A stretch of DNA of 64,000 bases from Schmidtea nova (taxonomy: Eukaryota), in assembly GCA_044892505.1 (NCBI GenBank), contig CM097884.1:111600001-111664000 (forward strand), read 5' to 3'. The notes beneath the pieces were generated by a model. That model was not told where the DNA came from. It saw only the letters and a list, made by a program, of their open reading frames with translations, and made no database searches. A program made the translations under genes and the position numbers. Below, one piece after another: positions 1 through 64,000 of the stretch; the stretch's first letter is position 1, and every line of letters begins with the position of its first letter.

Positions 1-2
1 TT

Positions 3-50
3 TTTGAAAATGAAGTACAAATTACTGCCAATCGAACAATACTAGTTTGA
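3..50 (+). CDS. C-terminal tail of an upstream Polinton gene, possibly the major capsid protein
   Basis: Reads FENEVQITANRTILV*, loosely resembling my recollection of Polinton capsid C-termini (F-[DE]-N-x-I-x-I-x-x-x-R-x-V). Only 15 codons are visible. Confidence 0.25.
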   Translation, partial: FENEVQITANRTILV

Positions 51-135
51 GGTCTGCAAAAAAAAAAAAACATTATTGGTTTAAACAGTATAAATGACCA
101 AAGTTATTATTATTATTATTATTATTATTATCATC

Positions 136-512
136 ATGGAGTAAGATTTTTATTTGATTAGTTATTTATTTTAATTAGTTCTATTCAGGTATTACATCAA
201 GGTAAAAAACTATTGGGAAATCAATTTATTGGAGTATTTCCTCTGGATAAAATACCTTATTTGAAAATGAATCAAGCCATCATTGTAAATACTCAGACAT
301 CTACGTTGGGCGGTGAACATTGGATTGCAGTTTACGTGAAACCAGATCGAATACATGTATTTGATCCATTTGGATATTATTATCCGAATTTACTTGTTCG
401 AAAACTACAAACTATTGGTAAACCTATTGTGTATAATAGAATTCGATATCAGCATCCTTTAACAATCACTTGTGGTGAACATTGCCTTGCATGGTTGAAA
501 TCAATGTTATAA
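136..512 (+). CDS. Adenain-like (adenovirus-type) cysteine protease of the Polinton; predicted join(136..140,179..512)
   Basis: Motifs GEHWIAV (His), FDPFG (Asp) and QHPLTITCG (Gln, Cys). The ORF-track start at 213 is a TTG. Removing a 38-nt GT..AG intron (141-178) gives MDSIQVLHQGKKLLGNQFIGVFPLD. Confidence 0.85.
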
Positions 513-543
513 ACAATTTATTTTAATATATTTTATTTGAAAA

Positions 544-945
544 ATGTCTTGTTATTTTATCGATTTTTATGGTTATAATGAAATGGGTGGAACAACAATT
601 AAGGAATTATGTATAATGAATGTTAATAATATTTTCACACCCCAGTATTATATATACAGTGATTTATCTTTCTGGCCTGATCGTATAGAATCGTTTGAAG
701 GACAAGATTATTTTTGCCCAAAATGTATAATGGATGATATCACAGATAAAGGAGCTATTTTCTATGTTACCGATAATGAAAAGATGTATGTTTTGAAGAA
801 GTATTTCCCGAAATTAAGATTAATCAAGTATACTTATAAAGAAGTTGAATATGTTCCTGAAAACATTTCATGTCCCTATAAAGACCATTGTATGTGTGCC
901 TATAAAGGGTGCTTGTCTGCTGTTGTAGATTATTTAAAGCAATAA
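544..945 (+). CDS. Conserved Polinton accessory protein, 133 aa, function unknown
   Basis: Clean ATG..TAA ORF between protease and PolB. N-terminal IDFYG..IKELCI and C-terminal CPYKDH.MCAYKGC. A clearly homologous decayed copy is present in copy B (about 55200-55480). Confidence 0.75.
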   Translation: MSCYFIDFYGYNEMGGTTIKELCIMNVNNIFTPQYYIYSDLSFWPDRIESFEGQDYFCPKCIMDDITDKGAIFYVTDNEKMYVLKKYFPKLRLIKYTYKEVEYVPENISCPYKDHCMCAYKGCLSAVVDYLKQ

Positions 946-1069
946 ATGTATAATGTGATTTTATTATTTTTTATTATTATTTTTATAAAATATTATTAAT
1001 TTTATTATTATTTTTATAAAATATTATTATTTTTATTATTATTAATATTAAATATTATTATTTTAATCA

Positions 1070-1347
1070 TAAAGACATGACCAGTGCGTGATCAGTGCGT
1101 GATAAGCACATGATGAAACACGTCATATCATGTCTTTGTCACGATACAAAGCAATATCGTGACGTCAAACACACATAAACAAAGGTACATTATGTGTGCA
1201 GTATGTGTGCATGTATTTGCCTATCCTATCTCGATTCTGATTGGTCGGTTAATAAAATTCATCTTTATATAGTATATACTTGCATTATTTCGTCACTTTT
1301 TACTTACAAATTTTCAATACAAATTTCAAATCAATTATCAATCCAAG
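1070..1347 (+). promoter_or_regulatory. Putative pPolB promoter: dyad-rich block, inverted CCAAT box and TATA-like element
   Basis: GCAGTATGTGTGCAT..CTATCCTATCTCGATTCT(G/A)ATTGG..GTTAATAAAA..CTTTATATAGT..TATTTCGTCACTTTT is shared with 55788-55900 in copy B, directly upstream of the homologous ATG. Confidence 0.6.
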
Positions 1348-1631
1348 ATGAATAATATACGAATTTCAAAGGAACGACATCTCGCAGGAGGTGTAAATGG
1401 TAAATTTATTATTTTTATTTTTAATTTTATTATTATTAATTGCTTTCAGAAATGAATATTGCGCGAAATATCGCTCATGTTATGATGGGACAAGAGGATC
1501 AATCCATAGCTATGAATGTTGCTCCAAGGATTCGAATTAATGAGAATAATGGGATTCGATTTTTGGGTAATATTTATTTTTATTATTACTATTATTTTTA
1601 TTATTATTTTACTTTAGTTAATAATGATCGC

Positions 1632-1669
<38 letters not shown>

Positions 1670-4600
1670 CGAAGCATCTAGGATGGGTACATTTTCGTCA
1701 ATGGGACGAACTAATTGTAATTTATTTATTTATTTTATTAATATTATTTCATTATAAATGTTTCAGATAATATGAATATTATGACAAATGTTGATATGGA
1801 CGATGAGGTCCCGAATCATGATGATGTCCCGAGAAATGCTGACGTCCCGAAAGTTGCTGACGTCCCGAGAAATGCTCCTGTTAATCTGGATGCCCCAATT
1901 TATGGGAAGAACAAATGTAAGTATTAATCATTATTGATTTATAATTTAACTTTTTTAATTTAACTTTTTAATATAAATAATACTTTTAATATATTATTTT
2001 TAAATAATTTAGTAATGGTTTATAAAAACAATTACTAAATGATTTAAAAGTATAATATTAAAAGTATTTATGTTATAGCATTATATTATGAAATATGAAT
2101 TATAATTTTTGTTAAAAGACATTTATGTACTAGAATTTTATTATGAAATATCCATTTTCAATAAAAAGTATTTATGTTATAGCATTATATTATGAAATAT
2201 GAATTATAATTTTTGTTAAAAGACATTTATGTACTAGAATTTTATTATGAAATATCCATTTTCACTAAAAACATTTATGTTATACCATTATATTATGAAA
2301 TATCCATTTTCACTAAAAAACATTTATGTTATACCATTATATTATGAAATATCCATTTTCACTAAAAAACATTTATGTTATACCATTATATTAGGAAATA
2401 TCCATTTTCACTAAAAAACATTTATGTTATACCATTATATTATGAAATATCCATTTTCACTAAAAAACATTTATGTTATACCATTATATTATGAAATATC
2501 CATTTTCACTAAAAAACATTTATGTTATACCATTTTATTATGAAATATCCATTTTCACTAAAAACATTTATGTTATACCATTATATTATGAAATATCCAT
2601 TTTCACTAAAAAACATTTATGTTATACCATTATATTATGAAATATCCATTTTCACTAAAAAACATTTATGTTATACCATTATATTAGGAAATATCCATTT
2701 TACTTTTCAATAAAAAACATTTATCTTATAGAATTATAATATGAAATGTCTATTTTACTTTTCAATAAAAAATATTTATGTTATAGCATTATATTATGAA
2801 ATATGAATTATCCATTTTCACTAAAAACATTTATGTTATACCATTATATTATGAAATTTTGATTTTTCAATAAAGATATTTATATTATGAAATATCTATT
2901 TTACTTTATATTATTTTTTATTTTCATTATATATATTGATAATTTATTTAATTTTTTTTTTTTATTTCAAAATTCAGGTTCAACCTACAAAATTTTTTGC
3001 AACAGTAGGTTCCATAATGATTGTCATATCATTATGGAAAAATACTACTCGATTGCATTTAATACTGTTACCCACCTCATATGCCCCACCTGTAAAATTA
3101 TCGAAATTTGCCCATATTTAGATTTCTTTAATAGGCACTGTAGCCATCTTTCACAGTTTCAGCCTTCTAAGAAAATTTTATTTAAGCAACTTTTTCCTAA
3201 TTTTATTAATACTATAAATAATCCTATAATTAATACTATAAATAATAATAATCTAAATAATACAAATAATCTTAATAATACAAACAATCTAAATAATACA
3301 AACAATCTAAATAATATCACTAATACAAATAATACAAATAATAATCTTACTAATAATTTAAATAATATCACTAATACAAATAATATCACTAATAATACAA
3401 ATAATTTAAATATTAATAAAAGAAAACATATTAAAATACCGGATTCAGTTCCTACTAAAATTCAAATAATAGATCTCACTGATGATGAATTAATAGTCAT
3501 CAGTGATGATGAAAATTTAAATAATAATGTAAATAATTTAAATAATTTAAATAATAACCAAATCGGATATGGTGCCGTCGAAATCGTCAATGACTTAAAT
3601 AACAATCATATAATTGTTAAGATGGACGTGGAAAATCTTAATTTGAAAACAGTATCAGTACCGACAATTCTTTTAGATAAATTAACTTTTGAAGTTAACA
3701 AATATAAAACTGTCAAAATCCAATTCTGTTTGAAGGTGGAATTTGAGAAGGACGATGAATTACAATCGTTCGTTATCTCAAATTCTGCCAGGGTCTGGAG
3801 TGATACCTTCATTGAGGAAGGTATTGCTCTTTTAAATGAAAAAATCATCGCGATAAATGAGAAAGGTAGTAACTGGACTATCTCAAAAGTTGAATACATT
3901 AGCTTTGTCTTGACCAGATACTCTGAAATAACTCGATTAAGCGGAAGTCAGTTTATCGAAACTCCGAAATCTTTAAGGAAAAAGAAATGTTTAGTTAATG
4001 TAGTAAATCAGGACAACTTTTGTTTTTTATATAGTTTCCTTTCTATAATTAAATATGACAGTTTAACAAATGAAACTCGTTGCATTCCTTCCTCTTATAA
4101 TCTTTCACAATTGAATTATGACCCCAATGATATGCCTATGAGACTTGGTAATATAAGTAAATTTGAGAGACAAAACCCAGGTTATAGCGTCAATGTTTTG
4201 TCATATGATGAAAATCCCTTATTAGACCTTATTGATGAAAATCAGGATATTGTCCTTAAACATCCTTTTATTGACTTAATTTACAAGTCAAAAGTTGTAG
4301 GTGGTACCCCAATAAATCTGTTATTGCTTCAAAACAGAAAAACTTTTCATTATATAGGTATCTTTGATTTGAATCGTTTTTTGAATTGCCGTAATAGCGC
4401 TATAACTTCGGTAAGGATTTGTAGTAAATGGTGTCCGAGGTGCTTAAATGGTTTTAGAAATGATGAGGTTTTCAATAGGCATAGGGGTCTTTGTGATAAA
4501 AATCAAACTGGTACAACTTTGTACACTTTACCAAAAAATAAGATGCTGGAATTTACTGAATGGCGCAAAACAGTGACTCCTCCCTTTGTTATTTATGCCG

Positions 4601-7014
4601 ACTTTGAGGCAATCTTACCTGCGGACACCAGGTATTTCCAAAAGCATTTGCCTATTTCTGCGGGTTTGTTATTAATTAACAACTTTACTGGACAAAAATC
4701 CTATAAATCTTTTGCCGGCCTTAATTGTGTAGAGGATTTCCTAAATGAAATAGAACTTATAAGTCGCCATATAGTAACACCGTACTATTATAAAAACGCT
4801 AATAAAGCTATGATAATTAGCAATGAGCAACAAATTGAATTTAACAACAGCACAATTTGTTATTTATGTAAAAAGCTATTATGTCGACCTGTTAGGGACC
4901 ATGACCATTTCACCGGTCTTTTTCTTGGAGCAGCTTGCTCAGAATGTAATAAAAATAGGCAGATTAGACATACCCTTCCTGTCATCTTTCACAATTTAAA
5001 GGGGTATGATCTACACCATATTCTAAAATATGGTTTATCTAAATACAGAAAATGGAATATTAGCTGTATTCCATTAACCAGTGAAAAATTTCTTAGTCTT
5101 TTTGCTAGGATTGACTCTTTAACTGTCAAATTCATAGACTCATACCAATTCGTCAGCGAGTCTTTAAATAATGCTGTCAAAACTCTTACTTCCTTACCAC
5201 TCACCGAATCAGAATTTCAGGGTACTATAATAACAGCCAAGGGCATTTTTCCCTATGATGCTGCAACTTCCTTAGAAGTTTTACATTCTACTTTAGCTCT
5301 CCCGCCGATCTGGAAAGATGTAAAGCCAGAAGAATATGCAATGGCACAAAGAAAATGGGTTGAAACATCATGTAATTCACTTTTTGATTACATGATGGTT
5401 TATTTAAAACTGGACGTTTTTTTACTTGCTGATTTTTTCCAGCAATTTCGTTTCAAGTCTATTAATCATAATAGACTTGAACCTCTGAATTTCCTCGGGA
5501 TTCCAAGTTTATCTTGGAGTTCTGCCTTAATGACCTTAGAATCTCCAATCGAGCTCCTCACCGATATGGAAATGTACAATTTTTTCGAGGGCGGTATCCG
5601 TGGCGGACTAACTTTTATTAACAAACACTATGTAAAAACAAGCCCGGATACCGCATTGCTTTACATAGACATCAATAACTTGTATGGATGGGCCTTAAGC
5701 CAACCTTTACCTTGTTCGAATTTTGAATGGGTCACAGATGACCACTTATTAAATGAAATCGTTTGTCAGTGCACATCGGTTGATCTAGATGCACTTCATT
5801 ATGGCTACACCATAGAAGTGGATTTGGAGATACCGGCATCAATTCACGACAAACTGGATGATCTTCCAGTTGCCGCTGAAAAGATGTGTGCACCGGGATC
5901 CAAGGTTGAGAAGCTGATGCTCACGCATAATCCAAAGAAGAACTATGTTCTTCATTGGCGGCTTCTGCAACTATTTCTTAAATTAGGCATCGTGATAACA
6001 AAGGTCCACAGGGCCATAAAATTTAATCAAAGCAAAATTTTTTTAAATTATATTAATACCAACACGACGTTACGATCGGCGTCAACAACTAAATTAGATC
6101 GAGATTTTTATAAATTATTAAACAACAGTCTTTACGGCAAGACTGTTGAAAATTTAAAAAAGCGTATTAATTTGCGCCTATGTAATAATGCCGAAAAATT
6201 ATTAACTTATTGCTCGAAACCTACGTTTCGTAAAACTAATAAAATAGACAATGATCTTATTTCTGTCTTGCTGCGAAAGGAGTCAGTATGTTTGGATAGA
6301 CCCAGCTACATCGGTCAAACTGTACTGGATTTATCCAAACTAAGAATGTACCAGCTACAGTATGTAGAGTTACAAAAATATCGTGACGACTACAACTGTA
6401 AGATTAACATCGTCGCTGGGGATACTGACTCCTTTTTTCTTGAGGTCAAAAACTGTAGTCTTGACACTCTTTTACCGGCTATGGTTAATGATTGCTTGCT
6501 GGACACCTCTAATTATGACCCTATGGATCCTTTATACAACAGAAACCTTGACTCTGTCATTGGAAAGTTCAAAGACGAGAGTAAAGGGATGTTGTATAAA
6601 GAGTGGGTGTTTCTTAGACCGAAATGCTACAGTTTAATGGGTGATGAGGAAAGTATGAAGGCTAAGGGGATATGCATGAAGGATACTGGACTAACTCATC
6701 AGTCGTATCTCGATTGCTATTTAAATAACAAGATCTATACGGTCCCCCAGTTTAGGATAACATCGAAAAATCACCAGCTTTTTAGTGTGAAAAATAATAA
6801 GCGTGCATTAAACTGTAGAGATGATAAGCGCAATTGGGTAGGGAAAAATAAAAGCCTGGCATATGGCCATTATAGAGGGGGTAACAGTATTTTAGATACG
6901 GAGCAGCCTCAGCAGCAGATTCAACAACAACAACAGATACAACAGCTACAACAACAGCTACAAAATGATCCGTATTTATTTTACGAAGAGCCGGAGCATA
7001 ATTATTTGCAATGA
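1348..7014 (+). CDS. Protein-primed family B DNA polymerase (pPolB), spliced; predicted join(1348..1399,1450..1566,1618..1716,1767..1916,2978..7014), 1484 aa
   Basis: Exo I YADFE, Exo II HNLKGYD, Exo III YLKLDV; polymerase motifs YIDINNLYG, KLLNNSLYGK and GDTDS; endonuclease VII-like insert CYLC..VRDHDH.TG.FLGAACSECN. Four GT..AG phase-1 introns (50, 51, 50, 1061 nt) join upstream exons in frame to the 2887..7014 ORF, whose first 30 codons are intron-like AT sequence. Confidence 0.9.
2040..2880. repeat. 49-bp minisatellite inside predicted intron 4 of pPolB
   Basis: Unit TATACCATTATATTATGAAATATCCATTTTCACTAAAAAACATTTATGT recurs at 2281, 2330, 2379 and onward, with degenerate copies on both flanks. 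Confidence 0.9.
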
Positions 7015-8129
7015 TGGCTGGAAAAATTATCTAATCAGAAAATGGAAAAAGAAAAATAAGAGAAAATCAAAAAACAAAATTCAAAAAATCAAAAAACAGA
7101 AAATCAAAAAAAAAATAAAAAAACCAGAAAGATATGCGAATGCACAATCGGCCCTCTTCAGGGCCACAATTTATGATTGTTAAAAAGTTTTTGCAATTTT
7201 AGATTTTTAGAAAACAGTACCGATAATAAAACAGAAAGGAAAACAGATTCAGAAACCAGAAAATAAAACTGAAAAGAAATATGAAAAGTAACCGAAAAGA
7301 AAATACATAAAAGAAATATGAAAACCGAAAAGAAAAACCGAAAAGAAATATGAAAACCGAAAAGAAAAAACGAAAAGAAATATGAAAAAAGATTGAGAAT
7401 GAAATAATGGTCCTCTTTAGGGCCTTATTTTATGATTGTAAATAATATTGCGCAATCAATAAAAACTATGAAAATATTTTATTTTGTTTTGTTTGTTTGT
7501 TTTTGAAATTATTTTTATAAGTTAATATTATTATTTTTTATAAGTTATTATAATTATAAGTTATCATTATTATTTTTATAAGTTATTATTATTATTTTTA
7601 TAAGTTATTATTATTATTAATATTATAAGTTATTATTATTATTATTATTATTAATATTATTATTAACACTATCATTAACACTATCATTATTCTTTTTTTT
7701 TTATAAGTTATTATTATTATTAACACTATTATNNNNNNNNNNNNNNNNNNNNNNNNNNNNNNNNNNNNNNNNNNNNNNNNNNNNNNNNNNNNNNNNNNNN
7801 NNNNNNNNNNNNNNNNNNNNNNNNNNNNNNNNNNNNNNNNNNNNNNNNNNNNNNNNNNNNNNNNNNNNNNNNNNNNNNNNNNNNNNNNNNNNNNNNNNNN
7901 NNNNNNNNNNNNNNNNNNNNNNNNNNNNNNNNNNNNNNNNNNNNNNNNNNNNNNNNNNNNNNNNNNNNNNNNNNNNNNNNNNNNNNNNNNNNNNNNNNNN
8001 NNNNNNNNNNNNNNNNNNNNNNNNNNNNNNNNNNNNNNNNNNNNNNNNNNNNNNNNNNNNNNNNNNNNNNNNNNNNNNNNNNNNNNNNNNNNNNNNNNNN
8101 NNTATCACTAATATTATCATTATTATCAA

Positions 8130-8205
<76 letters not shown>

Positions 8206-8350
8206 AGTTNNNNNNNNNNNNNNNNNNNNNNNNNNNNNNNNNNNNNNNNNNNNNNNNNNNNNNNNNNNNNNNNNNNNNNNNNNNNNNNNNNNNNNNNNNN
8301 NNNNNNNNNNNNNNNNNNNNNNNNNNNNNNNNNNNNNNNNNNNNNAAATA

Positions 8351-8695
8351 ATGATGAAAATAGTTGAACGATTAAAATGTATCAATCAAACTTTTGTTAA
8401 AAAAGAATATGAAGTCAGATACCAAAATCAAACAGTTGAAAATGAAAAAACAGCCATTGTATTACATTATATAAGTTTATTTATATTAATAATTATAATG
8501 ATGTTATCGGCATCCATACGGCTGGAGAAGATTTCAAATATTCCAAAGAATAATATTCCGACAAATACTAGTATTCCGATGAATAATATTACAATGAATA
8601 ATATTCCTATGAATAATATTCCGAGTAATAATCCAGATGTAAATAATTTTGAAACTAAATTTTGTACACGTACACAACGATATATTTATAAATAA
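8351..8695 (+). CDS. Possible small Polinton ORF with one hydrophobic segment and xNNIP repeats
   Basis: 114-codon ORF next to a gap, between pPolB and the terminus. No recognised homology. Confidence 0.25.
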   Translation: MMKIVERLKCINQTFVKKEYEVRYQNQTVENEKTAIVLHYISLFILIIIMMLSASIRLEKISNIPKNNIPTNTSIPMNNITMNNIPMNNIPSNNPDVNNFETKFCTRTQRYIYK

Positions 8696-8709
8696 ATTTT
8701 ATTTTCAAT

Positions 8710-9458
8710 GTCTTTGTTCATGTTGCACGTGTATTGCATTGTCTTTGTTTAAGTTGCACGCGTGTTGCAAAGTCTTGCACGTGTATTGCATTGTCTTTGT
8801 TTAAGTTGCACGCGTGTTGCAAACCTTTCGATGACTAATATTTCTGTTAAAATTATTTATGTAAAAAAAAAATTTGTGTAAAAAAAAAAAATTAATTTAC
8901 AATTANNNNNNNNNNNNNNNNNNNNNNNNNNNNNNNNNNNNNNNNNNNNNNNNNNNNNNNNNNNNNNNNNNNNNNNNNNNNNNNNNNNNNNNNNNNNNNN
9001 NNNNNNNNNNNNNNNNNNNNNNNNNNNNNNNNNNTCTCGAAAAAGTTCTTTGTTTAAAAATTTTTACGCCCACGCATTAAAAAGTTCTTTGTTTAAATTT
9101 TTTACGCCCACGCATAAAAAGTTCTTTGTTTAAAAAAAAAAATTTAAAAAAAAAAATTTGTATGAAAAAAAATTTGTGAAAAAAAAATTTATGAAAAAAA
9201 AAATTTGTGAAAAAAAAAAATTTGTGTTAAAAAATTTTGTGTTAAAAAATTTTATGTTAAAAAATTTTGTGTTAAAAAATTTTGTGTTAAAAAATTTTGT
9301 GTTAAAAAATTTTGTGTTGAAAAAATTTGTGTTAAAAAAAATTTGTGTTAAAAAAAAAAATTTGTGTTAAAAAAAAATTTTGTGTTAAAAAATTTTGAAA
9401 TTTAAATTTGGCGCGAAAAAAAATTTTTCAAAAAAAAAATTCAAAAATTTTTGGCGCG

Positions 9459-9490
<32 letters not shown>

Positions 9491-9600
9491 CCCCCCCCCC
9501 CCCCCCGGGGGGGTTCGGAAAAAAAAGTTCTTTGTTTAAAATTTTCCGCCCACGCATTATGACTCATTTCTTTGTGTTTGACTCCACACATCTACCTACT
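8710..9600. repeat. Subterminal repeat region and probable right TIR of Polinton A
   Basis: Tandem TTGCACG(T/C)GT units (8720-8825), AAAAGTTCTTTGTTTAAA..CGCCCACGCAT units (9040-9130, 9520-9557), a ~15-bp TTTTGTGTTAAAAAA array (9160-9390), a C16G7 run (9491-9513) and terminal CCTACT. The partner TIR is outside the window. Confidence 0.6.
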
Positions 9601-10348
9601 CTCAACGTTCAAATTATAAATGTTATTTTCGACCACACTGGCAATTCTCTCAAAGCATCTTGAGTTTATATAGTGATTTTGATGTTTCAGCCTTTAATTT
9701 CATTTTCAATAATTGTTTTTGAGGTTCTTTAAACAAAATAATCAAATTGTCCTATTACTGGGGTTTGCCGCCGGGTTTAATTTATTTTTTTGGGCAAATT
9801 GGATTTATGTATTTTCCCGGGGCATTTATTAATAATCCAATTCTCTTGGATAGTCTAATAATTTTGTTGATACCTCAGGTTTCCCATTGCGCTCAGGTTT
9901 CCCATTAGCTCGGGCTTCTCATTAGCTCGGGTTTTCTACATAACTCATAAATTATTCATTATGTTTTAATTAGGTTTTATTTATTGAATATCTTTTTCTG
10001 GCGACCCTTCATTATTAGACCTCCTACCATACCAGTTTTCCCCGTTAAATCTTTATTTTTAATTTTTAAAAATTTTTAATTAATTTTTATACTTTAATTA
10101 TCATTTTTGGATTTTGTTGTTTTTTCATTGATTTGCACATAATTTTGTGCTTTTTATTTTTATTTCATGCCTTTCAGGCAAACACTAACAAATATATGAA
10201 AAAAATTATTAGTAAATAATATTAAAAAAAATATTATAAAATATTAATTATAATAAAAAAAATATTCTTTTAAAAAACTTCTTTTTTATCTTTGGCACAA
10301 AATTGTAAAACACAATTATATCGAAAATCGGAAAGTTAAAACTTTAAA

Positions 10349-10882
10349 ATTATATAACAAGGGTGGGCACGCATGAGTTCAATGAGAGACAATTTCCGAT
10401 AATTTATTTTTTAAAGAGCCACCATAGTAAAGTACACATTGTTTTAATTTCATTAATTTGATTAAAAAAGACTTAAACGCTATTAAAACAAAAAGAAAAT
10501 AATTATTTCAAAATTTAAGTAACAAAAATATAATATAATAAAAATCCATTAATAAAAAGTAATGAAAATCCATTAATAAAAAGTAATAAAAATCCTTGAA
10601 TTCTCTCTCGTTGTTATAACAAAGCGCCGCCTACTACAAAATAATTTTAAAAAGCAGTAAAATGTGAAAAACAATGTTTCGTTAATTTTTGATATTTATG
10701 AAATTACAATTGCAACAAAAAAAAATTTTTTTAAAAATTCAGTGAAAAATTCCAAACCAAAAAAATCAGTGGAAAAAAATCGAATTCAATTTTCAAATTC
10801 AATTATCAATGAGCCGCAGTTTACTCAACGAAGAGCCGCATGCGGCTCCAAGAGCCACATTTGCCCACCGTTGTTATATAAT
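10349..10882. mobile_element. MITE-like element
   Basis: 21-bp inverted repeats ATTATATAACAA(G/C)GGTGGGCA at 10349-10369 and 10862-10882 (one mismatch), with a non-coding interior. Confidence 0.55.
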
Positions 10883-10999
10883 GATGTTTTAATATTAGTT
10901 TTTCATATCTTTTTTTACCTCTTTTTTTTATATCTTTTGTTGCTCGCTAGTAATCATGTCCAAATATCCTCACAATGTATATGAATGTGGTAAGACTAA

Positions 11000-13900
11000 A
11001 GTGTATTTAGATTCTCATAGAAATAATAAAATTACTGAAATCAAATTCATTATTTTCAACAAAACAGTTATGTAAGATTTATTTCTCAATATAACTTTCA
11101 TTAACACTGATGCGCTTTCCCCATCATTCCAAGGCTGATTTGAAGGCCTAAACGAAGATTTTTTACCTTTCTCCCCAAAGAGTTTCTTTTTTTTCTTTCA
11201 AGCATTCATTATTTCAAACTCTTTACCTCTCAAATATTTTTTTAAATGATTTAATAATCAAAATTCACTTGGTGCATAATCTAGCATGTATAGTGAATGG
11301 TATAACGGCAAAAATTTTTATTTTGGTAGTGTTTCTTGTTTTCCAAAAGATTTGTGAATTGGGGAGCTGTCTTGGAGCAAAAGACGGTCCGAGTTTTGTG
11401 GCTTGCTATGTATAACCCAGGTTTCATTGGTCAAAGTCGTGTAATGGTGTGAGTTGATGTTGTCGTTTGAAAATTTATTCTTCAAGAGTCCTTAGACATT
11501 TCAAATTACGCTCCATATCACACATTTGCGATATGTAGGGCTTAAATAGAAGCACTTTAGATTTTTGTCTGGAGTGCGATATTTAGTGTCCAAAATATAC
11601 CTCATTTTCTATGACAATATTTGCCTGAAAGCCTTATTCCATGCAATTTAATAGGAAAAGGTTGTTTTTAAAAGCACATGCCATGAAATGAACCCGCTAC
11701 ACAATTTGTTTTTTCAATTGATCCAACATAAGTTCTACTGTTCTCTTGAAAAATTTTAGTTTGACAAACAATTCCATTTGTCTGATGTTTATATTCTTAG
11801 ACAAGATTTCTTTCAATTTTGCGATTTTCTCTTTATCAATCTCTACAGATCTTCTGTTTTTTTACTGTAAAAAACCCATGTTTTGCCTGACAAAACTCTG
11901 AAGTTAAATCTAAATACATTAAAACAAACTATAAATTTATAATTTTAATGTATCTCTCATTTCAAATATAAAAGATCTTTGTTCTAACTGTATTATTTAA
12001 ATGCGAGTCTAGGGGTATTTTTAGCCTTACCACGTATCTGGTTACTACGCATCACTACATCAAAGTGGTACGAAAGAAGTTTATTTTTAAAGATTCTATT
12101 CATATTTATCTAGATTCCTAAATTACTCAATGGAAATACATTTTCCGCTTTATGATCCGGGAGAAGCCGGATAGTTTGGGTAAGAATTTAATATTTGCAA
12201 GTCATACTATTGTTAAGGTTTGATTATATAATTATTTTATATAATATTTTATAATTCCAAAATTTCCATATAATAAAATTTTGCAGCAAATTAAGTTTAC
12301 AAGTGAGTTAAAAGAAATAAGCTGCTAGTCAAATTATTACGTAATTATATAAACATGCATTTGAGAATGGCATTAAATTATTTCTATTTGGTTAGTGCTA
12401 GACCGATGTCAGTGAAGTCTAAGAAAACCAATTTTTGGATTATGTCGAGAAATTCCTTAATATTGTGAAAAAATGAAAATGTGTGATTGATAAACAATCA
12501 TAATCCTAGATTAAGAGATTCCCTCCAAGCGAGTTTAAGATTTTCTACAGATTCACCAAAAAAATTTATATATTATTCACAAATAAGAATAATAAATATT
12601 ACATCAGTGAGTTTTATTAGGTTTATTGTTTAGCTATTTTTGAGATGAAAATGTTTATAATTTAAACAAAAAAAAATAATATTAAGAGAAATTAAAAATA
12701 ATTTTGTCTAAATTAAAAACATCAAAATTATTCGGTAAAATTAAATTAATTTCGATTTTTTCCTTAAAATTATAAATCTTTTATTTTCGTTTATTTTTTT
12801 AGATATTTTAGGAACCTAAGATGATTATTTACAATAATTTTCAGAACAGCGTAATAAAGTATTTTTATTTTTCAAATGTCACAGTGATTTATTTATTCAC
12901 AGAGTATTTTTTTGCCTTTCACCATGGATACACAGTCATTTTGGCTTGTTGGCCATATTTCACAAATGATTATTTTTCGGGATGTTTAATACCTAAATAA
13001 TTTCGTCGACAGCTAATTATGAATGACAACCATTAATAAAACCAATTTAAACGTGCCTAATTTAATTGTTGCGCAATATTCTTTAACCCTTTCACATTAC
13101 CTTTTGAATCATTAAAATTACAATCTTATAACCTCATAAGTTTTGTTTATAAGGTTACAAAATACAGTTTAGTTAATTTTTATTTTTTTTCTCAAATTCG
13201 AAATTTGACAATGGGACAATGCATGTCACAGTAGGGGACACAGATAGGAATTTGAATTAGCAGCTGATTGTCAAGCACAAACATATATTTTCGAAAATCA
13301 TTACAAAATAAGAAAATACAAACACAAAAGCATACCAAAATTAGGGATAAAGTAAAATAAAAATATTATTATTCAACGGTTTACACATGAAACCGAGTAA
13401 AACAGTTATTGCAAAGAGCTACATTGTAACTAGTGCATAATGTGCATAAACATCAACTTTGTGTGTTAATTTGCACTGGCAAATGACGAATGCACTCGAA
13501 TATGCAGAAATATACTATAAAGCCGGTTGGGACAGCCGCTTGTTGTATTACCACCTCAAAGTTAACTGAGACAGATATGTTCCGTTAGGACTGAAAGGGT
13601 TAACGTACTACAATCATTTAAACAAAATATAATGAAGGATGATGTCTCTTATTGTCTCTATATTACATATTCCTTTATATAGTAATTAAAACAATTTTTT
13701 AAATAATTAAAATGAAATTGTCAATAAATGTAACACCTTTTGCATTTAAACAGTAATTACCATTATTTGCATTGATACAGTTACATTACGAAAGTTTGCA
13801 TCAAGTAACATGCGCGAGATGTTATCTAGTGTGAAACGAGTGTGAGGAATCCTTACAGTGCACTTTGGCTTTGCCTATATACTCATGACGGCTTTACCAA

Positions 13901-15198
13901 GTGGATATTCTCAGTTTTAAAGATTCATAGACTTTTAACTTAGCACTCATAAATTTAATTCTGTCAATTATCAGTAAGAAGAATTTGTAGGAAAGTATAG
14001 AAAAAGTATCAAAAAGCATAACATATTTAACTGTTTTTGAATATTTCTGTGGAACAGACAGAATTCTCCAATTGACGGATTGGCTTACAAGGCACTGTTT
14101 GTAAACCCATTTTAGTAGATTCAGGCTAATTAAAAATCCTAGGTACCAAAATGGTAAATATCTTTTAAATGATATTCTCATAAAAGTTTTTAATCTTTTT
14201 GTTGGGTTATTGGGTTGTTAGTGAAATGGTAAAAGTTACCAATCAAATACCTGACTCCAAAGCGTGCTTTTAATTGACCCACAAATAACAATTAACACTG
14301 GAAACTTTATTGAGTATCACAAATATTTTTGAATACACTGAAGGGACCAAAATTCAACAGTTTAACAATCGATTATACAGTGCTTATTACAACACAATGG
14401 TGAAGAACAGCACTTGCGTATAATCTTGGTTTGAATAATCACTCACCACTGAGGAGTATAACAATTGGTAAATTAACTGGTTGGTTTCTTGGTTTGACTT
14501 GGATTTACGCCAAACTTTACTAGGTTATTAACTGAATAAGCTCCTACTGCTTATCTCTTTATTTCTGTTTCTCGCGTCTAACTCTTCTTCAAATTTTCTC
14601 TTTAAGTTTTCCTGCTTTGAATTTCTTCACGATTCTTTTCAATTTCTCCAAATAATATCCTCGTATATTCTTCTGTTTTCCTCTGACTTCGATACTCTAT
14701 TACAAGTAATTTCCCGCAAATATTCCGTCTCTAAATCGTTTTCTCTAACTTTTCCCTTTGACAATATTCTCCTCTAAAAAGTTCTCTCTAACAATATTCT
14801 GCCTACTTCTTCTGTGCTTCCTCCTTTTATACCTCGTCACTTTGTGGCGCTTAAGTTTATCTTTCATTTCCCATTTTTCCTCCACATAAATCCCTGACAT
14901 TTTCTGCAACGGAGTTATCTCTGACAGATGTCAAGATATTCTCTGCTTTTCCTTTTTGCTGCTCCGGCCTGATTTCTTTTCGTTTTCGTTATCTCTGACA
15001 AGCTGTTGAGATAAGTACATCGTTGTTGTTTCTGTTTTTTCCGACTTTGAAATTCCTTTCCCTTTTGTACTAATTAATTAGTGCTGATCTTTATTTTTGT
15101 TTTCTTCTCTGATTTATTTTGTCTGATTCCTCTTTCTCGTTTCTTTTAATTCCGTTTTCTTTTCCGTGTAACCATTAACCGTCTCCTTCGTCATGACA
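11000..15198 (-). mobile_element. Decayed Gypsy-type LTR retrotransposon remnant with an LTR-like segment at about 14520-15198
   Basis: On the minus strand: frameshifted RT and RNase H fragments (EVYFGH*IS near 11600; KKYLRGKEFEI near 11230) and a gag-like fragment near 13900-14100. The purine-rich segment starts TGTCATG after GGGGGAAAAT and has TATAAAAGG and AATAAA. Boundaries are approximate. Confidence 0.45.
13087..13599. mobile_element. piggyBac-like non-autonomous element
   Basis: TTAA|CCCTTTCA ... TGAAAGGG|TTAA. Confidence 0.6.
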
Positions 15199-16749
15199 AT
15201 TTTCCCCCAGATAATTTTATTTATTTTTTCGTAAATTGTTATTTAATCCTCAACATTTTTCTAATTTTCATTTTTGTTTATTTTATTTTTTTCAGCCAAT
15301 ATATTCAAAATATTATTTCTCTTTTGCAATCTTTTGAATTCTTTTTGTAATGAATTAAATTTTCGAAAAATATTTTTTGAATTATTTAAAAACAATATTA
15401 AATGTTTTATATTTTTTAATCGTTATAAAATAACAAAATTGTGCATAAACAATGAAGTGGGCTTGAAATAAATTNNNNNNNNNNNNNNNNNNNNNNNNNN
15501 NNNNNNNNNNNNNNNNNNNNNNNNNNNNNNNNNNNNNNNNNNNNNNNNNNNNNNNNNNNNNNNNNNNNNNNNNNNNNNNNNNNNNNNNNNNNNNNNNNNN
15601 NNNNNNNNNNNNNNNNNNNNNNNNNNNNNNNNNNNNNNTTTACAAATTTAGTAATCCTTGTTTTAATGTTCACTAAAAAATGGCAAGCAAACAAATTCAA
15701 ATGCAAAAAAGGACTGTTTTATTACATAAAAAGCAGCAGGCAAATCGAAATGCAAAGATGACAGATTTATTAAATAAAAAACACCAAGCAAACTTAAATG
15801 CGAAGATGAAAGATTTATTAAATAAAAAGCACCAAGAAAACTCAAATGCAAAGATGACAATTTCATTAAATATGAAGGAGGAAGCAATTCAAAACTCAAC
15901 GCGCCGACATTTTTATTATAATAAACGTTCATTATTGATAGTAATTTATTTCAGAGTTACTAAATAGAACTTTTCAAGAGATTTTCAGTTAAAGTTTGAA
16001 AATGCTACAATTTGAGATAATTTTTATTTATAAAAATAATATTTTATTAGTCGAATTTTTATAATACACCGCGTATATTTTACATTAGAAAAATAGTATT
16101 AATTTAATAAAAATGATAATACGCGTTATACACCGAGTCAGTGGCAATTTTTCAAATATACAAAAATTTAAATGGTAAAAATATTTTGTGTTAGCAAGGT
16201 GATAATGTCCCCCAGTGTTTTTTTTTATTTAATAATAATGTATTTAGTAATCTTCAACTTTTTAATTTCTCATCTGAATAAAATTTAAAGTTTTCAATGT
16301 TATCATCAAAATCATTTGTCAGGTTATTCAATTAAACTTCTCTCATCGCTTTCAGCACTTAAATCCTGTAATTCTCTAAGACCACTATATTTATTGATGC
16401 CTGCTTTCTTAAACCCATTCTCAAGACATTCCGGGCTGATCTCATTTTGTACCTTTTTAATGAACGTGTCCACTTTTTATAAGATGTATGTTTTTGGTTT
16501 CTACACTTGGTATATCATGTTTTACTTTGATAATGCCTTTTTTAGGAAGTTCTAATATTTGATTAAATAATCTTTACATTAGTTAAATATTATGAATGTA
16601 GAACTTAAGTGAGTCTTCATAGTTAATTAAACACTCTAAGAATATATTTTACTATTATTTGTGCATTCTTGTTAAGTAATAAGGCGTAGAATCATACTTC
16701 AGTATTAATCTTCTTTTGCGTTAAAATCAATGCTCTTTAGGAGTTACCT

Positions 16750-17990
16750 TTTATTATCGTTTTACTTATCAAAATAACCATTGAATTGCACTTATCCCAA
16801 TGTATAGTGACACATAAAACCTCAGGTAAGTTACACTTTTCAATATCACTAGTTACAATTTTTACCTTCTCAGCCCTTCTTCTTCGATGTCCTTTAGTTT
16901 GTTAGTATATGAAATGCAACATGGATTTCATGGTTATTGTCAATATGTGCAAATTACCAAGATTTTATTTTATATATTATGAACATCATGAAGAATTCCA
17001 CTTTATATCTACAATTGGATAGTAATGATTGACTAAATAAGGTTACACTATTTTTCTAATCTTTTAAACTTGATAGTTTCTTCTCGTTTATGATCTTTAA
17101 TGATTAGACCTGTATTTTTATGGTGAAGACACTATGACTTTTTTAGTCTTAATACTATCACCCAATACTTAAACTCTAATAATTTTTCCTATTGCGTATT
17201 TCACCTCGGTATTATTTCCAACACTTGATTTGCTGTTCTTCCTTATCAAATATATATCTTATCTTACTGGAATTCGTTTCTCAGGGAATTTCCATTCACA
17301 GGACTCATGATTTTACTTAGCAAAATACTTGGATAAAGAAATTTCATCGGTAGTAACGATAATTTTAAGTAATATGTCATCATGTTTATCAAAATTGGAA
17401 AGGTTTGTCACGCATCTCAAAGTAAAGAAAACGTGGAACAAACATAGATACAAATTGTCTTATGTCAGATGCATCCAGGATGGCATGATTATTTCTGGTA
17501 CTCACATTCAACCGCCGTAAGATATTAATATTTTCCTTTTTTTGGTCAGAAATTTCACAATGACGAACAACTTTCTCATCATCAAACACTGACTGCACCC
17601 ATGTTTGAACTAGCTAAACAAATAATAGATTGTGGTACAAGAGGGGCATATATTGCCATAAGTTGTCTGCAACTAATCCAATATTTGCTGACTGTTATTA
17701 TCACGCAAAACAAAGAATTTAATCAACCTTCGATACTTGACAGGATATAGCATGATTTGAGAAATAAATTGAAAATGTACAATCCCACATTGCGATGTAA
17801 GTGTATATTAACAATTTCAGTGGCACAAAAAACACAGATCTTTTGCAACATGCTGTTGTCAGACACATCGACTTGACAACTTTAGTAAAAAAGTCACTGT
17901 CACACATTTACGACTGACACAAAAACTGTTACATAAATTACCGATGAAAAAACCTGAATTTACTTTTCAAAATAATAATTTATTTTTTTG
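16750..17990 (-). pseudogene. Decayed mariner transposase element
   Basis: Minus strand carries an N-terminal HTH region homologous to 20449-20640, then NHAILDASDIRQFVSMFVPRFL (WVPxxL-like) and LHIDNNHEIH (HDNARPH-like). Many stops. Confidence 0.65.
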
Positions 17991-18929
17991 GATATACCAG
18001 TTAAAAAGAGATAAATTACCTTGGTAAATTGATTCAAGTAATGGAATAATAAACACTAATAGAAAAGAAGCCACAGACAAAAACGATCACCAAAGTGCAG
18101 TAGTTTTCAAATTTTCTGTAACTCCGTTTCATCCCTCCTTTTCATAAAAATTGTTTCCATAACAATTTCATTTCAATTCTATATTTTGTATACATTTAGT
18201 TTTTATTTATTTGTTAAACATGTTTATTTGTAATAGTGTAAATATTAATTTGTAATATATTCAACAAATCTTACAAAAATACAAAATGTTTACTACAAGG
18301 AATTTTGAAACCGGTTAACTGGTTAATGCAAAAAATAAATTATTATTTTGACAAGTATATCCAGGTTCTTTTGCGGGTCACTCGGTAAATTATACCTGCC
18401 TATAAACTGCGCTAATAAATGACAATATGATTTATTATTTCAAAACAAAAGGAAGGAAGTAACAATGATAAATCAACATATATTTAAATTTGTGATTCCT
18501 AATAAAAATAACATCATATTTCAATCATGGATATTTGCGGATAAATATGTGTAAACCTAATTAAAAATGAACTGAAAAGATTTGATATTTTATTAGCAAA
18601 TATTGTAGCAATCACTTGAGGAGGGGGCTTCAATAGGGGGGGTAGCAATGACATTTATTAATGCAAGTTATTAATTGCGCCTTGCAAAGGGAATCCAACT
18701 GACTATGAATAATTTTCTATATATGAGAACTAATTTAGTAATAGTTCCGGATCAAAGTCACAAACCCATTGAATGGCCAGATCTATATGATTCTGAAATC
18801 TCTCCTGATCCTAGCAATGAAGACTACAAAAATAATGGCGAAGTAGTACCAGGCATGGCTATTGAATCTCACTTGAATCCTTTACAACTGAGTTTTCTGA
18901 GAAGTAATTTGCGAGATTGTTGTCAGCAC

Positions 18930-19330
18930 AGAACGATAAGATCCCACGAAACCATGTAAAAATAATTCTGGTAAAGAACGTTTGTTAATATTCGACTGTC
19001 AAACGCTCTGGAATAATTTGTGGCTGTGGAGAAACATTTCTCGATGATTAAAAATTGTGTTAGAAAGAGTGCAAAAGATTTAAAATTCAGATATAAATTT
19101 ATCGGATAAAGAACTTGCATTGTGACCTGATCCAATATTTGCATCAGAGCCGATCAAAATTGCTTTTAAAACATTTCCTTGTTTAAACATCAAAATAAAA
19201 TAAAAATGTAAAAGTGTTAAGCCTTTCTCCGCAATGTTTTTTTAATAAAATATTTCGATCTTAATAAGATCCTGATCACTCCAATACGAAATTCTTTCCA
19301 ATTGACTTATCTCTTCTTTCTAAATATTTC
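18930..19330 (-). pseudogene. Possible hAT transposase C-terminal (dimerisation) remnant
   Basis: KYW...... followed, after a frameshift, by IEKCFSTATNYSRAFDSRIL, which resembles ERxFS...R..L. Confidence 0.35.
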
Positions 19331-20249
19331 CCTTCGACACAACTACATAATTTATAAACATTAAATTGTATATTGCTTACGATTCATTGACGTTTATGTT
19401 TGACTGATTAACAAGTCAAAACAGTTTTTGGTAATGAACCCAATAATGCTTTGATAAATAGTATAAAAGACGAACTTCTTATTATAATGTTCGGCAATAT
19501 CTTTTTAATCCCGATCACAAAATGGGGAATAACGAATATTATCACATTTTCAATAAGACGAGTAAAATTCTAATCGGGGAATTAATATAACGCATGTGTA
19601 ATAAACATGAAGAAGATGGTACTGAACTACCAGAAAAAAATAAGTGATTTTGTTTTTGAAGGTTTAGCAAGCTCATGTCTTTTGACATCTTCTTCTACTA
19701 CATCAATACTCCGTTTTCCATTATTTCTAAAATATTTCAAGAATAAATATCTGTTCCAAATAAAACAAATGTTAAATCATGTTGTCAAAAAAGAAATGGG
19801 ATATTTACAACAGGAAAGAATTAAAGGAAAATATATTCAAATGGTATATGATTTCTTTAAATTTGCAAAACTAACAAGAGTAGAAAATGGGAGAACTCTA
19901 GCGATTTTTAAAATATCTTTGATGCAATGGAATTTAGAAGCATAATTTGGTTTTTACTTTTAAAGAAAATAGAAAAGAAAGAAATTGTTTAACAGATTAA
20001 AGAAGCATATGGAAATGAGGCTATATGTACGTGGTATATGTAAGTGGTATATGTACGTGCTATATGTGCGTGCTATATGTTCGTGGTACGTTCAATAAGT
20101 ACTTGGATTACCCCATAAATAACAATATTCTTGTAAAATAATAATATTTTATCTATGGTTACAAATATATGGTTTGCTTTAACACTCTCAGTGTCATGTT
20201 AGACAAAACTCATTGACAATACTTTGCTGTTCAAACCGAAAGTTTTTTA

Positions 20250-20860
20250 TGATAAGTAAGCCTGTTTTTGAAAAGGTTTCTGTCTCAGTCGTAAATATGT
20301 GACAGTGACTTTTTTAAATAAAGTTGTCAAGTCGATGTGTTTAACAACTGCATGTTGTAAAAGACCTGTGTTTTTGTGCCACTGAAATTGTTAATATACA
20401 CTTACATCGCAATGTGGGATTGTACATTTTCAATTTATTTCTCAAATCATGCTATATCCTGTCAAGTATCGAAGGTTGATTAAATTCTTTGTTTTGCGTG
20501 ATAATAACAGTCAGCAAATATTGGATCAGTTGCAGACAACTTACGGCAATATATGCCCCTCTTGTACCACAATCTATTATTTGATTAGCCAGTTCAAACA
20601 TGGTCGCAGTCAGTGTTTGATGACGAGAAATTTGGTGATAATTGTGAAATTCCTGACCAAAAAAAGGAAAAGTGCTGTTGATGAAAGTGTTTTGGCACAA
20701 AACTTTGACGGGAATTAACAACGTCAATGTTGTTATACAAAGTAAAGGGATATATTCCTTAATGTTAAAATTGCTCCGATCAAATATTAAATTCAGGAGA
20801 TGTAGCCTTAAGCAAACAAACGAACTTTTAGGTAATAAACAAGATGGTGGATAAAACCTT
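20250..20860 (+). pseudogene. 5' fragment of a mariner element, same family as 16750-17990 in opposite orientation
   Basis: RRLIKFFVLRDNNSQQILDQLQTTYGNICPSCTTIYYLISQFKHGRS is a mariner N-terminal HTH. 20280-20660 is a diverged reverse complement of 17540-17930. Confidence 0.75.
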
Positions 20861-22659
20861 TGAACGAGAATGAACAAAAGAAGATCTGAAGGAGATCTGA
20901 AGGAGATCTGAAGGAGAAACTCTTAATAGAATGCTCAAATGTGAGAGAGTTAAAAAGTTAAGTATGTCTAAATCAGATCAAAGGAGTAGACCAAATAAAA
21001 GAGAAAATCACAAGGTTACACAGGAACATAAGATGACTGAGAAAACTATGGCCATAGAAAGAAGGAGTCCAAAATCAGAAATTATAAGAAGTTACAAAGA
21101 TGGAGCCAGAACGAAGAACAATCATACACAGAGATCATATATGCAGACAATACATTACTATAAACCGGAAGTAAGAAGATATTGCGGCTTTAGTTGAACA
21201 GAAACAGAATATAATAAGATATGACAGCATGTAGGGCCGACCAAGTGTAACAATCTAGATCAATGGAGAAGTCATAGAGTGTTTATTGGAAAACGAAACA
21301 CGAATTAATGTTATGAGCTGGAATATATTTCAGAGATTACGAGGGATTGAGTTGACAAGAACAATAACACTTTGGCGTGCTAACGATTGAAAATTAGAAA
21401 TAAAAGGTAGTGCAGAAATGAAAGTCAATATGAATGATATGGAGAGAGAAATAAAGTTCACTACCGTTGAACAACTAACACTAGCATTGATTTACAGTTT
21501 AGTAATACTCAGGACAACACAGAGACGAGCAACCACGCTGAGATCATAGAAGCCTAATTTCAGGGAGTTATTACAGATGGAGAACGGTTTCAGAAGGCCA
21601 GAGATACGATGAAGATAAAAGATCCAAATATTATAGAAATAATAAGGAAGAATCAGAATGTGTTTATGGCAGATAAATGGGATTTAGGTTGTACATAGTT
21701 ATCGAAACATAGAATTGAGACACAAGGAGGACAGACAACTATTAAGCCGTGTAAGCAATTGATCACTTTAGAAGGAAAGATTGATGAGGCAATTAATAAT
21801 CTGTGGGAGAATAACATTTACAAGAAGTGTAATTCTCCTTGGAACACACCGTTAATTTGAGTGTGGAAAAAAGAAAAACAGGATGCCAGGCTGTGTCTAG
21901 ATTTCAGACAGTTAAGTTTAGTGACGGTGAGACAGGCTTTCCCAATTCCAAATATATCAGAATTATTAGATAAACTGGGGTGAGCTCAGTATCTCACTTC
22001 GATTGACCTAGGTAATGCATACTATCAGGTTCAGCTGGATAAAGAATCAAAAGAAAAGACAGCTTTTTCAACGAAGGTAGGAAAATTTGCTTTAATAGAA
22101 TCCCCTTTGTAATAACATTGGCACCAGGAACCTTTAAAGAGCTCATGCTGAAAATACTGGAAAACAGAGCTCGTACGGCAGTTTACTTGGACAACATCTT
22201 AATATGCACAAATTCAATCAATGAACACTATTAAGTTCTGGAGGATGTATTAAAAAGAATAGGGAAAGCTGGTTTGAGAATTAATTCTGAGAAATGCCAC
22301 ATTTTAAAAACGGAGGTTAAGTTCCTGGGGCACATTATCAAAGAAAAGGTATTCAGACCGATCCAACGAAAACAGAGTCAATACGATCGTTCCAAAGACC
22401 AAAATGTATCAAGAGTTTTAGAAGTTTCCTAGTGATATGTAATTATTACAGGATCTTTATTGAAAGATACTCAGAAAAGTCGAGAGCACTAGAAGAACTG
22501 TGTGAGAAGAATAAAGAAAAGAAGCTAGTATGGACAGATAATATGAAATACATAGTAAAAAAATAATTAAAGAATGTGAATTGTGTCAAAGAGTAAAGGT
22601 AGTAACATCAACTACAAAAGAGAAAACGATAAAATTATCAGCAAATGAAACATTTGAGA

Positions 22660-22695
<36 letters not shown>

Positions 22696-24150
22696 AAGGC
22701 CGGTATCAAGACAAGACGAAGAGACAAAAGAAACTATCATGAGGAATTGGATATTAAGATTTGGAGCACCAATGGAGATCCATGTAGAATGTGGGAAGGT
22801 ATTCGAATTAAGAACAAGGTCGACAGAAATATAATTTTGCTTTTCAAGTCCATATCATCATAATACGAACGGTATCATAGAGAGGCTATTCAGAAAGATA
22901 AGGGATTACATAAATAAGTCATTGAAGGAGAGGAATGCAATAATACAGAAGTGTTGATGTTCCCAAAATCTCAACTTGATGATCTTATTTAAATAAGTAA
23001 GTCAACACTGGTTCGAAATAAATCTTATTTATTTAAAACAAATATAACAATTACCTAAATAAAATAATATTACATCCACCAGTTTAATTGTTTTTTGTAT
23101 TTGTGTGTATATGTTATATATTTAATGTGTAATGCTGAATACAGCTCTGAACTCAATTTACTGTATGCTCTAGTTTAGATTTACAAAGTCGATGACAACT
23201 TAGGAATTCTTCTTAAGCGAAAATTCTATAGATGATTTAACTGAAAAATCACTCAGTTTATATACTAATATTTGAGACACTTAATATGCCGATAATGATT
23301 CTTATTTTTCTACTTAAATTTATTAAAATTGTTTTCAAAACAGAATTGTTTTCTAACCTTGGAATTATTTAATTTTGCTGACCTTTGTAGGTCATAAATA
23401 TAATTTATTTAAACAAACAGCAATTTATTTATTTTAATTTATTTAAACAATCAGTATTATTTATTTTATTTTGATTGTTATAATTTATTTTATTATAGTA
23501 AAATATTAAAATATAAATGAATATATAAACCATTTTCCAAATAGTTAAAAGAATCAATTTACATAAAATATTTTTACAACAAAATATTCTTTCAAAATTA
23601 AATAAAATTTTATCATTACTTGTGTCCATCACCATAAAATAAAAAAATGTCTATAAATGTTCGCAAGATCACAAATTGTAAATTGATAAATTGTCATAAT
23701 TATATTGTCACAAATTAATTGTCATTTGATTCATTGTTTGATCTTGATTGCCGACTACATGTAAATTTATTCTATATTTTTTTCTTCCTATTCTGTAGTT
23801 ATCATTAATTTCAAATATGTCAACTATTCTTCATGTATCTAATAGAAGTTGATTGGTAAGAGTTCAGCAGAGGTAATATTTGGACGTAAAATATTTAGAA
23901 AACTATGACACACAGGTTATAGACCCTAAATCCGAAAGTCGGAGCTAAAAGGAGGAACACCTGAACAGATACCAACAAAGAAGTCTTTCAATCAAGGAAA
24001 AAGACCTTATCAAGATTGAATTAAGAGCGAAAGAAATAGATATATATGAAGGGCCGTACGAGATTTCTCAGAAAATACACGACAGGCGATAATACAAAGA
24101 AATGGTAAAAAGATGAAATATTTTAAAGAAAGAGGATGTGATATGCAGTC
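20860..24150 (+). mobile_element. Decayed Gypsy gag-pol remnant
   Basis: CNSPWNTPLI..RLCLDFRQL..AFPIPNISELLDKLG..SIDLGNAYYQV..KTAFS and VYLDNIL (21820-22200), with integrase-like fragments beyond 22550. Many stops and frameshifts. Confidence 0.85.
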
Positions 24151-26620
24151 CACTGATTAAAATAGCAATTCAGAAATTTTTAGGAATTTGTAAAAATTTG
24201 AGAAAGTTTTTATAAAGTTTTTATTGTAATTTAAGAAATTTTAATTTTGAAATAAAATTAATGAAATTTAAAACAAATTTTTATTTTGATTAATGGATTA
24301 AAAGTTTGTTTAAATAATAATTGAAATTTAATTCAATTTAAATAATTAAACAAGTCATTTTGAATAAATAAAAATTTAAAAATACTCATGACTTTTAATT
24401 TTCAAAATGATACAACCAACAGCTTCGTTGCGGCTAACAGTTTGAAATGAATAAAATAAAAATTGATAAATATTCAAAAGAAATCTCACATATTTTACAA
24501 TGAGTTATAAATTTTAATAAATTTTATTTTAATAATTAAAAAATCAAATCATAAGCCATTTAAATATGTTAAATGTTTTCTCAATTATTATTAATTTATT
24601 TGAGAGTAAATTGAAGTTATTTTTCGTAACATAATTTACTTCAATATCAAAAAAATTTAGATTTGATAAACATGCGATTGTGTAATTATAGTTTGTTAAA
24701 AAAAATTTTTGTTTGTTTTAATAGCGTTATAATGGAATTACTTTAAATTGAAAAATTTCAGTCAAACCAATTTAATCTGGATAAAATTTTCTGATAGACA
24801 AACCATTTAATTGATTAAACCTAAACGAGAAAGGTAATTAAAAATGCAATAGCAATTTAGATAATATCAATTCATCATGACGAAAATAAAATACAGAACT
24901 TTATTTGTCAATCTCGATTTGTAATTTTTGTCTTCTGAACAGGGAAAGACTTCCCAAATTTGAGCAGGATTTTTAATTAAATTATCAAGTCAATTAGCAA
25001 AATATGTGAAAGTCTTAGGAATCAGATTTAAATTTAATCTGTAATCGTTCAAAAGAAAATTTTCACTGCTTGTTATAATTAATTATAACTTTATTCATTT
25101 TTCATCACATCACTCGCTTCAAATGTGATCGTCTTTCTACTATGTTCTTGTCACTAGAGATCATATAGTATGAACTGGTGAATAGTGCGCTTCTTCTTAA
25201 TTTTTTCACTCAATATAAATTGGCCTTTTAATTTTTAACATTGAAATCTTTTTCACCTTTTGCTTTGTTTTCATTTTATATATTTTTAGGCGAGAGACGG
25301 AAATTTTGTTTTTTCTCTTATTCAACGCAAATTTTTGGCACTTGTTTTGGCAAGTGTTTATTGTAAAAGAAATGCGAACAGTTTTTATGGAGAATTAATG
25401 GGAAGTCTAAATGGCGTTCAAATATATGATGGACCAATGGCGAATTATCATCAGTGTTAAAGTGAATTATGTGATTAAAGATAAAAATAAAAATACTGTT
25501 TTTCTTTAATAGTGTTTATATCAGTCTAGGGATATTTTGCCAATTGCTTATCAGGTACCATGGAAGGTTTCAAATGTTACTGATAAACATTATAATGTAT
25601 ACACACAATTGGTAATGTTACAATTTTCTGAATGTTTAATTACTGAATTTTAATTTCTGCCATATATATATATATGTGTGTGTGTGTGTGATCTATTATT
25701 CTTTTAGTGTCATTGTCTACTTGTTTTCATATTTCTTTAATCTTGGGATTATTTATTCAACATAATGAATAAGCCATTCAATTTTGTGATATGTATAAAA
25801 ATGATTGTTTGTAGTGTTTTGGAAATGTGAAAAGTCATATTTTAATTAAGAAATATATCGGTTAAGATTTTGATAAAAATCCTAATTATTTTAACATAAA
25901 ATAAATTTATTCTTTTATTTTGATTTTTTTAAATCATAGATCAAAGAAATCCTTTTCTTGTTCATTACAAGTTTTTACAGTTTTTATTATTCATTATTAT
26001 TTAAATGGAAATAATATTTGAAAAAGGTAGTGCCGAGAATGTTTGTTGGATATTGTTGCGCTATTTGGTTGTTGTCAAAATAAAAATTTACCAAAATTCT
26101 CTGACTCCAATTGTGCTTTATTTAACCCATAAAATAATAATTTTAAGACAATATGAACCTTTATTGATTTTCACAAATTACTACACAGATTACAATGGCA
26201 CGACAAATTCAATATCAGCACAGGTAACTACACGTTTTCCAATAATACAACTCTATTTTGACTCAATAAATTTCTTGATACGTGTTCTCTACTCCAATAA
26301 AATTTCTTCAATCTTTATTATTTTTAATTTATCTTATCTAAGTTCAAATTCCTCTGCTGTGGTTTCTCTCTTTTATAGTCTATCGCTCTCTAGTACATTG
26401 GATTAATTTTGTTTCTTGCTTACAGCACATTTCATTTTTCCTTATGGTTCCTTACTATATCTGACCGCGGTCAAAATATATGATTTTTAATTATTTCAAT
26501 TTTTTGTTTCCCGACTTTCCCGTAAGACTTTCGATATCTCTGCAAACTGTCGAGATTTATATGTTCATCTTGTTTTTGTTTTCGATTTTGGAATTCATTT
26601 TACCATTTTGTACTTGTTAA

Positions 26621-26852
26621 CCCTTTCTAATGTGGTGGCAATATACTGTACACCATTTTAATCTAATAAAAATATCTAAGTATAACGCTGTCGGTAATCA
26701 TTTTTACTTTTGGTACAACTACTGACATATATTGAGCCACAAGAGAACAAATTTATAGTATTTGAAACCATAGATGTGTTTTCCCGCTATATTTATTGAC
26801 AGCTGACAGACAAGTGTGTGTGACCTACTACTTTCCTTTGCCTTAGAAAGGG
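26621..26852. mobile_element. piggyBac-like MITE
   Basis: TTAA|CCCTTTCTAA ... TTAGAAAGGG|TTAA. Confidence 0.7.
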
Positions 26853-27376
26853 TTAAGTAACAATGAACTTCTTTTACTTTATTGTTTAATTTTGATATTA
26901 TCCTCTCATTTCTCAATTTCTAGCTCTCATTTCTTTTTCACCAAACTCCAAGACATCACTCCGTTTACTCTATTAATTTTGCCCAATCATTTTATTTATT
27001 TATGATATTATTTAATTTTATTATTTAGGTATCCTCAACCATATAAAAATGCACTGAATCTCTTACATTTAGAATAACTCAATTTGTTTAAATTTCTGCA
27101 AGATTTGCATAATGGTAAAATCATTTTGTAAGGATGGACACATTTTAATGATTATGTTGAATACATCTTTAAATCTAACAAAACATAATCAATATTTTTT
27201 CAATAAAATATCCATTTTTGCGATTTCATATTTGTTGGAATTTCTAATTCAGGTACCGTGGAACTTTCTTTAGCTATTACTCCAAATTATATCTGTTTGC
27301 AACAACATTGACAGTTCTAGTTAGGCTTGTGTAGTGGTCTAGAAAGCCGATACCCAAAATTCTCTCAAATGATATT

Positions 27377-27631
27377 TCACAAACCATGAAATTGATCCTG
27401 CGTAAACCACTGAACAATATCAAAAGTATTAGATGAACCACATGGAAAATGACTCAAGGGATCCATAAATTGGCCCATTACTTTTAAACATTTCATTCTA
27501 ACGTGAGAATATGTTGAGTTTAAATTTCGAACAATTTGCATTATTTGGAAATTGTTGATATCATTACATTTAGAAATTGAATTAATTTCTTTCAAAATTT
27601 CATATTTTTCAGGTGATAAAACATCGGTCAT
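27377..27631 (-). pseudogene. Captured 5' fragment of an unidentified host gene inside the LTR, antisense to the element (second copy 32961-33215)
   Basis: ORF MTDVLSPEKYEILKEI...VRMKCLKVMGQF...FDIVQWFTQDQFH with a weak HEAT-like look, followed by a candidate 46-nt GT..AG intron (27384-27339). Head-to-head with the NOMO fragment. Confidence 0.5.
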
Positions 27632-27881
27632 TGTGGTTGGACTTGCAAAATGATTGGTAAAAATGATATATTTTAATTTTTTACATTTGCATTTATTTTG
27701 CATTGAATAACATTGATTTTTTTATTTTGACTGAGGGTTTGGTATTGTTTGAGGTTTGTTTTAATATTTCTCGTGGAATTTATATTTGGCTGCTAAAGTT
27801 TAAAAATTGTAAGAAACTGGTGAATATTGTTTAAAATAAATATTTTTTAAAAAGTGGACTACTAGTTTTTGATAATTTAAA

Positions 27882-28285
27882 ATGCGTTATTCTATTGTTA
27901 AAATTTTAATTGTCCTACAAATTTTAACACTTCATATTTTGCAAATGTGTCACAGTAATATTGTTGGATGTGGTGGTTTCGTTAAAACAGATATCATTGG
28001 ATTTGCTTATCATAAATTATCAGCACAATTAATGTTTTCGGACGGAACTCTAAATTATGTGACTGATGTCCCTCCAAATGGAGCGCATTCTATTCCTATA
28101 TATGATTTCGGTTTCTATGTTACCAAAATTATGAGTCCTGACGGTTGGAATATTGAACCAACTGATGGCTACGTTATAAACATTAATAGCCAAGATTCTC
28201 GTCCAGATGACTATAATTTTCATTTCGCTGGTTTTACCGTACTTGGTAAAGTATCAACAGCTAATATTGAAACAGGTCCACTAAA
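27882..28285 (+). pseudogene. NOMO: Captured 5' coding fragment of nodal modulator (signal peptide plus first domain) in the 5' LTR
   Basis: IVGCGGFVK..GTLNYVTDVPPNG.HSIPIYD.G...KI.SPDGWNIEP...NFHFAGFTVLGKV...GP matches the N-terminus of NOMO proteins as I recall it (VVGCGGFVK..GTLKYQTDCAPNNG.FMIPLYDKG...KIEPPLGWSFEP..INFVFTGFSVNGKV). Confidence 0.9.
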
Positions 28286-28287
28286 AA

Positions 28288-28305
28288 TGGTGTCAGAAGT
28301 GGGAT
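28288..28305 (+). promoter_or_regulatory. Primer-binding site, probably tRNA-Leu
   Basis: TGGTGTCAGAAGTGGGAT is complementary to a eukaryotic tRNA-Leu 3' end (..ATCCCACTTCTGACACCA). Confidence 0.9.
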
Positions 28306-28309
28306 CTGA

Positions 28310-29359
28310 ACCCACGCCTCCATTCGGTATGGCGGCGCACCATCAAGTATAGATGATGACAACGAATACGACGATAAAAAGCCCAAACCTTTGCCTAAAA
28401 AGCAAAGAAATGTTCGAGGCGCTGCTTCTTCCGACAGTAACTCTAGACAAAATATTAATTGTCCGTTCTTTTTAGATGAGAACCAATCACCATCAACTTG
28501 GTTACTCACACTCGAAGCCCTTTTAGAAAGTTGCGGCGTTACTTCTTCAAGAGATAAATTCTATAGAATATTATCTCTCATTCCACAGGAACATTTAGGC
28601 CGCCTTTCTGCCGTTATTCGCCGCACAACGCAAAAAACCTTTCTAACTCCTTTTGAGGAACTCAGCACAGGACTGCTGGATTTATTTAAAGTCCCCAAAC
28701 AGGAAATATTCTCAAAATATTTCAAGGCCCAATCTTTAGGAAGTTGTAAGCCGACAGAATTTTTGCAGAAGGCTTTTACAGACCTCGAACAAATGCAAAA
28801 TGGGACAGCACCCGACCAAAACATGCTACGCCAGTTCTTTTTAAGTGTACTTCCGACACACACACAACAGATACTTGCTTTATCGTCTCCGGTAGATATA
28901 CACGAATTAGCAAAAATGGCGGACAAAATTCATGAAATTGTTCCGTTAGGTGGTACACCAGGCTCATCTGTCAATAGCCTTCCTATCGCAAGCCCGCCGC
29001 TCCCATCATCAACAGAAAATGCTCTTCTTTGCGCCATTCGCGACCTTACTGATCGTATTTCGCATTTGGAACGTTATAAATCTCCGTCTCGAAATCCACC
29101 ACCTTCCAATGCGTTTGACCGACGACGTTCCAAATCCCCGGCTTATTCAAACATTTGCTTTTATCATACCAAATACGGGACGAAAGCAAATTGTTGCAAC
29201 ATAGGATGTGGCTGGCGAAACAAAGCAGCTACCCTCAAAATCATTGATAAGTGCATCTATCACGCACGATTTGGGGATAAAGCAAACAAATGCATTGTAG
29301 GTTGCAAATCCTACAATTCCCCACCATCTTCTCCAAACAACATTCAAAAAAACTTGTAA
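28310..29359 (+). CDS. gag: Gag (open frame 28310-29359, no early in-frame ATG)
   Basis: PSTWLLTLEALLESCGVTSSRDKF capsid-type N-terminus, and two C-terminal CxYHx(K/R)(Y/F)GxKAxxCxxxC knuckles typical of this Gypsy group. Confidence 0.9.
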   Translation, partial: THASIRYGGAPSSIDDDNEYDDKKPKPLPKKQRNVRGAASSDSNSRQNINCPFFLDENQSPSTWLLTLEALLESCGVTSSRDKFYRILSLIPQEHLGRLSAVIRRTTQKTFLTPFEELSTGLLDLFKVPKQEIFSKYFKAQSLGSCKPTEFLQKAFTDLEQMQNGTAPDQNMLRQFFLSVLPTHTQQILALSSPVDIHELAKMADKIHEIVPLGGTPGSSVNSLPIASPPLPSSTENALLCAIRDLTDRISHLERYKSPSRNPPPSNAFDRRRSKSPAYSNICFYHTKYGTKANCCNIGCGWRNKAATLKIIDKCIYHARFGDKANKCIVGCKSYNSPPSSPNNIQKNL

Positions 29360-32300
29360 TGCCATCACTCGTTGCGGCTGAAGTTGATGGCAAATTACCT
29401 CCTGCACTCGATTTATTTCTAGTGAGAGCTGAATCCCCTTCTTTCAGCGTTTCTCCGAACTTTTGCAGTACTCTCGATTTTCTTGTTGACACAGGATCCA
29501 GCCTCTCCATTCTTCCTTTACAATATGAATCTCTTTGCGATGATTCCGTTTATACCTTGAAAGCCACCAACGGAACCATGGTAAATACACACGGTTCTTT
29601 TTCAGCAAATTTCGTTCTTCCTTCTTTAAATCAATCTTTTATATGGAAGTTCTGTGTCGCTGACGTTATCCATCCCATTCTTGGCTCAGACTTTTTGAGT
29701 TCACACAATTTGTTGGTCGATTGTCGTTCACGCCTTTTGAGAACACATTCGCACACAAATTCGTCTTTAGTCATTGACACAAAAAAACTCAACATTTCCA
29801 ACTCATCTGACGTTTCTGTATCTACTGCCATTCAACCTATTCATCCAAAGATTGCTACAGACATTTTAAATAAATACACATTTTCACAAACAATGCCTTT
29901 ACGAAAGCAAGTCTCTGTAACATCTTACTGCCATACTATCAACACCACAAACTCTCTTCCGGTACGTTGTAAAGTACGCCCTCTTTCGAACGAAAAACTA
30001 GATTTTGTTCGCTCCGAATTCGCTACTTTGTTGAACGAAGGCATTATTAAAAGATCTAAATCTCCATGGTCTTCACCACTTCATCTCGTACCAAAGAAAG
30101 ACGGAACTTTCAGACCTTGTGGAGATTATCGTCGTTTAAATATGATTACGGTTCACGACTCATATTCTATGCCTTTAGTAAACGATATTTTGTACAGACT
30201 TACCGAGGCCAAAATATTTTCAACTATCGACTTAGTTAAGGCCTATCACCAAATCCCAGTTAAAGAATCTGACGTGGAAAAAACCGCAGTTTTAACACCT
30301 ATCGGACTTTTTGAGTACGTTTTCATGCCGTTTGGCCTTAGAAATTCCGCTCAAACCTTTCAAAGACACATCGACCATATTTTAATGGATTTACCATTCG
30401 CAATTCCTTATATTGACGATATCCTTATTGGTTCTAAGGATGCGGAAACACACAAAAAACATTTAGATGCAGTTCTTTGCGCACTTTCTTCCAATAACCT
30501 ACAAATTAATTTAGATAAGTGTTTATTTTTTAAAGAAGAAGTCCGTTTTTTAGGTCACATTATCTCGGGTCAAGGCGTCAGTCCACCATCCGACAGACTA
30601 GATACTATATCTAAGTTTCCTCTCCCACAAACTGTTACTCAACTTCGGAGTTTTCTGGGAACAGTAAACTATTGCCACCGTTTTATTCCTAAAATTTCAG
30701 AAATTCTTTCACCACTTTCTGGTTACTGTTCTAAACCAAAGAAATCTATAATTCCTTGGAACGATACTTCGTTGCTCGCTTTTGAGCATGCCAAAACAGC
30801 CCTTGCAAACATACAGACTTTGCATTATCCACGAGGAGATTTGCCATTACGTTTAACCACAGACGCGTCAAACATAGCAATCGGTGCCGTTCTGCACCAG
30901 ATAAACGGTTACATCCCAGAGCCACTAGAATTTTACTCAAAGAAACTTACCTCACCACAACAAAAATATTCAGCTTTCGACCGCGAACTTCTCGCTATTT
31001 ACCAATCGGTTAAACATTTTAAGCATTTACTCGAGGGCCGTCTTTTTAGCATCCATACAGACCACAAGCCACTTGTTTACTTGTTCTCAATGAAAGACCC
31101 TTCTCCGAGACAACAACGCCAGATTAGCTATATTAGCGAATTTTCTTGCCAAATATACCACATCGCCGGCAGTGATAACATTATAGCTGATTGCCTTTCA
31201 CGAAATGTAAACGCAATTTTCCACTGTCCTTTATTTTCTATCGACGAACTCCAAAATAATCCTCCAGATGCCATTGATATTTCGAAATTTGGCGACAAAC
31301 ACATAATCAAAGACAAAATTCACTACGACTCATCACTTCCTGGCACTCTTCGCCCAATCTTGAATGACTCCATGAGAAAACTGGCTTTTCTCTCTGTCCA
31401 CAACACGCACCACCCAGGTTCCTCAGCCACTTTTAATCTATTACACACGTGTGTAGTTTGGCCAAACATGAGACATGATGTTAAACTCTGGGTTGCACAA
31501 TGCATAGGATGCCAACGTTTTAAGATAACTAAGCACACTAAACCTCCAATAATTCATTATCCCACTGGCAACCGTTTCGAAAACTTACACATTGACATCG
31601 TCGGCCCAGTCCCAAGTGACTGCGGTTTCTCTTACTTATTAACCATGATCGACCGCAAGACTCGTTGGTTCGAAGTCATTCCTTTACGCACCATTTCTTC
31701 TAACACTATCGCAACTTCGCTAATTCAAAATTGGATTTCACGATATGGAGTTCCCAAGTCGATCATCAGTGATCGCGGAACACAGTTTGAATCTAACTTA
31801 TTTCAAGCTTTGACCGCTAAACTTGGGATACAACATCTTCGTACGACCACATATCATCCACAAACAAACGGGTTAGTCGAACGTTTCCATCGTACTTTAA
31901 AAGCTTCTCTTGGCATTCTTTCTGAACAACAAGGTTGGACAAAGGTTTTACCTTTCGTATTATTAGGTTGGCGAAATACACCTTCTAGGACTACAGGATC
32001 ATCACCTGCTCAATTACTTTTCGGTACAAACACATCATTACCAGGTCAACTTGTCGACTTTGATAACTCTCCTACTTTGGAAGATCTCGCGATTGCTAGA
32101 GACCATTTTTTATCAATCGACACTAATCCTGAATTCTCTTCCGCGACAACCTATAAACCTTACATTCCAAAAACATTCGAAAATGCATCACACGTCTATA
32201 TTAGAAATATAACTGATGCAAGTTTAAAGCCAAGATATTCCGGACCTTACAAGCTCGTCGATATTAAAGAAAACAACGCGAAAGTGATCGTTAACGACTC

Positions 32301-32700
32301 TACACAAACATTTAACCTCTGCCGTCTTAAACCAGCTTTAGTTTTGCTCGATGATGAACCTCCACCTGACAATTTCTCGATCCAAACCGATATAATCCCG
32401 AACTCTCACATAAACGATAATGACCCTATCAATTCCACTGAGGACGATCTTTCCAACAACTCACCTTCATACCCGATTGTTCAAACATCAGACGCAGAAA
32501 ACAAAATGACGGAAAAATCTGAATACATACCGTTTATCCAAGAACCGAATGACGTACTTCGTTTACCACCCATTTTGAGGAAAACAAAGCAAACACAAAA
32601 TAAACCAAAGTCCGTCACTTACAACAAATGGGTTCGTGTCCGTTCTATTAATCAAAAACCGGATTCACCAACTAGACTAATAAGAATCTATTCAAATTAA
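29290..32700 (+). CDS. pol: Pol polyprotein: protease, RT, RNase H, integrase
   Basis: LVDTGSS, YIDDILI, TDASNIAIGAVL, HNTHHPG..CIGC, HIDIVGP..DRGTQFE..NGLVERFHRTLK in Gypsy domain order. No stops. Confidence 0.97.
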   Translation: MHCRLQILQFPTIFSKQHSKKLVMPSLVAAEVDGKLPPALDLFLVRAESPSFSVSPNFCSTLDFLVDTGSSLSILPLQYESLCDDSVYTLKATNGTMVNTHGSFSANFVLPSLNQSFIWKFCVADVIHPILGSDFLSSHNLLVDCRSRLLRTHSHTNSSLVIDTKKLNISNSSDVSVSTAIQPIHPKIATDILNKYTFSQTMPLRKQVSVTSYCHTINTTNSLPVRCKVRPLSNEKLDFVRSEFATLLNEGIIKRSKSPWSSPLHLVPKKDGTFRPCGDYRRLNMITVHDSYSMPLVNDILYRLTEAKIFSTIDLVKAYHQIPVKESDVEKTAVLTPIGLFEYVFMPFGLRNSAQTFQRHIDHILMDLPFAIPYIDDILIGSKDAETHKKHLDAVLCALSSNNLQINLDKCLFFKEEVRFLGHIISGQGVSPPSDRLDTISKFPLPQTVTQLRSFLGTVNYCHRFIPKISEILSPLSGYCSKPKKSIIPWNDTSLLAFEHAKTALANIQTLHYPRGDLPLRLTTDASNIAIGAVLHQINGYIPEPLEFYSKKLTSPQQKYSAFDRELLAIYQSVKHFKHLLEGRLFSIHTDHKPLVYLFSMKDPSPRQQRQISYISEFSCQIYHIAGSDNIIADCLSRNVNAIFHCPLFSIDELQNNPPDAIDISKFGDKHIIKDKIHYDSSLPGTLRPILNDSMRKLAFLSVHNTHHPGSSATFNLLHTCVVWPNMRHDVKLWVAQCIGCQRFKITKHTKPPIIHYPTGNRFENLHIDIVGPVPSDCGFSYLLTMIDRKTRWFEVIPLRTISSNTIATSLIQNWISRYGVPKSIISDRGTQFESNLFQALTAKLGIQHLRTTTYHPQTNGLVERFHRTLKASLGILSEQQGWTKVLPFVLLGWRNTPSRTTGSSPAQLLFGTNTSLPGQLVDFDNSPTLEDLAIARDHFLSIDTNPEFSSATTYKPYIPKTFENASHVYIRNITDASLKPRYSGPYKLVDIKENNAKVIVNDSTQTFNLCRLKPALVLLDDEPPPDNFSIQTDIIPNSHINDNDPINSTEDDLSNNSPSYPIVQTSDAENKMTEKSEYIPFIQEPNDVLRLPPILRKTKQTQNKPKSVTYNKWVRVRSINQKPDSPTRLIRIYSN
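29347..29390 (+). promoter_or_regulatory. -1 programmed ribosomal frameshift signal (gag to pol)
   Basis: A AAA AAC heptamer in the gag frame (29347-29353), pol in the -1 frame, and a downstream stem GCCATCA...TGATGGC. Confidence 0.85.
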
Positions 32701-32901
32701 TTGCACCACTTTCCACCAAGTTCTATTAGTTTTTTTTCGGTTTCCTAAATTTCTTTCGCAATTCTTTCTCAGGTTATTCCATTTCTTTCACGACTCTTTC
32801 CAAATACTTTCCGGACACTACAAAATACCATATTATTATATACTAAACTACTATATTACGTATCTACATTATAGTATTTCAAAATGTGCTCCGCATCTTC
32901 C

Positions 32902-32913
32902 GATGGGGGCTGA
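32902..32913 (+). promoter_or_regulatory. Polypurine tract
   Basis: GATGGGGGCTGA immediately precedes the 3' LTR. Confidence 0.75.
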
Positions 32914-33869
32914 TGTAGTGGTCTAGAAAGCCGATACCCAAAATTCTCTCAAATGATATTTCACAAACCATGAAATTGATCCTGCGTAAACCACTGAACA
33001 ATATCAAAAGTATTAGATGAACCACATGGAAAATGACTCAAGGGATCCATAAATTGGCCCATTACTTTTAAACATTTCATTCTAACGTGAGAATATGTTG
33101 AGTTTAAATTTCGAACAATTTGCATTATTTGGAAATTGTTGATATCATTACATTTAGAAATTGAATTAATTTCTTTCAAAATTTCATATTTTTCAGGTGA
33201 TAAAACATCGGTCATTGTGGTTGGACTTGCAAAATGATTGGTAAAAATGATATATTTTAATTTTTTACATTTGCATTTATTTTGCATTGAATAACATTGA
33301 TTTTTTTATTTTGACTGAGGGTTTGGTATTGTTTGAGGTTTGTTTTAATATTTCTCGTGGAATTTATATTTGGCTGCTAAAGTTTAAAAATTGTAAGAAA
33401 CTGGTGAATATTGTTTAAAATAAATATTTTTTAAAAAGTGGACTACTAGTTTTTGATAATTTAAAATGCGTTATTCTATTGTTAAAATTTTAATTGTCCT
33501 ACAAATTTTAACACTTCATATTTTGCAAATGTGTCACAGTAATATTGTTGGATGTGGTGGTTTCGTTAAAACAGATATCATTGGATTTGCTTATCATAAA
33601 TTATCAGCACAATTAATGTTTTCGGACGGAACTCTAAATTATGTGACTGATGTCCCTCCAAATGGAGCGCATTCTATTCCTATATATGATTTCGGTTTCT
33701 ATGTTACCAAAATTATGAGTCCTGACGGTTGGAATATTGAACCAACTGATGGCTACGTTATAAACATTAATAGCCAAGATTCTCGTCCAGATGACTATAA
33801 TTTTCATTTCGCTGGTTTTACCGTACTTGGTAAAGTATCAACAGCTAATATTGAAACAGGTCCACTAAA
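32914..33869 (+). repeat. 3' LTR
   Basis: Direct repeat of 27330-28285, followed by TSD GCTTG. Confidence 0.95.
33466..33869 (+). pseudogene. NOMO: Second copy of the captured NOMO fragment, in the 3' LTR
   Basis: Translation identical to 27882-28285 up to the LTR end, then runs into flanking DNA. Confidence 0.9.
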
Positions 33870-33984
33870 GCTTGTCTACTTTTCATTTGAATCTCACTGT
33901 CCGAAGTAAACTTTTCAGTAATATAATATATTGCAAAAATAGTACTCGTGGTTCAATTGATTTAAAATAGTATTTATTTATTAA

Positions 33985-34218
33985 CCCTTTCCACTCACAT
34001 TAATTTAGCCGTGATTGTTCGTTCTAGTCATACTTAATTTAGAGAATTTTGTGGAATTTCAATAATCTTTGTTGTAATTTGTAATTATTTGGTCCACCTA
34101 TCTCAGGAACCCCAAATTAGAAAAAAGTGATCTTGGTGTCGTTTCCGAATAAGCCATCATGAGTGTTAGGCCAAAAAAAATATTTTTCAAGAATTTTTGC
34201 CAAGATGAGTGGAAAGGG
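33985..34218. mobile_element. piggyBac-like MITE
   Basis: TTAA|CCCTTTCCACTCA ... TGAGTGGAAAGGG|TTAA. Confidence 0.75.
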
Positions 34219-34804
34219 TTAATTTTGCATTCATAACTTGCACCCTACCCCAAAAAACAAAATTTTCGTTTATTATCAATTTTGAGGTAATTTAGTCCGG
34301 TCCACCGACTTCTGTTTAACTTTAATAATTAGTAATTTATTTAATTGATTCAAACAAACATGTTTTTCATCTACTGCATCATGAGAAAAGAAAGCTAATT
34401 TATAGATACGCTAACAATATAGATTCATAAAAGAGTGAATGGTAAAGTGACAATCAGTATAAAAACCTTAGCTGACATGTTGACTACCAAGTGACCTGCT
34501 TGGGGAGCAGTTTCATATGTTATTTTTACAGATGCCCTGATTTAGCCAGTCAACTATATTTTCCCGCTATATTAATATTTAATATATGAGTTACAAAGTA
34601 AAATGAATAAATAATACAGTTATTAATTAATTTATTGCAATTGCAGCTAACTTGTCAAATAACCTTAAAGGTAAAAACATTTTTAATCGTTTGATAAATA
34701 CAAATAATTGTTTTGCTGAAGCATTTATAATTGGCCTAAATGTAAAAATGATTCTTTTCTATAAAATTTGAAAACACTGAGAAATATTTTCATTTTTCGC
34801 TCCC

Positions 34805-35900
34805 TTTATACGCGGTGCTCCCAATAAGTACTAGGTCTCATATAGAAAGCAAAAGGTAATTCCAGAGAAGGAATTTTTAGGCAATATCTCGCCTAAACTT
34901 CAGTGACTTCATTCGGAAAATCCTTTTCTAAAGAAAAAATGGCAATCCTTTAGGGCTCGCTTGAGTAGTTTGATTAAGATAAAATTGAAAGGGGCCAAAG
35001 CAGTATGTAAAGTTGATGTGGAAGCACTATAAGGCCATAACCTTAAATAGTTTCATCGACAAGTTACAGATGTGAATTGGTACATTGCCATGCAAGTAGT
35101 ACAAGTCTCATACTCAATATTTCCTTCTCAATTTTCTGGTTTACTATACGAAGTTGCCCTAGTACTTACTGTTGAGCTGGACCCCATATTACGCAAAATT
35201 TGTTAAAATCACACAATTTGCATCCAGAAAGTAGAATACATCCAAAGTTTCGTATGTGATGATGATAATTGCTTCTTCCTTAAACTAGTCTCTCATAATA
35301 GTTTTCACTCTTGTGATTCCTTTTTCGCGTTATGGATGAAAAGAGAGGCGCCTTATTCGTTGTGATGATGTTATATACAGATGGGCTCTCACACACTGCA
35401 AATTTTTCAAATTCTCTATACAAAACGGCAATTGCCTAGTTAATAAATCAGAGGTTACCAAATGTGGTACAACGTGCGAACACAATTTTGTATGACACTT
35501 ACTGCTAACAGTGTCTGGAAAGTACTTTTCTGTTATTTAAATTTGCTTGGAGTCCTAATGCTTTTTCAATAATTTAAGTTGACATTTTAAAGATTTTACA
35601 TTTTTGCTAATCTTTTAGGTTCTTTCGGGTTTTCCTTGGACAACCACAGAGGTTCTTCCAGTTGTAAATTCATTGAACCAGTGTTTTATTGTTGACAAAC
35701 AAAGACTTTCTTCACCTTTATCAGAATATAATTTTATTTAAATTTCCTCTTGGTTTTTTTTCCTTTAAATACGAAAATCGAATCACACTGCGGTATTTCA
35801 CCCTTTTCAATGTCATTTTCAAAGTTACGCATTTCAGCTATTCAATAAATAATGAAAGACTACAAAGAAATACATTGTACTTAACCTTTTTTATAATATA
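34805..35900 (-). pseudogene. Decayed mariner transposase element
   Basis: Minus strand KLCSHVVPHL (WVPHEL-like), IITTNK (ITGDE-like) and HNAKKESQE. TIR-like TATACGCGGTGCTCCCAATAAGT near 34807. Confidence 0.5.
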
Positions 35901-37194
35901 GTAAAACTTGCCTTCACCCTGCTATAAAAGGCTCGTTACTAATTGGGATTACCACAAAAAGGCGATGTCAGAGATTCGTGTACCAATAAATGAAGATTTT
36001 GATTTTTAGTCAGAAAAATGAAAATATATGAAGTCAATAAAAGATCAATGTTTGAAATAATTAAAAATGTTAATGATAATAACATAAAGCTTAAAAAATC
36101 TTTACAGCCTATTTGGATAGAACAGGCAATGATAAATTAATTTTTTTTTATATATCAATAATACAAATTTACACAATTTTTCCACATTAAATCCGGCAGA
36201 ACATATAAATACAATTCTCAAGCGTAGTTCAAATGCTATTCTTAATCTCTTGAACAAATAATGAATAAAAATATTATATTATAAAAATATTCTTTAAAAG
36301 ATAAATTTTTTTCATTTAGCGTTTATTTAAGAAAATTTATACATATTTTTTAATAATTTTTAGATAATATTTTGATTGGAAAAGCAAAAACGAGATATAA
36401 TAATAACAATAAATATTAATACTAGTGGAATATGAAAAGATATTTTCTGATCCTGAGGGAACGATTAGAACGGTTTAAATGCAATTTAGAAAGTAATTGA
36501 ATTTTTATGAAAATTTTCAAAATCTTGCATATCAAATATCATAATTATTTACTTTATTATGATAGACTCTTTCATGAACCTTTAAAATATAATGTAATTA
36601 CTTCTTATAAAAAAGAATTATTGTGAGACTTAAATAACCGTGAGAGTACCAAACTATGTATAAAAATTACAACAATAAATTTGATTATAATAATTATTAT
36701 TTTATCATAATTATCTTTTGATTGGATCTTTTTTTTAAATTCAAAATTTTCATACAATTTTTTGTAAAACTAAAGATCAAAAAATTTTGATATAAAGTCT
36801 TCCAAAAATTAATATGAAATTTATAAAATTAAAAATTATTTTTTTCTTTTAAACAATAAATTTGATAATAATAATAATTATTATTTTTATTAAATTAGTT
36901 ATATAATTTATATGCAAAATACAGTTTACAATATTACAACAAAATTTTCATTCCATGCATCATTTAATGATAGCTCAGAAATTCTTATGTATAATCTAAA
37001 TATATACAATGCGCATTAGTGAAATTAAAAATATTTAAGACCAATGAGACTTGACATCGTAATTGCATTCTACCACATTTACTTCAGCAGTCTTCAATTT
37101 AGTTTTAAACATTGCTTTAGAATAAGTGAGGAATTGAAAGTTTTTTTATATAATTAAACATAATAACAAGTTAATTAAAACCGCATAATTATTA

Positions 37195-37236
<42 letters not shown>

Positions 37237-37237
<1 letters not shown>

Positions 37238-38588
37238 GTTGGGTGGTATGGGTGTTGTTACAAAATTATTACCGACTTCTAGGGGTTATAACCCACACCG
37301 CAACATAAATATTACTCCATCACACCCGTGTACCCATTGTTATTCCCCAAATAACTATTTTAGTACTTTACACGGTAGCAAGAATCTAGTGAGCAGGTGA
37401 GCTCCGTGGCCGAATCTACTCCTCACTAAATTCTCTCTTTCGGGTTCTTGCTGCCGATAGAAGGACTTACGCATCTACTTTCTTTTCGGTCCTATTGCAT
37501 AATTACATCTCAATTATCCATTACTTTCCGCTTTCAACCATCTACCTTTATTCATTCTCAACTAATTCACCAAAACGATGAATACTCGTTGCAATCCCCT
37601 TTTCTTCTGCCCAAATTTGGTTTAAGAAGGCCGCATCGCCTAACCCTCCGAGGAGAGTCAGGGCGAGAGGCCATTTATTGCCCATCAGGTCGCGAGACCA
37701 TCAGGACATGCCCTTATCGATTTTACTCCGGCTGTTATGAGCGTTTACCCACAATTAATCATAAAATGTATGGTTCGAAATATTTATTGACTACCATTCT
37801 CATAACATGATTACAAATTACCATACACTAACCAAACCTACTCACCCACGCGACTGGCTGGCGAAAAACGAAATCAAAACTTTTGTGTTAACTTGCAGAA
37901 ACTAACTAAGTTTATTCAACTGATTTTTTGCGTCTATTTATACTAAAATAGACTGACACCCATGCATGTTTTTATTCAATTGATTATATTATGATTGAAA
38001 CTCAATTTATTTGTTTCAATAACCGATTTTTTATTTCATTTTTTGTAAATTTTATTTTATAATTTTATTTATTTATTTCTAAGATATTTGATTTTAATTC
38101 CGATAAATGATGTGTGTGTCCCTTGTTTTTGTACATTTATTGATTGATTAAAACAATCAACTTTAATTGAATTCTAATTTTATTCCTACCTCTGTTATTT
38201 TCCGATATTTCAATGGGGATTTTTCTTATAATTTTTAATAAATTATTTTCTTTAATTTGATGTCAATTTTATTCTTTGACCATGCTTTGCTTTATTTTTA
38301 TACCAGCAATGATCTTCCCAATTCAATTCTCGTGCGGTCCTTCGTTTGTAAATGCGACGTGCACTCAAATTGTGGGCTCTCTTTTGATATGCCTCTTTTC
38401 TATCGTTTAAGCCCTATCTCGTCCAACTTATCGAATGCGGTTCGTATGATTACTATTGTACTTTACTATTTTATTTTCTTTTGCGTTAGTTTACTGCGTA
38501 ATGCTTAATATTGCGTTTTTAAACTTGTTCCTTTTTAATTTTCGATACATTCAAACAAAATTTTATTTTCGATTTCGCCAGCCCAACA
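37237..38588. mobile_element. Unclassified insertion in an (ATT)n tract (solo LTR or paired inverted-repeat element)
   Basis: TGTTGGG...CCCAACA termini, ATTA on both sides, a GC-richer interior and an internal block complementary to both ends. Confidence 0.4.
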
Positions 38589-39054
38589 ATTATCATTATT
38601 ATTATTGATATTACATTATTATTATTGTTAGTTTCAATCTTGCTAATATTTTCGTCATTCATAATTAAAAATAATAATTAAAATTATTAAACTGTATTTA
38701 TAATATTCGAACAAATAATTTGATGCTGGTTTTTAAGATTTCTATATTGATTATTTATTATAAGCCATATTTATTTAAACCTTATTTCATTAATTATCTN
38801 NNNNNNNNNNNNNNNNNNNNNNNNNNNNNNNNNNNNNNNNNNNNNNNNNNNNNNNNNNNNNNNNNNNNNNNNNNNNNNNNNNNNNNNNNNNNNNNNNNNN
38901 NNNNNNNNNNNNNNNNNNNNNNNNNNNNNNNNNNNNNNNNNNNNNNNNNNNNNNNNNNNNNNNNNNNNNNNNNNNNNNNNNNNNATTACGTTCTCGAAAA
39001 ATTCCAATTTAATTTAATTATAGTTAGTTAGAATATATTACTTCTTACAATTAA

Positions 39055-39133
<79 letters not shown>

Positions 39134-39154
39134 CATAATTATCTTTTTTCACCT

Positions 39155-39690
39155 TTGATCTTTTTTTATTATTATTATCAATAATTCTCATAATGACTAT
39201 AGATCAAATTTTTTTTTATAAACAATAACACAATATTTCGGCACAGCCTTTATCAAGTGTGTATAAATACACACTTGATAAAGGCTGTGCCGAAATATTG
39301 TGTTATTGTTTATAAAAAAAATTTTGATCTATAGTCNNNNNNNNNNNNNNNNNNNNNNNNNNNNNNNNNNNNNNNNNNNNNNNNNNNNNNNNNNNNNNNN
39401 NNNNNNNNNNNNNNNNNNNNNNNNNNNNNNNNNNNNNNNNNNNNNNNNNNNNNNNNNNNNNNNNNNNNNNNNNNNNNNNNNNNNNNNNNNNNNNNNNNNN
39501 NNNNNNNNNNNNNNNNNNNNNNNNNCTATAGATCAAAATTTTTTTATAAACAATAACACAATATTTCGGCACAGCCTTTATCAAGTGTGATAAAGGCTGT
39601 GACGAAATATTGTGTTATTGTTTATAAAAAAATTTTGATCTATAGTCATCATTATGAGAATTATTGATAATAATAATAAAAAAAGATCNN
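39155..39690. repeat. Palindromic fold-back repeat family (other copies at about 43900-44075, 53285-53410 and 59521-59614)
   Basis: Near-perfect 142-bp palindrome GACTATAGATC...GATCTATAGTC at 39195-39336. A second copy with a shorter centre lies at 39526-39647. The arms continue outward into N gaps. Confidence 0.85.
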
Positions 39691-41130
39691 NNNNNNNNNN
39701 NNNNNNNNNNNNNNNNNNNNNNNNNNNNNNNNNNNNNNNNNNNNNNNNNNNNNNNNNNNNNNNNNNNNNNNNNNNNNNNNNNNNNNNNNNNNNNNNNNNN
39801 NNNNNNNNNNNNNNNNNNNNNNNNNNNNNNNNNNNNNNNNNNNNNNNNNNNNNNNNNNNNNNNNNNNNNAAAAATATCTAAAATACTATTATTTAAAATT
39901 AAAAATTCTTTTTTTCTTTAACACTGAAATCAGGATCAGAAAACATTGAATAAAAATCATTTAAAATGTAAAAATCAATTATTTGGAATTTATAAATTAT
40001 CAAAATGCGATAAATGTAATCTATAAATTGTATTTTAATGAAATTTTTTCATTTAATCCATAATTGGAAATACAGTAAAAATTTTCAATAAGAAAGCACT
40101 CCAAATTATGGCAAGAGAGGAGAAATATGATAACATTGTTATTCACAGCTGTTATCGTTAAATATTCAAATATTATTATTATTAATAATAAAATTGATGA
40201 TAATACATTGGACGAAAATAACTCTTTGAATTGTACGAATTATTTTGAGAGTATTTGATAAATAAATTTTCCAATGGATAAACCACTCAAGAGGAAAGAA
40301 AAATTGTAAATCTGAAGAAGTGTAATTAATTTTACATTGTAAAATGAGACAATTATTTTTTATTGCTCGAAAAATAAAGACCAAATGTTTCAAAGGTGAA
40401 ATGAACTAAAACACTAAAAGGAAATATTTAATATTTAATTCGTTCATTTTAACGAAATTTACGTGAAAAAAAGCAATTACGACGCCCATTGCTATTGGAA
40501 ACAATAATATTTTATTAAAATATTTTGACAACAAATATACAATACGCACTTATATAGCTTTTCATAGCATAAAATCTTAAAAGTGAGTTTTTTGGATTAT
40601 TCATTATTGATACAGAATACCTATAAACACACATACATACCTAACATTCACACACAACAATGAAGCATGATAAATAACCTCTTATCTTGAAATTACGATT
40701 TTGAATTATTATTAAGTAATAGGTTAATTTAATTAACTACATTTTTATCATGTTTCCATAAAAATGATTCCAAAGAGAACTATTTTCACCATTGTTTAAT
40801 AAGTAAAGTATTCGACTTTACTTATTATATAGTTCGTTCTCACAAAAAAAAACAGATTTTTATCGCAATTAAGGAATGGGGAATTAATTTCGGAAATGGC
40901 TACCATAAAGTTTCAATTTATTTTCCACTGAGAGCGCATTGCTAATTTTGAATGTAAAGTATATCTCAATCTTTACACTAAAGTATTTGTGGAATTGAAT
41001 TTCAAAAAGAAATAACATGATAAACCTAAATTGGATATTTTAAGCTTTCCTTCCATCATTGAATATTTTACAATAAAACATTACAATTTATTGTAACGCA
41101 TTATACAACACTAAATCACTATTATTTTTA

Positions 41131-41186
<56 letters not shown>

Positions 41187-44100
41187 GTTATTATTATTAT
41201 TATTACAATTAATTATTTTTTTTCTTCAATATTCAAAGAGAGTAGAATAGAAGAGCCCCTACATTTAAGGCCTTTATTACAGTTTCTTAAAATATCACAA
41301 AGCAAAACATTTGAATCTTTAAAGTATTTGTTCATTTATAGTTTAATTGATAAAAATATTTTTGTAGGTTTTGTACCATTTGAATGTATGCAAAATTATT
41401 GAAAATTTGATTTATTCACTTAAAATACTTTTAGAAAAATGAATGCGAGGAAAAAGTAATAAAGAATACGCCAAAAGCAAAATTTAATAATTGATTCTAT
41501 TTTTCAGTTATAAAAATTGCCAAGGTTGTGATTAATTATTATATAAGGTTTCCTATATGATTGTATAATCCTTGCATTAGATAATATTATGATTATATTC
41601 ATTGGTGTTTTTTGATAATAAGGATTTATTTATAATTAATTTTTAGATGAATTTTAATACAAAATAAATTTAAATATCTTATTCATCGTTATTTGGTCAC
41701 ATAATTTTATTTTGTATTAAATTTCATCTCAAATTATTATTCATTTCAAATTATAAATAAATTATCACAATTACCAAAATACACTAATAAATGAAATATT
41801 AACACAATCTAATTCAAAGGTCATACAATCAAATGAGAAACTCTATATACTAACGTATATAATAAATTTTAAAATATAGTAAATATTAACCATTTGCCTG
41901 TTATGTTTTAAATTTATTATGTGCAGAAAATTTCCGTTTTTTCATTTTTTTACTTTTCATCAAATATTTATGACTAGGAAAAACAAACAAGAAAAAACAA
42001 TAAAAACAAAAATCATACATCTGAAAAACATTCAAATATGAACTAGTGTGTCAAATATTACGATGCTCATGTTGTTAATGAATAAATTTAAGTACTTTTT
42101 ACAGTCAATTTTGTTAATAAGACGATGAACGTCTGACGTGGGTAAGAGGTTAAAAGCTATTGAATATTTGAACATAGAATCGCAGACCATGCAAGGTACA
42201 TATATCTTGGTGTCTGCTTGGTTCTGCTAGCAAGAACTTGTGATAAGAAATCTTTTGTTTATTATTTCATTCTGTATATAATATAAGAATAAAATTAATA
42301 TTAATATTTTCTAAGGATGAATTCTTTTCAATTCAGGAGTTGAAAAATGTTAAACAGTTTTTAATGTAAAGGCAATTAATTTTAATAAGAAAAATAGCGA
42401 GAAACTGAAATTTTAGCTCGATAAGTTATTTTCAGAAGAGTAAACGTATTTTATGCTCAATATAATACAGTTCTGATAATTCGAGAATTGGAGAGAAAAG
42501 TAATAATATTTATAATTAATGCAATTATTTACTGGGAACGATAGAGATATTCAAAAAATTATCACATTTTATGAAAATTGAGATATAATATATTATTAAT
42601 ATGGCAAATGAATTGTGTTTTCACGGATCACACTTTTTACTATTAATTAAAAAAATAATTAGATTTTTGAATAATAACAAAAGATTTTCCAGAAGAAAAT
42701 TAATATTTCCTATTTCCATTTTGCGGGGTCATCGAGGACAGTATTCTAATTTATTTAGCACATGGAATTCACTATCAAGTATCAATAAGGGTCCCTAAAC
42801 ATGTATTAGTCTTTAAAAAACAATTTTCTTTAATTATTAAATTTACTCTAACCAGTATTCATTTAAAAGTGTTCATCTTCCTAGGGTTTTTAGGTTTTCA
42901 AAGCAAAGAGGTCTAAACGGGGGAACAAGTTGAACTTATGATCATAGAAATTCATTTAATAGACGTTTCTGCGTTATATTCTGATATTTTTTAAATTTTC
43001 AAAAATTAGACATTATTTTATCCTTTATAATTAATATTTTATCCTTTTAATTAATATTTTCTTAGAAAATAATTGAATTTTGTTAATGTTGGTGAATTTA
43101 TGTTAATAATTGTTGGTAATGAAAAAATTTANNNNNNNNNNNNNNNNNNNNNNNNNNNNNNNNNNNNNNNNNNNNNNNNNNNNNNNNNNNNNNNNNNNNN
43201 NNNNNNNNNNNNNNNNNNNNNNNNNNNNNNNNNNNNNNNNNNNNNNNNNNNNNNNNNNNNNNNNNNNNNNNNNNNNNNNNNNTAATTATACGCCCCAGGC
43301 GAAAATTATAAAAAGCTCCCTATTTTAAAAATTAGGTACAAAAATTATGATAAAATAAAAAAGATTAACAAAAAACAATCTATTTATTACTTCATTTCAT
43401 TTTTTTCGATTGATTTACATATATATAAAAAAAACAGAATTTATAAGAATGATTTTTTCCTGGCTTTCATGTCTGCAAATTTTTCTATTGCTGCCTCCAA
43501 ATTTAGGTTTGCTACAACATTATTTTCAATTGAAATAATGGCCAAATTATTCAACCTATCTTCCGTCATAGTAGATCGTAAATACGTTTTTACTAGTTTT
43601 AATTTACTAAAACTTCTTTCATCATTCGCAACACTAACAGGAATTTTGGCGCCCTCTAAAAAAAAGGCGCCCTTGGGCCGGGCCTGATTATTATTATTAT
43701 TATTATAAATTCATTGTTTTAAATNNNNNNNNNNNNNNNNNNNNNNNNNNNNNNNNNNNNNNNNNNNNNNNNNNNNNNNNNNNNNNNNNNNNNNNNNNNN
43801 NNNNNNNNNNNNNNNNNNNNNNNNNNNNNNNNNNNNNNNNNNNNNNNNNNNNNNNNNNNNNNNNNNNNNNNNNNNNNNNNNNNNNNNNNNNNNNNNNTTT
43901 GATCTTTTTTTATTATTATTATCAATAATTCTCATAATGACTATAGATCAAACTTTTTTTTTATAAACAATAACACAATATTTCGGCACAGCCTTTATCA
44001 AGCCTTTATCACACTTGATAAAGGCTGTGCCGAAATATTGTGTTATTGTTTATAAAAAAAAATTGATCTATAGTCNNNNNNNNNNNNNNNNNNNNNNNNN

Positions 44101-45156
44101 NNNNNNNNNNNNNNNNNNNNNNNNNNNNNNNNNNNNNNNNNNNNNNNNNNNNNNNNNNNNNNNNNNNNNNNNNNNNNNNNNNNNNNNNNNNNNNNNNNNN
44201 NNNNNNNNNNNNNNNNNNNNNNNNNNNNNNNNNNNNNNNNNNNNNNNNNNNNNNNNNNNNNNNNNNNNNNNATAAATACAAAAAAAAGATTTCACGGATA
44301 TTATTTACAAAATGTTTTATGATTTTAATTAGTAATAAAAATATGTTCTATCTTTATAAAAAAGTAATTGGTCTTAATCATATAAAATTTACTATTTATA
44401 ATTATGATCTTTAGAAGATGCAATTTAATCATTATAAATTACACAGATTCAAAGTGTACAAAGTGATGCCATCTCATAAGAAATTTTAAATTAGAGAATC
44501 GGTGCTTTATTTTGAGAATTGCAGCTTTGCCAGATAGACGTATTTATGCGTTTTCATAGCCAAAGAATGTAATTTAATGAAAAATATTCCATTTTATATT
44601 TATTGTAAGTTTAATATTATCAAAAATAATTAAAGATCACATACACTTTTGAAAATATCACTTTTAACATATAAATGTCATGTTTTATTTTAAAAGATTA
44701 ACTATTATGGATAAAAAGTAGCTCGTTCCACTGAAATTTATGTATTTAAGTAATTGGCTGTTGCATGTTGTAAATTGTGTTTTTGGTATAATTATGTTTG
44801 TTTTTGAGTATTTTTTTCATTTTTTTAAAGTGCTTTTGAAGGATGCAAGATCTAACAGAAAATATGATTAGATTTAATTTTTGTATTCATAGTTCTAAGT
44901 GTTTTTAAGTTTTTTGAATTTATTATATATTATTTAATTTAGAATTTTTTATGTTCCTATGTTTTTTAAGTTATAGTTTTTTATATTAATCTCAATGAAT
45001 TTTCAACATTTTTTTAAAACAAATTTTGAAACTTTTTCTACTATATTAAAATATTTGTTGTTGTCCCGGTTGGTCGTAGAAAAAGTCTAGCAATCCTATT
45101 TTTTAGACACTTCAAATCTGAAATATCTAATGTTGGATGCAGTTTTGAATGTTTAA

Positions 45157-45374
45157 CCCTTTGATTAGTATGAACGTACCCGTATGTTCTCGGCTAACAG
45201 CACTTCTCAGAGTATGAACGTACCCATACGTTCACGACTGACTGCACTTCTCAGAGTATGATTTTCTGCCGATTGCACTCCTTAGAGTAAATGAGTAAGT
45301 ATAGTTTTGTCGCGCATAGCTCTCTAGATGAAACGAGACGTATCATTGTAAAATAAAACTTACTAATAAAAAGG
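45157..45374. mobile_element. Degenerate piggyBac-like MITE
   Basis: TTAA flanks, 12/14-matching TIRs (CCCTTTGATTAGTA) and internal GCACTTCTCAGAGTATGA repeats. Confidence 0.5.
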
Positions 45375-45912
45375 TTAAGGAGATTTGAAAGTTAATTTTC
45401 TAACGAAAATATCAATTCAGGGTACCATACCACTTATCAATGAAATTAGAGTCATATAAGCCAAGTTACGAGACCAGGTCCGTTTTTTGTTCTATTAAAT
45501 ATAATTATTTATTTATAAATATAATTGATTTTATAAATGAATATAATTTGTTTATTTTATAATTGTTTAATTTCAGTGCCGGTATTCATATTATTATACA
45601 ATGATTTGCATCTAAGAGTTTAAAATCAATATTTAGGCAGCTTTATTTGGTTAAATAATTATTGTTGACAAAAGATTATAAGAGAATGAATTAAAGGAAA
45701 TATGAAATAGTTGAATTGATTAAAACAAAATGAGAAACCCGGTAATAATTCATCTATAGGGGAAAAAATTCCTTACTTCATATTGTTTTTAAATTTGACA
45801 TTAAGAGGGATCTAAAAGAAATTTCGTTTCCATTACTTCATTTCATGTCAGAAATGAATTCCCATCATCTTTATCAAATTTTATAATCACTCAATAGAAA
45901 TCCATATGTATT

Positions 45913-48561
45913 TTAAAAACAAAACTGACTTGTATTATTTTGATCCAATATTATATTATTATTGAGCAGATTCATTGAATAATAGCATTTGTTTTCATCG
46001 GATTTCATTCTAAGATTCCGTTGCCTTTGTCTAAAAATAATAAGAGCCCAAGCAATCAGCAGACACATGAGAAATAAAGTCGAAAACGATAGAATTACTG
46101 TCAGAATTAATCTAGGAGTTATCAATGTAATTTTTGCTGAATAACTTCTAGGGATATCCAATAGGGTTATGTGTAATTTTTCAAAAGTACGCGAAAAATA
46201 TTTCCTATAAAGGGGATTTTTGATTTTTTGATTTCCCAAATCTTCCGCCGATATCATAATGATGAAATTAAACCGACAAAATTGTTCACTGACAAATGGG
46301 CTGTTGATAAATATTTCCCCAGTATTACTGTCCAAATGAAACAAATTCAAATCTTTGTCTGGTAGGATTTTAGATATTCCATAAACCACTGTTCCGTTGT
46401 TTCCCAAATCGGGATCGAATGCGTGAACTTTCCCAACGACATGACCGATCGGCTCATGACAGGAAACATTCAGAACGAAATGCGTAGAATTCGGGAAAAT
46501 AAATTTCGGTGAATTATCGTTTTGATCGGTAACTTTTACAAACACTTTCGCTGTCGTAAACAACTGGGAATTCCCATGGGGGTGTTTGTCAGTGATTTGC
46601 ACGACAAATTGAAACGATGAAATCTCTTCGCGGTCTAGTGATTTTCTCAAATAGAGTTTATCGTGATCTAACTTGAAATATTTCAACACATCTTCAGGTG
46701 TAGACTGATCGAATGATACTCGAAACCCGGTGTTTGTAGCATCGAGATCGCTCGGTCGGAATACCAATAAGGCTTTATCGTAATTTATTGTGTTCTCTTC
46801 GACAGTCAATTGAAATAAATCTGTATATAAAATCGGAGTGTTATCATTTTCATCTTCAACATCAACGTAAACATCTGTGCACGCAATGTGAATTGAGTCA
46901 TTGCAACAAATCCGCAATCGATATTCATTGGTCAATTCTCGATCAATTGCACCTGCAACATGTAAAACCCCTGAGTATTTGTCGATTTGAATAACTGTCG
47001 TTGCGTTATCAGATGTGTGTTTGTTGTCAATAAAAAACGTCAATTCACCAACTATATCGTGATCAATCACTTGGATTTTCGACAAACCGTTGTTGACGTT
47101 TGTCAGCGTGCTGTGAATTGGTGAGTTTTCTTTCACAGTAAATCGAAAATTATTAGAAAGAAATTGTGGATCTTGATCATTTTCATCTTCGATTAATACC
47201 GTCAACGTGACACTTGTTGTCAATGACGGATCACCATGATCGTTACAAATGACATTGATAAAATATCGATCAATTTCTTCTCGATCAAACACTTTATTCG
47301 ATTCGATTTGATAGAATTTATCAAGAATTCGATGTAGAAAGAATCTGTTTTCGGTTTTTAATAACTGACAAGTTACTTCACCGTTTTGATTCGAATCTCG
47401 ATCATTGATTTTGAGAAACGTCACTGGCGTAGAGATTGGCTGGTTTTCACGAATCATTGATTTTTGATTGATCGTCTCGAATTTTAACTCGGGATAATTG
47501 TCATTGACATCGATTATTGATATTGTCAATGAAATACTCGAAGATTTTCTCTCCGAAATTGGTGCACTATCGTATGCAATTATCGTTACTAAATAGACTT
47601 TTTGTTTCTCATAATCCAACTCCGCAATTACTTTCAAATCACCGTTGTTTAAATTCATTGAAAAACTATTTGCCGTTTCGGCGTTGTTGAGAGATTCCAA
47701 TTTGAATGTTATATTATTATTTGGATATGCATCGTTGTCTGTGGCTTGTAAATGAGCAATTACAGTGCCTTTTACTGTTGATTCGTGAATGGAAAAAGAA
47801 TTTTTTAATTCTCTAGAAAACTCCGGAGCGTGTTCATTGATATCTATGACCTTAACATGGATTAACACTCGACCTTCTTTTCCAGCTCCGTCATTAGCTA
47901 ATAGGTCTAATATGTAATGATGCTTGGTTTCACAATCCAAAGCGTTCAATAACAACAAATTCGGCGCCTGGGAATTACCGTCTGATAACAGTTGAAATAA
48001 ATTTTCTCCTCCATTGGAAAAATGTATTTGATAGGTAATCATTCTATTTTTTTTTGAAAAATCTTTATCCACCGCAATCGGTAGCAGCTGCTTCTGTCCA
48101 ATCGATTTGGGACCTTCGTAAAATTCAACATGATATTGTCTATGCTTAAACGCCGGAGTCCAATCGTTAATGTCTTCAATGAATATATTCAATTTGTATG
48201 TTAAAATCGAGGTCTGTTTCTCAAAAATTCTAACGAGAAACACGAATTTACAATCAACAGTTTCATCGCAACAATTCTGATTGTGAACACACAATTCCGA
48301 ATCTTCCAAATCGATTTGCTTTAGGAGAACGATTTTGTTTCTGGTTTTATCCAAATGAAAATATTGATTGAAACCGTCACCAATTATTTTAATGTTGAGA
48401 AAATGTTTCTCATTGAAAACCGGAATGTCTATTGTCGTATTAATCGGAGAGTTTTCTTTCAAAAACAACGTTTTGATTTCAATACTCATTACGAGATTTA
48501 ACAATTGAAGAGAAATGGTGAAAATTTTCCAACAATAACAATGATAATTTGTTGATTGCAT
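45913..48561 (-). CDS. Protocadherin-like protein: signal peptide, 7 cadherin repeats, TM segment, start of cytoplasmic tail (large exon)
   Basis: Repeated xEN/DxE/DxNDxxPxF motifs, EC1 IDLEDSELC, TM LILTVILSFSTLFLMCLLIAWALII. The likely start is Met30 of the 45913..48648 ORF (48561). A possible donor GTCAGT near 45925 suggests further 3' exons. Confidence 0.93.
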   Translation of the reverse strand: MQSTNYHCYCWKIFTISLQLLNLVMSIEIKTLFLKENSPINTTIDIPVFNEKHFLNIKIIGDGFNQYFHLDKTRNKIVLLKQIDLEDSELCVHNQNCCDETVDCKFVFLVRIFEKQTSILTYKLNIFIEDINDWTPAFKHRQYHVEFYEGPKSIGQKQLLPIAVDKDFSKKNRMITYQIHFSNGGENLFQLLSDGNSQAPNLLLLNALDCETKHHYILDLLANDGAGKEGRVLIHVKVIDINEHAPEFSRELKNSFSIHESTVKGTVIAHLQATDNDAYPNNNITFKLESLNNAETANSFSMNLNNGDLKVIAELDYEKQKVYLVTIIAYDSAPISERKSSSISLTISIIDVNDNYPELKFETINQKSMIRENQPISTPVTFLKINDRDSNQNGEVTCQLLKTENRFFLHRILDKFYQIESNKVFDREEIDRYFINVICNDHGDPSLTTSVTLTVLIEDENDQDPQFLSNNFRFTVKENSPIHSTLTNVNNGLSKIQVIDHDIVGELTFFIDNKHTSDNATTVIQIDKYSGVLHVAGAIDRELTNEYRLRICCNDSIHIACTDVYVDVEDENDNTPILYTDLFQLTVEENTINYDKALLVFRPSDLDATNTGFRVSFDQSTPEDVLKYFKLDHDKLYLRKSLDREEISSFQFVVQITDKHPHGNSQLFTTAKVFVKVTDQNDNSPKFIFPNSTHFVLNVSCHEPIGHVVGKVHAFDPDLGNNGTVVYGISKILPDKDLNLFHLDSNTGEIFINSPFVSEQFCRFNFIIMISAEDLGNQKIKNPLYRKYFSRTFEKLHITLLDIPRSYSAKITLITPRLILTVILSFSTLFLMCLLIAWALIIFRQRQRNLRMKSDENKCYYSMNLLNNNIILDQNNTSQFCF

Positions 48562-49578
48562 TACACTTCGGGTGATTGGAAAAAAAAATTTTTTTTTAAC
48601 ATCAATTGAAATAATGATGAAAATATACTCGAAGCATGTGAAATGCATTTTCCATTGTCATTGGTGAAGAAAGTTAGGCAAAGAAACATTATTATTTGTT
48701 GAAAACCGTTGAATTATTATTTAAATTTAGAATTATACTAAAAGCTATAATTACATTGCCTGCTCACTGTACACACTGTTGATTATCAAATGATGTTGTG
48801 TGTGTATTTCGGCGATCACACACAATTTGTCGATGTGCATTTCTCTCGTACAACAAATAATAGCCAATGATAAACGTGTATGTATTTTTTGTTATGGGAC
48901 TGATTGCCTTTGTTTGGGGATTTTGTTCATAATACATATTGGTATTTTGAACTGATTTCGGTTTTTCTCAATGTATTAATATTATGATCGCTGGTTCATT
49001 GGATCATAAAATAAATGATAAATAACAATACTACTACTATCATTAATAGTAGTGTTGAGATATGAAATTATCTATCAATTCAAATGATACCATTTCACAA
49101 TGCGATCAGTAAATCTTTGTCGATTTTTATTTATTTCCCATTTTATATATTTGACTATTAAATTACATTTATTATATAGGTAATTGTCAATTTCCAGATG
49201 CGATTCGATCTTACAGACTTTATAGGCACAATAAATCAGTATGAGGGAATAATTTTGTTTAAAAAATTAAAATGAGAACATGCACTGAAGGGTAAAAAAT
49301 ACATATACTTGTGTTACAGTCTATTTCATATCATAAAAATGAAAATAAATTGCATAATTATTTTGAAAATGAAGCCATCCCATTTGATTATGGCAAAAAT
49401 TTTTATAACAAATTTAGATCATATCATTTCGTATATCTATGACTACGAAATACACAAGTCGGCTTATCTATATTATTAAATTTAGTTAAATGCAAATTTA
49501 TATTTACATCTTTTATTTTTTTCATCTATGATCTCATTTTTTCTATTTCAGAAATTTTCATTTTTTATAAAGACTTAA

Positions 49579-49799
49579 CCTGTTAACCGGGCAGGACGTA
49601 TATACAAGTCCTACGAAAATTACTATCAAACGGGCGAGACGTATAAATGCGTCCTCAAAACATATGTAAAACTTGTAAAAATGAGTCATACAACAGGCTA
49701 ACAAAGTTCCGCCAGTTTTTGCGCACTACATTTATACGTCTCGCCCGTTTGATAGTAATTTTCGTAGGACTTGTATATACGTCCTGCCCGGTTAACAGG
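49579..49799. mobile_element. piggyBac-like MITE with 71-bp perfect TIRs
   Basis: 49579-49649 is the reverse complement of 49729-49799, with TTAA on both sides. Confidence 0.9.
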
Positions 49800-50685
49800 T
49801 TAATCAAATTTGCTTTTTAGTACACAAATTTTCTACACAACCATTTTTAAATACACACTTGAAAAGGGGATAAGCTGGAAAATCGTGTTTTTAATAAAAA
49901 ATCTATAGTCTTTAAAATAAAAATGATAATTTGTAAAATCTTTAAATATTTTGTTTTAATAAAAAATGGACTTATAACGCTTTTAAAACACATGGCTCAG
50001 TTATTACAATTTTAAATAATGAATTATGGGAATAATTCAACTTTTCTGTATTTTTTAAAGATATTTAGACAATTTTTAATGTCCTAGGTGGGTAAAATAA
50101 ATTTTATCTTCCATCAATGACAGACCGGTAGTAACCTATATAAACCAATGGGAAACGTTATTTCTGTCCAGTTTCTTGTTTAACTTGCTTAATTTTTATT
50201 ATGTAATTATTTCATATGGATAATTTTACTATTGCTTTTAAATAACAACATGCGATACATTTTTAGCAATATGTCATACATGACTTTTACCAGATTAAAC
50301 AAAAAAAAATGTAATTTTCCTTTTTATTCGAAATTAAACACTTATCAGTGGTAAAATTATATTACTTATTATCATAAACGACCTTTACATCCATTTCGTG
50401 ACATCTTTAATATAGAATTTGCTGATCAACTTAATAATAAGTAATATTCATCGACAATTAGTTCAACTATTGATAATTTTTTTCAATTTTGAAATCTATT
50501 TAGATTTCATTAATGTTTTTCAACTTCTTTTTATGATTATCTACTTCATCAAGAGTCTGTAATACAACCTTATATTTATAAATCCACAATTTGAAAATTG
50601 GTTATATTTCCTATCTGTAATCGAGTTATTGAATATTGTCCACAGGAAGGAGTGTCCAATATTAGTAATCATAACAAAGTCTGTT

Positions 50686-50758
<73 letters not shown>

Positions 50759-51059
50759 AATGTCATGTTTTATTGTTATTTTTAGATGATTATCTGCGTA
50801 TGAGGTTGTAAGCGCCGTCATTATGATGGACGGTGCCTTTGCGGTCACCTGCCCCCCCTTTTTCCTTGTGAATGTTAATATTATTATTATTATTAATAAG
50901 GTTATTATTATTATTATTCAGTTCAAAATTCAAATTTGGCTTGCTATAGCAAAAGCTATAGTAAGCTAAATTGACAAATAAAAAAAAATCAATTAAAAAA
51001 AATTTATATCGTCAAGAGAAATTTAATTACGAAATTCATTGCCAAAAGGAATTAGACAA

Positions 51060-51440
51060 TAACAGAAGCTAGCAATTCAATTATAGATACAAAAAAAGGA
51101 CTTCAACAAGATACAGAAATATCCATTTCTTCCAAGTACATCAGTAAACAATTCAATTATAGATACAAAAAAAACTTCAACAAGATAAGAATAAATCTAA
51201 GAGACGATTGAACTGAATAATCGTCTTCCAAAGTTAATTGTCCAACCAAATTATAGATACCGAAATATCCATTTCTTCCAAGTCCTTCAATAAACAATTC
51301 AATTATAGATACAAAAAAAAGACTTCAACAAGATAAGAATAAATCTAAGAGCCGATTGAACTGAATAATCCCCTTCCAAAATTGATTTTTCAGACAAATT
51401 ATAGCTACAGAGGTATCCCTTCTTCCAAGTAATTCAATAT
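51060..51440. repeat. Degenerate tandem repeat
   Basis: CAATTCAATTATAGATACAAAAAAA..CTTCAACAAGATA occurs three times and GAAATATCCATTTCTTCCAAGT recurs. Confidence 0.7.
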
Positions 51441-52313
51441 ACAAAAGTCAGTTGATATACACTCCAAAAGTTAGAGTAATTTTTGTATAGTTGTGTTATT
51501 GTGATATAGTTACCTATTGTGATATTAATTTAATTTTGTTATTTTTGTTGTTTTGTTTTTATTGCACACATCATAACACAACAAAACATTCACCCCGAGT
51601 GTCGGTACACTACTAACGCCAGACTCTCTCGGGCCCTACAAATACTTCTACAAATACTCTATTACACCCTCTAAAGACTATAATAATATATATGTGTCTA
51701 ATTTTAAAAACGCATCAAAATACTCTAATTATCAATATGAATGTAATATATATGAAGCGTTATTGATAATGTACAGAATGCGGTGAAAACGTGTATTTTG
51801 AATGTTTTAAAATAATTGGGATGTTAGCATGGGTGTACAGTTGTATTAATTGAATTGAATGATAAAATTAGTTTATTAAATTTAAAATAGATAATCTTAA
51901 ATTTCTATAGATCTAATAATATCTTATCTACTCGCATAAAATCCGACTCCCCCAAATTTGGTTGAAAAATGTCCAAAATCGATGAAGCGCCTATAAGCCG
52001 ATCTATGAAAATTTAAATTTTGGGTTATATTTAATTTATTTTAAATTATGCAATTCACTAAGATCCATAAATATTTAACATGGAAAAATCAATTTTCGGA
52101 AGAGAATAGCAAAATATTTTCTGTGAACGTAAACAGAGTTTCTAAAAATTTTCATCAGTTCATTGGTAAAATGTCATCGTAAATGTCCATCTTTGAGTAT
52201 TCTGAACACATTACATTTATCATCAATTAATTATTGAACCATAATTATTTTAATTAAAAGTAGGTTCGCGATAACCTGACCCATCAACTTTGAAAAAAAA
52301 TTGATCTAAAATT

Positions 52314-52395
<82 letters not shown>

Positions 52396-54123
52396 TTAAA
52401 ATTTTGTAAATGATTTTAATAAAAAATAATTTTTAGATTGATTTTTAAATAAATTAAAAATGTATTTTTATTAAAAAAGGTATTTAATTATAATTTATTG
52501 TATAAATTGAAATAACGTAGTTTTTTCTTTGTGAATATTACCTGAAGATGACAGGAAGTTATATGAAGGGTGTTTTTCATTCATTAAATAATTGTTTCTT
52601 TTTTCGTCACATTTTTTTCGATTTTCATTATTGAGCTACTTTTTTGAAGCTCTGAATTCATCAAAATTCAATTCATTTTCTATTTGTTTCACTTAATGTT
52701 ATAACATTGAAACAAGAATATAATATTCCTTAGAGATTATAGAAGACAATGATTGCCATAAAATAATATAAATAGAGACGCAACCAGGGTATAAAAAAAA
52801 ATATTTTTATAGATATAAATATGTGTATTAAAAAACTGCGTAGGAAAAAGCACGCATTCGTTTTTCGTTTGTTTGCCCATGTTTTCTTTGCATCTAGCTC
52901 TCTTTCTCTCTACAAATGTGGTTTTGTATTTGAAAAAAAGAAATGCAGAATAATAGCGTGTGTTGTGTTCTGTACTTTACTTAGCATAGAACGAGAAATG
53001 ACCGAAGAAATAGACTTTTATAATATAAGTAAACAATTTGCGTCAGCTAAAGCAAGAAATATAAATTTGTAATAAAGTGTTAATATATTTAACTTGTGTG
53101 CTTTTTTTACCAAATTCTAAAGTAGTTTTTTAGAAAATAAATCGTAAGTAACCTATCGTCGGGGAGGGGCGCTAGATCGGTGTTTGTAGTCACTTTAGCA
53201 CTTGCATTGTATCTTTTGACAATATTAATTTTTATATTAATCAATAATTTTATGACGATAAATTAACAATTTTTTGTCTGTTTAGTACACGATATTTCGG
53301 CACAGCCTTCATTAAGTGTGTATTTAAATACCTGAATAATACACACTTGATAAAAGCTGTTCCAAAATATCATGTACCTAAAAATCAAAAAAAAATTGAT
53401 CTATAGTCCTACAATTTTTGTATTAATAGTTCTAAGTGTTTGATAAAAAGAGATAAAAAGAGATCAAAAGTGAAATTTAAAAAATAATTATGATATTAAT
53501 TTTTAAACAAGCTTTTCTAATATTCGGACCGCTGCCCAAATATTTAATGATCTTCAATATTATGTTTAAATCAATACATTTACGTTTTTTAGAGTTTTGT
53601 TTTCCGTCTTATTGTTTCATTAAAAAGAAGAATTGAAATGTGAATAATGAGAATAATATAAAAACATATAATACTTTTAATATATGAATAATTTCATTGA
53701 ATAAGATTTTTTAAATTATTTTGTAAAGGTCTACTTATTATTGAATTCCTTTATATGGAATAATTAAGTGATAAAACCAACGAAAAATTGAAGCAATAAA
53801 ACGGGATTTATTAAACCAATTGGTCAAAGAACATATGCTAGCGTGACTTAGGGAGGATAGATGAGAATTCAACAGAATACTCAAGATAACAGACCTTCAC
53901 CATCACAAAGAAAACTATCAGGAAGCCATTTAGTCATCACAAATCAAGAAGAGGCCAACATCCTATACGCGAATCAATAAAATACGAAGAAAATCACCAC
54001 GGTCGACAAGAACAATTCTCAATAGAACAAGTTTCAAGAAACGCGAGAATCCCAGATGACTTCCAAAAAATTCCATGAAGAACATAACAAGATAGATCTA
54101 TAAAGAAAGTAGATGACTAGCAC

Positions 54124-54916
54124 AGTAGGCAGTTATGTGGAGCATGAGTCATCGCCGAACAAAGGAAATGACGTCACCCCCCGTGGAGGGGGGTAAAAAT
54201 TTTTTATGGCGTTATCGATGACTCATCGGCGTGACTCATCGATATGACTCGTCGATGACGTCATCGATGACTCATTTCAAATTCAAATTTTAAATTTGAA
54301 TTTCCAAAGGTCAAACATTCAAACAAGGGTATCATTCGAAAGGTCTTTGAGAGGTGTACACAATGGTCATACCCTCGATGGTTTATGGAGAGTCCTTAAC
54401 CTTCAAAGGGTCCAAAACCTTCAAATTTTTTTCAAACCTTGTGTGTAATATATCATTCGAAAGGTAATACCGATGTGCACACAATGGTTATACCTTCGAA
54501 GGTGTATGGTGTGTGCTCAACCTTAAAGGGGTCAAAATCCTTCAAATATTTTTAAACATTGCAAGTTATATATTGTAATTGAGATTTGAGTATGATGGTC
54601 GACCCTTGAAGGGTCCAAGACTCAAAATTTTAAAAACTATATAATATATGTATCAAACAAAAGGTAATTGAGAGTCGAGTATGATGGTCGTACCCTTTAA
54701 GGTCTGTGGTCGACCCTCGAAGGGTCCAAGGTTTAAAACTATGTAATATATGTATCAAACAAAAGGTAGTTGGAAGTTGAGTATGATGGTCATATTCTTG
54801 TGTGTGTATGTGTGTCAACCAGATAATACTATAATATCCACATAAGTCACTTGTGCGTAAGACAGATAACAGTACGCCGTTGTGAGTCCCTTCCGTGTGT
54901 AAGACAATATCCATTG
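54124..54916. repeat. Left TIR of Polinton B (at least 793 bp, runs into a gap)
   Basis: Reverse complement of 59841-60697 apart from a few SNPs and small duplications. Confidence 0.95.
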
Positions 54917-55199
54917 NNNNNNNNNNNNNNNNNNNNNNNNNNNNNNNNNNNNNNNNNNNNNNNNNNNNNNNNNNNNNNNNNNNNNNNNNNNNNNNNNNNN
55001 NNNNNNNNNNNNNNNNNNNNNNNNNNNNNNNNNNNNNNNNNNNNNNNNNNNNNNNNNNNNNNNNNNNNNNNNNNNNCTTATAAAAATTCAAACAATCAAA
55101 AACTAAAATTGAAATTACTAAATTTTATTGAATATAACATTTATAAAATAACAATTATGCATATCGTGCACTGTCAATTCTCCAAATTGGAGTTATAAC

Positions 55200-55480
55200 A
55201 TCTTTTGTATCGATTTTATATCCCTGAATAATTATGGTAATAAACCAATTTTCTTGATCCTTGTATTCGATAGATTGAAGATACTAGCGCTTTTTTCTAT
55301 GTCACTGATGCTGATTAACTCCAAGTCTTGAAGAAATATTTCCCGAAATGGAGATTAATTAAATATAATTTTAAAGAAATTGAAGATGTTCCAGAAAATA
55401 TATCTTGTCCATATAGGGATCATAGTATGTGTGCCTATAAAGGATGTTTGAGTGCAGTTATTGATTATTTAAAGCAATAA
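55200..55480 (+). pseudogene. Decayed homolog of the 133-aa accessory gene
   Basis: FYVTDAD*LQVLKKYFPKWRLIKY..VPENISCPYRDHSMCAYKGCLSAVIDYLKQ* aligns to the C-terminal half of 544..945. Confidence 0.9.
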
Positions 55481-55522
55481 ATGTATTGTTATTTTAATAA
55501 ATTTTAATAATGTGTATCAATG

Positions 55523-55555
<33 letters not shown>

Positions 55556-55936
55556 ATTATTATTTTATAAATATTATTATCAGCTCGTTATTTTTATTTT
55601 ATTTTATAAATGTAATTATTATTATTATTTAATAAATATTATTAAATTATTCGTCACATGTATATCATAAAGCATGATGACATCAACAAAGCCTCTGTCG
55701 ATAAAGTCACGACATAAAGACACATGGGGTCGTGAACTTACATGTCTTTATGTAGTCACATAACAACTATCGTGACATAAACAAACATGCAGTATGTGTG
55801 CATTTATTTCACTATCCTATCTCGATTCTAATTGGATGGTTAATAAAACTTGAAATTATCTGCTTTATATAGTCTATACTTGTATTATTTCGTCACTTTT
55901 AATCACAAAATCTATTATCAAGTCTTAAAAACCAAA

Positions 55937-58900
55937 ATGAATAATTTAATGAATCAAGGACGAGTTGCTCGAAAATCATACGGAGCTGGAGTCAATGGTA
56001 AATTTACTTTTTATTTATTTACTTATTTATTTTTAATATTATTAGAAGTTAATATAGCGAACAATATCGCGAACAATATCTTAAATAACAACGGATCTGT
56101 CACTGGGACTGGAGTCATTGGAACTGGAGTCATCGGAAATAGAGTCATTGGTATATTTACTTTTATTATTGTTGATTTTAATTGACAATAATCTTTAGAA
56201 ATTAATAATGTAATAAATTACTGTCAAACTGATGCTCAAATTACTGCTGGTTCTCGTTGTTAATATTGAAAATCAGGATGAGTTTTGCTTTCTTTATAGT
56301 ATTTTGGCTATTTTAAAATATTATAGTATTATTCCTGAGTTGAGACATCTTCCTTCCTCTTATAACCTTTCACAACTAAAGTATGATGCTGCTGATATGC
56401 CTATGAAACTTGGAAATATTTCTAAGTTTGAACGACAAAATCCAGGGTATGCAATTAATGTTTTGTCGTATGATGAAACTGCGTTGATTGATATAAGTAA
56501 TGCCGACTCTATAATGAAACATCCCTTTATAGATATAATTTATAAAAGTAAGGTTGTAGGAGGAACACCAATTAACTTACTGCTTTTAGATAATAATAAA
56601 AATTTTCATTACACCGCCATAACTGATTTAAATCGATTCTTATATTGCAGAAATGCATCAATAACTACTGTCCGTATTTGCTGTCAATGGTGTCCTCGGT
56701 GTCTTAACGGTTTCCGAACTGATGATTGTTTTAATCGTCATCGTGGTCTTTGTGAAAATAATCAATTGGGTACAACTTTGTACACTTTGCCTAAAAACCC
56801 TTTGCTTGAATTTACTGATTGGAAGAAAACTGTCACTCCTCCCTTTGTCATTTATGCCGATTTTGAGGCAATTTTACCGAAGGACACCAAATATTATCAA
56901 AAACATTTACCGATTGCAGCTGGCTTATTACTAATAAATAACTTCACCGGTGAAAAAATCTACAAATCATTTTTAGGGCTTGATTGTGTAGATCAATTTC
57001 TTCATGAAATTGAAGATATAAGTAAATATATTGTAAGTTCCTATTTTTATAAAAATTACAATAAGAAAATGATCTTCACTGGCGATGATCAAATAACTTT
57101 TAATAACAGCACAAACTGTCATTTGTGCAAGAAACTGTTAGTAGAACCAGTTAGAGATCACGACCATTTCTCAGGTCAATTTATTGGTGCAGCTTGCAAA
57201 AAGTGTAATCTTAGCAGGCAAATAAGACACACTTTGTCTGTTGTCTTTCATAATTTGAGAGGGTATGATCTCCATCATATCCTCAAATTTGGCTTATCTC
57301 GGTATACATCTTGGAATATAAGCTGCATTCCAATTACTAGAGAGAAGATTCTTTCACTTTTTGCTAATATTGATTCTTTGTCTGTGAAATTTATTGACTC
57401 TTGTCAATTTGTGTCTGAATCATTAAAAGGTGCTGTAGCAACACTAACATCTTTGCCATTAACATCTTCAGAGTTCAAGGGAACTATAATTAACAGCAAG
57501 GGAATTTTTCCTTACGATGTTGCGACCTCTTTAGATGTTTTAAGGTCAACATCAGAATTCCCACTAATTTGGAAAGGTGTTGATGCAGAGGAGTATGAGT
57601 TGGCTAAAGTAATATGGCGAGAAACATCATGTACTTGCCTTTTGGATTACATGATGGTGTATCTAAAACTTGATGTATTTTTACTGGCTGACTTTTTTCA
57701 GCAATTTCGGGCTAAAAGCATTGCCCATAACAAACTTGAGCCCTTTAATTTCTTGGGGATTCCCGGTATGAGTTGGAGTTCGGCTTTGATGACTCTTGAG
57801 AAACCGATTACATTATTGACCGACATGGAAATGTACAATTTCTTTGAAGGGGGAATTCGTGGGGGGGGCTTACTTTTGTAATCAAAAATTATGTTAAAAG
57901 TAGTGCGGATACAGAGTTGTTGTATATCGATATCAACAACCTGTATGGATGGGCTTTATCACAAAAGCTACCCGAGGGTAATTTTCAATGGGTGACCGAT
58001 GATAATTTATTAACTAATTTATTAATTGAATGCGCTACGGTAGATCTAAGTTTGCTTAGCTATGGTTATACCATAGAAGTAGATTTAGAAATAACGGCAT
58101 CTATTCACGATAAATTGGATGATTTTCCAATTGCCACTGAAAAGATGTGCGCTCCTTTTTCCAAAGTTAAGAAGCTGTTGCTAACGCACAACTCCAAAAA
58201 GAACTACGTTCTTCATTGGAGGCTTCTACAGATTTTTATTAATTTAGGTGCACTTGTAACAAAAATACATAGGGCAATTAAATACGACCAAAGCTATGTA
58301 TTTAAAAATTACATTGACACAAACAAACAGTTAAGAGCAACATCAACAAGTAAATTAGACAAAAATTACTACAAGTTGCTCAACAACAGTTTGTATGGAA
58401 AAACTGTTGAGAACTTGAAAAAACGCAATTCAGCACAAAAACTAATCACATATGCCTCAAAACCGGTATTTAGGAAAACCACAAGGATAGACGACGATTT
58501 GATTTCGGTTTTGCTTAGGAAGGAATCAGTGTGTTTGGATAGACCTAGTTACATTGGGCAAACTGTACTAGATTTATCCAAACTGAGAATGTACGAGTTG
58601 CAGTACAATGAGTTACAAAAATATCGTAACGAATTGAACTGTCAGATTAATATAGTTGCTGGAGACACTGATTCCTTCTTTTTGGAGATTAAAAATTGTA
58701 GTCTTGACATTCGTTTAGCTGCTATGATTAGAGACCAGTTGCTTGACACATCCAATTATGACCCTAATCATCCGTTATATAATAGGAACATTGACTCTGT
58801 CATTGGCAAGTTCAAAGACGAGAGTAAAGGACTATTATATAAGTAGTGGGTGTTCCTGAGGCCTAAATGTTACAGTTTGTTGGGTGATGCGAGTAACATG

Positions 58901-59275
58901 AAGGCTAGGGGAGTTGATTTGAAAGATACTGGACTGAGTCATGAGTCGTATCCTGATTGTTATGTGAACAATAGGATTTACAAGGTACCGCAATTAAGAA
59001 TATGCAGCAAAAATCATCAGCTATATAGCATTAAGAACAACAAAAAAGCACTGACAAATATGGACGACAAAAGGTTTTGGGTAACAAAAAATAAAAGTTT
59101 AGCCTATGGCAATTTTCGGATGGGTGATACCTTTATTGATGAACCAGATGACGATCCAGAACCTTTCAATCAGCCAATCTCTCTAGTTTTGTATCAAAAT
59201 AATGAAGGAAATGATCAAGACAATCCAGATGATTTTATTGATGATTTTAACAATGATCATGATTATTTTGCTTGA
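55937..59275 (+). pseudogene. pPolB pseudogene of copy B; leader exons 55937-55997, 56046-56150 and 56199 onward
   Basis: Clear protein similarity to pPolB of copy A. Disabled by a deletion near 56255 that removes the region homologous to about 2978-3985, a frameshift in the G-run near 57860, a 6-codon deletion near 58425 and a TAG at 58844. Confidence 0.95.
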
Positions 59276-59840
59276 TTTATTTTCACTCAATAGATTTGTT
59301 AATTTATTTGTTATCGTTTTTAAATGTTTTTATTTGTAAAACTTTGTATTAGTTTTTGAAAGTTTTTANNNNNNNNNNNNNNNNNNNNNNNNNNNNNNNN
59401 NNNNNNNNNNNNNNNNNNNNNNNNNNNNNNNNNNNNNNNNNNNNNNNNNNNNNNNNNNNNNNNNNNNNNNNNNNNNNNNNNNNNNNNNNNNNNNNNNNNN
59501 NNNNNNNNNNNNNNNNNNNNACTATAGATCAAAATTTTTTTTTTTTATAAAAAAATTTTGATCTATAGTCATTATGAGAATTATTGATAATAATAATAAA
59601 AAAAGATCAAAGGTNNNNNNNNNNNNNNNNNNNNNNNNNNNNNNNNNNNNNNNNNNNNNNNNNNNNNNNNNNNNNNNNNNNNNNNNNNNNNNNNNNNNNN
59701 NNNNNNNNNNNNNNNNNNNNNNNNNNNNNNNNNNNNNNNNNNNNNNNNNNNNNNNNNNNNNNNNNNNNNNNNNNNNNNNNNNNNNNNNNNNNNNNNNNNN
59801 NNNNNNNNNNNNNNNNNNNNNNNNNNNNNNNNNNNNNNNC

Positions 59841-60697
59841 AATGGATATTGTCTTACACACGGAAGGGACTCACAACGGCGTACTGTTATCTGTCTTACG
59901 CACAAGAGACTTATGTGGATATCATAGTATTATCTGGTTGACACACATACACACACAAGAATATGACCGTCATACTCAACTTCCAACTACCTTTTGTTTG
60001 ATACATATATTACATAGTTTTAAACCTTGGACCCTTCGAGGGTCGACCACAGACTTTCAAGGGTACGATCATCATACTCGACTCTCAATTACCTTTTGTT
60101 TGATACATATATTATATAGTTTTTAAAATTTTGAGTCTTGGACCCTTCAAGGGTCGACCACCCACCTTCAAGGGTTGACCATCATACTCAAATCTCAATT
60201 ACCTTTTTTTTGATATATAACTTGTAATGTTTAAAAATATTTGAAGGATTTTGACCCCTTTAAGGTTGAGCACACACCATACACCTTCGAAGGTATAACC
60301 ATTGTGTGCACATCGGTATTACCTTTCGAATGATATATTACACACAAGGTTTGAAAAAAATTTGAAGGTTTTGGACCCTTGTAAGGTTAAGGACTCTCCA
60401 TAAACCATCGAGGGTATGACCATTGTGTGCACCTCTCAAAGACCTTTCGAATGATACCCTTGTTTGAATGTTTGACCTTTGGAAATTCAAATTTAAAATT
60501 TGAATTTGAAATGAGTCATCGATGACGTCATAAAATTCAAATTTGAAATGAGTCATCGATGACGTCATCGACGAGTCATATCGACGAGTCACACCGATGA
60601 GTCATCGATGACGCCATAATTTTTTTTACCCCCTCCACGGGGGGTGACGTCATTTCCTTTGTTCGGCGATGACTCATTCTCCACATAACTGCCTACT
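59841..60697. repeat. Right TIR of Polinton B
   Basis: Inverted copy of 54124-54916. Confidence 0.95.
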
Positions 60698-63217
60698 TAG
60701 CACAAGTACCTTCTCCAAAATTAATAGTAGGTGATTGTTTTTGCTGTGGCGAATGGGGATACAGACGATATCAGTACCCACTGGGAAATAAGTGCCTGAT
60801 ATGTGGTAATGAGGGACACGGGTTTCGAGATTGTTTTCGTTAAAGAAAGAAGTCCCCTGCTGATATCAAAGAATAGCGTGCATAGAAGAAGAATATTCCA
60901 AATTTGATAGAAGAGATTACACTGAGAACAGTCAGGATTTTAAAATGGCTCGCAGCGATATGGAAGATAGATACTATGTCCCTGAGAAATATACTACATT
61001 GAGAGAAGACGGGAAAAAACATCAGCTACTCTATGAATTTTATTTCGTTGGTGGAGTAAAGACAATAAATTGTGAAAGAAGAAATGAACGATACAAGACT
61101 GGAGAAGAAATGTATCAGACGAAAAATGGAAGAAGTTGGGGTAAAATAATGTTGAATAAAACAGAAGTAAATATATATTATTGGACTCTCGAGCGTCAAT
61201 AACAGTCATGAGCAATAATTTGTGGGAGATAATAGGCAAACCAGATCTACAACGTAGTACTATATTATTATGCGGGTTGTTTTCAACTGGAGGTGAAGAA
61301 ACAATGGGATATATGACTATACCGGCCACATGGAATCTGGAGACCAAAATTATCACCGTAGTGGTTGTAAAAGAGATCAAGCCCAAATTAATAAGGGGTA
61401 TTAATATAATGAAAGAGTTTAGAGTAAAGTTAGTGAAGATCAATAATATAGAAACTTCATTTATAAACAAAATCCACACTGATGAAGAAAGAATAAATAA
61501 ATCACTGATGGTGATGGCAGTTGAGAAAAATAAAAAAATTGAAGGAATGATCAGGAAATACTGCGGGATATTTAATGCGTCGAAATTTGATCTTGGATTT
61601 ACAAATTTAGTTCGACATGAGATGCGAATAACAGAAGGTAAATAATGCAACATCCTCAACGTCAACCAATGCACATGGAGCAAAGAATTGAATAGTTGAT
61701 AAAAGAGTCAATAAAAGCAAATGTTTTTCGGTATTGCAGGAGTCCTTGAAATTCCCCATTAGTGATAGTAGAGAAGAAAGATGTATCCATCAAGGTGTAT
61801 ATCGACTATCGTGAATTGAATGTCATTGCAGAAAATGAATCATTTCCCATGCCTAATACCAAATTCTTACTAAACAGTCTTGCGAAAGCAAAAATATTTT
61901 TCGTCAATTGATTTATGTCAGGCGTACTATCAAGTAGATTTGGCCCCAGAAATTCAAAAAATGAATAAATTCAGTAAAAGAGAAAGGCACATTTACTTTA
62001 ATAGACTAACGTTAGGATAACCAACAGCTCCTGTGACTTTTCAGAAACTGATGCACACAGTACTAGAAAGAATGCTATTCAAAGAAGTAGTAGTTTATCT
62101 AGATGATATTTTGTTATATACTGGGAAAATCAAAAATATCATGATGAGCTACTAGGGGAAATATTTAGAAGAAGTCAAATGACAGGACTGATGATAAATT
62201 CAGAAAAATATGAATTCAATAAAACCCAATTGTGTTTCCTTGCACAAACAGAGAAAAAATTGAAGAGATCGAGAGAGCCGAAATACCAAAATGTTCGATG
62301 CAATTAAGATCATTTCTCGGATTATGAACTATTATAGAAGATTCATTGTACTATGATAGAATCGCAGAACCATTACATACCGCAACTTATGGATGCGTTA
62401 AACATATAGTTTTGAATAAATAATGCAATGAGAATTTCCAAACACTGAATAAACGGTTGTGAGAGGCATTTATCCTTGACTATCCAAGATAAGATAGGAC
62501 ATTTATCTCAGACACAGGCGCTAGCTTTGGAGGTATTGGTGCAATTTTGACCCAAATTAAAAAAGATATCTGCTCTAAGAGAAAGATCAATCAGACAAGA
62601 GCCAAGGAAATATTTATGCCAAGATGTAGCTCTGGATTTCTAGAATAGATTGTTATGAATGTGGCCTAAATGGAGAAAACATTTTTAAAAATATATGGTA
62701 ATAATATTGGACGGGTTTAGTAAATTGATTTCTTTGACCGCAATTACAAAGCAAGACGAAGTGATAATTTTCAAGATCTATCGATTACAAAAACTGAAGT
62801 GCATTTTAACAGATAGAAGCTGCAATTTTGAAGTGAATTTTCTAAGACAGAGACTACAGAAACTTGGAATCAAATAGGAATTCAGATCACCTTACCAGCA
62901 CTAATCAAATGGATTAGTCAAACGAGCCATACGAACGACATTGTCAGGTAAGAGTGAAGAGAGAAACTTGCATGAACCTTTATCTAGAATAGAGTTCAAT
63001 ATAATTAGCAGTCGACAAAGTGCTACAGGTTTATCGCCATTTGAGATAATTTATGGACATATAATTTAATGCATATTATTAACGGATGACTTAAACTTGA
63101 CACTGTTTAATGAAAGTATTTATATATAGTGGGCTAATATGTTTGGTAATGTGTGGTACACATAGTGCAATACATTTATAATATTTGAAACCTTTGCATT
63201 TTAAATTTTATTTGCAT

Positions 63218-63304
<87 letters not shown>

Positions 63305-64000
63305 ATATCATATCTTATTTTCTTTGGCAATACTTATTATTAAATTACTTGTAGAATTAGTGAAAGTGATTTGTAATAATAAAAACTTATTTTTGTGTTC
63401 CAAGAATTATTTTTTATCCAAGTTTTGGAGTCAACAATCTTCCAAATATGGTATCACTGAGTAGAGTTGAAAATAAAAATTGATTGAAAGCGTCATAAAA
63501 TACACACGTACCACAATAATATAGTTCGAAATTTGTAATATAAAGTACAACATTGTACAAACACAAAATAGTAGGCATACGAACCAAAATTTATAAGTCG
63601 GTCGAGGTAGAGTTAAAACAATAGAAAAAAGCATCTTAAATGAGAGCACACAATTTCAGTGTAAGTCGAAATTACATACGAAAGACTGCATGAAAATTGA
63701 ATGTGTTAGATTCTGATCAGTTATTAAGTACGAAGAATCAATGATTGAAGATAAAATTAGTATTAATATTAAGAGAATAATTTTTTAAAAATTATAATAA
63801 AAATCCTCCTATGGACTTACTCAGCTCTAAATTATAGGAGGAAAAATAAAGAATTTAAAGTGTGGGAAAGTCTGATTCAAAAATTAAAGGCAGATCCCTG
63901 CAAATAATTGTGATACATAGTTACTATAAAAAAACAAGATTCTGGAGGATATAGGATGAGTGCTATCAAAGTTTTTTGAGAAAATTGTTAGGTGTATAAT

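Follow-up and report, generated by a model that had tools for sequence, protein, structure and literature searches.

The start of the polymerase gene in this stretch of Schmidtea nova DNA raises two questions: does a Polinton, whose core genes are described as intronless, here place a chain of spliced leader exons in front of its DNA polymerase (pPolB), and why would each of these exons preserve the reading frame? The description itself is as the original prediction had it, for the accessible text of PMC8097293 reports no introns in intact elements, that of a nematode preprint (10.1101/2022.07.12.499685) gives the core genes as intronless, and both confine introns to cargo genes. We analysed the window, by which we mean the whole 64,000-nt stretch, together with further copies and relatives of the element. 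Two Polintons, each with a terminal 6-bp duplication, were located.

8659 nt before the window start (locus L031) to 9600: Polinton with the window polymerase, 18.26 kb, ends read with the neighbouring DNA
544..945, + strand: Cys-rich 133-aa accessory ORF, unbroken, no Pfam match
8346..9600, no strand: right terminal inverted repeat, terminating in CTACT, then the 6-bp duplication CTCAAC
54124..60697, + strand: second, internally deleted Polinton, family B, 6-bp duplication TAGCAC
55937, + strand: leader ATG of the family B copy, with introns at 55998-56045 and 56151-56198

The termini of the first element read AGTAG..CTACT on inverted arms of ~1.2 kb that are 95.5-99.8% identical to each other, and with the target duplication CTCAAC they have the AG(T)..(A)CT plus 6-bp form of Polinton/Maverick ends. 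Its polymerase shows the order terminal protein, vOTU, exonuclease and palm of the protein-primed family B polymerase of this group, while Pfam alone returned no PF03175 match on the window polymerase protein. Pfam placed PF00665 on integrase exon 1 and a chromodomain on exon 2, as in a retroviral-like integrase, and recognized a packaging ATPase (PF04665, E 8.9e-8) and an adenain-type protease (PF00770, E 4.8e-6). The A32 ATPase and both capsid-like ORFs are unbroken. A 390-aa part of the candidate major capsid ORF matched PF21738 at E 0.005, which is below the cut-off, and a PDB sequence search with this ORF gave no useful match; both capsid-like ORFs match ORFs on polinton-like contigs, and the minor capsid is named by position only. 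A TBP-like protein is also encoded. The accessible text of PMC8097293, PMC8502044, 10.1101/2022.07.12.499685 and PMC10748475 describes animal Polintons/Mavericks with the same inverted ends, AGT..ACT termini, 6-bp duplication and gene set (pPolB, rve integrase with chromodomain, A32 ATPase, adenain protease and capsid-like genes), and the original assignment to the Polintons is borne out by ends, duplication, polymerase, integrase, ATPase and protease alike. The element is young and very abundant, with many identical copies: all 40 matches listed for positions 1150-1570, the best 40 of 1387 candidates, were 100% identical, and so were all 150 scored matches for exon 1 of the integrase, in which open frames reached at most 158 aa.

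Exon-by-exon translation of the polymerase region resulted in the following layout.

1240-1244, 1266-1271 and 1293-1298, + strand: ATTGG, TATATA and initiator-like TCACTT, a likely polymerase II promoter (predicted function)
1348..1399, + strand: leader exon 1, 52 nt, kept in 30 of 30 family A loci
1400..1449, + strand: intron 1, 50 nt, phase 1; retention leads to a stop at 1453; homologous intron in family B
1450..1566, + strand: leader exon 2, 117 nt, from translation and copy comparison
1567..1617, + strand: intron 2, 51 nt, phase 1; retention keeps the frame open; least secured of the introns
1618..1716, + strand: leader exon 3, 99 nt, with an AAC repeat; copies span 93-111 nt, in multiples of 3 throughout
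1717..1766, + strand: intron 3, 50 nt, phase 1, from translation, copy comparison and a frame-blind model
1767..1916, + strand: leader exon 4, 150 nt; 132, 150, 153 or 156 nt among copies
1917..2977, + strand: intron 4, 1061 nt, phase 1; 662-1061 nt among copies, its acceptor the most conserved junction
2978..7014, + strand: exon 5, 4037 nt, domain names after PMC11161782
about 2980-3204 and 3205-3558, in exon 5: Cys/His-rich zinc-finger-like module, then Asn-rich disordered linker
3559-3573 and about 3577-3918, in exon 5: Gly motif QIGYG, then terminal-protein-like domain
4021 (Cys) and 4348 (His), in exon 5: vOTU-like protease, followed by exonuclease and palm

Starting at ATG 1348, the five exons of the pPolB gene add up to 4455 nt, or 1484 codons plus a stop, and the exon and intron coordinates, phases and protein length given in the original prediction were all reproduced. 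The terminal-protein and vOTU-like domains correspond to those in the accessible part of PMC11161782. The leader contributes a variable 139 of the 1484 residues (9%), ahead of the zinc-finger-like module and the terminal-protein domain, and so lies well outside the latter. The four leader introns of 50, 51, 50 and 1061 nt, the last containing a 49-nt tandem array at about 2057-2888, all run from GT to AG in phase 1, and their removal leaves a frame without internal stop. With a GC content of 8-15% as opposed to 37-42% in the leader exons, with pyrimidine-rich acceptors and with host-like size and composition, they have the features of U2-type introns. For comparison, 15 introns called by pattern in 7 of 9 chaperonin loci of the host measured 37-71 nt at 11-20% GC, a range to be read with the GC ceiling that was part of the filter; by size and composition, the Polinton introns resemble the short AT-rich introns of the host.

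Intron 2 needs separate treatment: its length is a multiple of 3 and it is stop-free, so that ORF 1452-1757 crosses it and its removal is not required by the frame, and the case for it is confined to composition, splice ends and homology. The argument that such junctions are unlikely by chance held in part. No chain of three such introns with stop-free exons turned up in 300 2-mer shuffles, in 300 shuffles of 25-nt blocks or in 94 tiles cut from the non-Polinton DNA of the window; the four junctions, however, are probably not independent of one another, and intron 2 lies in frame. Upstream of the ATG, the CCAAT/TATA-like motifs noticed earlier were found again as ATTGG (CCAAT in reverse, at -108) and TATATA (at -82), followed by TCACTT at -55, and the motifs keep this order in six of the seven own-genome families, family D having none within the 200 nt examined. 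A bacterial promoter scan, irrelevant here, returned 2 sites against 2.5 expected.

We then compared the leader among copies and families. The family A sample comprised 30 of the 40 listed loci, the window being one of them, picked by identity over 1150-1570. All 30 contained the four leader exons free of stops, intron 4 was closed within the locus in 29 and was found in all three length classes, and exons 3 and 4 changed in length only by multiples of 3, a test that is partly trivial because the loci were picked by identity and the exon 3 change is that of a trinucleotide repeat. The second Polinton of the window, whose polymerase is 72% identical to that of the first, belongs to family B, in which 24 of 25 resolved loci (30 fetched) have three leader exons of 61, 105 and 141 nt and the remaining one is frameshifted; family B intron 1 is itself in frame and stop-free. 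More broadly, we fetched 40 of 91 PF03175 matches, of which 38 extend to the zinc-finger start, and a phase-1 acceptor lay at the homologous point in 37 of these 38 loci, with polymerases 50-60% identical. Across copies and diverged families, then, the leader introns are seen to be conserved in position with the open frame restored on predicted splicing, in line with what had been expected of other copies.

The same loci bear on the reading that translation starts without any intron, at ATG 2887 or at about 3034, in or next to exon 5, leaving the upstream exons as an untranslated leader or a separate small gene. An ORF caller does report a frame of 1375 aa that opens at 2887, and the internal Met is conserved and serves as the start of the database gene calls P0001, P0003 and P0016. 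However, these three are single-ORF calls, 2887 falls within the pyrimidine tract of the intron and has a counterpart in 0 of 38 other loci, and the open stretch upstream of the acceptor contains an in-frame Met in none of the 38. Conserved Cys/His residues, which in intronless relatives come directly after the start codon, are located upstream of the first internal Met, and the leader frames are open and in phase across families, with exons 1 and 2 under purifying selection (see below). We regard an intronless start as very unlikely, and consider that the leader would, with high probability, be spliced to the main exon of the polymerase to encode a 1484-residue precursor.

Next to its conserved position, the leader shows a variable number of exons. 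The seven own-genome polymerase families carry one to five of them, with hand-called coding leader exons numbering five in C1, four in C2, three in E and one each in D and F, all phase 1 and stop-free. Hand calls, made with the frame known, put the leader introns in phase 1 in 21 of 21 cases in the seven own families and in 12 of 12 on four contigs from metagenomes. All 19 short introns that a frame-blind model called were phase 1; its errors were a 4-nt displacement of the long-intron donor (6 of 9 cases), one missed short intron, two moved acceptors and false exons in three long introns. Tandem duplication of exons is visible in two cases. Exons 3 and 4 of C1 are paralogues where C2, with a polymerase core about 99% identical, has a single exon, and metagenome contig L068 contains three 66-nt exons, two with a common start. 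Within the family A leader no mutually paralogous pair was detectable.

Since tandem duplication of exons itself yields frame symmetry, the symmetry can be explained without exon skipping, which the original prediction had proposed: symmetric exons would be retained so that regulated alternative splicing yields many N-termini, as in micro-exon genes (MEGs). In favour of this, the internal exons are all multiples of 3 and the introns all phase 1, mis-splicing would be harmless to the frame, and the leader diverges much faster than the core. Yet the duplications in C1 and L068 already account for the symmetry, and families D and F keep open polymerase frames with one coding leader exon each. Leader exons gave pN/pS values of 0.15-1.13, calculated on 15-46 codons each, against 0.23 for the core (A versus B), and exons 1 and 2 gave 0.15-0.20 between C1 and C2; there was no excess of replacement changes in the leader exons that would point to positive selection. 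By these ratios the leader exons appear to be under weak or relaxed constraint and exons 1 and 2 under purifying selection.

The exons of MEGs are 6-36 nt long, frame-symmetric and alternatively spliced, they account for the bulk of the coding sequence, and the product is a secreted protein with a signal peptide. The leader shares with parasitic flatworm MEGs the array of frame-symmetric exons, but its internal exons measure 54-192 nt in the own-genome families (a single 24-nt exon occurs in metagenome contig L067), it forms 9% of a replication protein, its skipping is putative, and the exon 1 peptide is, by eye, polar and basic without a hydrophobic signal. Under intron definition, moreover, the usual splicing error is retention rather than skipping. 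In planarians, a length of about 50 nt speaks for intron definition, according to the accessible part of PMC13594981. Regulated skipping is thus improbable, the likeness to flatworm MEGs finds no support beyond frame symmetry, and the variation in exon number that we observed is one between families.

Introns are not restricted to the polymerase: the window Polinton has seven inherited ones, distributed over polymerase, integrase, protease and one accessory gene, and the described trait of intronless core ORFs does not apply to it, as the first three of these genes are all interrupted. The protease is organized as follows.

136..140, + strand: adenain-type protease exon 1, start codon plus two bases
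141..178, + strand: protease intron, 38 nt, phase 2
179..512, + strand: protease exon 2, PF00770 Peptidase_C5, E 4.8e-6

The protease intron, 38-41 nt and phase 2, follows the protease start in all 24 own-genome loci that include this start (one with a mutated donor), and the layout recurs in 3 of 3 family B loci and in family G. The integrase intron, 42-46 nt and phase 1, interrupts the D-x-G-x-E-F motif in 22 of the 23 loci with both halves, the 23rd having a mutated donor, as well as in 3 of 3 family B loci. Between families, pN/pS is 0.13-0.28 on both sides of this intron, and both integrase halves are, by this measure, under purifying selection.

Outside relatives allowed us to ask when these introns were acquired. 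The D-x-G-x-E-F motif was unbroken in all 11 outside contigs that show it (82 fetched), and among integrase homologues up to 69% identical it was unbroken in 104 of the 120 listed (the best 120 of 466), the others comprising 3 with the motif near the start and 13 without the region. The genome itself also contains family G, with 118 scored matches, which combines an intronless integrase and a capsid module with a retained protease intron and has no polymerase. In a quick integrase tree the four intron-bearing integrases formed one group, with a support of 89 that was not starred, surrounded by intronless kin, G among them. Because close outside relatives and one own-genome family lack the integrase intron, it was likely gained in this lineage, and here the proposal of host-type introns gained in the lineage has its clearest support; because family G keeps the protease intron, and from the integrase tree, the protease intron is likely the older and the integrase intron the younger of the two. 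For the polymerase, a quick 70-row tree, rooted arbitrarily and leaving out L067 and P0010, united the nine own-genome rows in one clade (97-99). Inspection by eye of eight metagenome contigs, 39-52% identical, gave four whose N-terminal region contains 2-4 short phase-1 introns, either after the zinc finger or in contigs without a zinc finger, three that are intronless at the start, and one that may have an untranslated intron. Three of the intron-bearing contigs were in the tree and fell on another branch among intronless kin, which points to at least two origins of N-terminal polymerase introns, with the caveat of the arbitrary root.

Family G also raises the suspicion that the interrupted copies are dead ends, their AT-rich inserts being slippage damage and the copies mobilised by an intact intronless helper. 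An argument against this from the non-existence of such a helper was overturned by family G itself: with an intronless integrase family in the same genome, helper absence is no argument against trans-complementation. Nevertheless, family G has the protease intron and no polymerase, the inserts have GT..AG ends at identical positions in families 50-90% identical, the last leader intron is present in 37 of 38 sampled polymerase loci, and both integrase halves are under purifying selection, all of which makes degeneration hardly credible.

A more serious competitor to growth by duplication is that the leader introns arose one by one, through insertion or carving at AAT-G/GT-type sites within Asn-rich, low-complexity coding DNA, with codon make-up causing the phase bias; it is a live rival because no duplicate pair is detectable in the family A leader. 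Most donors indeed follow AAT-G or AAT-T, a separate clade has phase-1 introns on the opposite side of the zinc finger, the introns of the integrase and of the left-arm gene are phase 1 as well, and a GGTAAG direct repeat flanks the integrase intron of family C. Against it stand the clear exon duplicates in C1 and L068, and the phase 2 of the protease intron and phase 0 of the intron in the nested gene of family D indicate that insertion is not confined to phase 1. We judge separate gain of each intron to be doubtful, yet a reading to be taken seriously.

Our preferred explanation, duplication of exon-intron units in a host-spliced leader, combines these observations, and we give it a probability of roughly 0.7 as a whole, including constitutive removal of the introns and their stepwise gain. 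Host RNA polymerase II would start at the CCAAT/TATA/initiator promoter and the host spliceosome would remove the short leader introns constitutively, and the element likely depends on host splicing. The leader would provide the start codon and a low-complexity, variable piece of 139 residues before the zinc-finger-like module. The all-phase-1 pattern would go back to a single ancestral phase-1 intron and to later tandem duplication of units made up of an exon and an intron, each new exon being symmetric because it was duplicated together with its phase-1 intron. N-terminal variety would then lie between families, in DNA, rather than among splice forms, and the introns would have been acquired stepwise while the lineage lived in its host.

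The element's own protease may in addition cut at a Gly-Gly-type motif before the terminal-protein domain and trim the whole front end, which would account for the tolerance of the front end to free change. Among the 33 of 47 proteins with long enough N-termini, 17 have a GG or GxG motif in the 40 aa preceding this domain, compared with 2 of 58 background windows; every one of the seven own families has it, and similar motifs are found in a small ORF before the capsid gene. The strict adenain consensus fits 8 of the 33 proteins, and the window motif QIGYG does not fit it. The front end of the polymerase may thus be a removable pro-piece. A bolder extension, which we consider a long shot, is that a virus-like element has adopted exon shuffling, a cleavable, intron-split front end being duplicated, swapped between families and alternatively spliced against host silencing or restriction. 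This would have happened on no fewer than two occasions within a single polintovirus clade, one which also divides into palindromic segments that are polymerase-only or capsid-only.

Among known systems, integrated dinoflagellate maverick-polinton-like viruses likewise contain intron-type inserts, which the accessible text of PMC11957031 describes as copies of mobile introners, mostly inserted after integration. Many near-identical introns at unrelated sites would be expected of introners. The introns of the window Polinton differ from each other by eye and are of low complexity; diverged families share them as fixed features, and they are passed on by inheritance in elements copied en masse. 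In adenovirus, a relative of Polintons, the first three residues of pTP and of the DNA polymerase come from a short upstream exon, and the introns are long. According to the accessible part of PMC7851563, pTP and polymerase (region E2B) are likewise made from spliced nuclear transcripts, and adenoviral introns fall mostly in untranslated regions, whereas those of the window Polinton are short, interrupt coding sequence and are associated with one to five leader exons. Cryptophyte polinton-like viruses also have introns in a PLV gene, but according to the accessible text of PMC12220804 these are self-splicing group I introns of 309-376 nt that lie in a small ORF. Inherited spliceosomal introns in animal Polinton core genes were not described in the accessible portions of the literature on Polinton, Maverick, polintovirus and adintovirus introns, a scope that leaves aside Repbase, the two founding papers and supplements, nor in those of PMC6431247, PMC11296320, 10.64898/2025.12.11.693146, 10.1101/2024.03.25.586562 and 10.64898/2026.07.28.741278. 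As far as sequence can tell, the feature is real and the element is a member of the Polintons, set apart by inherited host-type introns.

This has consequences for how such elements are counted and classified. Surveys accept only elements with unbroken ORFs as intact, so that lineages like this one are counted as degenerate or annotated with the wrong N-termini. If the catalytic genes of a mass-copying family carry introns by inheritance, the family would have to be transcribed in the nucleus and to rely on the host spliceosome, a point relevant to whether animal Polintons should be seen as transposons or as viruses. Intron gain that is recent and datable is rare in animals. Here, a single genome contains families with and without the integrase intron, with one to five leader exons and in many copies, so that the mechanisms behind intron gain and exon duplication can be tested directly.

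Most of the Polinton introns are near 5' ends. Introns in such positions commonly aid expression and export. Since, in addition, Polintons are targeted by PIWI in planarians according to the accessible part of PMC8532177, it is a reasonable guess that the introns are kept so that the element looks host-like.

In the S. nova genome, the integrase and capsid genes of Polinton families B and C, compared at loci L216-L220 versus L146 and L159, are held in common and are 89-94% identical to those of the window's element (family A), whereas their polymerases are only 75% and 50% identical, respectively, to the window's polymerase. Judged from these sequence identities, the combination of similar integrase and capsid genes with differing polymerases appears to be module swapping. 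We found further arrangements of these modules in the following elements:

Families E and F, elements with paired polymerase genes: L145, L147-L150, L161, L165, L166, L181, L221-L226
Family G, palindromic element: L251 and L252 together (G000:C1:17243516-17257751), with further loci at L227-L250

Elements of families E and F, of about 8.9 and 13.5 kb, carry two polymerase genes inverted to each other, have AGTAGG termini and are bordered by 6-bp duplications, and no capsid genes were found near them. The family G element is a 14.2-kb palindrome without a polymerase, in which each 6.85-kb arm (arm identity 99.8%) contains an ATPase, an intronless integrase and capsid genes, while the centre is occupied by a single protease gene with its protease intron; its integrase has more than 100 matches in the genome, most of them as inverted pairs. 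Taken together with family G, families E and F suggest a two-segment Polinton or helper/satellite pairs.

Introns and accessory genes were also located in the other families and in the left part of the window's element (locus L031):

L031:6791-6836, integrase intron, 46 nt
L031 about 3790-5090, minus strand, left-arm genes of the window's element
L152 about 6550-7120 (also L160), minus strand, nested small gene of family D

The integrase intron, whose length elsewhere is 42-45 nt depending on the family, interrupts the D-x-G-x-E-F core motif within its Gly codon, and in families B and C a GGTAAG direct repeat lies on both sides of it. In the database gene model P0232 a host Prp19-like start is fused to integrase sequence whose first residues lie near this intron's acceptor, which hints weakly at the presence of the intron in a related genome. 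Among the metagenome contigs, L067, L068, L077 and L082 have a polymerase N-terminus interrupted by two to four short phase-1 introns, whose sites differ from those of the S. nova Polintons, and the polymerase start of L065, L066 and L070 is without introns. One of the left-arm genes is TBP-like (PF00352, E 2.4e-13). Another, an acidic accessory gene common to family B, is interrupted early by a phase-1 intron. In family D, a small antisense gene lies within the last polymerase intron; it is itself split by two introns and has promoter motifs of its own.

Other features were noted in the window:

27324-33909, Gypsy-type retroelement region
45913-48648, minus strand, host cadherin-domain exon, 911 aa
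17531-20671 and 39303-44262, further inverted-repeat pairs

The retroelement encodes RT, RNase H and integrase (29290-32700) between direct repeats, each carrying a NOMO1-like ORF (27882-28352, 33466-33909). Elsewhere, dozens of near-identical chaperonin C-terminal fragments (L199-L215; PF00118 positions about 347-488) are spread across the genome, often at spacings of 4.5-5.4 kb, as though a repeat had picked them up. The inverted-repeat pairs are probably other transposons.
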